Origin: a phage
Reading direction: 5' to 3' (one strand)
Length of the DNA stretch: 64,000 nt
Sequence record: PZ583743.1
Part shown: positions 1 to 64,000 of the stretch, piece after piece
How positions within the stretch are numbered: the stretch's first letter is position 1
Layout of the letters: each line of letters starts with the position of its first letter
Made by a program: the position numbers and the translations under genes
Notes under the pieces: model-generated
Told to the model about the DNA's origin: nothing
Seen by the model: only the letters and a program-made list of their open reading frames with translations
The model's database searches: none

Positions 1-610
1 ATCATCAATGTTTGGAATCGCAGATTGATTCAGGAATTTAGATTCGTCGTAGTTACTAAAACCAGAAACTTGTTTAACTTTCAGTACAAAGTTAGCACCT
101 TCCCACGGACAAGTTACATCAACCGGGGTTTCACCCATTTCAACATCAACTGCAATCATTGCATTGATTTTATCCCAGATTTTCTTACCGAAGCGGTATT
201 TAAATACTTTACCTTCATTTTCTGGAGCAGCTGGGTCTTTTACTACAAGAATGTTAGCCCAGTAAGAAGTTTTACGTTTAACAAGACCGTACTCTTTATT
301 GTCAGTGTTATACAAATCATTTTTATTGATGTACTGACATACTGGACAAGAATCGTAATCACCGTGGGTAGATGAACAGTTTTCAATATACCATTTACCA
401 TTTTTCTTGAAACCGTGATTTACAAGAATTGCGAATGGTGCTTGTTCATCATTTTTAGACGGAAGAAAACGAATTACTGCTTGACCGTTACCCGCATTGT
501 CGAGTTTCAGTTTCCACTCGCCTTTATCTTCAGAAGAAAAACCACCTTTATTTCCAGCCAGTTTAGCCATTTGTGCAGCGAGTTCAGCAGTAGATTTACG
601 TTTAAACATT
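1..610 (-). CDS. 32: gp32 single-stranded DNA-binding protein, N-terminal ~203 aa only; 3' end lies beyond window start
   Basis: Minus-strand ATG at 610..608; manual translation [74 protein letters not shown] matches recalled T4 gp32; no stop before window edge. Confidence 0.9.
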
Positions 611-709
611 TTTTATTTCCTTTTTAATTTAATTAACAGTTGGTGCTATGACGATGTATGACCTCATAGCTGGTCAGTGAGATAATTATAATCTATTTAT
701 AATAAGCAA
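611..709 (-). promoter_or_regulatory. gene 32 mRNA leader: AU-rich unstructured tract UUAAAUUAAAAAGGAAAUAAAA before AUG plus upstream pseudoknot-forming segment (autogenous translational operator)
   Basis: Minus-strand leader sequence read directly; matches known T4 gene 32 operator architecture. Confidence 0.6.
694..701 (-). promoter_or_regulatory. Candidate late promoter (TATAAATA on minus strand) in 59-32 intergenic region
   Basis: Plus-strand tatttata at 694-701 = minus TATAAATA; T4 late promoter consensus. Confidence 0.4.
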
Positions 710-1363
710 TTAGTACTTACAAGATTTCACAGTTTCAATAAAAACACTTTTAGCTTTCTGCGAATCAATATTTAAAATTTTTCTATAAGCCTTTAACTTT
801 ATAGAATAATTATTCCAGACTAAATTATCAGTCTGTTCGTCATGTTTATCAATTATATTTAAAAACGAATCAAGCAAGATAAACGTCTCAAACGAAATTA
901 TATTCGATTGAAGTAGTTTAAAAATATAACTTGATTGAACTTTTGGATTATACTCAAAGATTTCTTTAAAAGCAGAAACTTCAACTTTTTTACTAAAATA
1001 ATAAATGTTGCGAATATCTTCTTCAAACTTAAATTTAATTTGCTTTAAGCGTCCGATATATTCACGATAAAACACAAGTGCATCAGCGTCAGAGATGTCA
1101 CCAATCCAAGCATCTTGGTTAGCAACAAGATTGCTTATAAAGATTAAAGCAAGTTCCTTTAATTTATATTTTTCTGATAACTTCTGGAAAAAATACTTAT
1201 CCCTTCGCTTTTGATAAGCGGCATCAGACACCCGCATGCACCAATTATACTTAATTACATCATACTTTCCATTCATATGTTGTTTTATCATTAAGTATAA
1301 TTTATAAACTGATTTACCATCAATGTATCTTTCACCACCAGCAGGCATGCGGAGTTTAATCAT
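710..1363 (-). CDS. 59: gp59 helicase loader
   Basis: 217 aa, same as T4 gp59; N-terminus MIKLRMPAGGERYIDGKSVYKLY; synteny. Confidence 0.85.
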   Translation of the reverse strand: MIKLRMPAGGERYIDGKSVYKLYLMIKQHMNGKYDVIKYNWCMRVSDAAYQKRRDKYFFQKLSEKYKLKELALIFISNLVANQDAWIGDISDADALVFYREYIGRLKQIKFKFEEDIRNIYYFSKKVEVSAFKEIFEYNPKVQSSYIFKLLQSNIISFETFILLDSFLNIIDKHDEQTDNLVWNNYSIKLKAYRKILNIDSQKAKSVFIETVKSCKY

Positions 1364-1698
1364 AGTAGAAAATCTAATGTATTAGTTTTTTCACAACGAA
1401 CAACAGAAGGACGTAAAAGATTTTCGTCAATAGCTTCTGACTGAATTTTTTCAATTATACCCGAAGGAATAAATTTAGCAAATTGAGTTTCAGGAATAGA
1501 ATTTTCTTCCAAGAATGCTGTTGTAGCTTCAAGATAACTCATTCCAAACTCTTCTACCATTTTTTCAATAATAAATCCATTTTCTTGGCGGTCAAGAAGC
1601 TTTGCTATTTCATCCTTTTCTTTCTTAATTGAAAGTTCTTTTTCTGAAAGACCGGTCTCATCGACCGGACGAATATCATTTAGAGAAAACTGTGTCAT
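1360..1698 (-). CDS. 33: gp33 late transcription co-activator
   Basis: ORF-track frame, ATG at 1698 gives 112 aa MTQFSLNDIRPVDETG; matches T4 gp33 length; overlaps 59 start (coupling). Confidence 0.8.
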   Translation of the reverse strand: MTQFSLNDIRPVDETGLSEKELSIKKEKDEIAKLLDRQENGFIIEKMVEEFGMSYLEATTAFLEENSIPETQFAKFIPSGIIEKIQSEAIDENLLRPSVVRCEKTNTLDFLL

Positions 1699-1945
1699 AA
1701 AGTTCAACTACCTCTTCAGTTTCAGCTTCAAACACATCACGGTTATCTTTATGATACAAAGCTAAAAGACGATTAAACATCTTACCATCAACGCCAAGTT
1801 CATCTTTAGCACGAATTCGAATGTCTTTAATCAATTCATTATAACCGGAAATTTTCAGTTTATGATCAGATGCTTCTTTGATAAATTTAGCTAAGTCTTC
1901 GCCATGGATAGCTTCATCAAATTCAACCATTTCTTTTTTAGCCAT
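1676..1945 (-). CDS. dsbA: DsbA dsDNA-binding late transcription protein
   Basis: 89 aa, same as T4 DsbA; synteny between rnh and 33. Confidence 0.8.
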   Translation of the reverse strand: MAKKEMVEFDEAIHGEDLAKFIKEASDHKLKISGYNELIKDIRIRAKDELGVDGKMFNRLLALYHKDNRDVFEAETEEVVELYDTVFSK

Positions 1946-1953
1946 TATTCACC

Positions 1954-2871
1954 TCAAAATTCATTAATGCTATTAGTTAATTTAGAAAGACCCGCTTTTA
2001 CAAAATATGAATAAATTTTGCCACGCGGTGGTAATTTATATGAATTATAGTAATTCACAATATTTGAAGCAATATTATCAGGAATATAATCAAAATCAAT
2101 TAGAACTAAATTTTCTTTATATCGATTATATTCAGATTCAGTGAGAAGCACCTTAGCTTGCTCACGGTCATTAGCAATAGCTTCAACAATAGAGGTTTTC
2201 ATTGAAGGAGTTCGTTCACCTTCAACTCTAGTAAACCAAAAGTCAGATCGTACTTTAACTGAAGCAACGTTATCCTTTTTGTCGCCTTTAAGGATTTTAG
2301 TCATACAGTCAATTTCAGCAGAACCGCTTTTAATTTTAACCCATTTCTTGTGCATCGGTGACCATTGCTTAACATTTGGGTATTTGTGAAGTTGAGTAAA
2401 GTCACCATCCGACGAAATGATTAAAATCTTATGTCCTTCTAAAGAGAACTTTTTAACAAGAACAGCAATGTGGTCATCTGCTTCATACTTATCAATATCC
2501 ATAACGATGTATGGCATATAAGCTTTCAATTCATCTATAACTTTATGACTAGATTCAAAATAACCTTCCCAGTCCCAAGTAGATTCTTCTCGTGCTTTTC
2601 CACGGTTTTTCTTATAATAATAAGCGAAATCACGACGCCAGTATCCAGATTTCGCGTTATCAATACACAATACAATTTTAGTGTATCCAAGAGTTTTTGC
2701 TTTTTTGACATTAAACTTAATTGAGTTCAATATCAAATGACGAACCATTGATAAGTTAATTTTTTCTTTATCTGGAAAGTTTACTAGAGCAGTTGAAAGC
2801 GCAATTTGACTAAAGTCAATTAAGCAAATTCCTTCTTTGTAATCTTCATCCAGCATCATTTCTAAATCCAT
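1954..2871 (-). CDS. rnh: RNase H (5'-3' exonuclease / flap endonuclease)
   Basis: ATG at 2871 gives 305 aa starting MDLEMMLDEDYKEGICLIDFSQIAL, matching T4 RNase H; ORF-track start is an upstream TTG. Confidence 0.9.
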   Translation of the reverse strand: MDLEMMLDEDYKEGICLIDFSQIALSTALVNFPDKEKINLSMVRHLILNSIKFNVKKAKTLGYTKIVLCIDNAKSGYWRRDFAYYYKKNRGKAREESTWDWEGYFESSHKVIDELKAYMPYIVMDIDKYEADDHIAVLVKKFSLEGHKILIISSDGDFTQLHKYPNVKQWSPMHKKWVKIKSGSAEIDCMTKILKGDKKDNVASVKVRSDFWFTRVEGERTPSMKTSIVEAIANDREQAKVLLTESEYNRYKENLVLIDFDYIPDNIASNIVNYYNSYKLPPRGKIYSYFVKAGLSKLTNSINEF

Positions 2872-2900
2872 ATGAACCTCGTTCAATTAGTGAGATTTCT

Positions 2901-2930
2901 ATTATATACCATCCAAATCTTAAAGTAAAC
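2901..2930 (-). promoter_or_regulatory. Early promoter (minus: GTTTAC-18 nt-TATAAT) upstream of rnh
   Basis: Plus-strand attata...gtaaac; T4 early promoter consensus. Confidence 0.5.
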
Positions 2931-2933
2931 AAG

Positions 2934-2941
2934 TATAAATA
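2934..2941 (+). promoter_or_regulatory. Late promoter TATAAATA for gene 34
   Basis: Exact TATAAATA ~35 nt upstream of gene 34 ATG; SD AGGAG at 2961-2965. Confidence 0.7.
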
Positions 2942-2975
2942 CTTATTATTGAAAACACAATAGGAGCCCGGGAGA

Positions 2976-5900
2976 ATGGCCGAGATTAAAAGAAAGTTCA
3001 GAGCAGAAGATGGTCTGGACGCAGGTGGCGATAAAATAATCAATGTAGCTTTAGCTGATCGTACCGTAGGAACTGACGGTGTTAACGTTGATTACTTAAT
3101 TCAAGAAAACACAGTTCAACAATATGATCCAACTCGTGGATATTTAAAAGATTTTGTAATCATTTATAATAATCGTTTTTGGGCAGCAACGGATAATATT
3201 CCAAAACCTGCTGGAAGTTTTAATAGAATTCGTTGGAAAGCATTACGTACTGATGCCGTATATACAACCGTATCATCTGGACCATATCAATTAAAATCCG
3301 GAGAAGCAATTTCAGTAGATACATCAGTTGGTAATGACATTGAGTTTAATTTACCACCTTCTCCGCTTGATGGAGAAACCGTAATAATTCAAGATATTGG
3401 TGGAAAACCTGGTATAAATCAGGTTAAAATAAATTCTTCAAATCAGAGTATTGTTAATTTTAGAGGTGAACAAGTACGTTCAGTTCTAATGACTCATCCA
3501 AAGTCACAGATGATATTCATTTTTAATAATCGTTTGTGGCAAATGTATGTTGCTGATTATAGCAGAGAAGCTGCGATTGTTACTCCATCGACTGCATATC
3601 AAGCACAATCTAATGATTTTATCGTGCGTAGATTTACTTCCGCTGCGCCGATTAATATTAAACTTCCGAGATTTGCTAATCATGGCGATATTATTAATTT
3701 CGTTGATTTAGATAAATTAAATCCACTTTATCATACAATTGTCACGACATATGATGAAACAACTTCAGTACAAGAAGTTGGAACTCATTCTATTGAAGGC
3801 CGTACATCGATTGACGGTTTCTTGATGTTTGACGATAATGAAAAATTATGGAGATTGTTTGACGGGGATAGTAAAGCACGTTTACGCATTATAACAACTA
3901 ATTCTAATATTCGTCCAAATGAAGAAGTTATGGTATTTGGTGCGAATAACGGAACAGCCCAAACAATTGAACTTCAGCTTCCAACCGATATTTCCATTGG
4001 TGATACTGTTAAAATTTCCATGAATTACATGAGAAAAGGACAAACAGTTAAAATCAAAGCTGCCGGTGAAGATAAAATTGCTTCTTCAGTTCAATTGCTG
4101 CAATTCCCAAAACGCTCAGAATATCCACCTGAAGCTGAATGGGTGACTGTCCAAGAATTAGTTTTCAATGGTGAAACTAATTATGTTCCGGTTTTACAAC
4201 TTGCTTATATAGAAGATTCTGACGGAAAATACTGGGTTGTACAACAAAACGTTCCAACGGTTGAAAGAGTCGATTCTTTAAATAATTCTACTAGAGCAAG
4301 ATTAGGCGTAATTGCTTTAGCTACACAAGCTCAAGCTAACGTCGATTTAGAAAATTCTCCGCAAAAAGAATTAGCAATTACACCAGAAACATTAGCTAAC
4401 CGTACTGCTACAGAAACTCGTAGAGGTATCGCAAGAATAGCAACTACTGCTCAAGTAAATCAGAACACTACATTCTCTTTTGCAGATGACCTTATCATCA
4501 CTCCTAAAAAGCTGAATGAAAGAACTGCTACAGAAACTCGTAGAGGTGTTGCTGAAATTGCTACACAGCAAGAAACTAACGCAGGTACTGATGATACTAC
4601 AATCATCACTCCTAAAAAGCTTCAAGCTCGTCAAGGTTCTGAATCATTATCTGGTATTGTAACCTTTGTATCTACCGCAGGAGCTACTCCAGCTTCTAGT
4701 CGTGAATTAAATGGTACGAATGTTTATAATAAAAACACTAATAATTTAGTTGTTTCGCCTAAAGCTTTGGATCAGTATAAAGCTACTCCAACCCAACAAG
4801 GCGCAGTAATTTTAGCAGTTGAAAGTGAAGTAATTGCTGGACAAAGCCAAGAAGGATGGGCAAATGCGGTTGTAACGCCAGAAACGTTACATAAAAAGAC
4901 ATCAACTGATGCAAGAATTGGTTTAATTGAAATTGCTACACAAAGTGAAGTTAATACAGGAACTGACTATACTCGTGCAGTCACTCCTAAAACTTTAAAT
5001 GACCGTAGAGCAACTGAAAGTTTAAGTGGTATAGCTGAAATTGCTACACAAGTTGAATTCGACGCAGGCGTCGACGATACTCGTATCTCTACACCATTAA
5101 AAATTAAAACCAGATTTAATAGTACTGATCGTACTTCTGTTGTTGCTCTATCTGGATTAGTTGAATCAGGAACTCTCTGGGACCATTATACCCTTAATAT
5201 TCTTGAAGCAAATGAGACACAGCGTGGTACACTTCGTGTAGCTACACAAGTTGAAGCTGCTGCAGGAACATTGGATAATGTTCTAATAACTCCTAAAAAG
5301 CTTTTAGGTACTAAATCTACTGAAGCACAGGAAGGCGTTATTAAAGTTGCAACTCGGTCTGAAACTGTAGCTGGAACGTCAGCAAATACTGCTGTATCTC
5401 CAAAAAATTTAAAATGGATTGTGCAGAGTGAACCAACTTGGGCAGCAACTACTCTGATAAGAGGGTTTGTTAAAACTTCATCTGGTTCAATTACATTCGT
5501 TGGTAATGATACCGTTGGTTCAACGCAGTCATTAGAATCATATGAGAAAAATGGTTATGCAGTATCACCATATGAATTAAATCGCGTATTAGCAAATTAT
5601 TTGCCATTAAAAGCAAAAGCCGTAGATAGTAATTTATTAGATGGTCTAGATTCGCTCCAGTTCATTCGTAGGGACATTGCACAAACAGTTAATGGTTCAC
5701 TAACCTTAACGCAACAAACGAATCTGAGTGCCCCTCTTGTATCATCTAGTACTGCTACGTTTGGTGGATCAGTTTCGGCAAATAGTACATTAACTATTTC
5801 TAATACTGGAACGGCAACTCGTCTGATTTTTGAAAAAGGACCTCAAACTGGGACGAACCCAGCTCAAACGATGACAGTCAGAGTGTGGGGAAATCAATTC

Positions 5901-6845
5901 AGCGGTGAATCGGACACAACACGTTCTACCGTATTTGAAGTTAGTGATGAAACGTCTAATCACTTTTATTCTCAGCGCAATAAAGCTGGTAATATAACAT
6001 TTAATATAAACGGTACAGTAACGCCGATAAATGTGAATGCTTCAGGAACATTGAATGCGAATGGCGTTGCAACATTTGGTAATTCAGTCACTGCTAATGG
6101 CGAATTTATCAGTAAATCATCGAATGCTTTTAGAGCAATAAACGGTGATTATGGATTCTTTATTCGTAATGATGGTGCTAACACCTATTTTATGCTTACT
6201 GCATCTGGTGATCAGACCGGTGGATTTAATGGATTACGTCCTTTAACTATTAATAATGCATCTGGTCAAGTAACGATTGGTGAAAGCTTAATCATTGCCA
6301 AAGGTGCTACTATAAGTTCAGGTGGTTTAACTGTTAACTCGAGAATTCGTTCTCAGGGTACTAAAACCTCTGATTTATATACCCGTGCGCCAACATCTGA
6401 TACTGTAGGATTCTGGTCAATCGATATTAATGATTCAGCCACTTATAACCAGTTCCCGGGTTATTTTAAAATGGTTGAAAAAACTAATGAAGTTACTGGA
6501 CTTCCATACTTAGAACGTGGTGAAGAAGTTAAATCTCCTGGTACATTGACTCAGTTTGGTAACACACTTGATTCACTTTACCAAGATTGGATTACTTATC
6601 CAACGACCCCAGAAGCACGTACCACTCGCTGGACACGTACATGGCAGAAAACCAAAAACTCTTGGTCAAGTTTTGTTCAGGTATTTGACGGAGGTAACCC
6701 TCCTCAACCTTCAGATATAGGAGCGATCCCATCTGATAATGGAATAATAGGTAATCTTACTATTCGTGATTTCTTGCGAATTGGTAATGTTCGCATTATT
6801 CCTGACCCAGTGAATAAAACTGTTAAATTTGAGTGGATTGAATAA
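2976..6845 (+). CDS. 34: gp34 long tail fibre proximal subunit
   Basis: 1289 aa, identical length to T4 gp34; N-terminus MAEIKRKFRAEDGLDAGGDKIINVALADR; internal repeats of the (I/V)ATQxE...G(T/S)D type. Confidence 0.95.
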   Translation: MAEIKRKFRAEDGLDAGGDKIINVALADRTVGTDGVNVDYLIQENTVQQYDPTRGYLKDFVIIYNNRFWAATDNIPKPAGSFNRIRWKALRTDAVYTTVSSGPYQLKSGEAISVDTSVGNDIEFNLPPSPLDGETVIIQDIGGKPGINQVKINSSNQSIVNFRGEQVRSVLMTHPKSQMIFIFNNRLWQMYVADYSREAAIVTPSTAYQAQSNDFIVRRFTSAAPINIKLPRFANHGDIINFVDLDKLNPLYHTIVTTYDETTSVQEVGTHSIEGRTSIDGFLMFDDNEKLWRLFDGDSKARLRIITTNSNIRPNEEVMVFGANNGTAQTIELQLPTDISIGDTVKISMNYMRKGQTVKIKAAGEDKIASSVQLLQFPKRSEYPPEAEWVTVQELVFNGETNYVPVLQLAYIEDSDGKYWVVQQNVPTVERVDSLNNSTRARLGVIALATQAQANVDLENSPQKELAITPETLANRTATETRRGIARIATTAQVNQNTTFSFADDLIITPKKLNERTATETRRGVAEIATQQETNAGTDDTTIITPKKLQARQGSESLSGIVTFVSTAGATPASSRELNGTNVYNKNTNNLVVSPKALDQYKATPTQQGAVILAVESEVIAGQSQEGWANAVVTPETLHKKTSTDARIGLIEIATQSEVNTGTDYTRAVTPKTLNDRRATESLSGIAEIATQVEFDAGVDDTRISTPLKIKTRFNSTDRTSVVALSGLVESGTLWDHYTLNILEANETQRGTLRVATQVEAAAGTLDNVLITPKKLLGTKSTEAQEGVIKVATRSETVAGTSANTAVSPKNLKWIVQSEPTWAATTLIRGFVKTSSGSITFVGNDTVGSTQSLESYEKNGYAVSPYELNRVLANYLPLKAKAVDSNLLDGLDSLQFIRRDIAQTVNGSLTLTQQTNLSAPLVSSSTATFGGSVSANSTLTISNTGTATRLIFEKGPQTGTNPAQTMTVRVWGNQFSGESDTTRSTVFEVSDETSNHFYSQRNKAGNITFNINGTVTPINVNASGTLNANGVATFGNSVTANGEFISKSSNAFRAINGDYGFFIRNDGANTYFMLTASGDQTGGFNGLRPLTINNASGQVTIGESLIIAKGATISSGGLTVNSRIRSQGTKTSDLYTRAPTSDTVGFWSIDINDSATYNQFPGYFKMVEKTNEVTGLPYLERGEEVKSPGTLTQFGNTLDSLYQDWITYPTTPEARTTRWTRTWQKTKNSWSSFVQVFDGGNPPQPSDIGAIPSDNGIIGNLTIRDFLRIGNVRIIPDPVNKTVKFEWIE

Positions 6846-6853
6846 GAGGTATT

Positions 6854-7969
6854 ATGGAAAAATTTATGGCAGAGTTTGGACAAGGATACGTCCAAACGCC
6901 ATTTTTATCGGAAAGTAATTCAGTAAGATATAAAATAAGTATAGCGGGTTCTTGCCCGCTTTCTACAGCAGGACCGTATGTTAAATTTCAGGATAATCCT
7001 GTCGGAAATCAAACATTTAGCGCAGGTCTTCATTTAAGAGTTTTTGACCCTTCAACAGGAGCATTAGTTGATAGTAAGTCATATGCTTTTTCTACTTCAA
7101 ATAATACTACATCAGCTGCTTTTGTTAGTTTCATGAATTCTTTGTCAAACAATAGACTTGTTGCTATATTAACTAGCGGAAAGGTTAATTTTCCTCCTGA
7201 AGTGGTATCTTGGTTAAGGGGAGCAGGAACTTCAGTTTTTCCATCAGATTCAGTATTGTCAAGATTTGACGTATCATATGCTGCTTTTTATACTTCTTCT
7301 AAAAGAGCTATTGCATTAGAGCATGTTAAACTAAGTAATAGAAAAAGCACAGATGATTATCAAACTATTTTAGATGTTGTATTTGATAGTTTAGAAGACG
7401 TCGGAGCTACGGGATTTCCTAAAAGAACATATGAAAGTGTCGAGCAATTTATGTCAGCGGTTGGTGGAACTAATAACGAAATTGCGCGATTGCCAACTTC
7501 AGCTGCTATAAGTAAACTATCTGATTATAATTTAATTCCTGGTGATGTTCTTTATCTTAAAGCACAGTTATATGCTGATGCTGATTTACTTGATCTTGGA
7601 ACTACAAACATATCCATTCGTTTTTATGATGCATCAAATGGATATATTTCCTCTACCCAAGCTGAGTTTACTGGGCAAGCTGGGTCTTGGGAATTAAAGG
7701 AAGATTATGTAGTTGTTCCTGAAAATGCAGTCGGATTTACTATATATGCGCAGAGAACTGCTCAAGCTGGTCAAGGCGGCATGAGGAATTTAAGCTTTTC
7801 TGAAGTATCAAGAAATGGCGGCATTTCAAAACCTGCCGAATTTGGCGTCAACGGTATTCGCGTTAATTATGTCTGTGAATCGGCTTCACCTCCAGATATA
7901 ATGGTACTTCCTACACAAGCCTCTTCTAAAACTGGCAAAGTGTTTGGGCAAGAATTTAGAGAAGTTTAA
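6854..7969 (+). CDS. 35: gp35 long tail fibre hinge protein
   Basis: 371 aa; position between 34 and 36. Confidence 0.9.
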   Translation: MEKFMAEFGQGYVQTPFLSESNSVRYKISIAGSCPLSTAGPYVKFQDNPVGNQTFSAGLHLRVFDPSTGALVDSKSYAFSTSNNTTSAAFVSFMNSLSNNRLVAILTSGKVNFPPEVVSWLRGAGTSVFPSDSVLSRFDVSYAAFYTSSKRAIALEHVKLSNRKSTDDYQTILDVVFDSLEDVGATGFPKRTYESVEQFMSAVGGTNNEIARLPTSAAISKLSDYNLIPGDVLYLKAQLYADADLLDLGTTNISIRFYDASNGYISSTQAEFTGQAGSWELKEDYVVVPENAVGFTIYAQRTAQAGQGGMRNLSFSEVSRNGGISKPAEFGVNGIRVNYVCESASPPDIMVLPTQASSKTGKVFGQEFREV

Positions 7970-7974
7970 ACTGA

Positions 7975-8000
7975 GGGAGCCTTCGGGTTCCCTTTTTCTT
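7975..8000 (+). terminator. Rho-independent terminator after gene 35 (GGGAGCC-UUCG-GGUUCCC + U-run)
   Basis: Stem-loop followed by TTTTTCTT read directly. Confidence 0.65.
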
Positions 8001-8008
8001 TATAAATA
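8001..8008 (+). promoter_or_regulatory. Late promoter TATAAATA for gene 36
   Basis: Exact TATAAATA ~24 nt upstream of gene 36 ATG. Confidence 0.7.
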
Positions 8009-8031
8009 ATATTAAAATAAAGGGGCATATA

Positions 8032-8682
8032 ATGGCTGATTTAAAAGTAGGTTCAACTGTGGGTGGATCTGTCATTTGGCATCAAGGAAATTTTCCATTG
8101 AATTCAGCCGGTGACGATGTACTCTACAAATCATTTAAAATATATTCAGAATATAATAAACCGCAGGCAGCTGATAACGATTTCGTTTCTAAAGCTAATG
8201 GTGGTACTTACACCGGTCCAATTACTATTAATTACGGGGTAAATAGTTATCTTCAATTAAGTAATAATGAAACCCCAATTCGAATTCGTTCTGGCGGCGG
8301 TACCGGTAATACTCTTGTAGTTGGCGGCTCTTCCGGTGGTATTAGTTTTAGACCTGCAGGTAGTGAAATCACTACTGGGCAAATTACTATTACGCCAGAA
8401 GGTTTGACAACATTTACTAGGGCTGTAACGGCTCCATCGGTAACTGTTACATCTACTCCTTCCGCAGCATCTGATGTTACTCGTAAAGATTATGTCGATG
8501 GAGCAATAAATACTGTTACGGCAAATGCAAACTCTAGGGTATTACGCTCTGGAGATACTATGACAGGAAATTTAACTGCGCCAAACCTTTTTTCACAGAA
8601 TCCTGCATCTCAACCCTCACATGTTCCACGATTTGACCAAATCGTGATTAAGGATTCTGTTCAAGATTTCGGCTATTATTAA
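8032..8682 (+). CDS. 36: gp36 long tail fibre distal connector subunit
   Basis: 216 aa; synteny. Confidence 0.9.
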   Translation: MADLKVGSTVGGSVIWHQGNFPLNSAGDDVLYKSFKIYSEYNKPQAADNDFVSKANGGTYTGPITINYGVNSYLQLSNNETPIRIRSGGGTGNTLVVGGSSGGISFRPAGSEITTGQITITPEGLTTFTRAVTAPSVTVTSTPSAASDVTRKDYVDGAINTVTANANSRVLRSGDTMTGNLTAPNLFSQNPASQPSHVPRFDQIVIKDSVQDFGYY

Positions 8683-8690
8683 GAGGACTT

Positions 8691-11639
8691 ATGGCTACTT
8701 TAAAACAAATACAATTTAAAAGAAGCAAAACTGCAGGTCAACTTCCTGCCGCTTCAGTATTAGCCGAAGGTGAATTGGCTATTAATTTAAAAGATAAAAC
8801 AATTTTCACAAAAGATGACTCAGGCAATGTTATAGAATTAGGTTTAAAATATGGAGGAACAATTGATGGTTCTTTAACTGTTAATGGAAATATAATTGGA
8901 AATTTAACAGGTAACGCTGCAACTGCAACGAAATTAAAAACAGCACGAAAAATTAATGGTATATCCTTTGATGGGTCAAAAGATATCACGCTAACTCCAT
9001 CTGACATAAATGTCAATAGCACAACATTTATAAAAAATAATGGCGAATTACCTGTTGATGCTAATTTAGATGAGTATGGGCCTGTTGAAGAATATCTTGG
9101 AGTTTGGTCGAAAGCAACTTCAACCAACGCTCAACCAGCAAATAAATTTCCAGAACAAAATGCTGTAGGTGTGCTAGAAGTATTTGTGGCCGGTCAATTT
9201 GCTGGTACTCAGAGATATACAACTAGATACGGAAATGTTTATATTCGTTCCTTGACTGCTACATGGAACGGAGTAAATGGTCCGTGGAGTGTGTGGCGAA
9301 ATATTCAATCCGGTACTCGTCCACTGTCAACAACAATTGATCTTAATGATCTAGGAGGCGCTGAACACTTTGGTTTGTGGCGAAATAGTTCAAATTCCAT
9401 TGCTACCTTTGACAGAAATTTCCCAGAAGAAGGATCGTCAGCTCAAGGACTTTTAGAAGTATATGAAGGTGGAAACTATTCTCGCACACAGAGATATACG
9501 ACCAGATTTGGTGTTGTTTATACTCGCTGTCTTACTGCTGCGTGGGATGCTTCTGCGCCTAAATGGGGACCGTGGCAACAAGTCGGTAATGTCACACCGG
9601 CGACTTTCTATGACGGAAACCTGAATGATTTTAAAACTCCTGGGTTATATAATATTTTAGGCACTGATGCCGTTATTAATTGTCCTACAGGCGAAGGTTT
9701 ACCAGCCGTTATTGTTGGTTTGCTGGAAGTTAAACAACGTGCTTCTGGCGGTGCTATTTTCCAAAAATTTACTACTGCCGGAACGGGTGAAACTACTCGC
9801 GATCGTATTTTTGAGCGCGCATATACCGGCGGTGCGTGGGGTGCATGGAACGAAGTATATACATCTTATTCTCTGCCAATTACTTTGGGTATGGGTGGTA
9901 TTAAAGCTCAATTAGCGGAGTTAGATTGGCAAACCTTTGATTTTGTCCCTGGTAGTATGTTTAGCGTTCCTTTGAACAAAATAAAGAACATGCCAGCTAA
10001 TATGGATTGGGGTACGATTGACGGAAACTTAATTATGTTTTCTGTTGGTCCTAGCGAGCACACCAGCACAGGACGTACTGTTCAGGTTTGGCGTGGTACT
10101 GTATCCCAGACAAACTACCGTTATTTTGTCGTTCGTGTATTCGGTAATTCAGGAAATAGAACTTGCACAGTTCGTCGCGTTGTTCTTGAAGATGGTCGCC
10201 ATTCTTGGACGGCACAACAAGATTTTAGGGGCGCGGTTAATCTTTACGGTGCTACATATCTTCGTTCAAACAATAAATTAACATTAGATCCGAGTGCATA
10301 TATTCAAGCACCAGCAAGCGGTTCTGGTTCTAATACTTACGCAAATCAGAATACTACTATTGCGCCATTATATCAGGCCATTGACGATTCAAATAAAAAC
10401 CAGTTTGCTCCTATTGTAAAACAGAAAAACACTGTAACAAATATTACTATGGCTTCTGGTATGGATATTGCTAGTTCAGAATATCGTATCATTGCTCAAG
10501 GTGATTTATCCGCTACTGGAACTACAGCTAATGAATTAGCTACATGGCGTTTCTTGCCGTCTGGCCGATTCATGTCACAAAGCCGAGTTTATGCTGGCGC
10601 AGCATTCCTTAATACCGATGGTAATATTGCTGGTTCAATCTGGAAGAAATATAACAATGCGACAAATTTAGATGCTGCCTTGAATACTCGCGTAGGTAAA
10701 GGCGGTGATACGATGACAGGTCGGTTAACAATCAATGCACCTAATGATTCTATCGTATTATCAACAACTGCTAGTAATTCTTTGCATATTCGCGGTGACA
10801 TAGACGGGACTGGTAACTGGTATATTGGCAAGGGTGGTGCTGATAATTCGCTAGCATTTTATAGCTATGCTACTCAGGCGGCAGTACATATCACAAACAA
10901 TGGTGAGATTTCGCTAAATCCACAAAATATCGCAATGGTTAACGTTAACCGCGATCGTGTACACATTAACGGTTCTGGATGGATTGCTAGACAACCGGGT
11001 GATTGGGGCAACCAATGGCGAGTAGAAGCTCCATTATTCGTTGATCATGGTTATGTTTCACAGGATTGTTATTATCCTATTCTTAAAGCAAGAAGCGTTA
11101 TAACCAATCAAGGATATAGCACCGCTGTTGACTTTGGTATGCGTCGTATTCCATCACAGTGGGGGCAAGCAATCATTCGTGTCGGATCCACGGAGGCTTC
11201 TCCTGATGCTGGACACCCACAAGCTGTGTTTGAATTCCATCATGATGGATTCTTTTATACACCAGGAAATGGTAGCTTTAGCGATGTGTATATTCGTTCT
11301 GACTCCCGTCTCAAGATTAATAAAGAAGAATTAGAATATGGAGCGGTCGAAAAAGTTTGCCGACTGAAAGTTTATATTTACGATAAAGTTAAGTCTATTA
11401 AAGACCGTAGTGTTATTAAACGTGAAGTTGGTATTATTGCTCAGGACCTTGAAAAGGAATTACCGGAAGCTGTATCTAAAGTTGAAGTTGATGGATCTGA
11501 TGTTCTGACAATTTCTAACTCTGCTGTGAATGCTCTTTTAATTAAGGCTATTCAGGAAATGAGTGAAGAAATTAAAGAATTGAAAACGCCTCTCTTTACT
11601 AAAATTGTTCGCAAAATTAGTAAATATTTTAAATTCTAA
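8691..11639 (+). CDS. 37: gp37 long tail fibre distal subunit, T2-type with C-terminal self-cleaving chaperone-like module
   Basis: 982 aa; N-terminus MATLKQIQFKRSKTAGQLPAASVLAEGELA; C-terminal ~113 aa begins SDSRLKINKEELEYG, resembling an S74-type intramolecular chaperone cleavage motif. Confidence 0.9.
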   Translation: MATLKQIQFKRSKTAGQLPAASVLAEGELAINLKDKTIFTKDDSGNVIELGLKYGGTIDGSLTVNGNIIGNLTGNAATATKLKTARKINGISFDGSKDITLTPSDINVNSTTFIKNNGELPVDANLDEYGPVEEYLGVWSKATSTNAQPANKFPEQNAVGVLEVFVAGQFAGTQRYTTRYGNVYIRSLTATWNGVNGPWSVWRNIQSGTRPLSTTIDLNDLGGAEHFGLWRNSSNSIATFDRNFPEEGSSAQGLLEVYEGGNYSRTQRYTTRFGVVYTRCLTAAWDASAPKWGPWQQVGNVTPATFYDGNLNDFKTPGLYNILGTDAVINCPTGEGLPAVIVGLLEVKQRASGGAIFQKFTTAGTGETTRDRIFERAYTGGAWGAWNEVYTSYSLPITLGMGGIKAQLAELDWQTFDFVPGSMFSVPLNKIKNMPANMDWGTIDGNLIMFSVGPSEHTSTGRTVQVWRGTVSQTNYRYFVVRVFGNSGNRTCTVRRVVLEDGRHSWTAQQDFRGAVNLYGATYLRSNNKLTLDPSAYIQAPASGSGSNTYANQNTTIAPLYQAIDDSNKNQFAPIVKQKNTVTNITMASGMDIASSEYRIIAQGDLSATGTTANELATWRFLPSGRFMSQSRVYAGAAFLNTDGNIAGSIWKKYNNATNLDAALNTRVGKGGDTMTGRLTINAPNDSIVLSTTASNSLHIRGDIDGTGNWYIGKGGADNSLAFYSYATQAAVHITNNGEISLNPQNIAMVNVNRDRVHINGSGWIARQPGDWGNQWRVEAPLFVDHGYVSQDCYYPILKARSVITNQGYSTAVDFGMRRIPSQWGQAIIRVGSTEASPDAGHPQAVFEFHHDGFFYTPGNGSFSDVYIRSDSRLKINKEELEYGAVEKVCRLKVYIYDKVKSIKDRSVIKREVGIIAQDLEKELPEAVSKVEVDGSDVLTISNSAVNALLIKAIQEMSEEIKELKTPLFTKIVRKISKYFKF

Positions 11640-11644
11640 CAACA

Positions 11645-11663
11645 AGGGGGAAATGCCCCCTTT
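11645..11663 (+). terminator. Hairpin (GGGGG-aaaug-CCCCC + UUU) after gene 37; weak terminator or RNA structure
   Basis: Read directly; short U-run. Confidence 0.4.
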
Positions 11664-11675
11664 GGAGTATAAATT

Positions 11676-12458
11676 ATGGCAGTAGTTAGTGTTCCTGGTT
11701 GGATTGGAAGTTCAGCCGCAAATGAAACAGGGCAACGATGGATGAGTCAAGCGGCTGGTCAACTAAGATTGGGTGTTCCTTGCTGGATGAGTCAATTTTC
11801 AGGTCGCTCGCGAGAAATTATTCATACACTTGGTGCAGACCATAACTTCAATGGTCAGTGGTTCCGTGATAGATGCTTTGAGGCAGGTAGTACACCTATA
11901 GTGTTTAATATTACAGGTGATTTAGTATCATATTCTAAAGATGTTCCTTTATTCTTTATGTACGGAGATACACCGAATGAATATGTTCAGTTGAATATAC
12001 ATGGCGTAACGATGTATGGTCGTGGCGGGAATGGCGGTAGCAATAGTCCTGGATCAGCTGGGGGTCATTGTATTCAAAATGATATTGGTGGGAGACTAAG
12101 AATTAATAATGGCGGAGCTATTGCTGGCGGTGGCGGTGGCGGTGGCGGCGGATATTATTCTCCTTTTTCACAAATGAGATTGACCTTTGGCGGTGGCGGC
12201 GGTCGTCCGTTTGGCGCTCCGGGCGGATCTATTGATATGCAATCAGGAGCAACTGCTGGTACTATTTCTGCACCAGGCTCAGGGTCTGTGAACGGTATCT
12301 ATAGCGGCGGGTCTGGTGGTGAAGTTGGATCCGCAGGGGGTAGATGTAATATTCGTGGTCAAGGATATGAATACGATGGCGGAGCTGCTGGTTATGCCGT
12401 CATAGGGTCTACGCCGACATGGCAAAACGTTGGAGCAATATATGGTCCAAGAGTATAA
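11676..12458 (+). CDS. 38: gp38 receptor-recognising adhesin (T2-type, glycine-rich)
   Basis: 260 aa (T4 gp38 chaperone is 183 aa; T2-type adhesin ~260 aa); poly-Gly stretches [11 protein letters not shown] and GGGGG. Confidence 0.85.
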
Positions 12459-12488
12459 TTTGAATAAATATCCTTAAAAGGAGGGTCT

Positions 12489-13145
12489 ATGGCAGCACCT
12501 AGAATATCATTTTCGCCCTCTGATATTCTGTTGGGTGTTCTAGATCGCTTGTTCAAAGATAACGCTACCGGGAATGTTCTTGCTTCCCGGGTAGCTGTCG
12601 TAATTCTTTTATTTATGATGGCGATTGTTTGGTATAGGGGAGATAGTTTCTTTGAGTACTATAAGCAATCAAAGTATGAAACATACAGTGAAATTATTGA
12701 AAAGGAAAGAAATGCACGCTTTGAATCTGTCGCCCTGGAACAACTCCAGATAGTTCATATATCATCTGAGGCAGACTTTAGTGCGGTGTATTCTTTCCGC
12801 CCTAAAAACTTAAACTATTTTGTTGATATTATAGCATATGAAGGAAAATTACCTTCAACAATAAGTGAAAAATCACTTGGAGGATATCCTGTTGATAAAA
12901 CTATGGATGAATATACAGTTCATTTAAATGGACGTCATTATTATTCCAATTCAAAATTTGCTTTTTTACCAACTAAAAAGCCTACTCCCGAAATAAACTA
13001 CATGTACAGTTGTCCATATTTTAATTTGGATAATATCTATGCTGGAACAATAACCATGTACTGGTATAGAAATGATCATATAAGTAATGACCGCCTTGAA
13101 TCAATATGTGCTCAGGCGGCCAGAATATTAGGAAGGGCTAAATAA
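12489..13145 (+). CDS. t: Holin T
   Basis: 218 aa as in T4; one TM segment VAVVILLFMMAIVWY; strong SD AAGGAGGG. Confidence 0.9.
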   Translation: MAAPRISFSPSDILLGVLDRLFKDNATGNVLASRVAVVILLFMMAIVWYRGDSFFEYYKQSKYETYSEIIEKERNARFESVALEQLQIVHISSEADFSAVYSFRPKNLNYFVDIIAYEGKLPSTISEKSLGGYPVDKTMDEYTVHLNGRHYYSNSKFAFLPTKKPTPEINYMYSCPYFNLDNIYAGTITMYWYRNDHISNDRLESICAQAARILGRAK

Positions 13146-13418
13146 TTATTTGTTTGTATACATCTCTAGATATCGATATACACCCTCAAAACCCTCGTTG
13201 AATTCGTCGATGAGGGTTTTCTTATCTTCTTGAGTTAATTCAGAAACAATTTTACGGAATGAATTCTGATTTAACTTTCTACCTTCATGCGTTACTCCAA
13301 TCTCATTCAGAAATGCAATAAAATTAGCACGATTCTCAACAATATCTTCTCTGGAAAATTTAATCAAAATAGACGCAACAGTAATAATTTCACGAACTGT
13401 ATCAATATTTTTATTCAT
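13146..13418 (-). CDS. asiA: AsiA anti-sigma70 factor
   Basis: 90 aa; MNKNIDTVREIITVASILIKFSREDIVENRANFIAF matches recalled T4 AsiA. Confidence 0.9.
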   Translation of the reverse strand: MNKNIDTVREIITVASILIKFSREDIVENRANFIAFLNEIGVTHEGRKLNQNSFRKIVSELTQEDKKTLIDEFNEGFEGVYRYLEMYTNK

Positions 13419-13430
13419 TAACTATACCAC

Positions 13431-13583
13431 TCAATTAGTTGACTTTATTATAATATCATCAGACGCTTTATTTGTAAACTGGTCTGTGTTATTTTCTTCA
13501 AAAATTTTTTCTACGAATTCTTTGAACGACTCACGTTCCTGAGCTACATTATGCTCGATTACCTTTTCAAGATTATGACTCAT
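13431..13583 (-). CDS. Small ORF (50 aa) between arn and asiA, asiA.1-like
   Basis: Manual translation MSHNLEKVIEHNVAQERESF...; ATG overlaps arn stop (ATGA); below the ORF-track size cutoff. Confidence 0.5.
   Translation of the reverse strand: MSHNLEKVIEHNVAQERESFKEFVEKIFEENNTDQFTNKASDDIIIKSTN
13450..13479 (-). promoter_or_regulatory. Early promoter (GTTTAC-18-TATTAT) embedded in the asiA.1 ORF, directed at asiA
   Basis: Plus-strand ataata...gtaaac. Confidence 0.45.
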
Positions 13584-13858
13584 TCGAAATAATCTTCAAT
13601 TTCGTAATCATGGACATAAATCATTATAGTTTTTAATACATCATCAATACTTTTTCCTGGAGCTGGAATTACGTAAAAATATCCCTCCTTTGAGTTATCT
13701 TTATAAGTTCCAATCAAGAAATCATTATTCTCGCGATGTAGTTCTTCAACTAATTCATTAACAATTGAGTGGTATAAATTTGGTAGAAACTTATATAGCT
13801 TTTCTAGAATATCAATTTTGATTGTGTATTGAACCACAGATTGAGAATCAATAATCAT
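13580..13858 (-). CDS. arn: Arn anti-restriction nuclease protein (McrBC inhibitor)
   Basis: 92 aa as in T4 Arn; synteny next to asiA. Confidence 0.75.
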   Translation of the reverse strand: MIIDSQSVVQYTIKIDILEKLYKFLPNLYHSIVNELVEELHRENNDFLIGTYKDNSKEGYFYVIPAPGKSIDDVLKTIMIYVHDYEIEDYFE

Positions 13859-13941
13859 AGACCTTCCCCTTATGTTTCTGTTTGCGATTAGATTCTTTAA
13901 ACGCTTTCTTCTTATCCTTATGGACAGAAGCTTTATTAAAA

Positions 13942-14160
13942 TTATGTTTTGCGACTAAATTGTTCATAGTGCTGAATTACCTCTCTTAAACATTTGCATG
14001 TGAATGAAAACTTTTTAGCTACACCACATTCAAATATATGTTCTCTTAAATCACGCGTGTCAGTATATCCCATCTCAACAATAAAATGCCGTATTAGATT
14101 TTTATCTTTATCGTTGAGGGAATTAAAATAATCGGATTTTGAATTAATTTCCCTGGCCAA
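13942..14160 (-). CDS. Hypothetical protein (72 aa), arn-motA interval
   Basis: ORF track; tight minus-strand packing. Confidence 0.5.
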   Translation of the reverse strand: MAREINSKSDYFNSLNDKDKNLIRHFIVEMGYTDTRDLREHIFECGVAKKFSFTCKCLREVIQHYEQFSRKT

Positions 14161-14440
14161 ATTGAATCACCTTCAGTTGACGTTTTAGTTCTTTTATCAT
14201 TTCTTCGTTCATCGCAATATAAAGATCACGTAAAGCAGGTTTTAGCATTCCATTTATTGGGGAACTAAATGGACATACATAATCTTTTCCTACGAGCTTT
14301 TTAGTTAATTCCATATCACAAAACTGAAATGCAGGTTCATTAGCATAAATTCCCCAATTAGTTGACATCATTTTATTGGCATATTCCAACGCCTGGATTT
14401 GATTAGTAATTCCATCAATTTGAAACTTTTTAATATTCAT
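14144..14440 (-). CDS. Hypothetical protein (98 aa)
   Basis: ORF track; start overlaps upstream ORF stop. Confidence 0.5.
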   Translation of the reverse strand: MNIKKFQIDGITNQIQALEYANKMMSTNWGIYANEPAFQFCDMELTKKLVGKDYVCPFSSPINGMLKPALRDLYIAMNEEMIKELKRQLKVIQFGQGN

Positions 14441-14901
14441 TAGTAAAGGTCCTCAGAGTAAAGTTCTTTTTCACTACCACCACGTTCAATACGTACTTGT
14501 CCAGCGTAAGTTGCAATAATCATTGCTTCTTCACGTGTCCAATAATTACTATATTGGTCAATAAACCCTTGATCACCATCACAAACTTGCTGAGTAACTA
14601 ATTGAGGTTTAACTACATCTAAAACTTCTGCCATATCTTTAGAATAATGACGAGCACCCGGAATAATAAGAGTTCGTCCATCTTTTAATTTAAAACGGTT
14701 GGCTGCGCAAACAATTCGTCGTTGATACTTTTGGTTTTCGTCCCAATATGCGGTCTGCCAACAGATTTCAGGAACTTCTTTTAGAATATCTTCTTCTGTG
14801 CATTTATAACCATGTGCTTTAAATTTTTCAACAAGACTTTCTGGAGTTTCACGAGATAAAGGAACATTCAACATTTTTAAACGATTAATAAATGGATTCA
14901 T
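14440..14901 (-). CDS. Hypothetical protein (153 aa)
   Basis: ORF track; overlapping stop/start with neighbours. Confidence 0.55.
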
Positions 14902-15227
14902 TTAAACCATCCTTTAATACGCTGCCACAAAGTTTTCTGCTGAGCTTTGTTAACACCAATTGAGCGAATAACTGGTTGAGATTCCTGGAATTCTTTATAA
15001 TCAGCAAGGTAAATTTCGTAAGCTGAATCTGTAAAGGAACTTATAGCTGCCATGAAATTATTGCGAATGCCTACTGGAGCATCTTTACTTTCACGAATAA
15101 TCATGTATTTGCCAGTCTTAATCTTTACGATAGTTCCAAGATAAGCTCCATGATACCAGATGTCCCACCCCTCTTGAGTGGGTTCTGCACAACGACGAAG
15201 TTCATTGATAATTTCTAACTTGTTCAT
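14898..15227 (-). CDS. Hypothetical protein (109 aa)
   Basis: ORF track. Confidence 0.5.
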
Positions 15228-15237
15228 TATTTATTCC

Positions 15238-15873
15238 TCACAGTTCAGATGCTACGGTGATTACAGCTTCAATGTTTTCTGCCGAGCGTTTAATGTCAAG
15301 ATACACATTACCGTTTTTAGCGATTTTACATGACATTCCGATATCAGTAAATTTCTGAATATGATGTTCCATCATTTTGTATCCAAAAATTCGCATATTT
15401 CCATTGTTGTTAATTTCAAAATTACGAATTCCGTGAGTGCGTTTTTCTAAAATAGCGAGATAGTTACTACGATAAGTTTCAATCTTTTTAAGAACAAATC
15501 CATTTTCATCTAAAAGTTTTAACATGAAGTCTTTATCTTCTTCCATATCAGAAGTAATTTCGCGAGCTTTACGTGTTGCTCGTTTTTTCAACAGTTCAGG
15601 AGCATTTTCCTGTGCGTATAAAGTTGCCGCATTTGAAATAATATCCTGAGCTTCACCAGTAATGATTAATCCATCACCAGATTTCTCCACCAGGCCTTTT
15701 TTAATCAATACCCCAATATTACTATTAACTACTGCATTACCTAAATCTGGATGCACCTCACGAACTTCTGCAGCTGTAATGAAATCTTTCTTAGCAATGG
15801 TAATTAAAATCGCAGCAGTTTTTTCATTCAGAACATCGTTAGAAGCTTTGATGATGTAAGTTACTTTAGACAT
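15238..15873 (-). CDS. motA: MotA middle-transcription activator
   Basis: 211 aa as in T4; N-terminus MSKVTYIIKASNDVLNEKTAAILITIAKKDFITAAEV. Confidence 0.9.
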   Translation of the reverse strand: MSKVTYIIKASNDVLNEKTAAILITIAKKDFITAAEVREVHPDLGNAVVNSNIGVLIKKGLVEKSGDGLIITGEAQDIISNAATLYAQENAPELLKKRATRKAREITSDMEEDKDFMLKLLDENGFVLKKIETYRSNYLAILEKRTHGIRNFEINNNGNMRIFGYKMMEHHIQKFTDIGMSCKIAKNGNVYLDIKRSAENIEAVITVASEL

Positions 15874-15913
15874 TTTCTAATCTCCGTAATTCTGTATCAG
15901 TAGTTGATAGTTG

Positions 15914-15944
15914 TATAGTACCACAGTATGCTTTGGTTGTAAAC
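15914..15944 (-). promoter_or_regulatory. Early promoter upstream of motA (GTTTAC ... GGTACTATAC)
   Basis: Plus-strand gtatagtacc...gtaaac; part of a repeated promoter cassette. Confidence 0.55.
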
Positions 15945-15968
15945 AGTTTTGTGAAAAAAATTTTGAAA

Positions 15969-15995
15969 TAAAAAAGGGAGAGCCTCAGCTCTCCC
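15969..15995 (-). terminator. Rho-independent terminator (GGGAGAGC-UGAG-GCUCUCCC + U6) downstream of the gene 52 operon
   Basis: Perfect 8-bp stem followed by a 6-nt U-run on the minus strand. Confidence 0.75.
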
Positions 15996-16000
15996 TAAAA

Positions 16001-16150
16001 TTACTGCATGACTGTGATAACTGTCATGATAACACGTTGAATGCCGAACGCAAGAAGACCTCCTGCTACGGCTGGAACAACACCTAGCCCCGCTAGTAAA
16101 ATGCCACCAGATACTAATGCCGCGCTTGTAATACCAATGAATGGACTCAT
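16001..16150 (-). CDS. Small hydrophobic membrane protein (49 aa) coupled to gene 52
   Basis: Manual translation MSPFIGITSAALVSGGILLAGLGVVPAVAGG...; ATG overlaps 52 stop (ATGA). Confidence 0.5.
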   Translation of the reverse strand: MSPFIGITSAALVSGGILLAGLGVVPAVAGGLLAFGIQRVIMTVITVMQ

Positions 16151-17475
16151 TTGATTTCCTCTAAATCTTTGGTGTATTCGGTAACTACATCAGTAGTTTT
16201 CCAATATTCGTTTTCTTCTTTTTTAGCTTTAGCTTCTTCAGCAAGTTTCTTTGCTTCATCGGAAGTCATATGAAAAATATTCATTCCGACTAGTTTATCA
16301 ACATAAGAAGAATACATATCAATTTTAGAAAGTTCTTCGGTCAGTTCTTTGCGAGTTTTACCCTGCACAACAATTTCACCTGAAATTACTTTCTTAATGA
16401 AATGTGCCTTGGCAAAGGCTAAACGAAATGCTGATTCAGTTTCTTTAATTTTGTTATCAATTCGTTTTTGGACGTAAGTTTTACGAACTTCAACAAAGTC
16501 TTTAATTAAATCAACTACGTTATCGTAAACTTGTAGCTTTCCTTTCTCATTAATGACTGTAATATTCTGAGAACGACGCTCAATCAACCCGAAGTCTTTC
16601 ATGATTTTTGCATGGCGTTCTTCTTCGTTATCACTCAAAGAGTATTCTTTGCGGAATTTAACTTTAAATCCAAAACCATGCTCACCGCAAGCATCATCCC
16701 ATGTAATGAAGCCTTTATCTTCAAGCGGGTCTAAGATTTTACTCACGTAAGTTTCACGATCATACTTATACGGAATTTCAGTGATATTCATTTGAGTTCG
16801 TGAAGTAAACTTGTACGTTCCACGAATTTCATATTGACCATCAATTTCAACGACTTCACCACGAAATTCTGGGAATTCTACCTTCGGTTTAGTTACTTTC
16901 TTTCCTTGAAGAGCTTGTAGTACAGCTTTCTTGACAGAAGAAACACTATGAGGAAGAATGTAAGTTGCATAACCAGTTGCAATACCGGAAACACCATTAA
17001 GAAGAACAGTAGGAATAATAGGCAAATAGAAAGCAGGAGGAATGTGTTCTTTATCTTGATGTACCGGAGCATATTCAGTATCTTTATATACGTTATAGAA
17101 ATTTTTACTTACGCGAGCAAAAATATAACGACTTGCTGCTGCTTTTTGGACGGTACGAGAACCAAAGTTTCCTTGGCCGTCTAACAAAGGAAAGTTATTA
17201 TTCCATGTGTTAGCCATCAAAGCCCCCGCATCTTGTGCAGAGTTTTCACCATGATGATATCCAAGGTCTGCTACACCACCTGCAATAGAAGCAAGTTTGT
17301 GAAACTTATCTTTATTTCCCCGTGCCAAATCAAGAGCTCGAGCAATAACAAATCGTTGAACTGGCTTAAATCCATCAATCATATTTGGAATAGCACGATT
17401 TTCAACCGTGTACATAGCATAAGCCAATGCTTCATTATCAATGATACTTTTTAAATCGCGATTATTCAGTTGCAT
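16147..17475 (-). CDS. 52: gp52 DNA topoisomerase II medium subunit (GyrA-like)
   Basis: 442 aa as in T4; N-terminus MQLNNRDLKSIIDNEALAYAMYTVENRAIPNMIDGFKPVQR. Confidence 0.9.
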   Translation of the reverse strand: MQLNNRDLKSIIDNEALAYAMYTVENRAIPNMIDGFKPVQRFVIARALDLARGNKDKFHKLASIAGGVADLGYHHGENSAQDAGALMANTWNNNFPLLDGQGNFGSRTVQKAAASRYIFARVSKNFYNVYKDTEYAPVHQDKEHIPPAFYLPIIPTVLLNGVSGIATGYATYILPHSVSSVKKAVLQALQGKKVTKPKVEFPEFRGEVVEIDGQYEIRGTYKFTSRTQMNITEIPYKYDRETYVSKILDPLEDKGFITWDDACGEHGFGFKVKFRKEYSLSDNEEERHAKIMKDFGLIERRSQNITVINEKGKLQVYDNVVDLIKDFVEVRKTYVQKRIDNKIKETESAFRLAFAKAHFIKKVISGEIVVQGKTRKELTEELSKIDMYSSYVDKLVGMNIFHMTSDEAKKLAEEAKAKKEENEYWKTTDVVTEYTKDLEEIK

Positions 17476-17479
17476 AAAT

Positions 17480-17620
17480 TTACCATACTAGTGAATGTAG
17501 TGCCATAATAACATCAGAAATGAAAAGCACGACTTGAATTAATCCGAACATTACTCCATAATATAGCGCTATCAATAAAATAGCAAGGGCTACCGAGTAG
17601 CCCAAGATTTTCTTAATCAT
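17480..17620 (-). CDS. Small membrane protein (46 aa), 52.1-like
   Basis: Manual translation MIKKILGYSVALAILLIALYYGVMFGLIQVV... Confidence 0.45.
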   Translation of the reverse strand: MIKKILGYSVALAILLIALYYGVMFGLIQVVLFISDVIMALHSLVW

Positions 17621-17771
17621 TAGTAGATAACAACACAAATGTTAAATATGCACACATACCCTGGGCTAAAGCTTGTGAAAACACACTGCTAGCATCGATA
17701 CAGATAGTTAAAACACATGCTACTATCCAACAAATAAATGAAATAACTCCTAATAATTTTGCAATATTCAT
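17613..17771 (-). CDS. ac: Ac-like small membrane protein (52 aa)
   Basis: Manual translation MNIAKLLGVISFICWIVACVLTICIDASS...; position between stp and 52 as in T4. Confidence 0.5.
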   Translation of the reverse strand: MNIAKLLGVISFICWIVACVLTICIDASSVFSQALAQGMCAYLTFVLLSTND

Positions 17772-17778
17772 ATTTTCC

Positions 17779-17859
17779 TCACTGGCGTCCGAAGACGCCT
17801 TTAGTTTTAAGATTGTTACGATAGAACTGCATCACGTGTTCGTTATGGAAATTACTCAT
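17779..17859 (-). CDS. stp: Stp peptide (26 aa)
   Basis: Manual translation [26 protein letters not shown]; ATG overlaps ndd stop (TAATG). Confidence 0.8.
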
Positions 17860-18314
17860 TAATATGCCTGCAAAACAAATTTAAAGTTATCAGCCAACAT
17901 ACGGTTCATTTCTTCAAGTGTTTGATACTCAGAATGATGATTACGAGTAAACGCTAAAGCTAACTGACCTTTTCCAAATCCCGTCGTCAGAGGTTTCATC
18001 TTAGAAGCAGGTAGATAAAATACTGTGTATGGAACATTGTTATTTGCAATAGTACGCGCGAGCTGGGACCGACGCTGACGAATATGACTTAGAACTGCAC
18101 TGAATCCTTGCTTAGAACGCTGATTACCTACATAAAATCGCGCAGATACACACGGACTATCAAATGGACCACCAAATTTGCTCACTAAAAAGTAAAATCC
18201 AGGGTTAGACAAAATGTCTTTATGCGGAGTTCCAAAAACCCATTCACCGCCCTTGATTGTACCAATAACAGTTGCGCCTGCATTATTCAGATCAGTAACA
18301 GTCATGTATTTCAT
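17859..18314 (-). CDS. ndd: Ndd nucleoid disruption protein
   Basis: 151 aa as in T4; synteny. Confidence 0.8.
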
Positions 18315-18373
18315 ATTGATTTCCTCTAATTATTTTCTACTCCAAGGCCGTATGTATTCATACGGCTGTTAAA

Positions 18374-18589
18374 TTAATCGTCGCAGTCGACACTTAATTC
18401 CCAGAATTCTTCTACAGTATAAGTTTCAGTATCATTTTCAATACAGAAACGTTCATTACTGTTATTTGCTAAAGTAGCGTTAACTGTCATTTTCTCGCTA
18501 GTACTCTTAAGAGGTGAAATACGAATTAACTGATCACCATTATCTAAGCAAAAAATTTCACCGACCTTTACATCTTTAAAAATTTTCAT
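18374..18589 (-). CDS. Hypothetical protein (71 aa), ndd-denB interval
   Basis: ORF track. Confidence 0.45.
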   Translation of the reverse strand: MKIFKDVKVGEIFCLDNGDQLIRISPLKSTSEKMTVNATLANNSNERFCIENDTETYTVEEFWELSVDCDD

Positions 18590-18704
18590 AATTCACCTCA
18601 GGGAGTATAAAATCCAAATGCAGTTGTTGACCATCCCATCCAATATGGGAAATTTGCACCAATGTAAAACATAAGAATATAAAACCAACCACTCAGCAAA
18701 TTCA

Positions 18705-18923
18705 TCATTTTACACCATTCCAAATTGTTTCAACCACAGATTTTAAACCATTTTGGTGAATATCCATTCCGACAACCGCCATCAAATAGATTCCAACCAC
18801 AACTGACCCCAAGGCGAAAATCAGCATGAAAATGAATAAAGCAGGAAAAATATTATCAAAAAACCATTCCATAAATGTAAAAGCACTGCGTTTACGCTTC
18901 ATATTTTCCTCACATAAATCCAA
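18705..18923 (-). CDS. Small membrane protein (72 aa or shorter from internal MKRKRS start)
   Basis: ORF track; hydrophobic core FPALFIFMLIFALGSVVVGIYLMAVVG. Confidence 0.45.
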   Translation of the reverse strand: MDLCEENMKRKRSAFTFMEWFFDNIFPALFIFMLIFALGSVVVGIYLMAVVGMDIHQNGLKSVVETIWNGVK

Positions 18924-19298
18924 AGTAAGCGTTTAATACATCAATCATTAAAACGATTGGGAATATACTTAAAACTACTAGTATTATAACTACATTCCAT
19001 ATAGCTTTAACAATCTTTTTCATTTTCTATTCCTCCGTAGTTGATAGAGTAATAATACCACAGAGGAACAGTCTTGTAAACAACTTTTTTAAAAATATTC
19101 GTAATAAATGTGAATACCAATCACCACTGCCGAAACTTGTGCAACCCACCACGCACAAGCAATAAGCACAGAATTAAAAATTTTCATAATAACCTCATCA
19201 CAAAAGTAAATGTTAAACAAATTAATGGAATACTAATTAACCAAACGAAACACCACCATAATGAACTCATAGTTCAATCTCAACGATTTTCATTTTAC

Positions 19299-19517
19299 TC
19301 AATAATCCGCTAAAAGATCGACGATTGCATCACGAAGACACTTATTCGCAATACGTTTAAGAGCAATTTCAGTTTCTGGAGCATTTTGAATAATCATTGA
19401 ATTCAATTCAGCCTCAGCAAACTGAAGTTCTTTAACTAATTCAGCTTTATATTTTCCTTGCCCTTTCTTAGCTTTTGCTCGTTTTAATTCAGCTGTAGTA
19501 AACATTTTATTCTCCAA
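19299..19517 (-). CDS. Hypothetical protein (72 aa)
   Basis: ORF track; early promoter immediately upstream. Confidence 0.45.
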   Translation of the reverse strand: MENKMFTTAELKRAKAKKGQGKYKAELVKELQFAEAELNSMIIQNAPETEIALKRIANKCLRDAIVDLLADY

Positions 19518-19539
19518 ATCCGTATCAGTTGATAGTTGT

Positions 19540-19570
19540 ATAGTACCACAGTCCTTGTGGTATGTAAACC
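19540..19570 (-). promoter_or_regulatory. Early promoter (repeated cassette)
   Basis: Plus-strand gtatagtacc...gtaaac. Confidence 0.55.
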
Positions 19571-19586
19571 GTTTTGTGAAAATTTT

Positions 19587-20144
19587 TTAAATGGAAAGAT
19601 ACCATCCGTTGTAGTTGCTTTTTCTTACAACCTTACGAAGGTCTTCTCTATCACCGATGAACTTCGGAGTGTACTGGATGACACCTGGATGAATTTCTTT
19701 AGTGTTGAATATAATTATACAGTCAGCGACTTGGTGATTCAGAATGGGCCCTAGATTTATTCCAGAACCGTATGGATACTCCCCGCTGCATCCGGTTGTT
19801 ACCGAAATCCAACGTGAGTCAGTTTGATGTGTTTTGACTTCTACACGAAGCCCACAGTATTTTGGATGCGCCAATACATCCCATGCGTAAGTATACGGGT
19901 CATTAACATCCTCTTGGCCTTTGTTAACATATCCGCTTAGCCAATCTGCTACAAAAAATTCTGCGTACACAGCGATACGGCATCTTTCAATAACTTCTGC
20001 TTTATCCTGATTAGGATTTTGTTTTAAAGAGTATCTTGCTGTATCAGCAATTTTGACCTTCATTTCACTAGTCAAATCATTGTTCGATAGGGTAAATGTC
20101 GGAATCTGAAATAGTCTCTGTAAACCTGGATTCGTTTTCTGCAT
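19587..20144 (-). CDS. denB: DenB endonuclease IV
   Basis: 185 aa as in T4; synteny next to rIIB. Confidence 0.8.
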   Translation of the reverse strand: MQKTNPGLQRLFQIPTFTLSNNDLTSEMKVKIADTARYSLKQNPNQDKAEVIERCRIAVYAEFFVADWLSGYVNKGQEDVNDPYTYAWDVLAHPKYCGLRVEVKTHQTDSRWISVTTGCSGEYPYGSGINLGPILNHQVADCIIIFNTKEIHPGVIQYTPKFIGDREDLRKVVRKSNYNGWYLSI

Positions 20145-20230
20145 TAAACTTTCCTTTTACGTCGGAATCACTGATATTCATATAATAAATCATAGTTTCC
20201 CTTAAAACAAAAGGGCCGAAGCCCTTTATT

Positions 20231-20425
20231 TTATTTGAATTGTGCAATTCTTTTCTCTAAACAATCTGCGTAAGATTTCATTGAGATAAACTGCGAAAGC
20301 AGCAGTTCTTGCTCAACTGCATTAACCATTGAAAACTTTTCACTTTCTAAAAATTTGCTCAGTGCATTAATTTTGAGCATTAATTGATCGTATTCTTCTT
20401 TTACTCGTGCTTGATAACCTAACAT
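20231..20425 (-). CDS. Hypothetical protein (64 aa from ATG at 20425), denB.1-like
   Basis: ORF-track frame; internal ATG with SD GAGGAAAA avoids overlap with rIIB. Confidence 0.45.
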   Translation of the reverse strand: MLGYQARVKEEYDQLMLKINALSKFLESEKFSMVNAVEQELLLSQFISMKSYADCLEKRIAQFK

Positions 20426-20453
20426 AATTTTCCTCAGTAATGGGCCGAAGCCC

Positions 20454-21392
20454 TTATTTAAATTGTTCAGTAACGTCTTCAACTACTTCGTATTGACAGG
20501 TACGCATTTTAGCATCGTTGTAATCAATCGGAATTGATACTACATCACGCGGATGTACTTTAACTTTTACAACTCGGCTGGTTGAACTACCAAAGTGACG
20601 AATATAAGATTTAGAACACACATGCAGACCACGAGAACAAGTTTGTGTATCATCGTCATTCACACGAGTACGTGGCATTTTAACTACTTTACCAGGGCTG
20701 TTATCAAAAGTATTTGAATGACAGTCAAAGTAATTGCTGCGAACTACTTTCCAAGCATAGAAGTAGCCGTCTTCTGTAATTTCAATATCGTTTGCTACCA
20801 AGAAATCAAAGAGTCGAGATACTGCTTTTTGGCTTGGGTTTTCCAGCAGATTTTCCAGGAACGGAAAATAAAATTCAAAGTTTTCGCCTTTTTCCATCGA
20901 ATCGAGAATACGATCAACTAAACCAGACCGCAATTCAATGTTTTGATAGAACAAGCTTCCACCTTCAATTCGAACATCACCCGAAATATATTTTTCAACA
21001 GCGCGACGAACGTTAATTTTTTGTGCCGCTTCTTCTAATTTATCTGCAACAAGCAGGTTAAGAATTTCCTGGAAGTTTGAATGAGTATTAGGAGTTGCGT
21101 TATAAGTTACGCCGTCAACAGTAATTGAAATGAATTTTTTAGATGCATTCCAAATAATGTCAGATTTAGCAACTGGAGCAATAGCTACATCACTCTTAAC
21201 TTCAACTGTAATGTCACCGCTAATGGTAACTTTAGAGCGTTCAGCTTCTTTAGCATTTTTCAAAACACGACGGATTGTGTCAACCGATACACCTTGCCAA
21301 TCAGCCAATTCCTGTTGGGTATAATTACCGCTTGAATACAGTTTAACAATTTCAGCTTGTTCGTTTTTGGTCAGGCATTTAATATTGTACAT
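20454..21392 (-). CDS. rIIB: rIIB
   Basis: 312 aa as in T4; N-terminus MYNIKCLTKNEQAEIVKLYSSGNYTQQELADWQG. Confidence 0.9.
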   Translation of the reverse strand: MYNIKCLTKNEQAEIVKLYSSGNYTQQELADWQGVSVDTIRRVLKNAKEAERSKVTISGDITVEVKSDVAIAPVAKSDIIWNASKKFISITVDGVTYNATPNTHSNFQEILNLLVADKLEEAAQKINVRRAVEKYISGDVRIEGGSLFYQNIELRSGLVDRILDSMEKGENFEFYFPFLENLLENPSQKAVSRLFDFLVANDIEITEDGYFYAWKVVRSNYFDCHSNTFDNSPGKVVKMPRTRVNDDDTQTCSRGLHVCSKSYIRHFGSSTSRVVKVKVHPRDVVSIPIDYNDAKMRTCQYEVVEDVTEQFK

Positions 21393-21403
21393 AATTTTCC
21401 TTA

Positions 21404-23581
21404 TTAGGCCGCAAGGGCCTTCATAGTTTTAGCGATTTGGGAAACTTCATCATCACTTAAAGAGTTGCGATAACCGATGAAATCGGAAACAATACGGAAT
21501 TTCTTGGTAAACTCAGCAACCATTTTATCACTGTTTTTTGAAGCATTATTTGATAATACATCAAAAAGATTAGTTACTGTCCAGATGTCATGACCGATGG
21601 TACCTTTTCCACCGTTGAAATATATACCTTGCAATGAACTAACCATATTACCAAGGCGAGTATATTCTTCGGAAACTTCATCTGCACTGAAGTACTTCAT
21701 CATAAAATCTAACTCAGGATACTTGATAATTTTATCAATATATCGTTTAGCTGAACTTGAATAACCTACATACTTATCATAATCTACATCATCAAAAGCA
21801 TCTACATATAAATCACGCAAAGTTTCAAAAATACATTGACACTGACCGAGTTCTTTTACCTTTTTCTGTAAAAGTGGACGAATAACATAAAATTCATTAA
21901 TGCCAATAAGATTAGCCATACGAATCAAAATATTCGTAGATGGATGACAAAGCGATGTAGTACCATCCATAGAGAAAATATCAGAACGATGCATGTATGC
22001 TACATAACCAGTAATTTCATCTGCTTCTGATGTGAGCGTAAACAGTTCCTCTTTTTCCCAGCGCCCGTCTTTAATTTCAAACTTAAATGCAGTAGCAGCT
22101 TTAGGACGAGGAGCTGTACTTTTTACTGCCTTTGGAATATAACTTTTAACTAAAGCTTCAATTTCTGACAAATAATGAATGTTAACTTCATCACTTTCAA
22201 ACATTGCCATAATATCAGGAAGCAAATCAATCTGTGATTCTACTTCCGGATTAATAAACAAAAGGCGTTCATTGTGATGAATATTTAAGGTGTTATTAAA
22301 TTCATTATCATCTAACGCACGTGCTAATCCACGGACAATATTAACACGATTTTTAGTATTATCAATAACAATATTAATTTTTGTCGTATTAATACCGAAC
22401 AGACGATAACTTGATGCAACGGCTGAAGTTTCATGGCTTTGCTTAATGCGTTTTAGTCGAGGGTCAAGATTTACTTCATACACAACTCCTGCATTACATA
22501 ACTTACTGTCAGGTTCAAACATGCTCTGCATCTTTTTATATGACAGATTTTTAGTCGTGAATTTGACCGAATTACTAATCATATAATCTCGAGCAGAATA
22601 TCCCATCTTCATCAATTCACGGTATGTATGACGAGGAGATGTAGATTCTTTAAATCGTTTTACATCTTCATTGAATGCCTTCTCACTAAGCTCTTTAACA
22701 CGCTCAATAATATTTTTACGAGTACGATCATCTAGTGAAAGAGCCTCGCGCGATGGAGCAATATCAAGTGAACCCATTGGAAACTTAATATAATTCACTT
22801 CATTGCGAATGCTTAACCAGTTACGCTCTCTAATAACGCCATCAATAGGATAAACAATACCACCATAGATAGCGTACAATCCACCACGATCTGGCCAGTA
22901 TCTTTCTGGATTTACGCCGTAGTAGTCATCAAAATCCGGAAAATAATCAATTTCGCGGTCAAGACCATTAATGATAGCCAAATCTTTGAATGGTCGCATG
23001 ATATAAGAAACTTCATAAGCAAAGTTTCTAAAATCTTTTTCTTCAACTGGAACTACGATTTCAATACCAGTTTTATCGTTTGGACCCATTTCTTTTACGA
23101 ATGTAGGTTTAATCTGTGGACCATCACCATCCATGTAAGCTACATAACCGCGAATTTCGCCTTTATGATATGAAGTAATACTAAATGTATCAGTATAACT
23201 AAACGGAGATTTAGAACCTAAACCAAATCCACCAATGAAATCGTTAGATTCAGCCTTAGATGAACTAAAGTATGAATTATACAACCCAGGAGAATTATCA
23301 TCACCCTGAATATCAAAATCGCTCATACCCGGACCAAAATCTCGACAAACAAATCGCGGATCTAATCGTCCTGGAACTTGTATGATAAATTTTTCAGGAT
23401 TTCCATTAAGAGCATGGGCATCAATCATGTTGGTAATCAATTCACGGACTACTGCGCGAATCTTGTTTGTATATAAATCAGATGATAGAATTTTAAATAC
23501 TTTAGGAGACGCTGTGATGCTAAATGCTTTTGATTTAGAACCATTACCAAGAATTGTTTCTTTTTCAGTGGTGATAATCAT
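21404..23581 (-). CDS. rIIA: rIIA
   Basis: 725 aa as in T4; N-terminus [27 protein letters not shown]. Confidence 0.9.
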
Positions 23582-23591
23582 AATTTCCTCA

Positions 23592-23795
23592 TTAATTCAT
23601 ATTACGCTTAATAACTTCAGCAACTTCTAGTAGTTCATCTTTAGTTGCGGTGTCGGATTGAATTTTATCTCTAATATTCTTAAAGCGGTTTTTAAACTCT
23701 TCGGCTTCTCCCATATCGAAAAAGCGTTGAATGATTCTATATTCTCGATGAACTGCTTTATCAAAAAGTTCTAAATTTACTTTATATGATTTCAT
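23592..23795 (-). CDS. Hypothetical protein (67 aa), rIIA.1-like
   Basis: ORF track; position. Confidence 0.5.
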
Positions 23796-23820
23796 TTCAA
23801 TATCCTCATTTGCCCAATTA

Positions 23821-23850
23821 ATTATACCACATCCTTGTGGTAAAGTAAAC
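23821..23850 (-). promoter_or_regulatory. Early promoter (GTTTAC-18-TATAAT) upstream of rIIA.1 and rIIA
   Basis: Plus-strand attata...gtaaac. Confidence 0.55.
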
Positions 23851-25670
23851 TACTGGCTCATCCATTCTTTACGAAGGTCAGCATTATCTCCCATGAGCAT
23901 TTCAAAAAGCTCTTTCCAGTTCTCAGGAAGTTTAACAACATCATATACTGGGTTTTGAATCATCTCACGATATTCAGATTTTTCCAAAGAGCCAAGTCCT
24001 TTAATATAACGGATGCTATGTTTAGGTAGAGCATCTTTGGCACTCTCATATTCAGCGACTGTATAAAACCATTCTTGTTTTTTACCGACCTGAGCGATGA
24101 TTACAGGAGTTTTGACAAAGCGAATTCTTCCTTGTTCAAACAGTTCTGGCCAATTACTAAAAAATCCGAGCAGAGAAGGATAAATGCTTCCTAGACCATC
24201 ATGGTCAGCATCAGTCATAATAGCAATATTATGATAATTCAAGTTTTCAGCTTTTTCACCGAGAACTAATCCAGTGATTGCGCAAATATCAAACAGTTCT
24301 TTGTTTTTAAGCATGTCAGCATATGACATGCCCCAACTGTTGAGAACTTTACCACGTAATGGATAACCACCGTGAAGTTCTTTATCACGAACATCAATAA
24401 GATATCCGATAGCCGAATCACCCTCAGTCAAGAAAAGAGTAGTATCAGCATCTTTACCACAAAGATTCGCTTTAATATGTTTATGAACCTTAGCTTTAGA
24501 AGCCTTTTTAGCTGCTTTAGTTTCTGCTGCTTTTTCTGCCGCTAATTTACGAGCCAAAGCAGCTTCAATAATCGGCATTAGAATTGCTTCATTATTTAGA
24601 ATAGCACGTGAAATCTTTTTAGCATCAAGTTGAATATGACTACGGATTTCACCAAATGGAGAAGTCAAACGCTCTTTAGTTTGAGAATCAAATCGCATGT
24701 TTTTCATATCACGGACAAACATAACGATAGTCAAACATTCTTTAACGCGTGCTTTAGTCACATCAATTTTGAACTTACGTTTGATTTGTGGAATAAGGTC
24801 TTCACAAATATCATCCATAACACAGTCAATGTGATGGCCACCATTCTTAGTGTGAATGTTATTCACATAAGTTAATTGACGAAAACCATCCGGTGAACGA
24901 CCAACCGCAATAGAGCAATTTTCTTGTTCTTGAACGATAGCATGCTCATCATATTGACGTGCATATTTCTTAAAATTGCCCTGAACCTTTTTACCATTAA
25001 AGGTAAATTGAATATCAGGATAAACTACTGCAAGTGTCTGGAGACGATCTAGTGTAATGTCAAGATAAACTTGAGATAGCTCATTAGTTTCAAATGACAT
25101 AAAATCAGGAATGAAAGTAACACGAGTTCCTTTCCATTTTCCAGGAATAGTTTCCCATGATTTATTTTCCATGCCATTTGAACAACGAACTACAATATTA
25201 TTTTGACCATCGCCAGTTTCACCGACAAACATCACAGAAAAAATGTTAGTTAAACTAGAACCAACACCGTTCATACCGCCGGTGACGCGTTCTTTATCAT
25301 CACCAAAGTTACCACCTGCTTTTGGAATAGTCCATGCAGCAACAGGACCAGGAATTTCTTCACCAGTAGGTGTTTTAACCATCGCCTGTGGAATACCGCG
25401 ACCGTTATCTTCAACTGTTACTTGATTGTTTTTGATAGTAACATTAATTTTATTTGCGAATTTAAACTTAGTACGAATACCTTCATCTACTGAGTTATCG
25501 ATAATTTCATCAATAAGCTTAACAAGACCAGGTACATACTGAACACTTTCCCATTTACCAAACAGAAAGCGCTCATGCATTTCATTAGCGGAAGAGCCAA
25601 TGTACATGCCGCTACGCTTTTTGATATGTTCAATATCGCTCAGAATTTTAATTTCATTCTTAATCATCAC
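23850..25670 (-). CDS. 39: gp39 DNA topoisomerase II large subunit (GyrB-like), uninterrupted form
   Basis: 606 aa; GHKL ATPase and Toprim-like motifs; T4 splits this into 39 plus 60, T2-type is a single ~605-aa gene. Confidence 0.9.
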   Translation of the reverse strand: MMIKNEIKILSDIEHIKKRSGMYIGSSANEMHERFLFGKWESVQYVPGLVKLIDEIIDNSVDEGIRTKFKFANKINVTIKNNQVTVEDNGRGIPQAMVKTPTGEEIPGPVAAWTIPKAGGNFGDDKERVTGGMNGVGSSLTNIFSVMFVGETGDGQNNIVVRCSNGMENKSWETIPGKWKGTRVTFIPDFMSFETNELSQVYLDITLDRLQTLAVVYPDIQFTFNGKKVQGNFKKYARQYDEHAIVQEQENCSIAVGRSPDGFRQLTYVNNIHTKNGGHHIDCVMDDICEDLIPQIKRKFKIDVTKARVKECLTIVMFVRDMKNMRFDSQTKERLTSPFGEIRSHIQLDAKKISRAILNNEAILMPIIEAALARKLAAEKAAETKAAKKASKAKVHKHIKANLCGKDADTTLFLTEGDSAIGYLIDVRDKELHGGYPLRGKVLNSWGMSYADMLKNKELFDICAITGLVLGEKAENLNYHNIAIMTDADHDGLGSIYPSLLGFFSNWPELFEQGRIRFVKTPVIIAQVGKKQEWFYTVAEYESAKDALPKHSIRYIKGLGSLEKSEYREMIQNPVYDVVKLPENWKELFEMLMGDNADLRKEWMSQ

Positions 25671-25720
25671 TTATCCTCGTTTGGTTTCGGGAATATTATA
25701 CTCCGGTAATCATAAAGCTA

Positions 25721-25736
25721 AAGGCCCGAAGGCCTT
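25721..25736 (-). repeat. C(UUCG)G-type hairpin (AAGGCC-UUCG-GGCCUU)
   Basis: Read directly; one of a family of intercistronic UUCG stem-loops. Confidence 0.6.
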
Positions 25737-26006
25737 TTATTTAAAACGGATAGTCGAATCCTTAAAGAACAGCCCAGAACATACTGTTCCTTCTACTTTC
25801 TGCCCAGTAGGTCCAATAGCACGAAATCCAGTATGTTGGAAATCATTTTCAGAACAACCGAACCAGTTATATCCAGTGATTTCAATATTAGTAAAACCGC
25901 TTGAAGACAAAACTTTGGTTGCATTATCAGCATCAGTACATCCTACTAAAGACACTGCTAATACTAATGCTGCGATAGAACGATTAATATATTTCATAGT
26001 TTTCAC
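25737..26006 (-). CDS. Putative lipoprotein (89 aa)
   Basis: Signal peptide and lipobox LVGC near N-terminus. Confidence 0.55.
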   Translation of the reverse strand: MKTMKYINRSIAALVLAVSLVGCTDADNATKVLSSSGFTNIEITGYNWFGCSENDFQHTGFRAIGPTGQKVEGTVCSGLFFKDSTIRFK

Positions 26007-26374
26007 TTAAATTTAATGGCTTGAAGGAGACTAATAATTCTCAAGCGACTTCTTTCATCTTTAACTGTAAATGAAAGAGGGTCACCAGATTTCATAGTGA
26101 TAGTGCATTCAAAATCAAAATCTTCTGTAACTTCTTCGAAGAAGTCAAATTCTTCATCATAAATTAGAACATTACTCTGAAAGCTGTGAAGAATTTTTCC
26201 GTCATTTCCAGATGCTGTACTAATCATTGTAACATTATTACCTTTCATATCTTCAACGATAAATTCGCTTGTAGATATTACATTACTAATAGAACCATTC
26301 CTATAAATAGCAGAAAATAGATATTTCTTTTCTTCACCTTCGCGAATGCGATATTTCTTACCGATTTTAAACAT
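26003..26374 (-). CDS. Hypothetical protein (123 aa)
   Basis: ORF track. Confidence 0.5.
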   Translation of the reverse strand: MFKIGKKYRIREGEEKKYLFSAIYRNGSISNVISTSEFIVEDMKGNNVTMISTASGNDGKILHSFQSNVLIYDEEFDFFEEVTEDFDFECTITMKSGDPLSFTVKDERSRLRIISLLQAIKFK

Positions 26375-26376
26375 AA

Positions 26377-26553
26377 TTACCCTTTAAGTAAGTCGTAAAA
26401 TCCGCCATTCACATGCTTAGGGGCAGAGACTAACCGAATAGCAATCCGATGACAATCAGGACATACATCAGTATCTCTTTCAGAAATTTTCTTGATTTTT
26501 TCGTATTCTTTTGCGCAGTCTTTTGATTGACATTTATAATCATAAAGCGGCAT
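26377..26553 (-). CDS. Small zinc-ribbon protein (58 aa, CxxC...CxxC)
   Basis: Manual translation MPLYDYKCQSKDCAKEYEKIKKISERDTDVCPDCHRIAIRL. Confidence 0.5.
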   Translation of the reverse strand: MPLYDYKCQSKDCAKEYEKIKKISERDTDVCPDCHRIAIRLVSAPKHVNGGFYDLLKG

Positions 26554-26555
26554 AA

Positions 26556-26969
26556 TTATTCCTTAAAGTGAGCTTTCAACATCTGATACAAGGACCATGC
26601 CTGTTCATCATTTTCAATAGTAACTTTCATTACAGGGAATTTAGATTGATCAGTTATCGGTGCAGATTCTTCCTGCTCTTCAGCTGCCTGGTATGGATTT
26701 TCAACTTCATTAAAGAATTCAGCTTCATTCGATGAAAGCCAAATAAAATCTTCATCCAAAATATCTTTACCAGAAGATAGTACTAAATTTCCAGCAAATG
26801 ACATAATTTTAATAGGACGCCCAAGAGCATCCACATCTAAAATTTTAAAAGGATGCATACCTAAACGGCGTGCATAGATTCCGTTATCAGTATGGTCTTT
26901 AATAAAATTTTCTTGAGCTTGTTTATTTTTAAATTGATACCATTTATTAACTTCAAATTTAATAGCCAT
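26556..26969 (-). CDS. Hypothetical protein (137 aa), possibly goF-like
   Basis: ORF track; position and size only. Confidence 0.45.
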
Positions 26970-27184
26970 TAATAAATTTCCTTCCAGTAAGTTGTACCAT
27001 CTTCAGTGATTTCACGAAATACACCGTAAATTGGTTGTTTATCCCCAACCTTTTCATACACATAAACCGAAGTCAAGTGAGTAAACTTAGCAGTGTGTTC
27101 CTTTTGAACTACTACCAAATCTGGATCGAATAACACATCTTCAAATTCGTCATTAGTGCAGTTCTGAACAATTTTACGTTTCAT
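26969..27184 (-). CDS. Hypothetical protein (71 aa), possibly cef-like
   Basis: ORF track; size matches T4 cef. Confidence 0.45.
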
Positions 27185-27356
27185 TACAATTTCCTCGTTA
27201 ATTGAACATTGGAGCGATGCGTTTCAGAAGAGTAGCAGCACCTTTGGCAAATTTTCCATTTTATTCTCCAAATTATTTTCTATATCAGTAGTTGATATTG
27301 ATATAGTACCATAATCAACTACTGATGTATATAGTTTTATGAAAAAATTTTAAACT

Positions 27357-27848
27357 TTATGCATAGCGAGCTTTGCTGTAGTGTTTAATCCAACTTTCAG
27401 GAATGACTTTGTATGTTCCTAAAAATACCGCGTTGTATAACTTAACGCCATCTTCTACCCATTGATCAGTAATGTATGCACACATAGCGCGAGTACGCCG
27501 AGGAAGTGGTTGTCCACCTTCGATAAATTCAAACTCATAAGGAGCAATGAACTTGATAGCTCGACCGAGTTTCCACTTAAAGTCTACACCTACATGCGAA
27601 GTATCAATCGTTTCAATTCCTTTAGCGGGAACAGCTTTCAAAAACGCAGATTCAAGAAATTTCGCGCGAACATAACCAAACTGAGGTTTAGACTTTCCAT
27701 CTTTAGGAATGATACGCACTTTTACTTCAGAATCTTCATCTTTAACGCCGTGTTTAAGCTGAATGCTTACAATTTCGACCAATTTTCCTGCTGCTTTAGA
27801 ACGGGATTTATCAGATACACGAGCAATTTCACCAATATTAATAATCAT
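27357..27848 (-). CDS. motB: MotB-like protein (163 aa)
   Basis: Size and position match T4 MotB (162 aa). Confidence 0.6.
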   Translation of the reverse strand: MIINIGEIARVSDKSRSKAAGKLVEIVSIQLKHGVKDEDSEVKVRIIPKDGKSKPQFGYVRAKFLESAFLKAVPAKGIETIDTSHVGVDFKWKLGRAIKFIAPYEFEFIEGGQPLPRRTRAMCAYITDQWVEDGVKLYNAVFLGTYKVIPESWIKHYSKARYA

Positions 27849-27892
27849 AGTTATCTCTCACTTGTTAAAAAGATTTTATACTCCACAGGACC

Positions 27893-27922
27893 ATTATACT
27901 CTGGTCCCAAGAGTTTGTAAAC
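27893..27922 (-). promoter_or_regulatory. Early promoter (GTTTAC-18-TATAAT) upstream of motB
   Basis: Plus-strand attata...gtaaac. Confidence 0.55.
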
Positions 27923-27924
27923 TA

Positions 27925-28470
27925 TTAATTCAAAATAGCTACCACCGCACTACGAGGTACTACACTAAAATCTCCTGCATGGACAACGTTCAGAAGCTCA
28001 ACACCATCTTCAATCCACTGGTCTGTTACCCAACCACAGATAGGATTATCAAAAGGACGACGGATAGACACAGCAGCACACAACAGGTCTGTAGGGTCTT
28101 GTTCTTCAACTTCTTGGAACAGGATGAACTCATCTTCATAAACCAGGTTTTTCTTTATTTTGTTATTATCTAACCGGCGACCGTGGATGACGTAAGATTT
28201 GTCAAACCACTCACTTTTGGCAAATTCTTCAACAATAAATTCGCCTTCGCCAAAAACATCCGTCAGAGTTTTATAACCAGAAATCAAGGCATTAGTTTTA
28301 ATTTCAGTTTCAACCAGTTTGTAGGTTTTGCCGATTTCAATAGCGGTAGTCATAGTAGGTTCCTTAATTTCCAGTGGTTTAACAGGGCATACATAAGTAC
28401 TTACAACGTCAAAATCAATCAGTTTAGCTGCCGGATTCGGTGTGTATTCAGGATTATAATTAAATTTCAT
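27925..28470 (-). CDS. Hypothetical protein (181 aa), paralog of the MotB-like ORF
   Basis: Shares C-terminal motif C..TDQW.EDGV.L.N with 27357..27848. Confidence 0.55.
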   Translation of the reverse strand: MKFNYNPEYTPNPAAKLIDFDVVSTYVCPVKPLEIKEPTMTTAIEIGKTYKLVETEIKTNALISGYKTLTDVFGEGEFIVEEFAKSEWFDKSYVIHGRRLDNNKIKKNLVYEDEFILFQEVEEQDPTDLLCAAVSIRRPFDNPICGWVTDQWIEDGVELLNVVHAGDFSVVPRSAVVAILN

Positions 28471-28472
28471 AA

Positions 28473-29012
28473 TTATCTCATTTCAATAAAATCTACAAGT
28501 TCAGCATGGGATTTACGGAACATTACTTGATGCCCGCCAACGATAACTTGGTCATCTGGTACTTCGTATACAGCAAGATAAAATCCTTTCGAAGCTAATT
28601 CTTCACGCTCTTCTCGTGTGAACCATCTCATCATATCATATTCGCTAGCGAAAGCAAAATGATAAAGAGCTATAAACCATCCTGGAATATGATATTCTAC
28701 TCCAACATAATCTTTCTTGAACTTAGTATTAATTACTATATTAGCGTTTTTAACTAATAGTTTATCTTCGTGTGGTAAAGGAATTCTTTTATTATTATCG
28801 CTATGATGCATAAAATTAGGTCTGTCATAACCTACGTGTAATAGCCACTCTTCGCTCCATGAATCTATTATACTCCTGTACGGCGTTATTTGAACACAAA
28901 GATTTCGACGTATTGTTATAGCATCTTCATAATCAAGAATACTAAACGATGATTCAACACGATAAATTTTCATTTTATTATCCTCAGTAGCTACGGTGTT
29001 ATAATACCACAA
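28473..29012 (-). CDS. Hypothetical protein (179 aa)
   Basis: ORF track; early promoter upstream. Confidence 0.5.
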   Translation of the reverse strand: MWYYNTVATEDNKMKIYRVESSFSILDYEDAITIRRNLCVQITPYRSIIDSWSEEWLLHVGYDRPNFMHHSDNNKRIPLPHEDKLLVKNANIVINTKFKKDYVGVEYHIPGWFIALYHFAFASEYDMMRWFTREEREELASKGFYLAVYEVPDDQVIVGGHQVMFRKSHAELVDFIEMR

Positions 29013-29036
29013 CTAACCGAGGAAGTAAACAACTTT

Positions 29037-29720
29037 TTATCGTTTTGTTGGAAGAGATAGAGGATCGCAATCTTCCTCTGATGGAGCATCTTCAAGACCC
29101 ATAGCATATCGCAAAGCGTACTTCATCATCAGGATGTCTTTCGCACAGTCATGAATAGAATCATGCGCAACGAATCCATCTAAAGTTCCTTTTGGAAGAG
29201 GACACGTGGTCATATCACGAACAAGCAGAAGTGCTTCAATTCTGGTACGAATATCACGCTGATTCCAGAATTTACATGGTTCTAACTTAAATGTGTCAAG
29301 TTCATTCTCAGAAACACCATTAAGACGTTGAATATCACGAATGAGATCGACTAAAATTGGAAAATCAAACGACATTCCACGGCACCAGCCTTGAGATTTC
29401 CAAGGATCGATATTATGTGCATTGATGTAATCATTAAATTTCGCAATACCGTCGATAGTGCTTACATCTTCATCGGACGGTGCAATATTTTTTCGAGCTT
29501 CAGGAGACTGATTTTTCCACCATTCGATAGTGCTTTTAGTAAAAAGACGATGTCCTTTTTGGCTTTTTAAATCAAATTTGATTTTAATGCCGCGTGAAAC
29601 TAATTCATCAAATGTTTCAACTACTTCTGGGTTAGGGTCAAAAGCAATTACAGCTAAATCAATAACAGCTGCTTTTTCACCACTTCCCATTGTTTCAAAA
29701 TCTATAATAAAATCAAACAT
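29037..29720 (-). CDS. dexA: DexA exonuclease A (DnaQ-like 3'-5' exonuclease)
   Basis: 227 aa as in T4; N-terminus MFDFIIDFETMG (exo I motif). Confidence 0.85.
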   Translation of the reverse strand: MFDFIIDFETMGSGEKAAVIDLAVIAFDPNPEVVETFDELVSRGIKIKFDLKSQKGHRLFTKSTIEWWKNQSPEARKNIAPSDEDVSTIDGIAKFNDYINAHNIDPWKSQGWCRGMSFDFPILVDLIRDIQRLNGVSENELDTFKLEPCKFWNQRDIRTRIEALLLVRDMTTCPLPKGTLDGFVAHDSIHDCAKDILMMKYALRYAMGLEDAPSEEDCDPLSLPTKR

Positions 29721-29962
29721 TAAATTTTCCTTGCTAAATCGCGAATTTGACCTACAGTATAATCTTGAATATAAACTTTATTAATAGGTTCATCAATAAA
29801 TTTTGCCATAGATTCAATATCTTTTTGTATTTCTTCAAGACTGTATACTATCTTTAAAGCTTTTTCGCGAATAGTAATATTTTCAGGACCCTGATTTTCT
29901 TCAATGACAGTTTTAACATTTGTCATAAGAGATTTAAACTGGTACCAACTCAATTCAATCAT
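29720..29962 (-). CDS. Hypothetical protein (80 aa), dexA.1-like
   Basis: ORF track. Confidence 0.5.
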   Translation of the reverse strand: MIELSWYQFKSLMTNVKTVIEENQGPENITIREKALKIVYSLEEIQKDIESMAKFIDEPINKVYIQDYTVGQIRDLARKI

Positions 29963-30215
29963 TAATAATCGCCTTATAAAGATAGCTAATTTCGCCTAAA
30001 ATATAATCATTGATTGTAACAGTTTTCACTTCACCACAAAAGAATTCTAACGCAATTAAATCTCGTTCAATTTCTTCTAATTGAAGCCTCAACTTACTAG
30101 ATTCTATTTTTAGAGTTTCACGATTTTTGCTATAAGCAATTTCATAAATTTCGCTTACTTTATCTTGAAGAAGATAAAACTGATCTTTAGTTATTTCCAC
30201 GAATAGCTTCCTCAA
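29955..30215 (-). CDS. Hypothetical protein (86 aa), dexA.2-like
   Basis: ORF track. Confidence 0.5.
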   Translation of the reverse strand: MRKLFVEITKDQFYLLQDKVSEIYEIAYSKNRETLKIESSKLRLQLEEIERDLIALEFFCGEVKTVTINDYILGEISYLYKAIIND

Positions 30216-30221
30216 ATTTAA

Positions 30222-31541
30222 TCATACATAAAACACATCATAACGACCACGGGTAACACCAACATAAAGAAGTTGTTGAGCCAATTCAGCATCTGCATAA
30301 TGAATACAAGGCGTATAAATGAAAGCACGGTCTACAGACATACCTTGAGCTTTGTGGAATGTTGATGCAGGAAGTGCTTTCACTTTACTAAACTGTGATT
30401 TAGCATCCCAAAAATCACTCCATGGAGCCTTTCCGCCTTTATTCCAATTTTTGTAAGTTTCTGCAGTTTTACCTAAAAATAAGTTAAACTTATACAGCTC
30501 TTCATCAGATGAAATTATTTTAATCTTTTCACGATAATATTCATCATCGCCGTAAGTTTCTACTGTTAAATCCCAATGACGAATTAGATATTCTCCAGAA
30601 ACACCACGAGCTTTAACAAACGTCGATGTATATTCTGCTTCTATAATACGAACTAATTGTCCGTTATTAAAAATAATTTCTGACACAGGCTTTCCATCAA
30701 TTTTATATGTTTTAATTAACGGTTCCTGCATTACAATAATTTCACCAACGATAAAATCTTTATCAGTTTCAAAAATCTTTTTACGAATAATGCTATTTAA
30801 CTTATCAACAGATTTATTCGTAAATGCCATTACACGATTTTCAAACAAATCATCTAGTGATTTTACGATTGAAAAATAATTTACCATAAAATCGCGTAAA
30901 GCGGTATCACCAGTAAATCCACGTACTCCATGTCCGTCAACAACTTTATCATAAATCCACTTACCGTTGCGAACATCAGTAGCTACATCAATAATAGGAG
31001 CATTACTGCGTTTAACTTCAGTGAGTTCACACTGATAAAAATCTTTGTGTGTAAAGAATGGACTGATATAAGCAGTGTTTTCTCCTGGGTCAACAGGTCT
31101 AATTTGCTTATTATCGCCTATTCCAATTATAGTACACCACGGCGGGATAGTTGAAAGCAGAATTTTAAATAGCTTTCTATCATACATTGACACTTCGTCG
31201 CAGATTAATACTCTGCATTTAGCTAAATCCGGTACTTCTTTTTGTTCAAAAAGAACGTTTTCTTCATATGTTACTGGGTTAATTTTAAGAATGCTATGAA
31301 TAGTACTTGCTTCTTTCCCTGATAGTTTTGAAAGAATCTTTTTAGCTGCATGAGTAGGAGCTGCTAAAATAATACCAGTTTCACCCGTAGATATTAAAGC
31401 TTCAATGATGAACTTAGTAAGAGTAGTCTTACCGGTACCAGCAGGTCCATTAATAGTTACATGATGTTTCTTTTCTTTAATAGCCCTCATAACGATGTTA
31501 AAGGCATTTTTCTGGCCTTCTGTCAAATCATCAAATGTCAT
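30222..31541 (-). CDS. dda: Dda DNA helicase (SF1B)
   Basis: 439 aa as in T4; Walker A GPAGTGKT. Confidence 0.9.
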   Translation of the reverse strand: MTFDDLTEGQKNAFNIVMRAIKEKKHHVTINGPAGTGKTTLTKFIIEALISTGETGIILAAPTHAAKKILSKLSGKEASTIHSILKINPVTYEENVLFEQKEVPDLAKCRVLICDEVSMYDRKLFKILLSTIPPWCTIIGIGDNKQIRPVDPGENTAYISPFFTHKDFYQCELTEVKRSNAPIIDVATDVRNGKWIYDKVVDGHGVRGFTGDTALRDFMVNYFSIVKSLDDLFENRVMAFTNKSVDKLNSIIRKKIFETDKDFIVGEIIVMQEPLIKTYKIDGKPVSEIIFNNGQLVRIIEAEYTSTFVKARGVSGEYLIRHWDLTVETYGDDEYYREKIKIISSDEELYKFNLFLGKTAETYKNWNKGGKAPWSDFWDAKSQFSKVKALPASTFHKAQGMSVDRAFIYTPCIHYADAELAQQLLYVGVTRGRYDVFYV

Positions 31542-31849
31542 CGGAAAGTCCCTGCAATTGGAATACTAACAATACGCCCAGTATCTAGAATTCGTTGATA
31601 TAATCTTTGTGTATCTACATCAGGCTTAACATGTTTAACTTCTATTTTATTAAACCAAAATTTACGTGGAGTCTCAACTAATCTCGGAATTCCTTTACCT
31701 AAAGCTAGTCGATACTGCTCTTTAAGAGTGGTAAATACTTTATCAGCAATCTTCCATTCAAAAAATACAGCAGGACGATGTTCATCAAGTGGAACTGGCG
31801 CCGTAAATCCGTCTTTGTCTCGGTAAACTATCGCATATACATAAACCAT
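31538..31849 (-). CDS. Hypothetical protein (103 aa), dda.1-like
   Basis: ORF track. Confidence 0.5.
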   Translation of the reverse strand: MVYVYAIVYRDKDGFTAPVPLDEHRPAVFFEWKIADKVFTTLKEQYRLALGKGIPRLVETPRKFWFNKIEVKHVKPDVDTQRLYQRILDTGRIVSIPIAGTFR

Positions 31850-31850
31850 A

Positions 31851-32597
31851 TTATCCTCGGATAAGTTTAAAAATTGAACAATTTAGCGGGTATCCTCTTT
31901 TCAGTTTAAGTTTATCAATAAAAGACAAATTTTGATACCGCTCTACACCTTGAATAATTTTATCACACATATCATATTGCATTTCTGCTTCTGACAGCTT
32001 TTTCACAATTTTCCAATCCGAGCCTTTAAGAAGAACGTTCAATTTAACAACTTCAGCGCCTTCTGCTATGCGAGAACCATCAATACGTGCTTTAAGTGCT
32101 ACAATCGTTAGCTTAACGTCAGAGGTTTGTTTTGATTTAGAAAGCTGAGAAATGTGCTCAATTCGGTTTTCGCGTTTTTTCTGTATAGCTTTAATTTGAT
32201 TATAAGTCTTTTTGATTTTAGCCCATTTCTTTTCATCTAAATTTAGTTTATGAACTTTTTTCGCAGATGAACGACCAATTCGCAAAGCAAATAAATCACG
32301 CTTTTCAATCAACTCTTCTAAAGTATAATCAGAACGAAATGTATTATACTTTTTCTTTACTGCAATAACATTCCCTTTAATGTATCCAACGTTATTATCA
32401 AAACGTTCTAATGATAATTTCTCTCCTTCAATACGATTATCAAAAGGTTCTCCCGAGTAAGCACAAACTTTTTGATCTAAAATGTTCTTAATGTAATTGA
32501 AGTCTAAGTTAAAATCTTTAGAACGTCTTTTAGCAGATGCCTGAGTATGCTCTAGACGACGTTTAATTTTACGAATTTGGTTATTAGACAGCTTCAT
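31851..32597 (-). CDS. srd: Srd-like protein (248 aa)
   Basis: Position between dda.1 and modA and similar size to T4 Srd. Confidence 0.5.
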   Translation of the reverse strand: MKLSNNQIRKIKRRLEHTQASAKRRSKDFNLDFNYIKNILDQKVCAYSGEPFDNRIEGEKLSLERFDNNVGYIKGNVIAVKKKYNTFRSDYTLEELIEKRDLFALRIGRSSAKKVHKLNLDEKKWAKIKKTYNQIKAIQKKRENRIEHISQLSKSKQTSDVKLTIVALKARIDGSRIAEGAEVVKLNVLLKGSDWKIVKKLSEAEMQYDMCDKIIQGVERYQNLSFIDKLKLKRGYPLNCSIFKLIRG

Positions 32598-32610
32598 ATT
32601 TTTCTCACGG

Positions 32611-32647
32611 ACGGGTTAACTACTTATACTATAACATTTTTACTTCA
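32611..32647 (-). promoter_or_regulatory. Early promoter upstream of srd
   Basis: Plus-strand tatactataac...gtaaac. Confidence 0.45.
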
Positions 32648-32713
32648 GCTTGTAAACAACTTTATGAAAAATGCTTTAAAACTTTCATGGTATAATGAAT
32701 CTAAGTCCTTCCA

Positions 32714-33316
32714 TTATAGATTAAATCCTTCAAAATCAAGAGTATAGATAGTATATGTTGAATACTTTTTGTACTCATATCTATCTGCAATTCTAAATAC
32801 ACTTCCAGCTGGTATCATTACTTCTTGTTCATCTGAAACTAATTCCATATTACGATAGCGATGGCTATCCGGAAACTTAAAACTCGGACTATATTCTTTA
32901 CAACGTAAAGCTTTTATAGCATACTCCTGGAAATTAAATACCATAGGAGCTTTGAATTCAAAAATAACTTGTGTGTTGTATTCTAATCCAGAAGCAAAAT
33001 GTAGAGCTATATTTTTATCATATGAAGCTGATACTACTTTATCAAATGTAATAATATCAATTCCTTGATTTAACACTTGCTTAGTCTCAACTGGAACACC
33101 TCTCCAAAGAGGTTTATCGTTTGGAACCAAACGAGATTTGACTATTTCATTTAACCAAGAATGATCGTCTGGTTTATTAGTAATACAATGAATTAAAAGT
33201 TCAATTTCAGATAAATTAAATCCTTCAGAAAGTAATTCTTCACGAATAGAAGCACGCACCGATGCATCCATTGATTTTATTTTAAAATCTTTTAGTTGCA
33301 TTACTGAGTATTTCAT
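32714..33316 (-). CDS. modA: ModA ADP-ribosyltransferase
   Basis: 200 aa as in T4; ART-like R..S..E pattern. Confidence 0.8.
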   Translation of the reverse strand: MKYSVMQLKDFKIKSMDASVRASIREELLSEGFNLSEIELLIHCITNKPDDHSWLNEIVKSRLVPNDKPLWRGVPVETKQVLNQGIDIITFDKVVSASYDKNIALHFASGLEYNTQVIFEFKAPMVFNFQEYAIKALRCKEYSPSFKFPDSHRYRNMELVSDEQEVMIPAGSVFRIADRYEYKKYSTYTIYTLDFEGFNL

Positions 33317-33936
33317 TCAACTACCTCAATATCATAAACTTTAAATGTTCCAAATGAATCGTGTAATTTTTCTTTTGAAATAGAAGTTATTCTATACTTT
33401 CCAATTGGAATCATCCATTCTTGTTCACGCACAATCATCATTAAGTTATCAGTACGCTCTGAATCTAATCCATCAGTATCTTCATATGTATACTTAAATT
33501 CAGTATTAGGAGAAGAAAGTATAATATCGCTGATATGGTCAGAATAATTAAAAGCTTTATCAGTTTTTAAGCGAAATATTATTTCAGTGAAATACTCAAC
33601 ATAAGAAAAACCACATGCTGTGTGCAAACTAGTAGTAAATGAATCTACTCTGTTCGTTGAAAACACTTCTCCAACTTGTAAATCTTTAATGAGTTCTTTT
33701 GTCGATTTTGATATACCACGATATAGCCGATAAGGCGATTTAGTTAAATGCTTTTTAACGATTTTATTCAACTGCCGATGAAGAGCTTCATTCTTTTTGG
33801 CTTCCATACACTGCCAAAGAATTGACTGCTCAAAGTCAGTAAATTTTTCACAGACTTTTTTATACATATCATATTGAAAATCAACACTTTCAGCTTTTAT
33901 AGATAACTGTTCAACATCTGCAAGATTAATAATCAT
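33313..33936 (-). CDS. modB: ModB ADP-ribosyltransferase
   Basis: 207 aa as in T4; paralog of ModA. Confidence 0.8.
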   Translation of the reverse strand: MIINLADVEQLSIKAESVDFQYDMYKKVCEKFTDFEQSILWQCMEAKKNEALHRQLNKIVKKHLTKSPYRLYRGISKSTKELIKDLQVGEVFSTNRVDSFTTSLHTACGFSYVEYFTEIIFRLKTDKAFNYSDHISDIILSSPNTEFKYTYEDTDGLDSERTDNLMMIVREQEWMIPIGKYRITSISKEKLHDSFGTFKVYDIEVVE

Positions 33937-33961
33937 GATAGCCTCCGTATACTTCAGAAGC

Positions 33962-33992
33962 TATCATATCATCGTTAGAAAGGAAAGTAAAC
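33962..33992 (-). promoter_or_regulatory. Early promoter upstream of modB
   Basis: Plus-strand ...gtaaac with upstream -10-like element. Confidence 0.4.
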
Positions 33993-34003
33993 AACTTTTT
34001 GAA

Positions 34004-34186
34004 TTATTTTGCCCAGGGAGCCCAGGGCGGAGGGTCAAGATGGTATGAAGCTAGTTCTTCTAGAAGAGCATCTGGGGCTTCAATTCCATAATTCTGTAAT
34101 ACTATACGGTACTCTTTCTTATAATCACTAGAATCATTCTGGATATTCGTAGAATGATTATCTTCTAACATCTCAAATAAATCCAT
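34004..34186 (-). CDS. Hypothetical protein (60 aa)
   Basis: ORF track. Confidence 0.45.
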   Translation of the reverse strand: MDLFEMLEDNHSTNIQNDSSDYKKEYRIVLQNYGIEAPDALLEELASYHLDPPPWAPWAK

Positions 34187-34194
34187 ATTAATTC

Positions 34195-34665
34195 CTAGCG
34201 ATAAAAACCAAAATAACGATTAGCTTCAATAATTTTTCTTTCTTCTTCGGACATTCTCCAGCGTAGTCCAACATCAAAATGAGCCCAGACCATCTTAACA
34301 AATGCATTTATATCTTTAATATCTTCAATAATGAATGTTTTACTTTTAAAAGGTTGACTCGCTAATTTAACCTTATCATCTTCAAACAGGTCAAAAAGAC
34401 CATATTCATGAGCTCTTTTATAGCCTTTGATAGTTAAAGCCTCAGAAGAAGAAAACGGTGAATCAGTATTCTGTAAAATATCTTCAGTATGCTTTATAAT
34501 TAGAATAACATTTTCTGGATATTTTCTTTCTTTTATATCTTTAATTAAAAGATCCGGATTTTCTGCTAAAGGAATAATTAATGAGCATTTTTTATCAAGT
34601 GCATTTACTGATTTACCTTCTTTAGACATAAATTCTATTGAATAATGTTTTGCTACTTCAATCAT
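34195..34665 (-). CDS. Hypothetical protein (156 aa)
   Basis: ORF track. Confidence 0.5.
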
Positions 34666-34822
34666 GTGATTTCCTTTTGCCTACTAATGGGCCGTCAGGA
34701 ATTTTGTTTTCCTGGATATATTTCTCATTTTCTTCCATCATTTTACTGCCAATTTTAAGAAGCAAATCCAGTGCTTCATTTGCTTTAGCCTTGGCCTCTT
34801 CTAGCGTCATATCTCTGTTCAT
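34658..34822 (-). CDS. Small ORF (54 aa) bridging two neighbours
   Basis: Manual translation [21 protein letters not shown]...; ATGA overlap upstream and ATGATTGA overlap downstream. Confidence 0.45.
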
Positions 34823-35022
34823 GATTTATCCCCATAGATATCTCTCATCAATTTAAGCGCTGAGCGTTCTAATTTCTTTTCTTTCTCAGCACTAATCATT
34901 GATTTCATCCATTCTTCCGATTCGTTCTGCATTTCTTTATTTGCTTGTTCAACCCAACCATCATCAATGTACATTGAGTTTGGTCTATTGAACCATTCAA
35001 ACATTTTCTTCAGAACTTTCAT
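34819..35022 (-). CDS. Hypothetical protein (67 aa)
   Basis: ORF track. Confidence 0.45.
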
Positions 35023-35494
35023 TTGTTTTACCTAAAACGACAGTAGAAGCATCGTCAAATTCATGAATTTTTAGCAAATTTGGATGTAAACTATTCCATA
35101 CAGAAGAAATAAAATATGATAAAGCGTCTTCACTCGCAATTATAAATTTATTTCCTTTATCTATTTTCCAACTATATAATGAATCGTACGAATAGAAAGA
35201 TAAAGGTTTATCATTATATTGTTCTGCGCTAACATTAATGTATTCGGATTTAGTAAATGCTTCAATTGCTCTAAATGGAATATTTGGTACAGTTTCAATA
35301 ATTCCGATCTTTTTAAGTTTTATTTCAGCATCTTCTGGAACTGGCATTGAAACGAAATTTTCTACGAGATACATTGGGTCACAATAACCCTTATCAATCA
35401 TTACTGCTACGGTAATTGGAACATCTTTAGCAAATGACATGCTATTACTGCTAATATACATTTCAAACAAAATCGCTTCCATAATTTTCCTCAA
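34997..35494 (-). CDS. Hypothetical protein (165 aa), possibly mrh-like
   Basis: ORF track; position. Confidence 0.45.
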
Positions 35495-35874
35495 TCACAA
35501 GATGTAGATGAACAACTAGAATCACAAGAACTTCCACATGAATCGCCCGTCCACACATGAACAGGAACATTAGTATCATATGAATCAGAACTAGACTGTG
35601 TATTCTGCGTATTAGATGATGTAGGTGTTGACCAACGCCAAGGATTTTTATAATATTCCTGGGCTTCTTCATAAGTCATAGTAACTGCTTCTACTGTTCC
35701 ATCTCCCATATAAACATATTCAACTACAGTTAAAGGAAGGTAGTCATTTGAAATAGGAACTACACCTTCTCCGGGAGTTGTAGAGAAAAAATCCGTAAAG
35801 AAACTTTTAAACCAATTAAAGATAAACATTACAAAAAGCCTCTTTGAAATTCGACTCTTTGAAATCCACCCCAA
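35491..35874 (-). CDS. Hypothetical protein with Cys/Ser-rich C-terminal tail
   Basis: ORF track; C-terminus [18 protein letters not shown]. Confidence 0.45.
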
Positions 35875-36041
35875 TCAGTGTATCGCATTTCAGCATTGAA
35901 CTCGACTGAACCATCTGCATGCATCATGAATGAATGCGTGACGATATCACAATCCCAGCTTTTCATACCCCATTTATCAGAGATAGCTTTATCAAGAACC
36001 TTCTGGAGGTCTTCATTTGGTTTAATCCAGCGATTTAACAT
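35829..36041 (-). CDS. Hypothetical protein (70 aa)
   Basis: ORF track; early promoter upstream. Confidence 0.45.
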   Translation of the reverse strand: MLNRWIKPNEDLQKVLDKAISDKWGMKSWDCDIVTHSFMMHADGSVEFNAEMRYTDWGGFQRVEFQRGFL

Positions 36042-36067
36042 AGTGCTCTCCTCTATAAGATAATTTT

Positions 36068-36097
36068 ATTATACCATACTCATTTTGGAAAGTAAAC
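36068..36097 (-). promoter_or_regulatory. Early promoter (GTTTAC-18-TATAAT)
   Basis: Plus-strand attata...gtaaac. Confidence 0.55.
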
Positions 36098-36106
36098 CGG
36101 TAAAAT

Positions 36107-36132
36107 GAAAAAAGGACTCCCGAAGGAGTCCT
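36107..36132 (-). terminator. Rho-independent terminator after soc (AGGACUCC-UUCG-GGAGUCCU + U-run)
   Basis: 8-bp stem with UUCG loop followed by UUUUUU on the minus strand. Confidence 0.7.
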
Positions 36133-36137
36133 TGAAT

Positions 36138-36383
36138 TTATTCACCAGTTACTTTCCACAAATCTTCGTTTGCAGTAATCCATTCAGTACGTTGATTTTC
36201 TTCATATACTGTAGAATATGCTGCTTTTTCTGAAGGGAATATCTGATAATGAGCGCCAGAAATTTTGTGAACGTCAGAATAAAGAGGGAAAGCTACAGAA
36301 ATTTCCTTTCCTTCAATTTTCTTATTTCCATCTAATTTTTGCTCAAATGTTTTAATATTAACATAACCGCGAGTACTAGCCAT
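36138..36383 (-). CDS. soc: Soc small outer capsid protein
   Basis: 81-codon ORF; MASTRGYVNIKTFEQKLDGNKKIEGKEISVAFPLYSDVHKISGAHYQ matches recalled T4 Soc. Confidence 0.9.
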   Translation of the reverse strand: MASTRGYVNIKTFEQKLDGNKKIEGKEISVAFPLYSDVHKISGAHYQIFPSEKAAYSTVYEENQRTEWITANEDLWKVTGE

Positions 36384-36412
36384 GTAATTCTCCTTTATTT
36401 AAATTACATGAC

Positions 36413-36420
36413 TATTTATA
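36413..36420 (-). promoter_or_regulatory. Late promoter TATAAATA (minus strand) for soc
   Basis: Plus-strand tatttata ~30 nt upstream of soc ATG. Confidence 0.6.
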
Positions 36421-36604
36421 ATAAATTCTTGCGGAACGTTAAAATACCCAATTTTAGTTAATATAACAACATCACCGTTAATAATTACCGGAGAATAATC
36501 GGCTGGAGCATTAAACTTCCAATGAGCTCTAATATTATATCCATCAGAACCAAATGCTCAACTAGCCGGTCTCCCGGCTTTTTGCCATGCATAAAAATCA
36601 AATT

Positions 36605-36805
36605 TCATTTTGAATGCTCTATAATTAATTTTAAGGCTTCTTCATGCACCTTACCTAATTGTATATGTCCAGTTTTAATTGTGTAAGCTTTGTGGAGCTG
36701 ATTAGATAGGAGCTCGTATGTGAGCTCCTTGTCATAATTTTTAAATAGCTGGTCAATACGTTTCTTGTGGGCTTTCTTAAGTTGACGTTTATTTAAACGA
36801 GCCAT
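36605..36805 (-). CDS. Hypothetical basic protein (66 aa) between 56 and soc
   Basis: ORF track; stop/start overlap with gene 56. Confidence 0.5.
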   Translation of the reverse strand: MARLNKRQLKKAHKKRIDQLFKNYDKELTYELLSNQLHKAYTIKTGHIQLGKVHEEALKLIIEHSK

Positions 36806-37323
36806 TAATAACCTCGGTCTTGACGAGCGAAGTTTTCAGCATTTTTCAGATAATAAAGTTTAAAGATTTCTTCAGCCGTAAGACCGAGACCTTGGAACAT
36901 GTTCAGAACGAAATGAAGAATATCAATCATTTCGAATTTAATTTCCAACTGGTCTTGTGGAGACAAATCAGTAATCAGAGTTTCACGTCGTTCACCATGT
37001 TGAGCTTTCCAAGGCTTCCATACAGCAGATGCATCTTTTTCACCATTGCTCATACCACCAAGAGAAGTCAATAGTTCGCGGAATTCATCATCAATATAAT
37101 CTTTCTGATTACGCAGCCAATCAACAACTTCACCCGCAGTAGCCAAATCATCAGGATGACGGTTATATTCAGGTTTATCTTTAGCTAAACGAACCTGTAG
37201 AGATTTCTGCATATCAAGCATAACCTGCAGCGGGTCTTTTTCATCACCGAGAATATCCCAGTATTCATTTTGAGCTTTATCAGCGCCTTCGATCAGTTGA
37301 CTACATTCGTTAAAGTAAGCCAT
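36805..37323 (-). CDS. 56: gp56 dCTPase / dUTPase (MazG-like)
   Basis: ATG at 37323 gives 172 aa MAYFNECSQLIEGADKAQNEYWDILG; T4 gp56 is 171 aa. Confidence 0.85.
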   Translation of the reverse strand: MAYFNECSQLIEGADKAQNEYWDILGDEKDPLQVMLDMQKSLQVRLAKDKPEYNRHPDDLATAGEVVDWLRNQKDYIDDEFRELLTSLGGMSNGEKDASAVWKPWKAQHGERRETLITDLSPQDQLEIKFEMIDILHFVLNMFQGLGLTAEEIFKLYYLKNAENFARQDRGY

Positions 37324-37383
37324 TATTTTTCCTTTCAATTCATTAATAAGTTAAATAATTATATCATTTGAGTATGTAAGCAA

Positions 37384-38723
<1,340 letters not shown>

Positions 38724-38746
38724 TATATCATCCTCAGCAATTTATT

Positions 38747-38777
38747 TTATAATACCATAACAAGCTGAGAAAGTAAA
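38747..38777 (-). promoter_or_regulatory. Early promoter upstream of the 186-aa ORF / dam operon
   Basis: Plus-strand ataatacc...gtaaac. Confidence 0.45.
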
Positions 38778-38822
38778 CAAATTTATGAAATTTGTGATAA
38801 ATATTAATTTAAAGGAGGACAT

Positions 38823-39023
38823 ATGGCACAAAAATTAATGGCACTTGTTAATGCCATCAAAGGTAATAAGAAACGTATAGCTTTTACTATTTCTGCTATG
38901 GTAGGAATTTTACTCTGGAACTTTATTTTATCACCAATTGCAATTGCGCATGGTGTTAATATTCCAGTAGTTACTCTTGATACATTCGTAGATCTAGCAT
39001 TTGCTTTAGTTGGGTTAATTTAA
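38823..39023 (+). CDS. Small membrane protein (66 aa) on the opposite strand
   Basis: Strong SD AAAGGAGGA 6 nt before ATG; hydrophobic segments; sits in a gap between convergent minus-strand genes. Confidence 0.5.
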   Translation: MAQKLMALVNAIKGNKKRIAFTISAMVGILLWNFILSPIAIAHGVNIPVVTLDTFVDLAFALVGLI

Positions 39024-40048
39024 ATCTTGGCATATTTAGATAACCGCATTTTAGCCATTAACCCCTGGGCAATATTATTTTTCATATATTCCATAATTTG
39101 TTCAGGGGTTGCACCTTCCTTTCTAATCATATCATTAACATCTTTTGATTTCCAGGGAGATTTATCCCAAAACATAACCCTTTCTCCTGCATCAACTAAT
39201 TTAGTCATTCGCTTGATAGTGTCAGGGTGACGAGGTTCATTATCTAAAACCCACACTCGTCTATCTTTAAATGGAACAACTTCTAGGTCTAATTGACCAC
39301 CTGTAATAGCTATACCATTTTCAATAAAAAGCGAATCTATAGGTCCTTCTAGAACATATACATCACCATCTTTGACTCGTTCGACTCCATAGATTTTTGT
39401 TGCCTCAGGATAAGCTTTGATGGTGATATATTTTTGAGGAGCATCTTTCTTTAATGCACGTCCTTGAAAAGACTCAGCTTTTCCGTTAGCATTATAAATT
39501 GGAATAACAAGACGAGGCTCAGGTGTTTCCTTTTTATATGTTCCTGGAGCTATACTATTAACTAATTTAGGCCATTCAGTTGTAAACCAAAGATATTTCC
39601 ATTTATCCTTTGGAATACAACGAGCTTTTACATATTTTATAATTGGATGGTCTTCCGCCAATTTATCTAATCTGATGCATGACGGAAGAGATTTAATTAT
39701 TTTCTTCTCAGGTTGTTTAGGAAGTTCTTTAGGTTTTTCTACTGGACGACTTTTACCTTTTTCTTTTCTTATTTCAAAGATATACTCACGATATAAATCA
39801 GGTTCAAACTCCTTTAAATATATTCCGATTGGTGCATGATAGTTACAGTTATAACAATGAATATTTCCTTCATTATTATCGCCATAATACCATCCACGGG
39901 CTTTATTTTGATCGGTTTTTGAATCTCCACAAACGGGACATCTAAACCGTAATTTAAAAGTTGAACTATTATTTACTTGTGCGAATTTAGGTAAATGAGC
40001 CAATGCACGGTATGCAAACTCATTATCAATCCAAGGTATTGATGACAT
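39020..40048 (-). CDS. 61: gp61 DNA primase
   Basis: 342 aa as in T4; N-terminal zinc-binding motif CPVCGDS...CYNC. Confidence 0.9.
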   Translation of the reverse strand: MSSIPWIDNEFAYRALAHLPKFAQVNNSSTFKLRFRCPVCGDSKTDQNKARGWYYGDNNEGNIHCYNCNYHAPIGIYLKEFEPDLYREYIFEIRKEKGKSRPVEKPKELPKQPEKKIIKSLPSCIRLDKLAEDHPIIKYVKARCIPKDKWKYLWFTTEWPKLVNSIAPGTYKKETPEPRLVIPIYNANGKAESFQGRALKKDAPQKYITIKAYPEATKIYGVERVKDGDVYVLEGPIDSLFIENGIAITGGQLDLEVVPFKDRRVWVLDNEPRHPDTIKRMTKLVDAGERVMFWDKSPWKSKDVNDMIRKEGATPEQIMEYMKNNIAQGLMAKMRLSKYAKI

Positions 40049-40050
40049 TT

Positions 40051-40215
40051 TTACTCTTCTTTTTCTTTAGATTCCTCTTTTTTCTTTTTAGGAATCTGTT
40101 CAGGACCTTTATTTACTACAGCACCTGACGTTGTTCCAGTGGAGATATTTTCAGGATTACCACCTGAATCTCCAGCTACCATATCTTCTTTAATAAATTC
40201 TTTATATGTTTTCAT
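40051..40215 (-). CDS. Small ORF (54 aa), 61.1-like
   Basis: Manual translation MKTYKEFIKEDMVAGDSGGNPENISTGTTSG... Confidence 0.5.
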   Translation of the reverse strand: MKTYKEFIKEDMVAGDSGGNPENISTGTTSGAVVNKGPEQIPKKKKEESKEKEE

Positions 40216-40216
40216 A

Positions 40217-40843
40217 TTAACCTCTATTCATAAAAGCATTAAAAATTTGGTCATCAATAGAAACATCTACTTTAGACTGTTTTTCTGATGGTAATTCATA
40301 TCCACATATTACAATTTTGTGATCAATATCAAAATACACAGAAGCAATATGATTAATGATGTTTTCAGTAAAGTCTAAATCAACATCAATATCTTTTTGA
40401 CCACAGCCCAAAGGATAAATAATGCGAGTAATTCGATTATCTTTAACAAAGATTCCACCGACATACTCTGTGCTGCGTTTAAAGTCTACACGCCAACGAA
40501 ATGAAAAATATTCAGGCTCTTTATGAGCTCTGCTCATAGGACACAACGAGTAACTAGAATAAGAGATGTCAAATCCTACGCCTTCAATATGAGCCAAAGT
40601 ATCATGATTAAACCAATTATAATCGTACGCCAAATCCATTAGATTATAATATGTAAAAGGCACCGGATTAACGTCATTAATCACAAGCATGTAATTAGCA
40701 ACTGCTATAATTTCATTGTTTTTAACGAATACAAACCGTGATTGATGCGAATGACCTGGACCCGCGTTTTCACGATTAATGATATAACACTGGGCACCTT
40801 TATATTTGTATGTATCTTTGCACTTGTGCATTTGATAGAGCAT
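40217..40843 (-). CDS. Hypothetical protein (208 aa), 61.2-like
   Basis: ORF track; position in the 61-41 cluster. Confidence 0.55.
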   Translation of the reverse strand: MLYQMHKCKDTYKYKGAQCYIINRENAGPGHSHQSRFVFVKNNEIIAVANYMLVINDVNPVPFTYYNLMDLAYDYNWFNHDTLAHIEGVGFDISYSSYSLCPMSRAHKEPEYFSFRWRVDFKRSTEYVGGIFVKDNRITRIIYPLGCGQKDIDVDLDFTENIINHIASVYFDIDHKIVICGYELPSEKQSKVDVSIDDQIFNAFMNRG

Positions 40844-41136
40844 TATTCACCTACCACTTCAGCGATGATATTTTTATTATTAAAGTTTTTATCGCAATAC
40901 AGAACATAATTATACTGCATTACACCACCAGATTTAAGTTGTTTTTGCACTTTAGCTTTCATTTCAGGACGATCGCGCTCAACGATATTCATAATATCCG
41001 CTTCAATTTGAGTTTCAACTTCAGTCTGATCTGCAGTCATAGACCATTCGCACAAATCTTTGTCATAACCCGCCATAGCAGGCTGAGCAGCGCAAGAAGA
41101 TAAAGCAAAAATTGCAGCAAAGATAAATTTTTTCAT
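40843..41136 (-). CDS. sp: Spackle periplasmic protein (superinfection exclusion)
   Basis: 97 aa as in T4 Sp; N-terminal signal peptide MKKFIFAAIFALSSCAAQPAMA. Confidence 0.8.
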   Translation of the reverse strand: MKKFIFAAIFALSSCAAQPAMAGYDKDLCEWSMTADQTEVETQIEADIMNIVERDRPEMKAKVQKQLKSGGVMQYNYVLYCDKNFNNKNIIAEVVGE

Positions 41137-41162
41137 GATAATCTCCTCAGTAGTTTATGTTT

Positions 41163-41194
41163 ATATAGTATCTCAATTTCCAATAAAAGTAAAC
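41163..41194 (-). promoter_or_regulatory. Early promoter upstream of sp
   Basis: Plus-strand tatatagta...gtaaac. Confidence 0.45.
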
Positions 41195-41196
41195 AG

Positions 41197-41496
41197 TTAT
41201 TTTAAAACTTCTGCATAATCACATGTTACAAACTGTTTCTCTAACTTGGCGATTTTACGAAAGTATCTTTTGCATTGACGAATCTGTCGCTTTGTAGGGC
41301 GCACAGCAAACTTAATAAATTCCACTCGACCAAATGGAGGGCTTTCTTCTGCCGGAATATCTAATACTAATTCCCACGTATCTGCAATAAGTGCTTTGAA
41401 TTGAGTATTTTTCCTGACATTATACGGAGTAGGTTTAAATAAAACGATATGCATATTATCCTCGGCAATCCACTTCACATACCTTCTTGTCATCAA
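41197..41496 (-). CDS. Hypothetical protein (99 aa), 61.4-like
   Basis: ORF track. Confidence 0.5.
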   Translation of the reverse strand: MMTRRYVKWIAEDNMHIVLFKPTPYNVRKNTQFKALIADTWELVLDIPAEESPPFGRVEFIKFAVRPTKRQIRQCKRYFRKIAKLEKQFVTCDYAEVLK

Positions 41497-41638
41497 TGAA
41501 AGCTTTAACTAGTGCTTTATTAACTTCAGCATATTGAGTAGTAGCCCATTGAACGTCATCTTTCATCATTGTGGTCTCTTTAGTAAACATGCTTTCATTC
41601 TTAAACCACCCCATAAAAACTACCTTTACCAATTCCAT
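41456..41638 (-). CDS. dmd: Dmd-like protein (60 aa; antitoxin against host RnlA/LsoA in T4)
   Basis: 60 aa and position adjacent to gene 41, as for T4 gene 61.5. Confidence 0.6.
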   Translation of the reverse strand: MELVKVVFMGWFKNESMFTKETTMMKDDVQWATTQYAEVNKALVKAFIDDKKVCEVDCRG

Positions 41639-41666
41639 AACAATCTCCTCATTTAACCAACAAGAC

Positions 41667-41697
41667 TACTATACCATAGTCTTGTCAGCTTGTAAAC
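41667..41697 (-). promoter_or_regulatory. Early promoter upstream of dmd
   Basis: Plus-strand ctataccat...gtaaac. Confidence 0.4.
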
Positions 41698-43124
41698 TAA
41701 AATTTTAATTCATTCGCCAAAGCATCTAACTGAGCTCGAGTGGATTCATTTCTTTGATAGCGATTCTGCTCAGCTTGTATCTGTTGTGAACCTGCTACCT
41801 CACTCACTTCAGTTGGAGTAGAATCTTGTTCAATTTCTACCCATTTCTGATTTCCTTTTTGAACACCCATCAAAAACTTATTCCATTTATTCTTATCACC
41901 ATATCGTGATTTGATTTGCTTAATAAGTTGTTGTTCAGCAGCTGCTAACTCCTCGGTTTCAATGACCGCAAGCATAAAATCAGCTGTTGCTGGAAGACCG
42001 GCAGATTCTGCAATATCGCTCATGTTAACATCAGAAGAATCCCAAGCTTGTTTACCAACCTGTGCTGCAGTCCAAAGAACAGTTTCGGTTTCAACAGCAA
42101 GAGCACGCAATTCCTCTGCAATGGCTTTAACAGTTGTGTAACTATTTTCTGAATAAACTCTGATGCGGCAAGATTTACAAATACCTAGATAGTCGACAAT
42201 AATGATTGTTGGAACAAAATTTTTCTTGAGCTTCAATTCATTCAAGAGAGACCTGAATGTGTTAGCATCTGCCCCACCAGTAGGATACTGTTTAACGATT
42301 AAACGACCGAGAGTAGATTTCTCACGCCATTTTTCCATTTTTCCTTTATACTCAGCGTAAGAAATATGCCCATCATCAATATCATCAAGAGAAACATCAA
42401 GCATATTAGCATCAATACGTTTAGCGCAGACTTCTTCTGCCATTTCCATGGAAATGTAAAGAACATTATGTCCGAGCTGTAAATAATCTGCTGCTAATGA
42501 ACACAATCCTAATGACTTACCAACGTTAACGCCAGCCATTAAAACGTTCAGTGTTCCAGTCTCAGCTCCGCCTTTAGTAATTTTATTTAGAATTTTGAGT
42601 TTAAATGGAACCTTACGAGCTTTATTCATATAAGATAGCCAACGTGCTTCATAGTCATCCATCCAATCATGACCAACGTAACTATCAAATGAAATTGATA
42701 ATGCTTGGCGCATGATGTCAGGAATAGCACCAACATCCGGCATTTTCTTATTTCGTTTTTCCGGAGGAAGCTCAGCATTGGTTTGAATTTCAATTATTTT
42801 AGACGTAGCATTAAACATCGCCCTTTGCTGAACATATTTTTCTGTTTCTTTTACTAACCAGCTGTGGTCTTCCGGAGAATCGGTTAGTTTTGAAATAAGT
42901 GTTTTTACACCAGAATATTCTGTTTCAGTAAATGAACTATTTTCTAATGCAACATTTAACGCATTAATAGATGGAACGCTATGATACTCATTAACATGTG
43001 ATTTAATTAATTTGAATGTATTTTTAGCTGGACCACTTTCAAAATATTCTGAATCCATATATGGCCAAACTTTTGAAAAATAAGCTTGATCAAATATGAG
43101 ATGAGAAAGAATAATTTCTACCAC
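41697..43124 (-). CDS. 41: gp41 replicative DNA helicase (DnaB-like)
   Basis: 475 aa as in T4; Walker A GVNVGKS. Confidence 0.9.
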   Translation of the reverse strand: MVEIILSHLIFDQAYFSKVWPYMDSEYFESGPAKNTFKLIKSHVNEYHSVPSINALNVALENSSFTETEYSGVKTLISKLTDSPEDHSWLVKETEKYVQQRAMFNATSKIIEIQTNAELPPEKRNKKMPDVGAIPDIMRQALSISFDSYVGHDWMDDYEARWLSYMNKARKVPFKLKILNKITKGGAETGTLNVLMAGVNVGKSLGLCSLAADYLQLGHNVLYISMEMAEEVCAKRIDANMLDVSLDDIDDGHISYAEYKGKMEKWREKSTLGRLIVKQYPTGGADANTFRSLLNELKLKKNFVPTIIIVDYLGICKSCRIRVYSENSYTTVKAIAEELRALAVETETVLWTAAQVGKQAWDSSDVNMSDIAESAGLPATADFMLAVIETEELAAAEQQLIKQIKSRYGDKNKWNKFLMGVQKGNQKWVEIEQDSTPTEVSEVAGSQQIQAEQNRYQRNESTRAQLDALANELKF

Positions 43125-43133
43125 ACTTACTCC

Positions 43134-43496
43134 TTAAAAGAATTTAAATTTTTTCTTTGACCTTTTATTAAATGCATCTTGTAGTTGCATTGTAATACAT
43201 TTTTCTACATGAGGAGCTAACTCAGCTTTTCTTTCTTGGTCAAGAACAGCAAAGTCCATTACGACTTTTCCATCAACCCAATCTAATTTTGTCACATACA
43301 CAATGTGTGTAGAACCATCTTCTAGTTTAATGACAATCTCCTGGATAACATTTTCCATGGCAGATTTAATTATCTTAAGAGATTCATTAAAAAGACGTTC
43401 TTTTCTTTCTTCTTCCCCCTCCGAAGAGGGGGATTCGTCGATAATTTCTAGATCTAAATCTAAATCATCTTTATTCATTAAATTCTTCCATATCAC
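43134..43496 (-). CDS. 40: gp40-like protein (120 aa)
   Basis: Position between 41 and uvsX; size. Confidence 0.6.
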   Translation of the reverse strand: MIWKNLMNKDDLDLDLEIIDESPSSEGEEERKERLFNESLKIIKSAMENVIQEIVIKLEDGSTHIVYVTKLDWVDGKVVMDFAVLDQERKAELAPHVEKCITMQLQDAFNKRSKKKFKFF

Positions 43497-44652
43497 TTAA
43501 CTGATCTAGGTCAGTTTCTAAATCAGCTGCTGATTTACTTTTACTTTCTGGAGATTTAAATTTTTCAACCTTTGAGTTAATCAATTCATCAACTTCAGCT
43601 TCAACAATTTCATTACTATCAATAGCACCTAATTGATAAGCACGTTTAATAGCATCTCGGAATGGTTGATGCTTAAATAAAGGACCCCAGAATGTAGTGC
43701 AGTTGGTATCTTTTGCACGCCAAGATTTTTCTTCGCGAATCATCTCGCCTGTTTCTTCGTCAAGAAATTCACGAGCATACCAGCCATTTTTAGGTTTTAC
43801 TACAAATCCTAATTCAAGAGCCATATCTAACAATCCAGAATAAGGATCGATACCACCGTCAAATTTAACATCAATAAAGAATTTACTTTTTTCTTTAACG
43901 GTACGAGATTTTTCTACATTTAGAACAAATTGATACCCCTGAAGATCAGAACCATCTTTAATCTGACGCTTACCGATAATGAATACAGTATCAGCTGAAT
44001 ACATTACGCCTGTACCACCTGTCATCACGGTTTTACTAAACATTTCAATGGTTTCAATTGTATGGTTAACCGCAACACATGGAATATTTTTAATGCTAAA
44101 ATAAGGAGTAACAATACGGAATAATGACTTCAGTGATTTAGCACGAGTCATATCTGCCACAGATTTTTCATTCAAGGCATCTTCCGTTTCTTTCTTAGAA
44201 GCCATATTACCAATTGAGTCGATGAATACAATAACCTTTTCACCACGCTCAATAGCTTCAAGCTGATTCACCATATCAATTTTCAGTTGTTCAACTGACT
44301 GGATTGGCGTATGAATTACTCGTTCTGGGTCAACTCCCATGGATCGCAAATAAGCTGGAGTAATACCAAATTCGCTATCATAGAATAGACAAACTGCATC
44401 AGGATATTTGTTCAAATATGCCGCAACCATAGTCAAAGACATATTTGATTTAAAGTGTTTAGAAGGCCCTGCGAAAATAGTTAAACCGGACTGCATTCCA
44501 CCATCAATCGCACCGGAAATAGCGATATTAAGCATTGGAATTTTTGTACGGATTACATCCTTTTCATTAAAGAATTTAGATGTAGTCAGTTCAGCAGTCA
44601 TTTTAGAAGTGGAAGCTTTAATCAAACGGGATTTTAAATCTGCAATAGACAT
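43471..44652 (-). CDS. uvsX: UvsX recombinase (RecA-like)
   Basis: 393 aa; N-terminus MSIADLKSRLIKASTSK; Walker A GPSKHFKS. Confidence 0.9.
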   Translation of the reverse strand: MSIADLKSRLIKASTSKMTAELTTSKFFNEKDVIRTKIPMLNIAISGAIDGGMQSGLTIFAGPSKHFKSNMSLTMVAAYLNKYPDAVCLFYDSEFGITPAYLRSMGVDPERVIHTPIQSVEQLKIDMVNQLEAIERGEKVIVFIDSIGNMASKKETEDALNEKSVADMTRAKSLKSLFRIVTPYFSIKNIPCVAVNHTIETIEMFSKTVMTGGTGVMYSADTVFIIGKRQIKDGSDLQGYQFVLNVEKSRTVKEKSKFFIDVKFDGGIDPYSGLLDMALELGFVVKPKNGWYAREFLDEETGEMIREEKSWRAKDTNCTTFWGPLFKHQPFRDAIKRAYQLGAIDSNEIVEAEVDELINSKVEKFKSPESKSKSAADLETDLDQLSDMEEFNE

Positions 44653-44729
44653 TCATTTTTTCCATAGGCATCATTATATTTTCCTCACTGGTTAAAGATA
44701 GAATAATTATAACACAATAAATTTAGGCA

Positions 44730-45578
44730 TTAATCAACTGCTATTGGATGAATAGCATTAAACTTATGAAATGCTTCTGATTTTTCTTTACGCGAAACAC
44801 ACATGCGAAGAACCTTTAATGGCTCGTCTTCTTCACCCAACGATTTTCGTTTTTCAATATTCGATGTTTTCCAACGAGCTTGCTCTGGAAACTCTCTATT
44901 GATTTGCTCAAGCGCTCTATTATGTTTAGAATTACTACGAATTGAACTACATCCACCGGGAGCGTGTGATTTTCCAGATACAACTAGATATTTGAACAAG
45001 GCCAAATGCGGATAACCTTGATTAATTAAATTGAGAAATGCATACATATCTTCGCATAAATCAATTTTTCCATACCCAATTTGTTCTGTCGTAAGTTTTC
45101 CGAGGTCATACCATGTATTCGTGAATCCATATGAGTTTTCACGATAATTACCCCAAGATGAAGTAATTTTAAAAATTGGTAGACGAGCATGACCGTGATA
45201 ATACCCGCAATCCATGGCATCTTCAACATATTGAATCAATTCATAGAACTGTTCACGAGTTAATTGATTAATTTTATCTACACGCCGTTTATCGTCTCTC
45301 TTTCGTATTGAACTCATACGAATAGTAGTATCATCATCAATCATCCAGATTCGTTGACCTGCATACATATCAGTAATTGCTTTACGAGTACCAGCAATTC
45401 CATTAACATCATCAGGAATAGTTATAATTTTAGCTCTAGACCCATAAGCGTCATAATAAGCTTTTTCTTCGTGTTTACGTACTACAATATGAGGTTCATA
45501 ATCAGTTGGAAACATATCAAGGGCAGAAACTGCCCCTACGCGTTGATAACTTGGAATTACGAATTGAATCATTTCCAC
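44730..45578 (-). CDS. GT-A fold glycosyltransferase, probable beta-glucosyl-HMC alpha-glucosyltransferase (T2/T6 type)
   Basis: 282 aa; DxD-like motif MIDDD; occupies the uvsX-42 slot where T4 has the 351-aa beta-gt. Confidence 0.6.
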   Translation of the reverse strand: MEMIQFVIPSYQRVGAVSALDMFPTDYEPHIVVRKHEEKAYYDAYGSRAKIITIPDDVNGIAGTRKAITDMYAGQRIWMIDDDTTIRMSSIRKRDDKRRVDKINQLTREQFYELIQYVEDAMDCGYYHGHARLPIFKITSSWGNYRENSYGFTNTWYDLGKLTTEQIGYGKIDLCEDMYAFLNLINQGYPHLALFKYLVVSGKSHAPGGCSSIRSNSKHNRALEQINREFPEQARWKTSNIEKRKSLGEEDEPLKVLRMCVSRKEKSEAFHKFNAIHPIAVD

Positions 45579-46309
45579 TCACCGTTATAATCTTTTTTCG
45601 CAATATGAATTTCGCCAGTTTTCCACCAATGGTCAACCAAATAAAAATGACGGGAATACACATGAAGGCTCCCGACATTCCATATAATGGAACCTGCTTT
45701 ATACTGACGAGTTGAATCACCTGCATTCAAATCAGATACTAATTTATCTAGTACATATTTTTGCCATGCATAATCATTACGGAATCCGAAGACCACGTCA
45801 TTTGAACGCATGTTAACCACTGCATTAATTTTCTTATCACGAATCAGGTACTGTACTGTATTAGTACACATGAAATCCGACATGCCATCTTTATTGTAGT
45901 CAAACTGCATGGATGGACGAGTATAAATCATGATACCGCGTCGAGAATCAGGATTTTGACCAAGTTCAGCTAAACACATATCATACTGGGCATAGTTATC
46001 TTCTGACCAGATGGCCCAACCATAATTCGAGTTAATTTCGCCTTTAGAAGATGCTACCTGCTGCCAAATCTTCGGCGTTTCACCTGGAATATCTTTAACA
46101 AACAAACTTTGAGACTTATACCATTCAAGTTCACGCTGAATGTATTCATCATTAAGAGCGCCAAAAATAAAAGGTTCATCTGCTACAAATGATGCACCAA
46201 TAATTTCAATAGTTTTAACACCGGTTTTATCAATTACGAAATCTTTTTCCTTTAATGCAAGACCCAAATCAAGACGGATTTCTTCAACTGTCATATAATC
46301 GTTAATCAT
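45569..46309 (-). CDS. 42: gp42 dCMP hydroxymethylase
   Basis: 246 aa as in T4; thymidylate-synthase-like fold region. Confidence 0.9.
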   Translation of the reverse strand: MINDYMTVEEIRLDLGLALKEKDFVIDKTGVKTIEIIGASFVADEPFIFGALNDEYIQRELEWYKSQSLFVKDIPGETPKIWQQVASSKGEINSNYGWAIWSEDNYAQYDMCLAELGQNPDSRRGIMIYTRPSMQFDYNKDGMSDFMCTNTVQYLIRDKKINAVVNMRSNDVVFGFRNDYAWQKYVLDKLVSDLNAGDSTRQYKAGSIIWNVGSLHVYSRHFYLVDHWWKTGEIHIAKKDYNGEWK

Positions 46310-46316
46310 TTAAACC

Positions 46317-46466
46317 TCAATTGATGCATTCATATTTAATTTGTAACAGTAATAAACCCCAACCTAAAATAATAGTTGGAATCATAAGAGGAACCGTTAC
46401 ACTATAGTATATACTTATTATAATCATCAAGATTAAAAGCAACACTGCTATAATTTTGCTTTTCAT
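46317..46466 (-). CDS. Small membrane protein (49 aa) between imm and 42
   Basis: Manual translation MKSKIIAVLLLILMIIISIYYSV...; overlaps imm stop. Confidence 0.45.
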   Translation of the reverse strand: MKSKIIAVLLLILMIIISIYYSVTVPLMIPTIILGWGLLLLQIKYECIN

Positions 46467-46714
46467 TCCTTCTCTCTGATGATAATTACTTGATTTGGCT
46501 GTGCAGACTTTTTAGTTTCACCAGCAATTGACCAAATAAATGTAATAAACCAACCAATGATTGACCAGTTAAACAGTAAAGATGTAAAAAAGATTCCTAC
46601 TGTCGATTTTGACCCACGCATCAAGGCAATGAACCAAGGAAGCATGTATATAATAATAGCCAACACACCTGAAACTAAAACCATAAAAATTGAACCTGCT
46701 ACTAAAGTTTCCAT
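46463..46714 (-). CDS. imm: Imm immunity protein (superinfection exclusion)
   Basis: 83 aa as in T4; two TM segments. Confidence 0.85.
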   Translation of the reverse strand: METLVAGSIFMVLVSGVLAIIIYMLPWFIALMRGSKSTVGIFFTSLLFNWSIIGWFITFIWSIAGETKKSAQPNQVIIIREKE

Positions 46715-46721
46715 GTTTTCC

Positions 46722-47102
46722 TCACTTAGTCAAATTTTTTACACATGAATTATAAGAATTTACTACATACTCCATCGGAGCATTTTTACCAGTACGCCAT
46801 TGATAATTATTAGCCCAATTTGCCCAAAGTTCAGCGCAGTAGTTTTCAATTTTTTCTTCGCGTGTAATTACATCCGAATTACGATATGCTTGAGCAGATT
46901 CATCTGGACGAATAGCCTCGTCAAAATTCGCCTGCATTTGTTCTACTGTCTGTTTTGGAGCTTCTTTATAACACTTGACATTAGGATTATAAAATTTGCT
47001 TGAACAGTTTACAATTTTTCCTACATCAGACTGATTTACTACCGGTCCTTGAGCTACACAGCCAGTAAGACCCAATGCAATAACCAAAATAGCGATTTTC
47101 AT
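46722..47102 (-). CDS. Putative lipoprotein (126 aa from ATG at 47102)
   Basis: MKIAILVIALGLTGC signal peptide and lipobox; ORF-track start is further upstream. Confidence 0.55.
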   Translation of the reverse strand: MKIAILVIALGLTGCVAQGPVVNQSDVGKIVNCSSKFYNPNVKCYKEAPKQTVEQMQANFDEAIRPDESAQAYRNSDVITREEKIENYCAELWANWANNYQWRTGKNAPMEYVVNSYNSCVKNLTK

Positions 47103-47134
47103 TTCATTCTCCAAATCCGCATCAGTTGATAGTT

Positions 47135-47164
47135 GTATAGTACCATAGAAGAACAGTCTTGTAA
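47135..47164 (-). promoter_or_regulatory. Early promoter (repeated cassette)
   Basis: Plus-strand gtatagtacc...gtaaac. Confidence 0.55.
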
Positions 47165-47248
47165 ACAGTTTTGTGAAAAAATTTTTAATGAATTCCAGGG
47201 GTCCAGAAACATCTGTTTTTCCTAAGTATAGATTTATATTACTTGTAT

Positions 47249-47270
47249 GAAAAAGGGACCCGGAGGTCCC
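47249..47270 (-). terminator. Rho-independent terminator after gene 43 (GGGACC-UCCG-GGUCCC + U-run)
   Basis: Read directly; 13 nt downstream of gene 43 stop. Confidence 0.7.
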
Positions 47271-47283
47271 TAGATTTATTCTA

Positions 47284-49980
47284 TCAGCCAAACAGGAAGT
47301 CTAACGAGGCTTTTTCTTCATAGTCCATACCCGCTGACTCACACATACCCGCAAGCGGTTTAACAAACGATTTTTGGAACAAAGTTGAGTAATCAATCCA
47401 AGACAGTACATCAGAACGAATTTCTTTTGGAAGTTCCGTACCCGATGGCCAAGCAATGCACTTGTCACCAAATGGATTTCCCTCACGTAATGGAAGAACC
47501 ATTACTTTATTTCCATCCAAAATTGGAGCTACACCTAAACCGCTAACAGCTCGACGATAAGTTAGCACCCCACGAATGTGGAACGGGCATTTAAATCCTG
47601 GCCAACCTTTATCGTCATATTTCGCTATATCGTTCGCAGTTTTTACTTCAGCAATAACTTTATAGTCAAGTTGACGATATTCTTTCTCAAAGTTCTTATA
47701 GTATTCTTGGACAGACTCTTCACCTTCCTGAAGAATGCGACGAATACTTTCTTCGAGAGCTTCTTGTACTGCTTTTGGTGTTGAACTCTGCTGAGTTTCC
47801 ATACCCATGATTTTTAGATGTGGTTCAGCAAATCGTTTATCTTCCATATCATAAACGTTCAGAGCATAACGTTTTTTCGCTTTCCAAAATCCACCAACAC
47901 CCTTTGAACCAAGCGGAGGACAAGAAATAGCTTCACGGTCCATATGCATCAGATGCTCGCGGTTATTCATATAATCACATAACTCACGATATGCAACATC
48001 AATCATAGGTTCCATCTTTTTCTTACCGAACTGATTCATGAATTCAACTAAATCATTTTGTTCTTTAAAGCGGTCAAGACCTACTTTTTCAATAACTTTA
48101 TCTACACAAACATATACAGAATCAGTATCACCCGCTGCGATGAAATCTTCGCCATTAGTTCCACACACCTTATTCAAGTATTCATTAATTTTACGAGCAA
48201 TCCACTGAATACCAACTTGACCAAAAATTGTGATAGCAGTAGCATTTCGCAAATCATAATAACGGAAATGAATATTACCAAGAGCACCATAAAGACTGTT
48301 GATAAGAATTTTACGGTTTAGCTGATTTGTGTTAGCAAGAGTAGCTGCTTTTTCACATTCTTCAATCAAACTATTAAGAACAGATTCGGTGTAATTCGAT
48401 AATTCATTTAAGAAATCATCATTGAACTTAACATATCGTTCAACTTCTGGTTTAGTTGAACAAGACCCTGCACCTTTCATAATAATCTTTTTAATAGCTT
48501 CGGCATTCATTTCTTCAGCGAACATTTTCTTTTTCCAATCTTTACGCTGGAAAAATACTTTAGCGATTTCCTTTGGAATGATACCTTCTTGATGCTTATC
48601 ATACATCCATCCATTCGGAGAACAAGAATATTCATCGCTTGGCTTAGGAGCTGTTCCTGCGATATATTCATGAATTGGATGAACTTTGAACTGTCCACGA
48701 ATAGTTTCAGGACTAATGTTAACCTGACGAATAATGCTCGGATACAGAGACGTCAAGTCAAAACTCATAATGTATCGACGGGCAATCGGTTTAGGTTCAA
48801 ACACAAATGCACCTGGAAAACTCTGTTTAACGTGCGAACCTTGTTGAGGAATAACCTTATGTTCACCTTTCAATGAGTTAAAAATAATAGCATCCCAAGT
48901 TTTAATAGGACTCATTACACCAGAAAAAGGCATTTTAGCGTAATAAGACATACTTAAAACTAGATCGATAAACCCGCGAATTTTATCAATTGCTTGAACT
49001 GATTCTACGTCAATAATGTTATAACTAATGTATCGTTGATGATTAGTCTCACGAAGTTTATTAATAGGACCATCATATGGTAATTTACCTTTTTTGGTTT
49101 CATGTTGAGCAACTGATTCCAAAGAGAATGATGGCAAATTAGTAAATGCGAATTTCTTGTACAAATCTAAATAATCAAGAATAGATACGCCATCAATAGA
49201 ATAAATTTCTTTGCTACCGTACATATTTTGAATTAGTTTAGATTTTACTCGACCGATTGGAGAGAAGCGTTTCATACTACGTTCGCCGAGAACCATTTTA
49301 ACACGATTCATGATATACGGAACGTCAAATCCCTCAATATTCCAACCGGTAAAAATAGCAGGTCGTTTCTGTTCCCAGAGATTAATATATTCCATGAGCA
49401 TATCACGCTCATTATCAAATGGCATATAAATTACTCGGTCAAGAATTTCTTGAGGAACTTCATCACCACCTTCACAGTCAAGTTTAGCAGCTAACTTTGC
49501 ATCCCATTTTGATACTGAACCGTACATTGAATTCAACAAATCAAAGACGTAAAAACGGTCGTCAATTGAATCATAATGAGTGATAGCATCAATTTCATAT
49601 TCTGCTTTCATTGGGTCAGGAAATTTATCACCAGTAACCTCAATGTCACAGTTAGCTACACGAACAAATTTTCGGTCATAAACAATTTCTGAACCATACG
49701 TATCACTGATATAAGCGAGTTTAAAATCGTTCATACCGAGAGCTTCGAGACCGATGTCTTCCATTCGCTTCATCCAATCTCGTGCATCTTTCATTGATGG
49801 AAATTTTTGAGGAGCGCAGTTTTTACCGTAAATGTCTTTGTATTTTGATTCTTCCTTACAATGCCTAAACATAGTCGGAAGATATTCTACTTCGCGAGTA
49901 CGTTCCTTTCCATTTTCATCAATATAACGTTCAACAATATTATTTCCGACTGTTTCGATAGAGATATAAAATTCTTTCAT
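47284..49980 (-). CDS. 43: gp43 DNA polymerase (family B)
   Basis: 898 aa as in T4; N-terminus MKEFYISIETVGNNIVERYIDENGKERTREVEYLP. Confidence 0.95.
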   Translation of the reverse strand: MKEFYISIETVGNNIVERYIDENGKERTREVEYLPTMFRHCKEESKYKDIYGKNCAPQKFPSMKDARDWMKRMEDIGLEALGMNDFKLAYISDTYGSEIVYDRKFVRVANCDIEVTGDKFPDPMKAEYEIDAITHYDSIDDRFYVFDLLNSMYGSVSKWDAKLAAKLDCEGGDEVPQEILDRVIYMPFDNERDMLMEYINLWEQKRPAIFTGWNIEGFDVPYIMNRVKMVLGERSMKRFSPIGRVKSKLIQNMYGSKEIYSIDGVSILDYLDLYKKFAFTNLPSFSLESVAQHETKKGKLPYDGPINKLRETNHQRYISYNIIDVESVQAIDKIRGFIDLVLSMSYYAKMPFSGVMSPIKTWDAIIFNSLKGEHKVIPQQGSHVKQSFPGAFVFEPKPIARRYIMSFDLTSLYPSIIRQVNISPETIRGQFKVHPIHEYIAGTAPKPSDEYSCSPNGWMYDKHQEGIIPKEIAKVFFQRKDWKKKMFAEEMNAEAIKKIIMKGAGSCSTKPEVERYVKFNDDFLNELSNYTESVLNSLIEECEKAATLANTNQLNRKILINSLYGALGNIHFRYYDLRNATAITIFGQVGIQWIARKINEYLNKVCGTNGEDFIAAGDTDSVYVCVDKVIEKVGLDRFKEQNDLVEFMNQFGKKKMEPMIDVAYRELCDYMNNREHLMHMDREAISCPPLGSKGVGGFWKAKKRYALNVYDMEDKRFAEPHLKIMGMETQQSSTPKAVQEALEESIRRILQEGEESVQEYYKNFEKEYRQLDYKVIAEVKTANDIAKYDDKGWPGFKCPFHIRGVLTYRRAVSGLGVAPILDGNKVMVLPLREGNPFGDKCIAWPSGTELPKEIRSDVLSWIDYSTLFQKSFVKPLAGMCESAGMDYEEKASLDFLFG

Positions 49981-49982
49981 AG

Positions 49983-50018
49983 ATATTCCTTAGTTTATAG
50001 CCCGAGTTATTAGGCTCT
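49983..50018 (-). promoter_or_regulatory. gp43 translational operator (hairpin GAGCC-UAAUAACUC-GGGCU overlapping the SD)
   Basis: Minus-strand GAGCCTAATAACTCGGGCTATAAACTAAGGAATATCTATG read directly; matches the known T4 gene 43 operator. Confidence 0.8.
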
Positions 50019-50040
50019 TGATATATTATACTCCAAATAA

Positions 50041-50054
50041 GGGGCCGAAGCCCC
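50041..50054 (-). repeat. C(UUCG)G hairpin (GGGGC-UUCG-GCCCC) after regA
   Basis: Read directly. Confidence 0.6.
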
Positions 50055-50059
50055 TTTGC

Positions 50060-50428
50060 TTAATTACCAATCGTATATTTAGGAACGAGTTTCCATTCAT
50101 GTTTTTGCTTAAAAGAAATAACTCGGAAGTTATTAGTTAAGTCTTTCATAAAAGTTCTTTGACCGGGAGCGATTTCAATCAGTCCCCAATCTTCTAACAG
50201 CCATGCAATCGAATCACGACGAACTTCATCTTCTTCTGTCATTTCAACCTGGCGACCATCCATACGAAGCATTTCTTTAAAATGAACGATATAGTATAGT
50301 CCTTTTTTCTGGAGAATATGACAGGATTGATACAGAACTTTATCTTTATTATTAGCAATTCCCATACGAGTCAAAGTTTCTTTAACTTTCAGAAAATCTT
50401 CAGGTTTTTTAAGAGTAATTTCAATCAT
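50060..50428 (-). CDS. regA: RegA translational repressor
   Basis: 122 aa as in T4; N-terminus MIEITLKKPEDFLKVKETLTRMGIANNKDKVLYQSCHIL. Confidence 0.9.
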   Translation of the reverse strand: MIEITLKKPEDFLKVKETLTRMGIANNKDKVLYQSCHILQKKGLYYIVHFKEMLRMDGRQVEMTEEDEVRRDSIAWLLEDWGLIEIAPGQRTFMKDLTNNFRVISFKQKHEWKLVPKYTIGN

Positions 50429-50429
50429 T

Positions 50430-50993
50430 TTACCATTCCAATGCTAGTTTTTTGAGTTGTTTCTGTTCTTTTACATTCTTAGTCACTTCTTTCAAAAAAT
50501 CATCCGTGACTAAACCTTTTAGTTCTTTTAATACTAAAGGAAGTTTTCCATTTTTAGTAAGAATTGATTTATAGTTAATTGCATCATTTGTATTAACTTG
50601 ATACCGCTTAGCAAGTAACTTAATAATCAATACTTCGGTAGAATCTTCAACCAGTTTTGCCCATTTACCATATCTTTTACCACGAGGAACAGCAGCCATC
50701 AGATAATTAAAATGGGCTTCATCGCTTAAACCTGATCCAATTAAATTCATAGCATATACAGCTGGCATGCACTCCGGAAATTGTGATAATGCATTCTCAA
50801 CCATGTATTTTGAATAATCTTTTTGAGCAATAGAGCATTTAGTTTTATTATTAATAGCTCCAATTATTTCAAAAAACTCATTTTCAGCTTTTTCTTTAAA
50901 AGAATCAGCAGCAGATTGGACAGCTGTCCAATCTTTTGAATACCAAGCAACTTGATGCTCGTTTAATTGAATATCATCTTCAAATAAGCTCAT
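50430..50993 (-). CDS. 62: gp62 clamp loader small subunit
   Basis: 187 aa as in T4; synteny. Confidence 0.85.
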
Positions 50994-50994
50994 A

Positions 50995-51954
50995 TCACTT
51001 CCACTGCATTTCGCATGCCAATTGAATGAAAAGATATGCTAAATGTAATTCCGTATTAGCCGCAATTCCATGATACTGGTTATTTTCACCAACAATTTCA
51101 TACATACGAATAATACTTTGCGGAGTTACGCGTGTATAGATTTCTTCAGCAAGTTTACCAACGAACCACGAATAATCAGCCGCATATTTTGGTGCTAAAG
51201 CTCTGAGTTGTTTAACATCTTTATTTTTGAGAGACTCAAGAACATCATCAATAGCACCACGATCGTTAGTAACCAGTGATAAAATACCAGCATCCAAAAC
51301 ACCTTTAGATGAATAACTATCGAGCTCGCCGATAGTTTTACGAAAATCAGGAAAATTCTTTTTAACCAAAGCTGCTACAACTTTCATATCAGCTATAGCA
51401 ATTCCTTCACGCTTACAGATTTCAGTCAATCGACGAATCATCTGCTTCATCATTTCAATTTTATCTTCATCGGTCGGTTGACCGAACGTAATAACTCGGC
51501 AGCGTGACTGAAGCGGTTTAATAATACCATCAATATTGTTAGCAGTAATAATAATACTACAGTTTGAACTATAAGCTTCCATAAAGGAACGAAGATGTCG
51601 CTGAGACTCTGCTAATCCTGAACGGTCAAATTCATCAATAACGATTACTTTTTGACGACCATCAAATGAAGCTGCGCTAGCAAAATTAGTCAAAGGACCG
51701 CGAACGAAATCAATTTTACAATCTGACCCATTCACAAACATCATATCAGCATTTACGTCATGACACAATGCTTTTGCTACGGTTGTTTTACCTGTTCCTG
51801 GAGAAGGAGAATGAAGAATAATATGTGGAATCTTACCTTTACTTGTAATAGATTTAAAGGTTTCTTTATCAAAGGCGGGAAGAATACATTCATCGATAGT
51901 AGATGGACGATATTTCTGTTCAAGAATGTGTTCTTTTTCATTTACAGTAATCAT
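50995..51954 (-). CDS. 44: gp44 clamp loader ATPase subunit
   Basis: ATG at 51954 gives 319 aa [18 protein letters not shown]; Walker [11 protein letters not shown]. Confidence 0.9.
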
Positions 51955-51988
51955 AATTTCCTCATTCAAGTTTTAGTGTAAATTATAA

Positions 51989-52002
51989 AGGGCCGAAGCC
52001 CT
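51989..52002 (-). repeat. C(UUCG)G hairpin between 45 and 44
   Basis: agggccgaagccct read directly. Confidence 0.6.
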
Positions 52003-52005
52003 CTA

Positions 52006-52692
52006 TTAAAAATCGTGGGTAGAATCAGCTTCAAGAGCTACTACATAATTCGCATGTTCACCTTCAAATTTAGCAGCGCCTTGTTTACCTTTTGCCCAGA
52101 GCAGAAGTTTATAATTTCCTGGTTGCATTTTCATATTTGCCATATTGATAATGAAATTAAATGTATTTTCACCATCATAATCACCAAGAGTCAAAGAATA
52201 TTTAACACGGGTCAGAGCAGAATCTTCTACTTTATTAAAACCGTTAATTACGATTTTACCTTCTTTTACCGTGATAGCAATTGTATCAATTTGCAGACCA
52301 CGAGATACACGCAACAGTTGTTGAAGGTCTTCAGCTTTAATTTCAGTAACAACAGATGCTACTGGGAATGGAATTGGTTTATTAGGAGCAACTACTGTAC
52401 TCGGATCAGCTGCTGGCCAAAAAATTGTTGAACGAGCATCAGCAATTTTAATATTTCCATCTTCTGACTGGGAAATTTCTGCATCATCATTAACTAGAGA
52501 CAGAATACCGAGAAAACCGTTCAAATCGTAAATTGCTACATCAAAATCAATAGTGTCAGAAATATTTGCTTCTGCATAAGTTGTACCATTAACCGCGCGA
52601 GTCATAATAAATTGACCGGATTTAAGCATAATACCGGAGTTAATAGTAGCGAAATTTTTAAGCAGAGCAGTAGTATCTTTAGACAGTTTCAT
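52006..52692 (-). CDS. 45: gp45 sliding clamp
   Basis: 228 aa as in T4; N-terminus MKLSKDTTALLKNFATINSGIML. Confidence 0.9.
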   Translation of the reverse strand: MKLSKDTTALLKNFATINSGIMLKSGQFIMTRAVNGTTYAEANISDTIDFDVAIYDLNGFLGILSLVNDDAEISQSEDGNIKIADARSTIFWPAADPSTVVAPNKPIPFPVASVVTEIKAEDLQQLLRVSRGLQIDTIAITVKEGKIVINGFNKVEDSALTRVKYSLTLGDYDGENTFNFIINMANMKMQPGNYKLLLWAKGKQGAAKFEGEHANYVVALEADSTHDF

Positions 52693-52719
52693 GTAATTTC
52701 CTTCAATTCAAATGAGATT

Positions 52720-52750
52720 TAATTTTATAACTAATTTAATAAAGCAATTA
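52720..52750 (-). promoter_or_regulatory. Middle promoter for gene 45 (MotA box TTGCTTTA, 12-nt spacer, TAAAAT)
   Basis: Minus-strand aTTGCTTTAttaaattagttaTAAAAT; matches MotA-box middle promoter architecture. Confidence 0.65.
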
Positions 52751-53137
52751 ACGATTAAAATCAGCAGCAATTGTTTCCGCAACAATTTGAGCAGCAACAA
52801 TTAGACGTTCATCTGCATTACCGCAATAATCATCTTCAAGGCGTTCACCACATGAAGTCATAATAAATTTAGCACCAGCATTTAGAGATTCTGTCGTATG
52901 TTTGCGCATCAGTTCAATCCATTTATCACTCACTTCACGATCGATAGCTTCATAATATGCATGACGAGCAGGTGCAGATTTAATTTTGTTCTGAATAACT
53001 TCCATTGCGTTATCAGAAAGAGACAAAACCCATGCTCGACGAATTTTATTTTGGTTTTGCGGATTTGATTCAGAACGCACGTGTTTTGGCTGGATATCTT
53101 TTACATCAACAGTATAATTCACAGTAATTTTAGTCAT
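52748..53137 (-). CDS. rpbA: RpbA RNA polymerase-binding protein
   Basis: 129 aa as in T4; synteny. Confidence 0.8.
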
Positions 53138-53146
53138 AATACACCT

Positions 53147-53335
53147 TTAGTCATAATAATCAGTAACAGTCCAAGCTTCATTTCTGTTGGACATTATTTT
53201 CGTATATTCTGCTTTAAATGCATTCTTAAGCATAGATTCAGTAACTATATGCTCTTCATTAGAAAAATTATTTCTCAGAATATATCGTTTTATTTCAGGA
53301 ATAGTTAATAGATGCTGTCCAGTTGAATATTCCAT
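53147..53335 (-). CDS. Hypothetical protein (62 aa)
   Basis: ORF track. Confidence 0.45.
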   Translation of the reverse strand: MEYSTGQHLLTIPEIKRYILRNNFSNEEHIVTESMLKNAFKAEYTKIMSNRNEAWTVTDYYD

Positions 53336-53390
53336 GTTTTTCCTCCATAGAGATTATACTCTAATAAATTAAAGCATAATCTCTTATAAA

Positions 53391-55073
53391 TTAAACCATT
53401 ACAGTAAATCGACCAACTTTCTTCATTTGAAGATGCTGACCATATTCTTGTGGGTCATGGTCTTTGTGCGAAATTATAAAAACATTAGTATTTTTCATTG
53501 AATTTATAATATTCGCTACACCTTTAATACCTTCGGCATCAAATGACCCATCAAACACTTCATCAAGAATTAATGTACTAATACTAACACCAGATACAAT
53601 AGAAGCAATATCACGCCAAGTAAATAAAAGAGCAATATCGATTCGTGCCTTTTCACCTTCACTAAATGAAGCATAACTAAAATCTTCACGACCACGGGAT
53701 TTAATTGTCTCATTAAATTCTTCATCTAATGTAAACACATAATCCGCTTCCATTATTTTAAGATAATAGTTAATCTGCTTATTAAATAATGGAATGTACT
53801 TTTTAATAATAGCACCTTTAATACCAGAATCTTTGAGCATGTCAGTCAAAATTCCTCTGTGGTATTTTTCCATTACTAAATTAGTTTTTGTCTTAACAAT
53901 TTTATCAAGTTCTTCTTGAAGCAGTGCTATTTCATCAGCATGGTCAATAAACTCGGATGATGCTTTTTCTATAGCCGCTTTAACTTTTTTAGCTTTATCT
54001 ACCGTCGTGATTAAGGATTGCTTTTTATTGCGAATATCATTTGCCAATGACTGCTGAGTCTTAATATTATCTCGGTATTCATCAACAAGAACTTTTAAAT
54101 TATCACGATGTGTTGAAAGCTGTTCAAACGAATGCGTGCATTCAGAAACTTTATCTTTAATTTTAGAAACAACTTTATCACCGGAACTTAACTGTGACAA
54201 ACAAGTTGGACATAATCCACCTTCGTGATACATATTAATGACTTTATTATACGAGTCAATTTTTGATTTAATTAAAAATGCTTCTTGACCGATTTTATTA
54301 AATGCATCAGTCGGGTCTTCATCCAAAACAATATTAACTAATCTTTCATTAGCTTCTTCTATTTCCGATTTTAGCGTTCTAGCTTCTTTTGCCAAATCAT
54401 CATACATATTCTGCAGACGAGTAAGGTTATCACCAGTTAATTTTTTCTGGCGTTCAACATTATCGTTATATATTTTAATTTGTTGGATAATACTATCTTT
54501 TTTAACATCAAGCACTTGGTTTTGTGAATTTAATTCACGTATTAGTGCTTTATTAAGCTTATCCATTTCAGCTAATGTTCCTACTTCGAGCAGGTCTTCG
54601 ACAAGCTTTCTTCTTGCAGGAGTGGATAGGCCCATGAAAGGGGTATATCCAGCCGTGCCGAGTACGACGATCTGTTTGAAACTGGCGTATGACATTCCGA
54701 TAAGCTGTTCAAATTCTGCTTGGAAATCTTTACTGCTGGCAGATTCATTAAGACGTGTACCGTTAACGGTGATTTCGAAAACATTCGGTTTTTGTCCTCT
54801 TTTGATATAGTACTTTTTTTCATCATATTCCATCCACAGTTCAACTAAAAGTTCTTTCTTATTTGTGCTGTTTATTAATTGGCCTTTCTTTACATCACGG
54901 AATGGCTTGCCAAAAAGCCCAAATGTGATGGCTTCTAACATAGTAGACTTACCACCGCCATTTCGCCCAGTAATAAGAGTTTTTTGAACCTTATCTAATT
55001 GAATGTCAATAGGATTTCCACCTACTGACATTATATTTTGATACCTAACTCGGTTTAGTTTAAAATTCTTCAC
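53391..55073 (-). CDS. 46: gp46 recombination nuclease ATPase subunit (Rad50/SbcC-like)
   Basis: 560 aa as in T4; Walker A GRNGGGKST; coiled-coil centre with CPTC zinc hook. Confidence 0.9.
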   Translation of the reverse strand: MKNFKLNRVRYQNIMSVGGNPIDIQLDKVQKTLITGRNGGGKSTMLEAITFGLFGKPFRDVKKGQLINSTNKKELLVELWMEYDEKKYYIKRGQKPNVFEITVNGTRLNESASSKDFQAEFEQLIGMSYASFKQIVVLGTAGYTPFMGLSTPARRKLVEDLLEVGTLAEMDKLNKALIRELNSQNQVLDVKKDSIIQQIKIYNDNVERQKKLTGDNLTRLQNMYDDLAKEARTLKSEIEEANERLVNIVLDEDPTDAFNKIGQEAFLIKSKIDSYNKVINMYHEGGLCPTCLSQLSSGDKVVSKIKDKVSECTHSFEQLSTHRDNLKVLVDEYRDNIKTQQSLANDIRNKKQSLITTVDKAKKVKAAIEKASSEFIDHADEIALLQEELDKIVKTKTNLVMEKYHRGILTDMLKDSGIKGAIIKKYIPLFNKQINYYLKIMEADYVFTLDEEFNETIKSRGREDFSYASFSEGEKARIDIALLFTWRDIASIVSGVSISTLILDEVFDGSFDAEGIKGVANIINSMKNTNVFIISHKDHDPQEYGQHLQMKKVGRFTVMV

Positions 55074-55333
55074 AAAAGATTCCTTTTAATGTATCTTTTA
55101 GACCATTCTATCATATCATCATAATCTAAAAAGTATTCATCAAATTCAGCCATGCAAACAACACCTTGTGCTGCTTTTGATGTGATATAAATTATTCCAA
55201 CATATCTAGAATCTTCTTCGGTGTAATCAATATTTGCTATGAATTCATCGTTAATGTCAAATGTCGAAAACTTCACAGTATGCATCCTTAATACAAGATA
55301 CAGCCATATCTTGTAATGATTTAGGTGTGTCAT
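55070..55333 (-). CDS. Hypothetical protein (87 aa or shorter), 46.1-like
   Basis: ORF track; overlaps next ORF. Confidence 0.4.
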   Translation of the reverse strand: MTHLNHYKIWLYLVLRMHTVKFSTFDINDEFIANIDYTEEDSRYVGIIYITSKAAQGVVCMAEFDEYFLDYDDMIEWSKRYIKRNLL

Positions 55334-55520
55334 TATCTAAAATGTTGAAGTTAAAAGATACAGCCCAGTCAGTGCAGACCGTGACCTTTTTAATACAATT
55401 ATCTTCAACCTCTAGTGGTTCAAACCAGTATTCAATAATTTCTTTATGACCAATATCATCTTTTACTTCACATTCAAAATGCTGACTCATCATAACATTT
55501 TTAAATTCATCAAAAGTCAT
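55257..55520 (-). CDS. Hypothetical protein (87 aa), 46.2-like
   Basis: ORF track. Confidence 0.45.
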   Translation of the reverse strand: MTFDEFKNVMMSQHFECEVKDDIGHKEIIEYWFEPLEVEDNCIKKVTVCTDWAVSFNFNILDNDTPKSLQDMAVSCIKDAYCEVFDI

Positions 55521-56536
55521 TGTGTTGCCTCTACATATAACTGATTTGCATATTGAATAAGTGCTTCACGGTCAGAATCAGTGATGTCTGGAATTGCATT
55601 AATGTATTCTTCCATCAACGTCTGAAGAGATTGAACTTCAACTTCTTCACTATCATCTGACTCGACAGAGTTATCAATCTTTGACACAACTCGTAATGAA
55701 TGCACAACTTTTTCTAGTTCAGATTCGAACTTCGTCAGATTTTTGTCTACTTCAGTTACTATAACACGTACTGATAGATTTGTAAAATCTTTATAGTCAA
55801 TTTTTCCTTTAAATGGATAATGAATTCTACGATGCCAGGTAGTATTGTTTGGAATAAATTCCATTCGTTCTGTTTCTGTATCAAACATCCAGAACCCACG
55901 AGGGTCATTCTCGTCACCTGCAGTTAGTGTCCATGGTGTCCCAATATATCTGACGTTTGCAGCCTCAGAAATAGTATGGAAGTGACCAGACCACACTTCT
56001 TTATAAGTCTTAAGGAAATCAGGTTCAAGACCGTGAGATTTCATTCCTTTATAAAAATAAAATCCATTCAGTTCCCAGTGACCAACACAAAAAGAAGCAG
56101 ATGAAGTTTTGATATGCTCAAGAATTTCACCAGTATTTTCTTCACACATCCAAGGAATTAAATCAATCAAACATCCGTCAAAATCTACTGTAGTAGGCTT
56201 ATCATATACTTTAACATTAGGATATTTAGCCAAAAGCTCAGTAGAGGCATTTGGATGCATTACATTTTTATAGTGGAGATCGTGATTTCCTACAATAGTG
56301 TGTAATGTAATTCCAGCATCATCAAGCGTTTGAACTATTTCACGGGCAAACTCCATAGTTTTATGTGTGATCGCTTTTCGCACATCAAAAATATCACCAT
56401 ATTGAATCCAGGTAGTAATTCCATTTTTCTTAGAATATTCTATTGCTTGTTTAATTCCATCAATTTGAATACCGCGAATCCACTCATCATCAGCTTTAAC
56501 GCCTAAATGCCAATCACCTAAATTTAAAATTTTCAT
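55517..56536 (-). CDS. 47: gp47 recombination nuclease subunit (Mre11/SbcD-like phosphoesterase)
   Basis: 339 aa as in T4; metallophosphatase motifs DWHLG, GNHD. Confidence 0.9.
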   Translation of the reverse strand: MKILNLGDWHLGVKADDEWIRGIQIDGIKQAIEYSKKNGITTWIQYGDIFDVRKAITHKTMEFAREIVQTLDDAGITLHTIVGNHDLHYKNVMHPNASTELLAKYPNVKVYDKPTTVDFDGCLIDLIPWMCEENTGEILEHIKTSSASFCVGHWELNGFYFYKGMKSHGLEPDFLKTYKEVWSGHFHTISEAANVRYIGTPWTLTAGDENDPRGFWMFDTETERMEFIPNNTTWHRRIHYPFKGKIDYKDFTNLSVRVIVTEVDKNLTKFESELEKVVHSLRVVSKIDNSVESDDSEEVEVQSLQTLMEEYINAIPDITDSDREALIQYANQLYVEATQ

Positions 56537-56673
56537 ATATCAAGAACCGTCATTGAAATGCAAAATAAAATTATTGAAATAAATCCATCTGGAGTGCTAA
56601 AGAACCCAATCCAACATGCTCTAGTGAATAGATAAAATGCAAGAAAAAGTATCACATATCCAAGAAATATCAT
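56533..56673 (-). CDS. Small membrane protein (46 aa) coupled to gene 47
   Basis: Manual translation MIFLGYVILFLAFYLFTRACWIGFF...; stop overlaps 47 ATG (ATGA). Confidence 0.45.
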   Translation of the reverse strand: MIFLGYVILFLAFYLFTRACWIGFFSTPDGFISIILFCISMTVLDI

Positions 56674-56698
56674 TATATCAAACTCCGTATAAAGCTAA

Positions 56699-56712
56699 AG
56701 GGCCGAAGCCCT
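56699..56712 (-). repeat. C(UUCG)G hairpin abutting a-gt stop
   Basis: agggccgaagccct read directly. Confidence 0.6.
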
Positions 56713-57915
56713 TTATTTTGTAATAATGTCAAACTGTTCTTTAAAGCAGAAGCTTGAATCTTGATGCTGATACAAAAATTCATATGCTTTTTCTCGCTCA
56801 CGGTCGTAAAGAGCTCGATCAGATGACAATTCTTTAATACGTTCAAATGTTGATTCCATGTCATTTTCATCAAACCAAATGATACCGCTATCATGTGAGG
56901 TCAAAGGAGTATTATCAACACGGAATTTTAAATTATCACCCGTTGATTTCCAGAAAACAGGAATTGTACCGCAAGCACCTAATTCAAGATGAGTATATTC
57001 GAGTGAGCGTTGTAAGTATTTCTGGTTAAGTTTACTCAACTGATATCCAAAGCCAGATTTACTCATTCGTTCAAGCATTTCACTATTAATATAACAATCT
57101 AGGATTTGTGCCGGTTGATTCGGCGCGAGATTCATTTTATCAATCTCACGATTACCGTAATATTCATACGGAATACCTTTTTCCTTAATTGCAATAAAAG
57201 CAGGGGAACGTTCAAGACCTTCCATTACAGTGGATTTACCGGCAGGTTTTAAGAATTTTTCATGAAAATCAAACATCTGATAAAAACCCTTCCATGTAGT
57301 CGTACGACCAATCCAACGGTTGATGTTCATGTTAATTTCAGAAACATCTTTCCAATAAGTTGACCGAACCTTCACAATATCCATAGGAGGCTGAAAGTTA
57401 TATACTGTCGGTGCTTCTTCAATATCATCAAACAGAGAAACAGTTTCTGGATACCATTCTTTCATCAGAACTTTATTAAAATCACCATTATCAGAATGGC
57501 TAAAAATAACATCAGCTCGACGAACAGTTTCTTCTAATCCCAAATTTCGACGCAAAGAAAGAACAGAATGATCATGCTGATAAACTACAACACGAATAGA
57601 AGGTTTAATATTATCTAAAAGTTTTTTATAGTTATTAATCGTGGCTTCTTGAACGGAAGTAGCAGGAACAGAATTAATAATTAAAATATCACAATCATTA
57701 ATCAGTTTAAGTGCTTTATCGTATTCTTTAGCTAAAATAACTGGAATTGAAAATGATTTGTGGTCATGAGAACTTGTACGAGTAAATGATTTATCTTTAG
57801 CATAAACTAGAGTTACTTCATGGCCATTTTTAATGAACCAATCACGCTGCTCAAGAGAAAATTTAGTTACACCACAACCTTCAAGACCTCGAGCCATAAA
57901 AATGCATACTTTCAT
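56713..57915 (-). CDS. a-gt: Alpha-glucosyltransferase
   Basis: 400 aa as in T4; N-terminus MKVCIFMARGLEGCGVTKFSLEQRDWFIKNGHEV. Confidence 0.9.
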   Translation of the reverse strand: MKVCIFMARGLEGCGVTKFSLEQRDWFIKNGHEVTLVYAKDKSFTRTSSHDHKSFSIPVILAKEYDKALKLINDCDILIINSVPATSVQEATINNYKKLLDNIKPSIRVVVYQHDHSVLSLRRNLGLEETVRRADVIFSHSDNGDFNKVLMKEWYPETVSLFDDIEEAPTVYNFQPPMDIVKVRSTYWKDVSEINMNINRWIGRTTTWKGFYQMFDFHEKFLKPAGKSTVMEGLERSPAFIAIKEKGIPYEYYGNREIDKMNLAPNQPAQILDCYINSEMLERMSKSGFGYQLSKLNQKYLQRSLEYTHLELGACGTIPVFWKSTGDNLKFRVDNTPLTSHDSGIIWFDENDMESTFERIKELSSDRALYDREREKAYEFLYQHQDSSFCFKEQFDIITK

Positions 57916-58158
57916 TTAATATCCTCATTGTTTTGGTTTATTTTACCAAAAATTTATAAAGCAATATAGGAGCCGAAGCTCCTATCCGCATAATACGCCA
58001 TACAGAGGCTCATTAGAGCTTCTAAATTTTATGCGCTTATATGTTATAGTTCCTTCTGCTTTAGCTTTATCGTGAGCCTCTTTAAAGCATCTCATCATTT
58101 CTACTTTAGAGGAACGAATTTTATTATAATCTATTTCAGAAGTCTGGGTGTTCATCTT

Positions 58159-58365
58159 TCACAGTTGCCACCATTTTTTGACTTGATAAGAATCAACCCA
58201 CACTTTCATATTAGGGTCTGCTCTTACAATAGGAGGATTAACTTCTTTGATTGAACTATCATGGTATTCTTTTTCAGAAATTTTCACGCAAAGATGACCG
58301 TTCAAAGATTCAGTAAATCCTGCATTAATTTTAAGACGCTTGAATTTTACGTGTGTAAGCATCAA
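58159..58365 (-). CDS. Hypothetical protein (68 aa)
   Basis: ORF track. Confidence 0.4.
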   Translation of the reverse strand: MMLTHVKFKRLKINAGFTESLNGHLCVKISEKEYHDSSIKEVNPPIVRADPNMKVWVDSYQVKKWWQL

Positions 58366-58648
58366 TCATATCCTCAATCTGCGATCTAGTAGTCTTCCAA
58401 AGAATACTAATGAGTTCATCGTTATATGGCTGTTTTAGAATATCCCGACTTTTCTTGATAGCATATTCGTATTGAGCAAAATTATTGTTTTCAGCTGCAA
58501 TCTGAGCGTGTTTATAAAGACGGTTCAGTTCGCGTTTATTTTTAGACAATAACTTATTTGCTTTTCTTTCTGCTTCAAGACGGTTCTTTTCTTCAATAGA
58601 AGAAATAAGCTTTTCCACTTCATCATTAATTTCGGGTTTATCAGTCAT
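58331..58648 (-). CDS. Hypothetical protein (105 aa)
   Basis: ORF track. Confidence 0.5.
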   Translation of the reverse strand: MTDKPEINDEVEKLISSIEEKNRLEAERKANKLLSKNKRELNRLYKHAQIAAENNNFAQYEYAIKKSRDILKQPYNDELISILWKTTRSQIEDMIDAYTRKIQAS

Positions 58649-58649
58649 A

Positions 58650-58868
58650 TTATTTCTCTAATATAAAATAAAAATCATCATCTGTTAAATGATACCGATA
58701 GTTTAATTCTACACCATTAGATTTAAAAGCGGTATCATACGGATTTTCTGGATCAATATCAATGTCAAGAGCTAAAACTTCCCTGAGATACATTTTAAGT
58801 AAATAGGGAATAGCTTCAACTTCAGGTATTTCTTCCAAGAATCCGGAGAGGTTAATCGTTAGCCTCAT
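58650..58868 (-). CDS. Hypothetical protein (72 aa)
   Basis: ORF track. Confidence 0.5.
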
Positions 58869-59409
58869 ATAAAAAATCCAAATTAGGAGAATCGTCTACA
58901 ACACTTTTCTTTTCAGCCCCCGGTGTTCTATAGGTTGATTCTTCGTAATGCGTCATTTTATCGTAGATGTCTTGAATAAAAGTTTCATCTACTAACGCAA
59001 CCATATCGTCGTCACGACTGTCATAGACATTGTGAACGAAGTAACTGTATTTCTTTGCAACTTCCTTACGTTCTTTTTTAATACGTTGGACGAATGCATT
59101 AAAACAAGCTTGAGTTATATATGCATGTGGGTTTTTATATTTCGTTTCATCAAAATTATGAAGCCCCTTAATAGAAGCTTCTATACCATCTGCAATCATT
59201 TCTTGTTTCCAGGATTGGGTGTATCCTGAAAAGTTGAAACGTTTAGATAAGCCTTCTGCAATAAGCATAATGGCTAATCCGATAGTATCATTCTGACGAA
59301 CTACTTTATTTGGGTCTTTATTATTTGCTAATTCTGTTTTCCAATCAATAATAGCTTGTAAAAGCTCTTTATTGTTTACGTAATTATATTTAGGCTTAGT
59401 TTCTGACAT
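58852..59409 (-). CDS. 55: gp55 sigma factor for late transcription
   Basis: ATG at 59409 gives 185 aa [24 protein letters not shown] as in T4; ORF-track start is an upstream GTG. Confidence 0.9.
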
Positions 59410-59489
59410 TTTCACCTCTTAGCTCAATTCATAGATCTATTATATCATAATATTTGAAGATCTATCTTAAAGCATAGAGGATGAATCAG

Positions 59490-59759
59490 TTATCTAAGTA
59501 AACAGTATGCTTGGAATACTTTCTCCATCATCTTTTTAAATTCATGAATATCTATATAATGACTAGTTAGATCAGCATGATATAAAAAGTCTAAAAACTT
59601 TTCATATGTACTAACATATTCACTTTCATTTAATTCAGAAACATGGCTTTCCCAATATCCAACACCAGTCTTATTTGGGAAAAATGAAATTTTCATGCAT
59701 TGATCAACATAGAAAATGCCATAATTTTCAATAGTAATAGAAATATTAATAAATTTCAT
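59490..59759 (-). CDS. Hypothetical protein (89 aa)
   Basis: ORF track. Confidence 0.45.
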   Translation of the reverse strand: MKFINISITIENYGIFYVDQCMKISFFPNKTGVGYWESHVSELNESEYVSTYEKFLDFLYHADLTSHYIDIHEFKKMMEKVFQAYCLLR

Positions 59760-59977
59760 GCATTCATCAACTTAGCCGCTTCAAGAGCTGCATCTAGTGA
59801 ATCAAACTGGTCAACGTATTCAATCAATTCGCCATAATTAGCGTATAACCACCATTGGCTAAATTCATACTCAAGGATGAATCCATTTCCTTCAATTTGA
59901 GTTAAACCAATGCCGTTTGTATTTACTTCATATCCGGCAAGACGTAAATCGTTAATAAGAGCTTCGTTCATATTCAT
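59756..59977 (-). CDS. Hypothetical protein (73 aa)
   Basis: ORF track. Confidence 0.45.
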   Translation of the reverse strand: MNMNEALINDLRLAGYEVNTNGIGLTQIEGNGFILEYEFSQWWLYANYGELIEYVDQFDSLDAALEAAKLMNA

Positions 59978-60300
59978 ACCTTAGCAATTTTCAGGTCAGC
60001 AAATTTTTTCTTGCGTTGATTTTTCATACGACGAATAGTTTTATCGGAAATTTCATGCTTTTGATAAGCTTTAGATTCTACACCAAAAGCTTTAACATCA
60101 AATTCTGACAAGATATATTGAACCAACAATTCACGGACAGTATTGCGTCCAATCTTCTGATCATTCTGTTTCATCGTCTGATGAAGCTCTTTTTCCCATT
60201 TATCCAAAATTTGAGGAGTTACAATATCGCCTTTTTCTAGCAAAGAAACTACTTTATCATATGCGTAAGAATTGATGGCGTTTTTAATTTGAATAGTCAT
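59974..60300 (-). CDS. Hypothetical protein (108 aa)
   Basis: ORF track. Confidence 0.5.
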   Translation of the reverse strand: MTIQIKNAINSYAYDKVVSLLEKGDIVTPQILDKWEKELHQTMKQNDQKIGRNTVRELLVQYILSEFDVKAFGVESKAYQKHEISDKTIRRMKNQRKKKFADLKIAKV

Positions 60301-60340
60301 ACATTATCCTCAATTACGTTAAAATTTTATTATCCAAAAA

Positions 60341-60352
60341 GGGCCGAAGCCC
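60341..60352 (-). repeat. C(UUCG)G hairpin abutting an ORF stop
   Basis: gggccgaagccc read directly. Confidence 0.6.
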
Positions 60353-60553
60353 TTAGCTAAACTGTTTGGCACCCTTCCAGCCTTCGTACATCATTGCGAC
60401 TGACAATGACAAAGCTCCTTCACATGCTGCATACTTATTATTCCAGAACCAGTTTAGAAAAACTTCATCCTCAATACCATTGTGTTTCATGTTCTGGAAA
60501 AATTTAGCACGTTCTTCAGCAATTCGTTGTGATAATTTAGATTCAGGATTCAT
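60353..60553 (-). CDS. Hypothetical protein (66 aa)
   Basis: ORF track. Confidence 0.45.
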   Translation of the reverse strand: MNPESKLSQRIAEERAKFFQNMKHNGIEDEVFLNWFWNNKYAACEGALSLSVAMMYEGWKGAKQFS

Positions 60554-60769
60554 TTAAATTTTCCAGTTACCGTTTTCATCAATGAATTTAATCCAGTCAT
60601 TTACTGACCACTTAGTCGTATCGCCTTTTGGAGCAACATTTAAAGTGTATAATCCTTGTTTAAAAAGCATTCGTTTGATATTCATATTTTCCTCAGCTGT
60701 AACGATAGCACTCGTTTGATTTGCGCTTAGCAACTCGTTGAGAAGTATTGTAATCAAAATCGTCATCAA
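60554..60769 (-). CDS. Hypothetical protein (71 aa)
   Basis: ORF track. Confidence 0.4.
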   Translation of the reverse strand: MMTILITILLNELLSANQTSAIVTAEENMNIKRMLFKQGLYTLNVAPKGDTTKWSVNDWIKFIDENGNWKI

Positions 60770-61031
60770 TGTAAACTGATTTTTTCAACTTTCTTACTTC
60801 ACTGCGTAATTGACGATTTAGCTCATCTTTAACTTCTGAATCAATGCCTTTCATTCTACGCCATTTATCTGAGCGAAAAATGTTTTCAACCATATCTTTA
60901 TGACTTACACCATCAGGAGCTTTACGCTTTCCGAAATAGTCATAATCACGTACTTTTAAATCTTTACGACGATACGTTTTACCCATGGAGTTTAATTTCC
61001 TTAGCAACTGAACTAAATACAGCACGGTCAC
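60693..61031 (-). CDS. Hypothetical basic protein (112 aa or ~97 aa from internal start)
   Basis: ORF track; Lys/Arg-rich. Confidence 0.45.
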   Translation of the reverse strand: MTVLYLVQLLRKLNSMGKTYRRKDLKVRDYDYFGKRKAPDGVSHKDMVENIFRSDKWRRMKGIDSEVKDELNRQLRSEVRKLKKSVYIDDDFDYNTSQRVAKRKSNECYRYS

Positions 61032-61161
61032 AAATCATCTGTTTATGTAACTTGAGTATAAGATAATAAACTTCAAAACCGTTTACATAAGTAACACGAA
61101 CAACATTACCATTAATAAAATAATATTGTCCCTTTTTAATTTCTTTATCAACCACAACCAT
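60979..61161 (-). CDS. Hypothetical protein (60 aa)
   Basis: ORF track; early promoter upstream. Confidence 0.4.
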   Translation of the reverse strand: MVVVDKEIKKGQYYFINGNVVRVTYVNGFEVYYLILKLHKQMICDRAVFSSVAKEIKLHG

Positions 61162-61190
61162 ATCAAATCCTCAAAGGCAATTCATATGTT

Positions 61191-61232
61191 AATAATACCA
61201 TAGTTTGAACTTCTTGTAAACAACTTTGTGAA
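61191..61232 (-). promoter_or_regulatory. Early promoter
   Basis: Plus-strand taataatacc...gtaaac. Confidence 0.45.
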
Positions 61233-61319
61233 AATTATTTTAGGGAATGATAAGAAGGTAACGATAGATTAGAATGGTAATATACAGAATGTGAGAAAGA
61301 AAGGCCCAGAGGGCCCGTC

Positions 61320-61644
61320 TTAGTCTTCTATGATATCTCTATCATATCCAAGTGAAATGAGAGTTTCTTTGAAGTGTTTAATGTTCTTTTGTCTAGAATC
61401 ATTAATGAAAATGACTGGATAACGAATGTTAAGAGATGTGAATCCAGCGCGTTTAGCAAGAGATACAATCAGTGGACGATCATACTCAATCTTACCGTTA
61501 TTTGTAAGAACTTTATAGAAAGTAAAAGGAGCATTGAGCTCCTTTAGAAGTTTTGTAACTGATTGACATCCAGGACAACGACCTACTTCATCTGGAATTC
61601 CATAGACTTCAATCTTATTCTTTAAGTTCGAGTTTTGTTCCACG
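61320..61644 (-). CDS. nrdH: NrdH-like glutaredoxin
   Basis: CPGC redox motif preceded by KIEVYG; probable GTG start at 61644 (108 aa); ORF-track frame. Confidence 0.6.
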
Positions 61645-61926
61645 AGAAATAATTCCTTGATAAGCCCAGTATGGCGGGTTAACAGAATCATCGCCAGAAT
61701 TTTCTTCAGGAAAATAAACCTGGATAACAAATCCAGATGCATCAAAGGTAAAATAAACCGTAGGTAATTCACCTAACAATTCAGCGCGGTTATTAATTTC
61801 TTCGAGTTCTCGTTCTCGTCCAGCCCAAAAACTAGGATTTAGACTACATTCATAGAAATAATAGTCATTACCGAACATATCAAAACCATTCCAACTCTCT
61901 ACCACATACCGCTCAAAACTAATCAT
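61615..61926 (-). CDS. Hypothetical protein (103 aa)
   Basis: ORF track. Confidence 0.45.
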   Translation of the reverse strand: MISFERYVVESWNGFDMFGNDYYFYECSLNPSFWAGRERELEEINNRAELLGELPTVYFTFDASGFVIQVYFPEENSGDDSVNPPYWAYQGIISRGTKLELKE

Positions 61927-61928
61927 AA

Positions 61929-62144
61929 TTAAGCCTTTTTATCAAGAACAGCATTCAGTTTGTTAGTAATTTTATCCAGGCGCTCATTGAACTCGCTAGA
62001 AGACAGTCCTTTTTCTGGAGAAATTAAGCTAATCACGAAAAATATAGCAATAAAAGGAATAAGAAAAATAGCTCCAACTGCCATAAACAAAAAGAACGTT
62101 ACAGTTGTAAGAAAATCAGCTAAACCTTTACGAAATTTATACAT
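61929..62144 (-). CDS. Small membrane protein (71 aa)
   Basis: ORF track; hydrophobic FLFMAVGAIFLIPFIAIFFVISLI. Confidence 0.45.
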   Translation of the reverse strand: MYKFRKGLADFLTTVTFFLFMAVGAIFLIPFIAIFFVISLISPEKGLSSSEFNERLDKITNKLNAVLDKKA

Positions 62145-62259
62145 ATTTTACCCTTAATTGATTAACCAAGCATTGATAAGTACTAAACTATACTGCGAAT
62201 AAAATTCTGGACCAAAATGAAAAACCATATCATTTATAGTATCAATAATATAATTCAGT

Positions 62260-62730
62260 TTAATCATGTTTCCACACCCCATCGGTATTTGACCAAAGTC
62301 GCTGATTATCTGAACCTCGCCACAGCTTTTTGGTCGGAAGATTTTTCTCATACTTCCCATCAATAATAACATCAACATATTTAAGCATTTCTAGTTGTTT
62401 AATATCTTCAAACTTATATCCTGTCCACAACCAAATGCTTTTATTCGGATAAAGATTTTTTACTGTTTGAACAATGCAATGAACAACATCTCGGTTATCA
62501 GGATAAAGAGGGTCTCCTCCAGTTATAGTTAATCCTTCTATATAATCATTATTCAAACATTCAATTAATTGTTCTAGTGTTTCACCAGTAAATGGAACGC
62601 CATTTCTAGCATTCCATGTTGATTTATTATAACACCCTTCACATTTATGCAAACACCCCGTAACGAAAAGAACGACCCTGCATCCAGGGCCATTCACAAA
62701 ATCACAGGGATAAAATCTATCGTAATTCAT
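62260..62730 (-). CDS. nrdG: NrdG anaerobic ribonucleotide reductase activase (radical SAM)
   Basis: 156 aa as in T4; cysteine cluster CLHKCEGCYN. Confidence 0.85.
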   Translation of the reverse strand: MNYDRFYPCDFVNGPGCRVVLFVTGCLHKCEGCYNKSTWNARNGVPFTGETLEQLIECLNNDYIEGLTITGGDPLYPDNRDVVHCIVQTVKNLYPNKSIWLWTGYKFEDIKQLEMLKYVDVIIDGKYEKNLPTKKLWRGSDNQRLWSNTDGVWKHD

Positions 62731-64000
62731 TGGTGTTTAACCCTATGCATGATTTCTTTATTTTTGCCAAGATTAAATCCGCGTTCGTTCGGATTTCCCA
62801 AATAGCCACATGTTCTTCTTATTGTGTTCATCTTTTTAGGATCAGTTTCTCCACAAATAGAACAAACAAATCCGGTTTCAGTAGGAGTCATTTCATGGGT
62901 ACTTCCACACGTAAAACATTTATCTACTGGCATATTAACACCAAAATAATCTAAATGTTGTGCAGCATAATCCCATACAGCCTCAAGGCCTTTTAAGTTA
63001 TTTTTCATATCAGGAAGTTCAACATAAGAAATGTGACCACCTGTCGCAATGAAATGATACGGTGCTTCGCGAGAAATCTTTTCAAATGGAGTAATATTTT
63101 CTTCTACTGAAACGTGGAAACTGTTAGTGTACCAGCCTTTATCGGTAACATCTTTTACACTTCCATATTTTTCGGTATCAAGTTTACAGAAGCGATAGCA
63201 CAGGTTTTCAGCAGGAGTAGAATACAAACTAAAAGCAAATCCGGTTCTTTCTGTCCATTGTTTAAGATGAGTATTCATTTTAGTTAAAATTTCTTGTCCA
63301 ATATCACGACCGACAAGAATATTCAATTCGTGAATACCAATGTATCCTAAAGACACTGAACTTCTACCGTTTTTAAATAACTCAATTATGTCGTCATCAG
63401 GTTTAAGACGAACCCCGAATGCACCTTCTTGGTAAAGAATAGGAGCAACAGTCGCTTTAACTCCTTTTAAGGAACTAATTCTACACATCAAAGCTTCAAA
63501 ACATAAATCCATTCGCTCATTGAACAATTCAGTAAATTTCTGTTCATTGAACTGTGTTCCAATATAAGAATCCAACGCAATACGAGGAAGATTCAGTGTT
63601 ACAACACCAAGATTATTACGTCCATCAAGAATTTCATTACCGGTTGAATCTTTCCACGCGCTCAAGAAACTGCGGCAACCCATTGGAGAAACAGGAATAG
63701 ATGAGCCGGTGATAGCTTTATTGTTCTTAGCTGAAATAATATCAGGATACATCCTTTTGCTTGCACACTCTAGAGCAAGCTGCTTAATATCATAGTTCGG
63801 ATCGTCTTTATAAAGATTGACACCCTCTTCAACGAACATAACAAGCTTAGGGAAAATAGGAGTTATCCCATCACGACCGAGACCTTTAATACGATTTTTC
63901 AGAATTGCTTTCTGAATCATTCGTTCAGTCCAGTCAGTTCCCGTACCAAATGTAATTGTTACAAAAGGAGTCTGTCCGTTTGAACTAAAGAGAGTATTTA
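62727..64000 (-). CDS. nrdD: NrdD anaerobic ribonucleotide reductase, C-terminal ~423 aa; 5' end lies beyond window end
   Basis: Glycyl-radical motif RRTCGYLG and C-terminal zinc-ribbon cysteines; frame stays open to position 64000. Confidence 0.85.
   Translation of the reverse strand, partial: NTLFSSNGQTPFVTITFGTGTDWTERMIQKAILKNRIKGLGRDGITPIFPKLVMFVEEGVNLYKDDPNYDIKQLALECASKRMYPDIISAKNNKAITGSSIPVSPMGCRSFLSAWKDSTGNEILDGRNNLGVVTLNLPRIALDSYIGTQFNEQKFTELFNERMDLCFEALMCRISSLKGVKATVAPILYQEGAFGVRLKPDDDIIELFKNGRSSVSLGYIGIHELNILVGRDIGQEILTKMNTHLKQWTERTGFAFSLYSTPAENLCYRFCKLDTEKYGSVKDVTDKGWYTNSFHVSVEENITPFEKISREAPYHFIATGGHISYVELPDMKNNLKGLEAVWDYAAQHLDYFGVNMPVDKCFTCGSTHEMTPTETGFVCSICGETDPKKMNTIRRTCGYLGNPNERGFNLGKNKEIMHRVKHQ

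Follow-up and report, generated by a model that had tools for sequence, protein, structure and literature searches.

A Peptidase_S74-type intramolecular chaperone domain at the C-terminus of the long tail fibre protein gp37 of a T-even phage, with a predicted self-cleavage site

The analysed window, i.e. the whole 64,000-nucleotide stretch of phage DNA (sequence record PZ583743.1), carries at positions 8691..11639 of the plus strand an open reading frame of 982 codons, which we annotate as gene 37, encoding the precursor of the long tail fibre distal subunit (107.3 kDa). Its product matches phrog_1699 ("long tail fiber protein distal subunit") with an E value of 7e-204, as well as PF20744 (gp37_trimer), and the gene lies between those encoding gp36 (PF03903) and the gp38 adhesin (PF05268). 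The DNA of genes 37 and 38 is 99.8% identical across 1 kb to that of Escherichia phage Paracelsus, and the two gp37 proteins differ at 33 of 982 positions. Judging by the flanking genes, the phrog_1699 match and the identity to Paracelsus, the product of this frame is gp37 of a T-even phage. Directly downstream, at 11676..12458 (plus strand), is gene 38, encoding a predicted tail-fibre adhesin of the T2/T6 type (260 aa), which matches PF05268 (GP38) with an E value of 1.3e-71 and PF21721 (Gp38_N) with one of 2.2e-19. A promoter and terminator scan of the interval between genes 37 and 38 revealed no plus-strand terminator, the sole candidate being a GC hairpin assigned to the minus strand. Internal repeats can be seen by eye in gp37; a self-BLAST of the protein did not pick them up.

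The C-terminus of gp37 reads ...GSFSDVYIR followed by SDSRLKINKEELEYGAVEKV. The final 113 residues (Ser870-Phe982; 11298..11636, plus strand; 12.9 kDa, pI 8.9) start with SDSRLKINKEELEYG and form a predicted intramolecular chaperone / Peptidase_S74 domain. On the same strand, the seven residues predicted to end the mature fibre, a conserved tip strand (F863-SDVYIR-869), are encoded at 11277..11297, and a putative catalytic motif, S870-D-S-R-L-K875, recognized by its Ser(+5)Lys spacing and its conservation, at 11298..11315, with the TCT codon of Ser870 at 11298-11300 and the codon of Lys875 at 11313-11315. The sequence-only reading of this DNA had placed a charged, helical segment at 11297-11639; its length of 113 aa was exact, whereas its start lies one base out of frame (the frame from 11297 contains 22 stops). 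The segment is indeed charged, since D, E, K and R make up 36% of its residues as against 17% of the remainder of gp37. The domain ends in a basic amphipathic tail, K-TPLFTKIVRKISKYFKF (11583..11636, plus strand), which appears to be lineage-specific.

The same reading had noted a resemblance to S74-type chaperone domains and had proposed a profile search against Peptidase_S74, and both proved sound. PF13884 (Peptidase_S74) matches the 113-aa segment with 44.1 bits (E 2.6e-11) and full-length gp37 with 39.8 bits, the gathering score of the profile being 22. Profile positions 1-57 of 58 correspond to gp37 residues 870-928, so that the profile starts exactly at Ser870. The best sequence match in the PDB (phmmer) is 6F45_A, gp37 of Salmonella phage S16, in which DLNVS-SDRRIK aligns with DVYIR-SDSRLK. 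An exhaustive search of cluster representatives, from which the diversity for the motif statistics was drawn, identified 1196 that match the domain at E<=1e-3. The Ser, the Asp that follows it and the Lys are unchanged in all 149 diverse relatives compared, while the residue preceding the Ser varies and is Arg, as in gp37, in 86 of them. In 156 of 168 matches no more than 25 residues separate the end of the domain from the C-terminus (median gap 5 residues), the proteins being 76-2517 aa long, and the 113 residues correspond to the extreme C-terminus of 22 different PHROG families, of which 18 belong to the tail category. Among these relatives and families the domain behaves as a mobile module, joined at the extreme C-terminus to unrelated N-terminal parts. 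The S74 resemblance is far beyond chance; the profile score, the Ser/Lys spacing, the C-terminal position and the predicted fold agree, and support the assignment of the segment, by sequence comparison, as a textbook Peptidase_S74 intramolecular chaperone domain.

Domains of the S74 type, such as those of 3GW6, 3GUD and 4UW8, have an alpha/beta core and, after it, a long C-terminal helix making a trimeric coiled coil. The AF2 model of the gp37 segment comprises two short helices and four strands, then a long C-terminal helix (H46-52, four strands, H104-124). It is thus mixed alpha/beta, and the segment cannot simply be called helical as had been suggested; that description is only partly correct. 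The model is of a monomer and was built from a shallow alignment (the homologue search gave 17 matches, mostly short fragments); its pLDDT is 68-82 in the core and 61 on average, and four of the five models were poor. Foldseek ranks 1-11 in the PDB are occupied by intramolecular-chaperone structures only (7dc3, 3gud, 3gw6, 4uw8). The top match, the MyRF ICA domain (7dc3; E 4e-5, TM 0.55), is the only strong one, the E values for the phage chaperone structures being weak (0.03-0.4). The predicted fold therefore agrees, with moderate confidence, with that of an intramolecular chaperone.

The spacing of Ser870 and Lys875 equals that of Ser1264 and Lys1269 in T5 pb1 (PMC4690869) and that of S911 and K916 in the K1F endosialidase endoNF (S911NGERK916, as read off the sequence of K1F). 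When four C-termini were aligned globally with MAFFT, endoNF was misaligned, and hmmalign against a profile built from the relatives aligned it at the GVIAQ region only; the equivalence with endoNF Ser911/Lys916 is accordingly drawn from the motif spacing and the common Pfam family, and not from direct pairwise alignment. In T5 pb1 the scissile bond is Thr1263-Ser1264, a Ser/Lys mechanism has been described, and the substitution S1264A stops cleavage (PMC4690869). The cut in S16 is S^S, and for the fPS phages cleavage after DVYIR, at DVYIR^SDGRLKI, has been predicted by alignment to S16 (PMC7917993). Because the characterised members cleave N-terminal to the conserved Ser, the predicted scissile bond of gp37 is Arg869-Ser870, between nucleotides 11297 and 11298, with Ser870 as the predicted nucleophile and Lys875 as the predicted general base. 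The earlier placement of the cut at an "S-D junction" is at odds with T5 pb1 and S16. A cut at Arg869-Ser870 fits the loss of 113 residues given in the sequence-only reading.

In T5 pb1 an arginine located 14 residues before the Ser (Arg1250), contributed by the neighbouring subunit, acts as folding sensor and oxyanion-hole former (PMC4690869). At an equal offset endoNF has R897 (read from the sequence) and gp37 has Tyr856, the only Arg near the gp37 cut being the P1 residue, Arg869. The details of the oxyanion hole of gp37 may therefore differ from those of T5 and endoNF.

Homologues that otherwise differ upstream of the domain retain the residues NDVYIR in front of it, the junction of T2 gp37 is NVYIR|SDIRLK, and the terminal strand of mature gp37 before the cleavage site has also been discussed in PMC7917993. 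It is known that three conserved tryptophans of gp38 insert into pockets of gp37 (PMC6851490), and gp38 encoded here has Trp9, Trp22 and Trp37, conserved and aligned with Trp residues of T2 and S16 gp38. The DVYIR strand should, on this sequence evidence, carry the docking surface for gp38. The presence of a T2-type adhesin gene downstream agrees with the model of the sequence-only reading.

We estimate a probability of roughly 0.9 for the following explanation as a whole: the S74 domain trimerises gp37, cleaves itself off and frees the fibre tip for gp38. The features computed for gp37 are its family membership by profile, the conservation of the motif, the place of the domain in the protein, its predicted fold and the gene context, and it is from homology that we infer cleavage, the role as chaperone and the order in which the steps occur. 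Trimerising C-terminal domains, with their alpha/beta core and long C-terminal helix, would set three gp37 chains in register, and this registration would nucleate folding of the beta-structured fibre tip from its C-terminal end. Once the tip is correctly folded, Lys875 would activate Ser870 for attack on the Arg869-Ser870 bond of each chain, releasing the 12.9-kDa fragments and leaving a mature gp37 of 869 residues (94.4 kDa) ending in ...SDVYIR. Release would uncover a flat trimeric tip, on which one gp38 molecule would dock by its N-terminal bundle of three helices, with the help of Trp9, Trp22 and Trp37, so that gp38 probably caps the processed gp37 tip. T-even fibres also need the general chaperone gp57A, and the S74 domain is for this reason unlikely to be sufficient by itself for fibre folding. 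Each main element of the scheme has a precedent among close relatives: in S16 the chaperone domain cuts itself off and thereby uncovers the surface on which gp38 docks (PMC7917993, citing Dunne et al. 2018), the gp37 proteins of T2 and T6 are described as proteolytically cleaved before gp38 capping (PMC3157838), and the title of Drexler, Riede and Henning 1986, cited in the same paper, reports proteolytic processing of T2 gp37.

The tail KTPLFTKIVRKISKYFKF is strongly amphipathic (hydrophobic moment 0.69) and basic, and is an extra feature of the T6-type domain: among 165 retrieved proteins it was found in the closest (T6-type) homologues only, with analogous Pro-break tails (e.g. KPWWKKILGL) in a few distant relatives. 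Since the T6-type domain possesses this tail and a P1 Arg, and not the Arg at -14, we also considered that the freed 12.9-kDa fragment might have a second role (e.g. in membrane association or in recruitment of gp38 or gp57A), or that the P1 Arg might serve as the folding sensor; such additions to the scheme seem to us unlikely.

It is still less probable that a separate phage or host protease removes the segment, which would then be mainly a pro-peptide masking the gp38 site and not a folding chaperone. The 1986 title of Drexler et al. (cited in PMC3157838) speaks of "proteolytic processing" and names no protease, and the accepted model anyway includes a docking surface that stays masked until folding has finished. 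However, the segment appears to be a full-length member of an autoproteolytic family with an intact Ser-Lys pair, in T5 pb1 mutation of the single Ser is enough to prevent processing in E. coli, with no phage factor present (PMC4690869), and reviews place the S16 fibre in the autoproteolytic group.

We give slightly less credence again to the idea that a genuine S74 homologue remains part of the fibre, forming a structural knob at its distal end, with gp38 binding elsewhere. Although cleavage of gp37 is deduced by homology and the position of the T5/endoNF sensor Arg is not conserved, the strict conservation of the catalytic Ser and Lys speaks against such a knob, as does that of the docking tryptophans of gp38 and of the DVYIR tip strand. 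Furthermore, the S16 homologue is stated to be cleaved (PMC7917993) and its structure has gp38 attached at the base of the gp37 beta-helix, and T2 and T6 gp37 are described as cleaved before capping (PMC3157838). Finally, the richness in charged residues and the long terminal helix might have produced a chance or compositional match to a coiled-coil-like tail with no real domain, but this has hardly any chance of being correct in view of the 1196 homologous clusters, the invariant motif residues and a fold search giving the same answer as the profile. A charged coiled-coil tail as the sole basis of the match was rejected, the Pfam match being well above threshold and located in the non-helical N-terminal half (870-928).

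The preferred reading, self-cleavage by an S74 chaperone domain, is an ordinary finding that raises no new question, since a self-cleaving end of gp37 has already been described in close relatives, and the same conclusion is in print for S16 (structure), T2 (biochemistry) and sister Tequatroviruses (a 2021 prediction). As regards annotation, the mature fibre protein should end at Arg869, with a predicted virion form of 94.4 kDa and not 107.3 kDa. As regards engineering, any exchange of gp37 tips or gp38 adhesins must preserve the DVYIR|SDSRLK junction together with the chaperone domain.

The best structural match of the model, the MyRF ICA domain (PDB 7DC3), shares a GVIAQ-like motif but belongs to a eukaryotic membrane-bound transcription factor; the kinship is at the level of the domain only, with no functional tie to phage fibres. 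K1F endoNF (3GW6) and T5 pb1 (4UW8), both among the Foldseek matches, share with gp37 the PF13884 domain, the Ser(+5)Lys pair, the G-[VI]-IAQ motif and a place at the extreme C-terminus of a trimeric fibre or spike. They differ in their very low identity (no significant full-length BLAST alignment with gp37), in their larger domains (133 aa for T5 and about 154 aa for endoNF) with long beta-hairpin "tentacles", in the sensor Arg at -14, which is not conserved in gp37, and in that the cleaved fibres bind the receptor directly, without a separate capping adhesin.

T2 gp37, from the same genus, has an NVYIR|SD.RLK junction, a gp38 adhesin encoded after it and a domain 43% identical over 101 aa; its domain is, however, 99 aa long and without the basic tail, and the protein is of 1341 aa, compared with 982 aa here. 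Among homologues with a solved structure the closest is gp37 of S16 (PDB 6F45; work of Dunne et al. 2018, to which PMC7917993 and PMC6851490 refer), which resembles the present system in the gene order g36-g37-g38-t, the gp37-terminal position and size (112-113 aa) of the domain, a domain start of the form S-D-x-R-[LI]-K, a G-[LI]-IAQ motif and a gp38 with three docking tryptophans. The S16 domain is about 40% identical over roughly half its length only, the cut site is preceded by Ser there and by Arg in gp37 of this phage, the fibre tip is unrelated upstream of its last five residues, and the C-terminal tail is KELKDIVKFLTK in S16 as opposed to KTPLFTKIVRKISKYFKF in gp37. The Gp37 proteins of the Tequatrovirus phages fPS-2, -65 and -90 (PMC7917993) differ in a single motif residue (G there, S here), their junction being DVYIR^SDGRLKI and that of gp37 DVYIR SDSRLKI. 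The prediction published for them, which is likewise based on homology, is equal to ours: a cut after DVYIR, release of the chaperone and docking of gp38.

The C-terminal end of gp37, the distal long-tail-fibre protein encoded in the window, carries a domain of the Peptidase_S74 family, a predicted intramolecular chaperone. The gp37 ORF (window 8691..11639, + strand; 2949 nt, 982 aa) contains at its 3' end a segment, Ser870-Phe982, of exactly 113 residues (12.9 kDa), which agrees with the size of the self-cleaving module (approximately 113 residues) proposed by the sequence-only reading. The start assigned to this module, 11297, lies one base out of frame (translation from there meets 22 stops); the Ser codon of residue 870 occupies nt 11298-11300, and DNA and translation both give the junction as ...GNGSFSDVYIR-SDSRLKINKEELEYGAVEKV.... 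The segment is indeed charged, with D/E/K/R accounting for 36% of its residues, compared with 17% in the remainder of gp37. The profile search suggested in the same reading was clearly positive: PF13884 (Peptidase_S74, 'Chaperone of endosialidase') matched with 44.1 bits (curated cut-off of 22 bits), and profile position 1 coincided with Ser870. The closest solved structure by sequence is the distal subunit of the S16 long tail fibre (6F45_A), in which DLNVS-SDRRIK is aligned to DVYIR-SDSRLK of gp37.

Homologous segments are widespread. When 1.84 billion cluster representatives were searched exhaustively, 1196 relatives were recovered (E<=1e-3). By tblastn, 1308 phage records were seen to contain relatives, among which are T5-like L-shaped fibres and pneumococcal proteins (PblB or hyaluronidase). 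Motif statistics were based on 165 retrieved proteins, 149 of which align from position 1: Ser, the next Asp and Lys at +5 are invariant (149/149), while the residue ahead of Ser is variable (Arg in 86, Thr in 25, Ser in 12). The domain ends no more than 25 residues from the C-terminus in 156 of 168 matches, within carrier proteins of 76 to 2517 aa, and 22 different PHROG families, 18 of which belong to the tail category, are matched by the 113 residues at their extreme C-terminal end. Such a distribution is that of a mobile C-terminal module. The spacing of Ser870 and Lys875 equals that of S911NGERK916 in endoNF (read from the K1F sequence) and of the Ser1264/Lys1269 pair in T5 pb1 (PMC4690869); the G-[IV]-IAQ motif is also common to the three domains.

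An AlphaFold2 model of gp37 residues 840-982 was moderately confident (mean pLDDT 61; 68-82 in the domain core). The predicted long C-terminal helix fits the earlier description of the segment as helical, whereas the core preceding it is predicted to be mixed alpha/beta. In a Foldseek search against the PDB the top 11 matches were intramolecular-chaperone structures only, namely 7DC3 (MyRF ICA domain, E 4e-5), 3GUD (GA-1 appendage domain), 3GW6 (endoNF) and 4UW8 (T5 pb1); lower matches were noise.

The domain ends in a Pro-break followed by a basic amphipathic tail, TPLFTKIVRKISKYFKF (window 11586-11636, residues 966-982; hydrophobic moment 0.69, i.e. strongly amphipathic). Among the 165 retrieved relatives this tail is present solely in the closest T6-type homologues, and analogous endings (e.g. 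KPWWKKILGL or RPWWKKLLRL) occur in a few distant relatives. The lineage-specific tail is the sole mildly unusual feature of the T6-type domain.

The ORFs neighbouring gp37 encode gp36 (PF03903), a T2/T6-type gp38 adhesin (PF05268 at E 1e-71, and PF21721; Pfam) and holin t. Over 1 kb around the segment, the DNA shares 99.8% identity with Escherichia phage Paracelsus (Tequatrovirus) and 98.8% with RB14. Since 33 of 982 positions differ between the gp37 proteins of the window and of Paracelsus, the window represents a close relative and not the same isolate. Seventeen of these differences fall within a 33-residue patch (window 10197-10295, residues 503-535), outside which the two proteins are almost identical; the fibre shaft seems to carry a small patch of mosaic or recombinant origin here. 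The gp38 proteins (window 11676-12458) show 9 differences, four of them at residues 210-234 in the C-terminal half. For T6-like adhesins, PMC3157838 reports that host range can be altered by a small number of changes in their hypervariable segments.

The gene 37/gene 38 intergenic region contains a GC-rich hairpin, AAGGGGG-AAAT-GCCCCCTT (window 11646-11661), immediately 3' of the gene 37 stop and just 5' of the gene 38 ribosome-binding site (GGAG). The + strand lacks a T-run after the hairpin, which a terminator scan scored only as a minus-strand terminator-like site; it may act in mRNA stability or translational coupling. Three degenerate repeats, recognized by eye and not detected by Pfam or self-BLAST, are found in the N-terminal half of gp37 (window ~9165-9305, ~9444-9584 and ~9714-9866; residues ~159-205, ~252-298 and ~342-392), with the sequences ..GVLEVFVAGQFAGTQRYTTRYGNVYIRSLTATW.., ..GLLEVYEGGNYSRTQRYTTRFGVVYTRCLTAAW.. 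and ..GLLEVKQRASGGAIFQKFTT...RIFERAYTGGAW.... The first two lie within residues 106-325, a stretch that matches phrog_4618 'tail collar fiber protein'.

Profile, motif, position, predicted fold and gene context thus support the interpretation of the segment as an S74-type chaperone domain, with one correction. Cleavage had been placed at the S-D junction, but characterised homologues cut before Ser, as was already implied by the accompanying claim that 113 residues are lost. In T5 pb1 cleavage falls between Thr1263 and Ser1264, Lys1269 activates Ser1264, S1264A blocks processing, and an Arg of the neighbouring chain ties cleavage to the correctly folded trimer (PMC4690869). By homology, we infer that three gp37 chains would associate into a trimer starting at the C-terminal domain, with folding of the tip, after which Ser870/Lys875 would cut the Arg869-Ser870 bond. 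The 12.9-kDa fragments would then depart, leaving a mature gp37 of 869 aa (94.4 kDa) ending in ...SDVYIR, whose tip gp38 would cap. In S16, autocleavage of the chaperone domain after trimerisation exposes the gp38 docking surface (PMC7917993), and gp38 attaches by inserting three conserved Trp into pockets of the gp37 base (PMC6851490). The docking step is supported by the DVYIR strand, conserved in T2 and in homologues with otherwise different upstream tips, and by Trp9, Trp22 and Trp37 of the window gp38, which align with Trp of T2 and S16 gp38.

A C-terminal chaperone domain in gp37 is already established knowledge. Proteolytic processing of T2 gp37 is reported in the title of a paper by Drexler, Riede and Henning (1986; in the reference list of PMC3157838), and the same inference was drawn for sister Tequatroviruses (PMC7917993), whose junction, DVYIR^SDGRLKI, differs from that of the window by one residue. 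T2 gp37 (junction NVYIR|SDIRLK) is 43% identical over the domain. The sensor Arg of T5 lies 14 residues ahead of Ser, and endoNF has an Arg at the same offset; gp37 of the window has Tyr856 there, and its sole Arg near the predicted cut site is the P1 residue, Arg869.

Follow-up and report, generated by a model that had tools for sequence, protein, structure and literature searches.

Does the long glycine tract of the tail-fibre adhesin gp38 serve as a mutational switch by which a phage varies its host range, or is its repetitive DNA a consequence of a protein fold in which glycine is needed nine times in a row? The question is of general interest, as it is gp38 that mainly determines the host range of most T-even phages, and therapeutic phages are engineered with this protein as a target. 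The window analyzed here is the whole stretch of 64,000 nucleotides from the phage sequence record PZ583743.1. For its gene 38 (g38), the original prediction claimed a glycine-rich product of 260 aa that acts as a tip adhesin of the T2/T6 type rather than as a chaperone of the T4 type, as well as a near-perfect GGY repeat that could drive length variation close to the loops that set host range.

Identity of gp38 and organization of the fibre locus

Gene 38 is part of a fibre locus with the order g34-g35-g36-g37-g38-t, and family matches in Pfam were obtained for each gene tested (Table 1). The product of g34 comprises 1289 aa, and the position of the t holin gene directly downstream of g38 fixes the T-even synteny. 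In the distal half-fibre subunit gp37, autocleavage is predicted between R869 and S870 (DVYIR/S; nucleotides 11297 and 11298), which would release a C-terminal intramolecular chaperone of 113 aa. The identical site, DVYIR/SD, together with a chaperone of 113 residues, is known from the Yersinia fPS phages and from S16 (PMC7917993).

The spacer between g37 and g38 contains a GC-rich hairpin (-14.7 kcal/mol for the fold of 11636-11680, z = -2.46), which the scan for terminator-like structures called on the minus strand only. Between this hairpin and the gene, 2 nt before the ATG start codon of g38, lies the putative late-promoter-like box TATAAATT; it resembles TATAAATA, the consensus of the T4 late-promoter box. 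The repeat search found GAGTATAA(A/T)TT upstream of g38 and of t alike. Sites resembling sigma-70 promoters are fewer around g38 than in shuffled sequence, and the tRNA scan found no tRNA genes in the window.

Table 1. Features of the fibre locus around g38 (positions refer to the window; all features are on the plus strand as given).
Feature	Position	Strand	Evidence
g37, distal half-fibre subunit, 982 aa, bears gp38	8691..11639	+	Pfam Peptidase_S74, aa 870-928, 5.5e-10
GC-rich hairpin in the g37-g38 spacer, core GGGGG-AAAUG-CCCCC	11643..11666	+	RNA fold of 11636-11680
TATAAATT, putative late-promoter-like box	11667..11674	+	Sequence likeness to TATAAATA
g38 CDS, T6/T2-type receptor-recognizing adhesin, 260 aa	11676..12458 (stop codon included)	+	ORF, Pfam, PDB, DNA identity
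N-terminal domain for attachment to gp37, aa 1-41; contains Trp9, Trp22, Trp37	11676..11798	+	Pfam Gp38_N
12-nt perfect direct repeat TGGATGAGTCAA (codes WMSQ), copy 1	11739..11750	+	Repeat search, spacing 45 nt
12-nt perfect direct repeat TGGATGAGTCAA, copy 2	11784..11795	+	Repeat search
GRM1, GRGGNGG, aa 115-121	12018..12038	+	G115, R116, G117, G118, G120 invariant
Perfect hexanucleotide tandem repeat (TGGCGG)x4.0	12125..12148	+	Tandem Repeats Finder, 100% matches, score 48
Gly9 tract, aa 151-159, GRM2 of the five-motif scheme	12126..12152	+	ORF translation, alignment
15-nt perfect direct repeat TGGCGGTGGCGGCGG, copy 1, 3' end of the Gly9 tract	12137..12151	+	Repeat search
HVS2, aa 160-171, distal receptor-binding loop, predicted beta-hairpin	12153..12188	+	DSSP of model, alignment
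15-nt perfect direct repeat TGGCGGTGGCGGCGG, copy 2, Gly5 motif 51 nt downstream	12188..12202	+	Repeat search
GRM3, GGGGGRPFG, aa 172-180	12189..12215	+	G173-G176, P178, G180 invariant
t holin gene, directly 3' of g38	12489..13145	+	Pfam Phage_holin_T, 1.1e-116

As predicted, the open reading frame of g38 encodes a glycine-rich protein of 260 aa, in which 61 of the residues (23.5%) are glycine; the GC content of the gene is 47% versus 35% for the window. Residues 1-41 match the Pfam family Gp38_N (PF21721; E = 2.2e-19, 69.6 bits) and residues 47-260 the family GP38 (PF05268; E = 1.3e-71, 241.4 bits), the cut-off being 25 in both cases, and hmmscan found no other family on the protein at E ≤ 0.01. 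Searches with phmmer against PDB returned the receptor-binding domain of PP01 gp38 (9V85; 6.4e-80) and gp38 of S16 (6F45 chain D; 2e-49). The same two structures are found with an AlphaFold2 model that was built with 49 relatives in the alignment (mean pLDDT 86.8): Foldseek aligns the model with 9v85_C (E = 3.3e-26, TM 0.88, rmsd 2.2 A) and with 6f45_D (E = 1.6e-22), while no other PDB fold falls below E = 1 and the next match lies above E = 4. The predicted model also combines a beta-helix with a polyglycine type II (PGII) sandwich, as is characteristic of this fold.

These results bear directly on the alternative that the window gp38 is a fibre-assembly chaperone of the T4 type which stays outside the virion, an idea to which we give practically no credence. 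Its sole support is the gene position after g37, and this position is common to both types. Against it stand the hmmscan result, which is confined to the two adhesin families, the solved relatives of PP01 and S16, which are tip adhesins, and the intramolecular chaperone domain that gp37 has of its own; the matches from Pfam, PDB and Foldseek rule out the T4-type identity. The gp38 of T4 has 183 aa, and this contrast in length is consistent with the absence of other Pfam family matches. The assignment to the tip adhesins of the T2/T6 type is thus borne out by both Pfam families, by the PDB matches to PP01 and S16 and by the position between g37 and t, and an alignment with the T4 chaperone family, which had been named as the result that would speak against it, is not seen in Pfam at E ≤ 0.01. 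The protein is already known, with a near-identical copy in published phages; it is a Tequatrovirus adhesin of the T6/RB3 subtype.

Both partners show the features expected for docking, i.e. W9, W22 and W37 in gp38 and a removable C-terminal chaperone in gp37, whose cleavage is predicted. W9 and W22 are invariant among the 49 relatives, and the role of the three tryptophan prongs has been described for S16 gp38 (PMC6851490). Furthermore, the scheme of five glycine-rich motifs (GRM) and four hypervariable segments (HVS) that is known from gp38 adhesins (PMC3157838) fits the window protein: invariant glycine blocks are found at residues 115-120, 152-156, 173-176, 212-215 and 236-239, and the stretches separating these five blocks are variable in the alignment. 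That glycine-rich blocks flank the host-range loops, as had also been claimed, is established knowledge (PMC3157838, PMC6851490).

Closest phages and probable receptor

The g38 DNA matches 353 phage records and is 99.9% identical to that of the Shigella phages SF2-1 and CT01. For the locus from g36 to t, the best record, Escherichia phage Paracelsus, reaches only 96.1%, so that, judged by these matches, the fibre locus as a whole is mosaic in a slightly different way. At the protein level, gp38 is 96.9% identical to that of RB3/RB5, 94.6% to that of the BASEL phage WilhelmHis and about 92% to that of T6. Its length equals theirs save for one residue in T6, motif order and the Gly9 tract are shared, and HVS1 and HVS2 are identical to those of RB3/RB5. 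The differences come down to few substitutions; among others, the window protein has S202, S213 and Y231, where most relatives have A, G or N, and S, respectively.

The T6-like adhesins of RB3, RB5, RB6, RB7, RB14 and RB27 use Tsx (PMC3157838), and for WilhelmHis the dependence on Tsx was confirmed by complementation (PMC8594841). Because the window gp38 is 92-97% identical to the adhesins of Tsx-dependent phages, its receptor is most probably this nucleoside channel. Two observations count against the assignment: the nearest isolates, SF2-1 and CT01, were grown on Shigella flexneri, and small changes in the HVS can shift the receptor (PMC3157838). For the window, the result is only an annotation, namely that of a T6-type adhesin for which binding to Tsx is probable on the basis of sequence.

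Structural role of the Gly9 tract

In the phmmer alignment, G151-G158 of the window protein pair with G151-G158 of S16 gp38. The S16 structure assigns this segment, 151-GGGGGGGG-158, to helix 3, the long central helix in a lattice in which ten polyglycine type II helices are stacked in three layers; it forms the central GRM, with a saturating network of hydrogen bonds (PMC6851490). Only glycine fits at helix 3, because its backbone is fully hydrogen-bonded to the adjacent helices (PMC6851490). The fold is shared by the gp38 proteins of PP01 and S16 (PMC12892980). In our AlphaFold2 model, residues 151-160 have a mean pLDDT of 96, and DSSP calls neither helix nor strand in the tract block, as PGII would give. 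Five of the glycines, G152-G156, do not vary among the 49 diverse relatives, and G157 is kept in at least 90%. Alignment and model together place Gly151-158 of the window protein as PGII helix 3, in the center of the polyglycine sandwich. The Gly9 tract is a structural helix and not a flexible spacer.

The ninth glycine has a different position in the model. DSSP predicts the strands 159-164 and 167-172 around HVS2 (pLDDT 81); because this hairpin begins at residue 159, Gly159 is, in the model, the start of the HVS2 hairpin. In PP01, the corresponding residue is Tyr159, at which an adaptive change has been described (PMC6027323). The HVS2 segment itself is variable in the alignment of the relatives. 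In the naming with five motifs, the tract is GRM2, as can be deduced from the limits of the HVS in PMC12032242 together with residues 167/168, which PMC3157838 assigns to HVS2.

DNA sequence and repeat purity of the tract

The tract is encoded by GGC GGT GGC GGT GGC GGT GGC GGC GGA, so that eight GGY codons are followed by a final GGA. The near-perfect GGY repeat that had been described is real, although its end was placed at 12151, one base short of the true end at 12152. Since a period of 3 is imposed by the glycine codons, we confined the test of repeat purity to the third bases of the tract. When nine glycine codons are drawn at random, a perfect period of 6 extends over 23 nt or more in 0.6% of the draws with the codon usage of gp38, in 1.7% with that of gp34-37 and in 4% with that of the tract itself; the hexamer purity of the window tract is mildly unusual. 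This purity is not conserved. At the nine-codon length, no fewer than six further third-base patterns occur among relatives, and the nine-codon alleles comprise seven or more different strings of synonymous codons; of the nine-Gly alleles seen, that of the window has the purest hexamer array. Furthermore, GGC is enriched in the glycine tracts (8/14 codons versus 33/242 in gp34-37, p = 3e-4). The start of the tract, GCTGGCGG, is one mismatch away from the Chi sequence of E. coli; the idea of a Chi site was dropped, as such a site would probably have little importance in a T-even phage.

Length of the tract among relatives

The survey of tract length is based on 211 gp38 proteins, i.e. cluster representatives and sampled members. 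In the clades with nine glycines, 138 of 144 distinct proteins possess nine, six possess fewer and none possesses more; the shorter tracts have seven glycines in P0140, P0153, P0155 and P0208, six in P0051 and four in P0112. An additional contraction, from seven to four glycines (P0120), belongs to another clade. The differences between clades (nine Gly; eight Gly followed by Ile; Ser and six Gly followed by Ala) are substitutions at the ends and not indels, and in one distant relative, whose tract is pure (GGC)7GGT, the eight glycines typical of its own clade are retained. The 60 cultured phages listed out of 171 matching records all have the nine-codon length, and none of these 60 carries the 7-Gly allele; for this check, a 141-nt probe from a 7-Gly allele was used, with 147 aligned nucleotides corresponding to nine codons. 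A flank-anchored pattern with a variable gap detected nine codons in all of its matches (four metagenome and three viral contigs), a scan of low sensitivity in which the flanks had to match exactly and which yielded these seven matches only.

Constant length combined with synonymous turnover indicates that the length of the glycine tract is under purifying selection. A repeat number that differs among close relatives, as is typical of contingency loci, was not found in cultured phages, contigs or proteins apart from the rare contractions. Experimental results for relatives point in the same direction. In T6, the deletion of GRM2 gave no viable phage, and crosses for GRM/HVS deletions produced no deletion mutant of any kind in 220 progeny screened (PMC3157838). 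The host-range and escape mutations reported in three studies are loop substitutions: Y159H, Q161H/R, N163H, T207I and W189R in PP01, D190G in T2, and changes at residues 167, 168 and 208 in PST (PMC6027323, PMC12529663, PMC3157838).

In-frame contractions to 7, 6 or 4 glycines were observed in at least 4-5 lineages, and no expansions were observed. The contracted tracts are all pure (GGTGGC)n arrays, and the commonest loss is that of one hexamer unit, a pattern expected from replication slippage. P0155, a 7-Gly allele, was recovered from two unrelated runs (DRR827113 and SRR27902277), and a second 7-Gly version, in SRR23203958, shares only 89% DNA identity with it; an unrelated, Krischvirus-like 7-Gly allele is contained in an NCBI assembly. 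Since three or more independent runs thus contain a 7-Gly allele, of which two versions share only 89% DNA identity, at least some shorter tracts seem to persist, and the length constraint does not seem to be absolute. All contraction alleles originate from run or metagenome assemblies, none from a cultured phage. One of them, P0153, is also without 15 N-terminal residues, exactly the codons between the 12-nt repeats TGGATGAGTCAA; as a docking tryptophan is lost in this way, the P0153 adhesin may be defective. In principle, defective gp38 alleles could persist by complementation. The RefSeq gp38 of phage HP3 is frameshifted within the tract, and that of HP3.1 is intact; more likely, this frameshift reflects a tract that is error-prone for sequencing.

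Duplication and loss of HVS2 between adjacent glycine motifs

The 15-nt repeat shared by the Gly9 tract and the Gly5 motif brackets HVS2. Two phages of Yersinia pseudotuberculosis, ZN18 and PYps47T, have duplicated this segment independently via exchange between Gly9 and Gly5. The tract codons of ZN18 equal those of the window; its tandem duplication comprises 51 nt (17 aa), with the junction in the 15-nt repeat. In PYps47T, the duplication comprises 54 nt (18 aa) in a different register, and the insertion is given as 15 residues in PMC8762354. The duplicated g38 alleles span 834 and 837 nt, versus 783 nt. When the phage collection was searched with the ZN18 junction, a single-piece match was found in ZN18 only; the count from this search is unreliable, as non-duplicated phages also reach 100% coverage when overlapping pieces are joined. 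The reciprocal deletion of HVS2 is present in P0020 and P0024 and is probable for P0027 and P0034; in GRM1 of PYps55T, a GGQ unit is duplicated in tandem.

PYps47T is viable and lyses 52 of 128 Y. pseudotuberculosis strains, versus 78-87 for its siblings without the insertion (PMC8762354). GRMs have been proposed as recombination hotspots, with crossovers at these sites leading to chimeric adhesins (PMC3157838; PMC12032242, citing Tetart 1998). The duplications and deletions fit this older proposal, which does not imply that the DNA repeat is selected for shuffling.

Alternative interpretations

The GGY tract could be a slippage-prone locus whose frequent length changes reposition the adjoining loop and thereby diversify host range, as in a bacterial contingency locus. 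This would agree with the perfect (TGGCGG)x4 array, whose purity has a P of about 0.006-0.04 under random codon choice, with the series of contractions (from nine to seven glycines in P0155, P0153, P0140 and P0208, to six in P0051 and to four in P0112; from seven to four in P0120), each of which leaves a pure (GGTGGC)n array, and with the location of the ninth glycine at position 159, where PP01 gains the adaptive Y159H (PMC6027323). We nevertheless regard such a function as very unlikely. Four hexamer units are short for a tract with a high rate of slippage. Length is constant in 60/60 cultured phages among the matches listed, in 7/7 contigs and in 138/144 proteins, with synonymous turnover at unchanged length and without a single expansion; the contractions all stem from run or metagenome assemblies, and P0153 may be defective. 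Moreover, the T6 deletion of GRM2 was not viable (PMC3157838), and the mutants in PMC6027323, PMC12529663 and PMC3157838 carry point substitutions in the HVS loops. As for the original suggestion that the repeat drives length variation, rare contractions and unequal recombination between the tract and the Gly5 motif lend it weak support, and an invariant length, which had been named as the observation that would speak against it, is close to what the above counts show.

A different role would be that of microhomology 'linkers': the GGY DNA of the glycine motifs would allow homologous or unequal recombination to swap, duplicate and delete whole HVS cassettes, and it would possibly be selected as a means of modular shuffling beside its structural role. 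We consider this conceivable but doubtful. The 15-nt direct repeat (12137-12151 and 12188-12202), the 51-nt duplication of ZN18 that is joined exactly in this repeat, the independent 54-nt duplication of PYps47T, the reciprocal HVS2 deletions (P0020, P0024, probably P0027 and P0034) and the GGQ duplication in GRM1 of PYps55T are all in accordance with it, as are the hotspot proposal and the chimeric adhesins (PMC3157838; PMC12032242, citing Tetart 1998), and the local GC content, which is raised by the enrichment of GGC/GGT. However, the glycine codons are imposed by the fold, so that the repeats need no separate selection at the DNA level, and third bases vary among relatives, which argues against selection for DNA identity. 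The duplication of PYps47T goes with a narrower Yersinia host range (PMC8762354), and no viable T6 was obtained when HVS2 was deleted (PMC3157838). One could go further and propose that the GGY DNA of adjacent glycine motifs is a recurrent adaptive route to changes in HVS2 copy number; the window allele, which combines the two copies of the 15-nt repeat with the purest hexamer tract seen, would then be poised for rearrangements that shift host range and for losses of 6 nt by which the loop changes its register. We think it improbable that this extended proposal is right.

Proposed explanation

We are quite confident of a model in which the window encodes a gp38 adhesin of the T6/RB3 type, Gly151-158 form PGII helix 3, the length of the tract is held by selection, and the rearrangements are by-products. 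Following the homologs, gp37 would form a trimer whose 113-aa C-terminal chaperone cuts itself off between R869 and S870, and a single gp38 monomer would cap the fibre tip via its N-terminal domain with Trp9/22/37. A short beta-helix would bear the PGII 'sandwich' made of glycine-rich motifs, and the loops HVS1-4 would project from this sandwich and bind an outer-membrane protein, most probably Tsx. The GGY repeat of the DNA would be a consequence of coding glycine nine times, with selection keeping nine glycines and synonymous bases drifting. Because the DNA is repetitive, it would misalign at times, leading to rare contractions of 6, 9 or 15 nt, and unequal exchange between the Gly9 tract and the Gly5 motif 51 nt away would duplicate or delete HVS2. 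According to this model, contractions and HVS2 rearrangements are mutational by-products and not a programmed variation device, and the tract is not a mutational switch. The recurrence of 7-Gly alleles, the hexamer purity of the window tract and the enrichment of GGC speak against this model. Variation in tract length is rare and downward only.

The DNA of the glycine motifs is, at the same time, repetitive enough for occasional contractions, for duplications and deletions of a loop, and for one frameshifted database record. Hence, the tract needs checking when such g38 genes are engineered or assembled.

Comparison with known systems

The closest structural counterparts are gp38 of S16 (6F45) and of PP01 (9V85), which share with the window protein the three-domain architecture, the PGII sandwich and the long glycine tract at 151-158 (PMC6851490, PMC12892980). 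Identity in the Foldseek alignment is about 43% for S16 and about 65% for PP01. In these two phages, of Salmonella and of E. coli O157, respectively, eight glycines are followed by F or Y, whereas the window protein has a ninth glycine; their loops also differ from those of the window, and they bind OmpC, not Tsx. The gp38 of T4 shares the gene slot after g37, but its sequence is unrelated and without a family match, and it is not a component of the virion (PMC6851490).

With the simple-sequence contingency loci of bacteria and phages, the window tract has in common a short tandem repeat in a gene for surface recognition and an occasional change in unit number. Unlike such loci, it is short, imperfect at period 3 and nearly invariant in length, changes in frame only and codes for a buried helix. 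A parallel to the rearrangements is gp37 of T4, in which duplications of a small adhesin domain expand host range, as reported in PMC3157838 for Tetart et al. 1996. In that protein as well as in gp38 of ZN18 and PYps47T, short conserved motifs that flank a specificity segment mediate tandem duplication; the T4 case differs in that another protein and another type of motif are concerned, and the host range reported with a gp38 duplication, that of PYps47T, is narrower (PMC8762354).

Duplication at the glycine-tract repeats of gp38

In two phages of Y. pseudotuberculosis, vB_YepM_ZN18 and PYps47T, the hypervariable loop HVS2 has been tandemly duplicated together with a glycine motif. These events occurred independently (17 aa and 18 aa, respectively), and both have their junctions within GGY repeats common to the Gly9 and Gly5 tracts. 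The insertion of PYps47T was published as 15 residues, without recognition as a duplication (PMC8762354).

Other indels are found among the Yersinia phages. The gp38 of PYps55T carries a tandem duplication of GGQ in its first glycine-rich motif (GRM1) and an additional Ser directly behind its Gly8 tract; that of PYps35T lacks QYGN, four residues of a distal loop. Both phages are viable, with broad host ranges among Yersinia.

The glycine codons of the Gly9 and Gly5 tracts (12126-12203) are GGC in 8 of 14 cases, versus 33 of 242 in gp34-37 (2976-11639; Fisher p = 3e-4), and GGG almost never occurs in the glycine tracts of any relative. Avoidance of G homopolymers is one possible explanation for this strong bias.

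The RefSeq gp38 of Escherichia phage HP3 (P0128) has a frameshift within the glycine tract and ends after 187 aa; in HP3.1, the re-sequenced HP3 (P0129), the protein has its full 260 aa. Judging from these protein records, an error in sequencing through the GC-rich repeat probably produced the frameshift.

Coordinates of the features discussed
Feature	Location	Remarks
Repeat pair, Gly9/Gly5 tracts	12137-12151 / 12188-12202	window
Duplication locus	L002 1951-2079	Yersinia phage vB_YepM_ZN18
g38	L022 301-1137	Yersinia phage PYps47T
g38	L024 6168-6977	PYps55T
g38	L023 5997-6782	PYps35T
Perfect 12-nt direct repeat TGGATGAGTCAA	11739-11750 and 11784-11795	gp38 docking domain
g38 apart from g37	L014 1501-2277; L015 318-1079; L017 322-1092	Krischvirus-like contigs
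GC-rich hairpin and promoter-like box	11643-11675	36-nt g37-g38 spacer
g37	8691-11639	982 aa; C-terminal Peptidase_S74 chaperone
Predicted gp37 cleavage motif DVYIR869|S870	11283-11297	

Docking-domain repeat

Both copies of TGGATGAGTCAA encode WMSQ, at aa 22-25 and aa 37-40 of gp38. In P0153, a variant known from an assembly, precisely the 15 codons lying between them are missing, a deletion that would take away one of the three docking tryptophans.

Surroundings of g38

The predicted RNA fold of the g37-g38 spacer is a hairpin of -14.7 kcal/mol (z = -2.46), with GAGTATAAATT lying 3' of it, directly ahead of the g38 start. Ahead of t there is a near-copy, GAGTATAATTT (12451-12461), which extends over the 3' end of g38. 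The two are putative promoter-like elements, similar in sequence to the late-promoter box of T4. In some relatives, the Krischvirus-like contigs, g38 does not adjoin g37, and the genes around it are small and of unknown function.

The length of gp37 differs widely among relatives in the assemblies (e.g. 477 aa in L016). In the window, a cut at the DVYIR869|S870 motif is predicted to release a chaperone of 113 aa, a length equal to that of the gp37 chaperone of S16.

Follow-up and report, generated by a model that had tools for sequence, protein, structure and literature searches.

Early promoters and expression cassettes of T4-like phages

The early promoters of phage T4 (Pe class) are reportedly those treated by Liebig and Rueger in 1989 and by Miller et al. 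in 2003. They have been characterized as "uber" promoters, in which UP, -35, TGn and -10 elements are combined with extra consensus positions (Hinton 2010, PMC2988021), and the promoter-early stem-loop (PeSL) consensus of PST/T4 reads TTTACW-N17-TAYWAT (Comeau et al. 2014, PMC4122927). PeSL cassettes were defined in RB49 and phi1 (Arbiol et al. 2010, PMC2839356), and the PeSL minicircles excised from RB49 have their crossovers between the -10 and the ATG (PMC2839356). The idea was later extended to PST and T4, the worked example being the exchange of ndd.4/.5 beside denB (Fig. 6A in PMC4122927). Both the promoters and the local gain and loss of genes at the edges of such cassettes are thus already known from the PeSL literature (PMC2839356, PMC4122927).

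Two further systems bear on the sequences described here. The RegB/S1 endonuclease system recognizes strong sites with the consensus GG*AGRAYARAA (Uzan & Miller 2010, PMC3014915), and T4 undergoes UvsX-dependent deletions at minihomologies of 3-13 nt (Wu et al. 2021, PMC8262927). In what follows, the T4 literature is the source for promoter activity, for the start site and for the RegB consensus.

The phage and the analysed window

The DNA examined (PZ583743.1; 64,000 nt, the whole of which is called the window) belongs to a Tequatrovirus (T4/T2-like) that is about 97 % identical to known isolates. Megablast of positions 14000-20000 and 40000-64000 gave 96-98 % identity to hundreds of Tequatrovirus genomes, the relatives found being T4-like phages of Escherichia, Shigella and Yersinia. 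The T4 gene order is kept (holin t, asiA, arn, motA, 52, ac, ndd, denB, rIIB, rIIA, 39, ..., 43, 45, 46, 47, 55, nrdD), all early genes of the window are carried by the minus strand, and a window position corresponds approximately to the T4 coordinate + 21392. The T4 RefSeq record is without annotated promoter features.

A few other properties of the window were observed in passing. Gene 39 is unbroken as one ORF at 23850-25670, whereas in T4 it is split as 39/mobA/60, and with T4 as the reference the window is devoid of the segF, segA, mobB and mobC homing-endonuclease insertions. Positions 4404-5302 hold short direct repeats of 41 nt and 29 nt (three copies each, 63-83 % identical), the gene in question probably being a tail-fibre gene. 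Another repeat family reads GGGC-UUCG-GCCC on the coding (minus) strand and is found at 20203-20232, 20439-20467, 25713-25742, 50032-50061, 51980-52009, 56690-56719 and 60331-60360; presumably it represents the classic intergenic C(UUCG)G tetraloop hairpin of T4.

A family of predicted early promoters on the minus strand

The pattern GTTTAC-N18-TAnnnT occurs at 17 exact sites in the window, where 0.97 would be expected by chance, and 17/17 lie on the minus strand. If the conventional hexamer TTTACA is taken as the -35, the spacer assumes its canonical length of 17 bp, and a sigma-70 scan indeed reported TTTACA-17-TACTAT for two of the cassettes described below (copies 2 and 3). An SD followed by an ATG is found after each of the 17 sites and after copy 4, usually 25-45 nt past the -10. 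The minus-strand GTTTAC, 18-nt spacer, -10 and conserved leader that an earlier note on this DNA had pointed out can accordingly be read, from their sequence, as putative T4-type early promoters, and the five "related versions" that it listed (19031-19090, 23821-23850, 27893-27922, 36068-36097 and 61191-61232) all fall within the 17-site set.

In comparison, a scan for generic sigma-70 hexamers revealed no enrichment in this AT-rich window (79 found vs 82 expected). Significance is limited to the family-specific extended patterns and does not apply to generic sigma-70 hexamers. For example, the -35/UP block GTAAACNGTTTTGTGAAAA was found three times exactly and seven times with at most three mismatches in a search of the window (0.28 expected). 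Ahead of the -35, the AAAAATTTTTTCACAAAAC block represents the A/T-rich UP element, and TGG precedes the -10 in 4/4 copies of the subfamily and in most family members. The genes downstream are co-oriented early genes: motA, the ndd region, cef and imm.1/imm. For annotation purposes, the 17 sites can serve as reliable early-promoter calls for this genome. Apart from copies 1 to 3, which are listed in the next section, the following minus-strand elements were recorded:

2901-2930, minus strand: early promoter core, GTTTAC-N18-TATAAT
13450-13479, minus strand: early promoter core, asiA downstream
19052-19081, minus strand: related early promoter core, ndd.4-like ORF downstream, with a spacer (AAGACTGTTCCTCTG) similar to the one in copy 3
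23821-23850, minus strand: early promoter core, rIIA.1/rIIA downstream
27893-27922, minus strand: early promoter core, motB downstream
29001-29030, minus strand: early promoter core
32628-32657, minus strand: early promoter core
33963-33992, minus strand: early promoter core
36068-36097, minus strand: early promoter core with a hairpin ahead
38749-38778, minus strand: early promoter core; indel boundaries of T4 and BW-1 (38791, 38812) lie inside its UP region
41165-41194, minus strand: early promoter core
41668-41697, minus strand: early promoter core
60747-60776, minus strand: weaker candidate, within coding sequence and with a long leader
61192-61221, minus strand: early promoter core with the UP block TTTTCACAAAG

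A subfamily of four cassettes

Three copies of a more extended cassette are present at about 15885-15960, 19515-19585 and 47110-47185, as originally noticed, and a repeat finder added a fourth (27278-27351) that had escaped the earlier note. The family is real, but to call its members near-identical is too strong, since pairwise identity within the subfamily is 64-77 % over 73 ungapped nt. The similarity nevertheless extends well beyond the hexamers, other promoter pairs having a median identity of 47 % and random 73-mers of 27 %. The longest exact runs common to subfamily copies measure 23-26 nt. Within the leader block, the 20-mer TTGATAGTTGTATAGTACCA has exactly three exact copies plus one with three mismatches at 27292-27311 (0.02 expected), and the 22-mer TGGTACTATACAACTATCAACT occurs four times vs 0.00 expected.

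The identity is not spread evenly. It sits in two blocks, one comprising the UP element and the -35, the other the TGG/-10 and the leader, and the spacer divides them. The 15-nt spacers are no closer to each other in the subfamily than in unrelated promoters (similarity of 0.37 vs 0.33), whereas over the 18 nt past the -10 subfamily members agree at 78 % of positions and other promoter pairs at 35 %. The four copies are laid out as follows:

15871-15996, minus strand: copy 1, the motA promoter cassette, with an intrinsic terminator hairpin (15975-15996), an A/T-rich UP and the -35 GTTTAC (15939-15944)
Copy 1, continued, minus strand: TGG and -10 TACTAT (15915-15920), predicted start at ~15908, leader with GGAGATTAGAA, motA ATG (15871-15873)
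19503-19614, minus strand: copy 2, flanked by denB and the ndd.x genes, with -35 (19564-19569), -10 (19540-19545) and predicted start at ~19533
Copy 2, continued, minus strand: SD GGAGAATAAAA (19505-19515), ATG (19503-19505) of a 68-aa ORF
47100-47271, minus strand: copy 3, following the DNA polymerase gene (43), with a terminator hairpin (47254-47271), -35 (47161-47166) and -10 (47137-47142)
Copy 3, continued, minus strand: predicted start at 47130, SD GGAGAATGAAA, ATG (47100-47102) of an imm.1-like lipoprotein ORF (46722-47102)
27257-27377, minus strand: copy 4, between motB and cef, with a degenerate -35 ATATAC (27327-27332) and -10 TACTAT (27303-27308)
Copy 4, continued, minus strand: SD GGAGAATAAAA (27259-27269), ATG (27257-27259) opening only an 11-aa remnant ORF

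An upstream stem-loop is found in only two of the four copies, namely copies 1 (15975-15996) and 3 (47254-47271). Copies 2 and 4 are without it, their UP region adjoining the end of the upstream gene; in copy 2 it overlaps the 3' end of denB. The ATATAC of copy 4 fails as a Pe -35, and this copy may be inactive as a promoter.

Copy 4 has a further peculiarity (27252-27335, minus strand): its spacer ATCAGTAGTTGAT and its leader ATCAACTACTGAT are exact reverse complements of each other. The two stretches make a strong hairpin with the -10 in its loop (-21.1 kcal/mol, z = -5.3). The inverted-repeat layout is conserved at the same locus in T4 (L004 6588-6640), T2, BW-1 and SG1. The hairpin may be a processing or stability element in the read-through motB RNA, or else the relic of a templated quasi-palindrome mutation.

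Leader, ribosome-binding site and predicted RegB site

The leaders are 28-35 nt long and end in GGAGAATAAAA (copies 2 and 4), GGAGAATGAAA (copy 3) or GGAGATTAGAA (copy 1). Folding of the leaders yielded no conserved RNA structure, the energies of 0 to -3 kcal/mol being no better than those of shuffled sequences. The ribosome-binding site GGAGAATAAAA matches GGAGRAYARAA exactly and has no occurrence in the window other than those of copies 2 and 4; the sites of copies 1 and 3 each deviate from the RegB/S1 consensus by one mismatch. Given this match to the strong-site consensus, the cassette probably supplies expression that is switched on at once and off within minutes. Judged by its sequence, it would combine a very strong immediate-early promoter and an open translation-initiation region with a predicted RegB site, at which expression is probably shut off.

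Orthologues in T4 and predicted start sites

T4 has the same four cassettes, at motA, denB/ndd.6, motB/cef and 43/imm.1. Their occupation of orthologous loci indicates that the copies are old and conserved and did not arise by recent duplication in the present genome. The copy 1 cassette, for example, is nearly the same ahead of T4 motA, with two substitutions, both upstream of the -35. The region transcribed from Pe26.4 starts at T4 map unit 27,044 according to a T4 transcriptome and primer-extension paper. This position is an A, 7 nt after the -10 (T4 27,051-27,056) of the copy 3 orthologue, which is Pe26.4. By homology, starts are predicted in the window at ~15908, 19533 and 47130. Promoter activity in this phage is thus suggested by orthology and consensus.

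In T4, the identity between copies 2 and 3 continues through the first 12 coding nt, ATGAAAATCGCT. A separate observation concerns the 18-mer AATGAAATGAAAATCGCT, which forms the imm.1 translation start at copy 3 (47091-47108) and recurs at the copy 2 locus of the relative G50 (L001 6770-6800). Taken together, the 12 coding nt in T4 and the 18-mer in G50 argue for descent by duplication and not for convergence alone.

Gene conversion or concerted evolution between copies was also considered, on the basis of an ACT/ACTACT indel in the leader. Both copies 2 and 3 have the short form in the window and both the long form in T4, but BW-1 and one IMG/VR contig are discordant. Across the genomes compared (the window, T4, BW-1 and the IMG/VR contig) there is no covariation between the two copies, and this discordance leaves gene conversion or concerted evolution unsupported.

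Gene-sized indels at the cassette edge

In relatives, three of the subfamily copies (2, 3 and 4) have ORF-sized indels that adjoin the start codon and lie between 6-8-nt repeats:

19291-19509, minus strand: gene-sized indel module adjoining copy 2 on its 3' side, containing the 68-aa ORF (19299-19505, phrog_4535) that is absent from T4
47089-47102, minus strand: insertion point at the copy 3 start codon, where relatives have an extra ORF of ~85 aa with the repeat ATGAAAAT flanking it
27250-27259, minus strand: junction of a 208-bp deletion, directly after the ATGG of copy 4

In the comparison of endpoints among relatives, which the earlier note had suggested, indel endpoints lie at the ATG of copies 2, 3 and 4, and no deletion or duplication between distant copies was found in more than 500 genomes.

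The copy 2 module is bounded by the direct repeat TAAAATG (19503-19509 and 19291-19297), one repeat being the cassette's own SD-ATG. The arrangement of the window is kept in 115/508 relatives. It is this same ndd/denB locus that PMC4122927 compares between PST and T4 (Fig. 6A). With respect to the 68-aa (phrog_4535) and 87-aa (phrog_2390) ORFs, all four states, {68}, {87}, {68,87} and {none}, are seen among the window, G50, BW-1, SG1 and T4, and every junction at this locus reads ..AAATG/ (the slash marking the junction). The MKIVEIEL frame that follows the 68-aa ORF (19268-19294) is what remains of the C-terminus of the 87-aa ORF that G50 and BW-1 contain. SG1 has a leader of another type downstream of the -10, so that an exchange point falls within the cassette, past the -10 and ahead of the SD.

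At the imm.1 start, behind copy 3, the extra ~85-aa ORF (phrog_4189) is present in ZN18, BW-1, SG1 and about half of the relatives among the matches listed. Behind copy 4, an 89-aa ORF (phrog_3720) is still intact in T2 and many relatives; in the window and in T4 the 208-bp deletion leaves an 11-aa remnant of it. The cargo ORFs as a whole belong to five different PHROG families. In a scan of T4-like contigs in IMG/VR, the -10/leader 21-mer was found upstream of at least eight different genes, with up to six copies per genome, and UP, spacer and leader occur in differing combinations, i.e., the cassettes are mosaic. Some of these contigs (loci L010, L018 and L024) contain 5-6 exact -10/leader 21-mers, several of them within 3.5 kb, in the region just past the window's right end. 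This region would be a better test bed for cassette-cassette recombination than the loci of the window.

In comparisons with T4, BW-1 and SG1, about 3 of about 25 indel boundaries lie inside promoter cassettes vs about 1 expected; this enrichment is not significant (P ~0.07 by our own Poisson estimate, in which intergenic location is not controlled for). Most indels in the window are away from promoters. Of the remaining boundaries, most belong to homing-endonuclease insertions or to ORF swaps with no promoter nearby. Each of the indels at copies 2, 3 and 4 has a cassette on one side only.

Nature of the cassettes and origin of the indels

The repeats are very probably sigma-70 early promoters of the T4 type, four of which form a subfamily that acts as a set of portable expression modules. 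The sequence family, the strand bias, the orthology, the indel junctions and the mosaicism are observations of the present analysis. Host RNA polymerase would fire these promoters immediately after infection. Their proposed layout consists of an A/T-rich UP, a -35 (G)TTTAC(A), a 17-bp spacer, a TGn -10 (TGGTAyTAT) and, ~28-35 nt on, the SD-ATG. The four paralogous copies, ahead of motA, the first gene after denB, imm.1 and cef, share two blocks, the first being UP/-35; the second begins at TGG/-10, takes in the unstructured leader and ends with the ribosome-binding site GGAG(A)AUAAAA. Over evolutionary time, small ORFs of unassigned function would enter or leave directly behind the SD-ATG by way of 6-8-nt repeats (..AAATG/AAA..), and the same -10/leader block stands ahead of many unrelated genes in other T4-like phages. 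As to the mechanism of the indels, we infer UvsX-dependent minihomology or short-homology recombination.

The subfamily may further be viewed as an "expression socket", in which accessory ORFs are preferentially captured and lost at AAATG/AAA via UvsX-dependent minihomology. The four states of the 68-aa and 87-aa ORFs mean that, under the socket reading, the copy 2 locus behaves like a two-slot gene array. If true, the socket would amount to integron-like gene capture without an integrase, which sharpens the PeSL hypothesis and creates no new category. We put this forward tentatively and consider it rather doubtful.

The strongest competitor attributes the indels to generic microhomology at the AAATGAAA-type starts of many T4 genes, the adjacency of promoters then resulting from expression and retention only. 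As the repeats found at the junctions (AAATG, ATGAAAAT) are generic to translation starts in T4, the promoter part may be irrelevant to the mechanism; the association of indels with cassettes may reflect the survival of those ORFs that landed behind a strong promoter. In line with this, each indel has a cassette at one junction only, with either a plain SD-ATG or else an internal AAATG at the other, further ORF indels in the window have no nearby promoter (e.g., 25998-26372 and 59491-59745), and the 6-8-nt repeats fall in the 3-13-nt range of the T4 minihomology deletions (PMC8262927). However, an indel exactly at the ATG is seen in 3/4 subfamily copies vs roughly 1/10 of gene starts (a rough count), and the SG1 exchange point lies between the -10 and the SD, inside the cassette, like those of the RB49 minicircles. 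On balance, generic microhomology is a serious possibility that we nonetheless lean against.

Pure functional convergence, in which selection for RNA polymerase binding, escape, translation initiation and RegB cleavage would have fixed the same bases with no role in recombination and no history of it, is unlikely. It would account well for the fact that the conserved blocks are known recognition elements (UP, -35, TGn/-10, SD and RegB site) and that the spacers between them are no closer than in unrelated promoters (0.37 vs 0.33), and it agrees with the stable orthology of every copy in T4 and with the location of the majority of window indels away from promoters. It does not readily explain the similarity in positions without known function (18 nt past the -10, 78 % vs 35 %), the match between the spacer of copy 3 and that of the promoter at 19081, the identity of T4 copies 2 and 3 through 12 coding nt (ATGAAAATCGCT), the 18-mer AATGAAATGAAAATCGCT common to the G50 copy 2 locus and the imm.1 start, or the presence of the same block ahead of at least eight unrelated genes.

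The earlier note had proposed that direct repeats of 40-60 bp might seed deletions or duplications over tens of kb. The copies are indeed direct repeats in the same orientation, but uninterrupted identity reaches just 23-26 nt. Synthetic junction queries against the matching phage records covered two predicted deletions (copy 1 x copy 2 and copy 2 x copy 4) and one duplication (copies 1 and 2), and the junctions were found in 0 of 508-672 records. Between copies 2 and 3 lie the replication genes 61, 41 and uvsX; together with 42, these are the genes located in the intervals from copy 2 to copy 3 and from copy 4 to copy 3 that we take to be needed for T4 growth. Duplications of tens of kb would exceed the headful capacity of T4. 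Large deletions or duplications (3.6 kb, 7.7 kb, 20-31 kb) by homologous recombination between distant copies are therefore very improbable: T4 recombines very actively and short homology can suffice (PMC8262927), and deletions flanked by short repeats are documented in non-essential T4 regions (Homyk & Weil and Mosig, as cited in PMC8262927), but an exact identity of at most 26 nt is under the ~50 nt cited for classical recombination (PMC8262927). What survives of the recombination-substrate claim is local, namely the indels at the edge of copies 2, 3 and 4 and the mosaic cassettes, and not deletions or duplications between distant copies.

Comparison with known systems

As T4-type early promoters that behave as portable modules, the cassettes illustrate the immediate-early launch of T4-like phages and the shuffling of accessory genes in hyperplastic regions, both of which have already been published. 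The present analysis adds the junctions at base level, the 6-8-nt repeats at the SD-ATG edge and the four states of the two-ORF denB/ndd array, as well as the absence, in more than 500 genomes, of long-range deletions or duplications between copies.

With the Pe promoters of T4, the cassettes have in common the UP, the -35 GTTTAC, the 17-bp spacer, the TGn -10, the orientation towards early genes and the loci. Nothing substantive sets them apart: the window comes from another Tequatrovirus isolate, which at some loci resembles T2 in its gene content, and the -35 of copy 4 is degenerate. The likeness to RegB/S1 targets consists in the exact consensus at copies 2 and 4 and in the unstructured leader of an early transcript, for which cleavage is predicted; however, the consensus explains just the last ~11 nt of the conserved leader. 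As in the UvsX-dependent minihomology deletions, the indels lie between 6-8-nt direct repeats and one repeat is retained, although in the T4 experiment the deletions were selected after CRISPR cuts.

Finally, the cassettes differ from PeSLs in that only 2/4 subfamily copies have an upstream stem-loop, and in that the window indels described here have a cassette on one side only and involve 6-8-nt repeats instead of two flanking PeSLs recombining with each other. Nevertheless, they share with PeSLs a multi-copy early promoter with the SD-ATG at the 3' end of the conserved motif, ORF insertions or deletions that distinguish close relatives, and exchange points located in the stretch from the -10 to the ATG.

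Follow-up and report, generated by a model that had tools for sequence, protein, structure and literature searches.

In phage T4, the slot between uvsX and gene 42 is filled by a 351-aa beta-glucosyltransferase gene (beta-gt), adjoined by the homing endonuclease gene segA. The T4 enzyme takes glucose from UDP-glucose and attaches it in beta linkage to DNA, at the bare hydroxyl of hmC. The phage DNA analysed here (record PZ583743.1; the whole 64,000-nucleotide stretch is referred to as the window) carries another glycosyltransferase gene in the equivalent place, in a gene order that is common to the window, T2, T6, slur03 and BGP. Which enzyme does this gene encode, and which form of DNA modification does it predict? 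We conclude, with high confidence, that the open reading frame (ORF) encodes a beta-glucosyl-HMC-alpha-glucosyltransferase of the T2/T6 type (ba-gt, also named ggt or TAGT), acting in the gentiobiosyl-hmC pathway proposed below.

The ORF listing of the window contains a 282-aa, GTG-initiated ORF on the minus strand (44730..45578), which includes the peptide IWMIDDDTTI. A preliminary description of the locus had reported an ORF of this length between uvsX and gene 42, in the slot where T4 has its 351-aa beta-gt; comparison with the T4 locus bears out the ORF, its slot and the T4 occupant, and only the length probably needs correction. Two codons downstream of the GTG at 45578 lies an ATG (45572..45570), the third ORF codon, which overlaps the TGA stop of gene 42 as ATGA (45569..45572, minus strand). 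In T2, slur03, BGP, RB14, NR1, Some and Solly, the annotated coding sequence is likewise 843 nt long (280 aa), with the identical 4-nt overlap. Given the overlap and the matching annotation in relatives, the GTG start was dropped, and the protein is most likely 280 rather than 282 aa long, encoded at 44730..45572 (minus strand; TAA stop at 44732..44730). The gene is flanked by a uvsX homologue (43471..44652; Pfam T4_UVSX_C, E=4.7e-39) and, directly upstream, by gene 42 (45569..46309, minus strand), a dCMP hydroxymethylase gene with the thymidylate-synthase fold (Pfam Thymidylat_synt, E=4.6e-16) that is syntenic with gene 42 of T4, T2 and T6.

Gene 42 and ba-gt probably share a transcript and are translationally coupled, as the ATGA overlap suggests. 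A consensus scan for a promoter of its own returned 13 promoter-like sites, against 9.8 ± 3.0 in shuffled sequence, and thus no excess. The sole terminator-like hairpin found by scanning (GGGGCAG-TTT-CTGCCCT; 9 bp, G+C-rich, followed by a T-rich stretch; 45518..45538, minus strand) lies inside ba-gt codons 12-18, about 35 nt past the start codon. T2 and T6 have the identical hairpin, and a terminator is annotated there in the DalCa record; the 106 nt around it fold no better than shuffled sequences (z=-1.36). Conceivably, the hairpin acts as an attenuator between ba-gt and gene 42. The G+C content of ba-gt (0.358) matches that of the window (0.35), and this comparison gives no signal of horizontal acquisition, and hence no sign of a recent foreign origin.

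Several lines of evidence identify the family. In a profile search, residues 2-277 match PHROG 842, annotated as ‘beta-glucosyl-HMC-alpha-glucosyltransferase’, at E=5.3e-88, and residues 5-209 match Pfam PF20691 (TAGT, TET-associated glycosyltransferase) over positions 2-205 of the 205-position model with 39.3 bits (gathering cut-off 27.5 bits); no NCBIfam family matches the protein. Over 280 aa, its identity is 97% to the T2 ggt protein and 96% to that of T6, and 278 of 280 residues (99%) are shared with BGP_052 of phage vB_Eco_BGP. Megablast with the gene retrieved 480 phage genome records at no less than 90% nucleotide identity, nearly all from Tequatrovirus (phages of Escherichia, Shigella, Yersinia and Salmonella) and many carrying the enzyme name; together with the PHROG match, these records show that the ORF is not a chance one. 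The wider TAGT family comprises 2143 representatives at E<=1e-3 in a full HMMER search, which also supplied the deep alignment (a word-index homologue search gave 11 matches). The proposal, made in the preliminary description, that this is the T2/T6 enzyme is thus well founded in both identity and family name. It also withstands the comparison that could have overturned it: BLASTP against T4 beta-gt gave E=3.9, no similarity, and PF09198 was not matched, so that a T4 beta-gt homologue was rejected as a candidate for this ORF. Across the whole 64-kb window, tblastn with T4 beta-gt found no homologue below E=1.

The protein was assigned to the GT-A glycosyltransferases in the preliminary description, with a DxD-type motif in IWMIDDDTTI, and both assignments agree with the predicted structure. 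The confident AlphaFold model (mean pLDDT 95) has GT-A (GT2-like) glycosyltransferases as its only fold matches, and no GT-B structure is among the top ones; as modelled, ba-gt is a single-domain, Rossmann-like alpha/beta/alpha transferase of the GT-A (GT2-like) type. The motif, D79-D80-D81 (GAT GAT GAT; 45330..45338, minus strand), is apparent from sequence, conservation and model. It comes where the fourth beta-strand ends, directly after strand 74-78 (DSSP on the model). In an alignment of 125 homologues (17-97% identity), D80 never varies, and at least 90% of the sequences keep D79 and D81. By analogy, D79-D81 is the presumed site for a divalent metal and the diphosphate of UDP-glucose. 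The other invariant residues in these 125 homologues are R11, D175, G186 and G207. R11 (CGC; 45540..45542, minus strand) belongs to an IPSYxR motif, with which beta-strand 1 ends. In the model, helix 174-184 opens at its N-terminus with the pair E174-D175 (GAA GAT; 45048..45053, minus strand), which is reminiscent of the ‘TED’ motif known from GT2 enzymes; D175 does not vary in the family, and at least 90% of close homologues keep E174. The GT2-like fold and the beta linkage of the known product make D175 a candidate for the catalytic base of an inverting GT2-like transfer.

By sequence, the protein does not fall within GT2: Pfam Glycos_transf_2 gave no match at E<=1, and a single-sequence search of solved structures gave none. 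With the 125-sequence profile, the best PDB match to a GT2-like enzyme was 9jma, in which an LDDDD segment aligns with D79-D81, at a weak and non-significant E=0.09. The resemblance of ba-gt to GT2, as seen in the model, is structural only.

The acceptor of such an enzyme is made by genes of the same window, as a DNA alpha-glucosyltransferase gene (alpha-gt, 400 aa) is present at 56713..57915 (minus strand; Pfam PF11440 AGT, E=2e-259), in a position syntenic with the annotated alpha-glucosyltransferase of slur03. In the proposed pathway, gp42 would make hydroxymethyl-dCMP, which would be incorporated into phage DNA; the product of alpha-gt, encoded about 11 kb away, would place an alpha-linked glucose on a fraction of the hmC; and ba-gt would add a second glucose, beta-1,6 to the first, from host UDP-glucose, yielding gentiobiosyl-hmC. 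In this last step D79-D81 would bind the metal together with the diphosphate of the UDP-sugar, and E174/D175 would serve as the base in an inverting transfer that forms the beta linkage. Genetic evidence from T6 supports this assignment, in that deletion of ba-gt leaves only alpha-glucosyl-hmC in the DNA (PMC11078745).

What this pathway yields in virion DNA is best judged from relatives. In BGP, Geo and EL, HPLC/MS gave hmC, alpha-glucosyl-hmC and alpha-gentiobiosyl-hmC at about 1:2:2, the gentiobiosyl share in BGP being about 40%, and no beta-glucosyl-hmC (PMC13390438). By analogy with these three phages, we predict a ratio of about 1:2:2 for the window phage. This ratio is a prediction only, as near-identical enzymes convert their substrate to very different extents. 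The expectation in the preliminary description of a hypermodification pattern different from that of T4 is in line with the published nucleoside analysis of BGP (PMC13390438), whose enzyme is the one that shares 278 of 280 residues. The finding thus predicts hmC, alpha-glucosyl-hmC and gentiobiosyl-hmC here, as opposed to the mixture of alpha- and beta-monoglucosyl-hmC of T4.

The range of conversion is illustrated by T2 and T6, with gentiobiosyl shares of about 5% and about 72%, respectively, and an enzyme 97% identical to that of T2 might be expected to be equally weak. In that case, the DNA of the window phage would be essentially alpha-monoglucosylated, with at most 5% gentiobiosyl-hmC, and would differ from T4 mainly in lacking beta-glucosyl-hmC. 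We consider this highly improbable. A comparison of 11 ba-gt sequences, including those of phages with measured DNA, shows that the T2 enzyme has two specific changes, R11H (at the family-invariant arginine) and P251S, whereas the window enzyme has R11 and P251; moreover, the window carries the BGP/Geo allele, for which a gentiobiosyl-hmC share of about 40% was measured (PMC13390438). R11H is itself a candidate explanation, from sequence, for the low gentiobiosyl content of T2 relative to T6, a difference known for a long time. In the public T2 records MH751506 (2286-3128 of locus L003) and AP018813 (2283-3125 of locus L007), ba-gt differs from the RB14 consensus only at R11H and P251S. Of 447 matching records, only SV76 and seven records of T2 itself have exactly the 5' sequence of the T2 gene.

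Two alleles can be told apart in the same comparison. At residues 89, 95, 97, 101, 202 and 203, the window, BGP and Geo have I, K, R, I, S and H, and the measured DNA of this group (BGP, Geo and EL) is the approximately 1:2:2 mixture. The other sequences have M, R, C, V, A and Q at these residues: QOTSP, NR1, Some, Solly and T6, in which alpha-glucosyl-hmC is almost fully converted; RB14 and Bas44; and T2, with its two additional changes. There are further differences: the window enzyme has K33 (seen in none of the other ten sequences) and I50 where that of BGP has E33 and V50, and it is without Y40N, D55G and R106H of the T6 enzyme. The six allele differences cluster in a basic hairpin past the DxD motif (residues 82-101) and beside the invariant G206-G207 loop. 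Among phages with measured DNA, the I/K/R/I/S/H allele is restricted to the BGP/Geo group, in which about half of the alpha-glucosyl-hmC stays unconverted. It is conceivable, although we think it unlikely, that the allele itself causes partial conversion, as a natural ‘tuning’ variant; the correlation between allele and conversion is confounded with phylogeny, since it sets two closely related phages against five. If true, a tuning allele would produce a genome of mixed mono- and di-glucosyl forms, a possible bet-hedge against form-specific defences.

A second alternative is that this TAGT has another specificity, acting on hmC or on beta-glucosyl-hmC, or using another sugar donor. The family is large, as its 2143 representatives show, and its members are found with alpha-GT, with beta-GT or alone (PMC13216743), which suggests varied specificities. 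For the window enzyme, however, a change is hardly to be expected at 96-99% identity to the enzymes of phages in which gentiobiosyl-hmC has been measured, the DNA of its relatives is without beta-glucosyl-hmC (PMC13390438), and the window has alpha-gt and lacks beta-gt; the chance of a different specificity is therefore very slight. That the gene is a positional relic or an inactive occupant of the variable uvsX-42 slot might be proposed from two public T6 records with apparent ba-gt lesions, by which loss is evidently tolerated in the laboratory, but the window ORF is intact over its full length, keeps every family-invariant residue and retains its ATGA-coupled start, so that we give this reading practically no weight. 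The T6 lesions are odd in their own right, T6 being the archetypal gentiobiosyl phage. In MH550421 (about 2949-2953 of locus L002), a CAG to TAG change creates an amber codon at ba-gt codon 10, and the protein is annotated from M20 (261 aa); in AP018814 (2135-2974 of locus L005), the GATGATGAT (DDD) motif is one Asp codon short, leaving 279 aa. These may be laboratory-stock mutations or sequencing errors.

With the T2/T6-type activity as the preferred reading, the consequences for host defence can be set out from published work. The preliminary description had inferred a different sensitivity to type IV restriction, and this is not supported by the literature, in which GmrSD and BrxU cut all glucosylated forms: GmrSD targets alpha-glucosyl, beta-glucosyl and gentiobiosyl DNA (PMC13216743), and BrxU cut all modifications tested (PMC13390438). 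The documented gain from the second glucose is escape from Brig1 and BapA. Brig1 is an alpha-glucosyl-specific DNA glycosylase, to which T6 deleted for ba-gt is more sensitive (PMC11078745), and BapA is a glucosyl hydrolase, of which T6 delta-g-gt DNA becomes a substrate (bioRxiv 10.64898/2026.02.25.707755). Knowledge of the modification pattern thus helps to predict sensitivity to Brig1, BapA/Brig3, GmrSD or BrxU, and it guides the choice of enzymes for cutting or sequencing the phage DNA.

The surrounding genes place the window phage beside BGP. A Dam-type N6-adenine methyltransferase gene (37384..38163, minus strand; PF02086, E=6.5e-51) abuts a gene for a 186-aa restriction-enzyme-like protein (38163..38723, minus strand) that is 100% identical to BGP_065 and has sub-threshold similarity to the DpnII (E=0.0045) and BanI (E=0.009) restriction endonucleases. 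This is, to judge by sequence, an apparent methylase plus nuclease-like pair in a lytic phage, and a pair of Dam and restriction-enzyme-like genes is described as specific to, and a mark of, the Geo/EL/BGP group of the Durham collection (PMC13390438). The neighbourhood in BGP resembles that in the window, including this pair, and Geo shares the six-residue allele of the window. The region from imm.1 to gene 43 is short in the window, as in T4 and T6, and longer in BGP; an extra ORF of about 240 nt lies between these genes in T2, slur03 and BGP, and the window is without it.

Two small genes near the locus deserve mention. A strongly hydrophobic 49-aa ORF (46317..46466, minus strand) occupies the 153-nt ‘gap’ that separates imm from gene 42; its ATG overlaps the imm stop as ATGA, and it probably encodes a real small membrane protein. 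The ORF is conserved in T4 (2228-2377 of locus L001); it is named gp42.1 in RB14 and ‘Phage protein’ in BGP and QOTSP, and is absent from the annotation of T4, T2, T6 and slur03. The counterpart of T2/T6 imm.1 (46722..47291, minus strand) is a 189-aa, TTG-initiated ORF in which MKIAILVIALGLTGC comes after an internal Met; this is a signal of the lipoprotein type and has an L-T-G-C lipobox, on account of which imm.1 is probably a lipoprotein. The name ‘iduronate sulfatase’, given to imm.1 in the T4 RefSeq record, looks like a mis-annotation.

The ba-gt gene of the window is an already known textbook gene in its usual T4-like place, and no new biology follows from it. Winkler and Rüger reportedly cloned the genes of T2 and T6 in 1993. 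The genetics and the product of the enzyme have been published, and so has its fold, which was assigned to GT-A in 2026. As cited in PMC13216743, the activity was described in the early 1960s, by Kornberg and colleagues in 1961 and by Kuno and Lehman in 1962. In Tequatrovirus, alpha-GT with TAGT is the common arrangement, and the T4-type combination of alpha-gt and beta-gt is the rare one, occurring in only 6 of 753 genomes (PMC13216743). To treat T4 as the reference state is therefore a misleading framing; alpha-gt with TAGT is the norm of the genus.

Among known systems, T2 and T6 are the closest in organization, with a ba-gt gene of the same 280-aa length in the same uvsX-42 position, the same ATGA overlap, and, as in the window, an alpha-gt and no beta-gt; the T2/T6/RB14 allele differs at the six residues given above. 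The beta-gt of T4 (PF09198, CAZy GT63) occupies the equivalent slot by gene 42 and has no sequence similarity to the window enzyme; its fold is GT-B, whereas that of the window enzyme is modelled as GT-A. The presence of ba-gt in this slot is a non-homologous replacement and not a variant of beta-gt, and the acceptors differ as well, T4 beta-gt using the bare hmC hydroxyl and ba-gt the 6-OH of an alpha-glucose that is already attached. The inverting GT2-like GT-A transferases (TarS, TarP, WrtF, the AvpGT/PglI-like 9jma and the catalytic domain of BcsA) share 8-16% identity with ba-gt, and, in contrast to their lipid, teichoic acid or glycan acceptors, that of ba-gt is a DNA-bound glucose.
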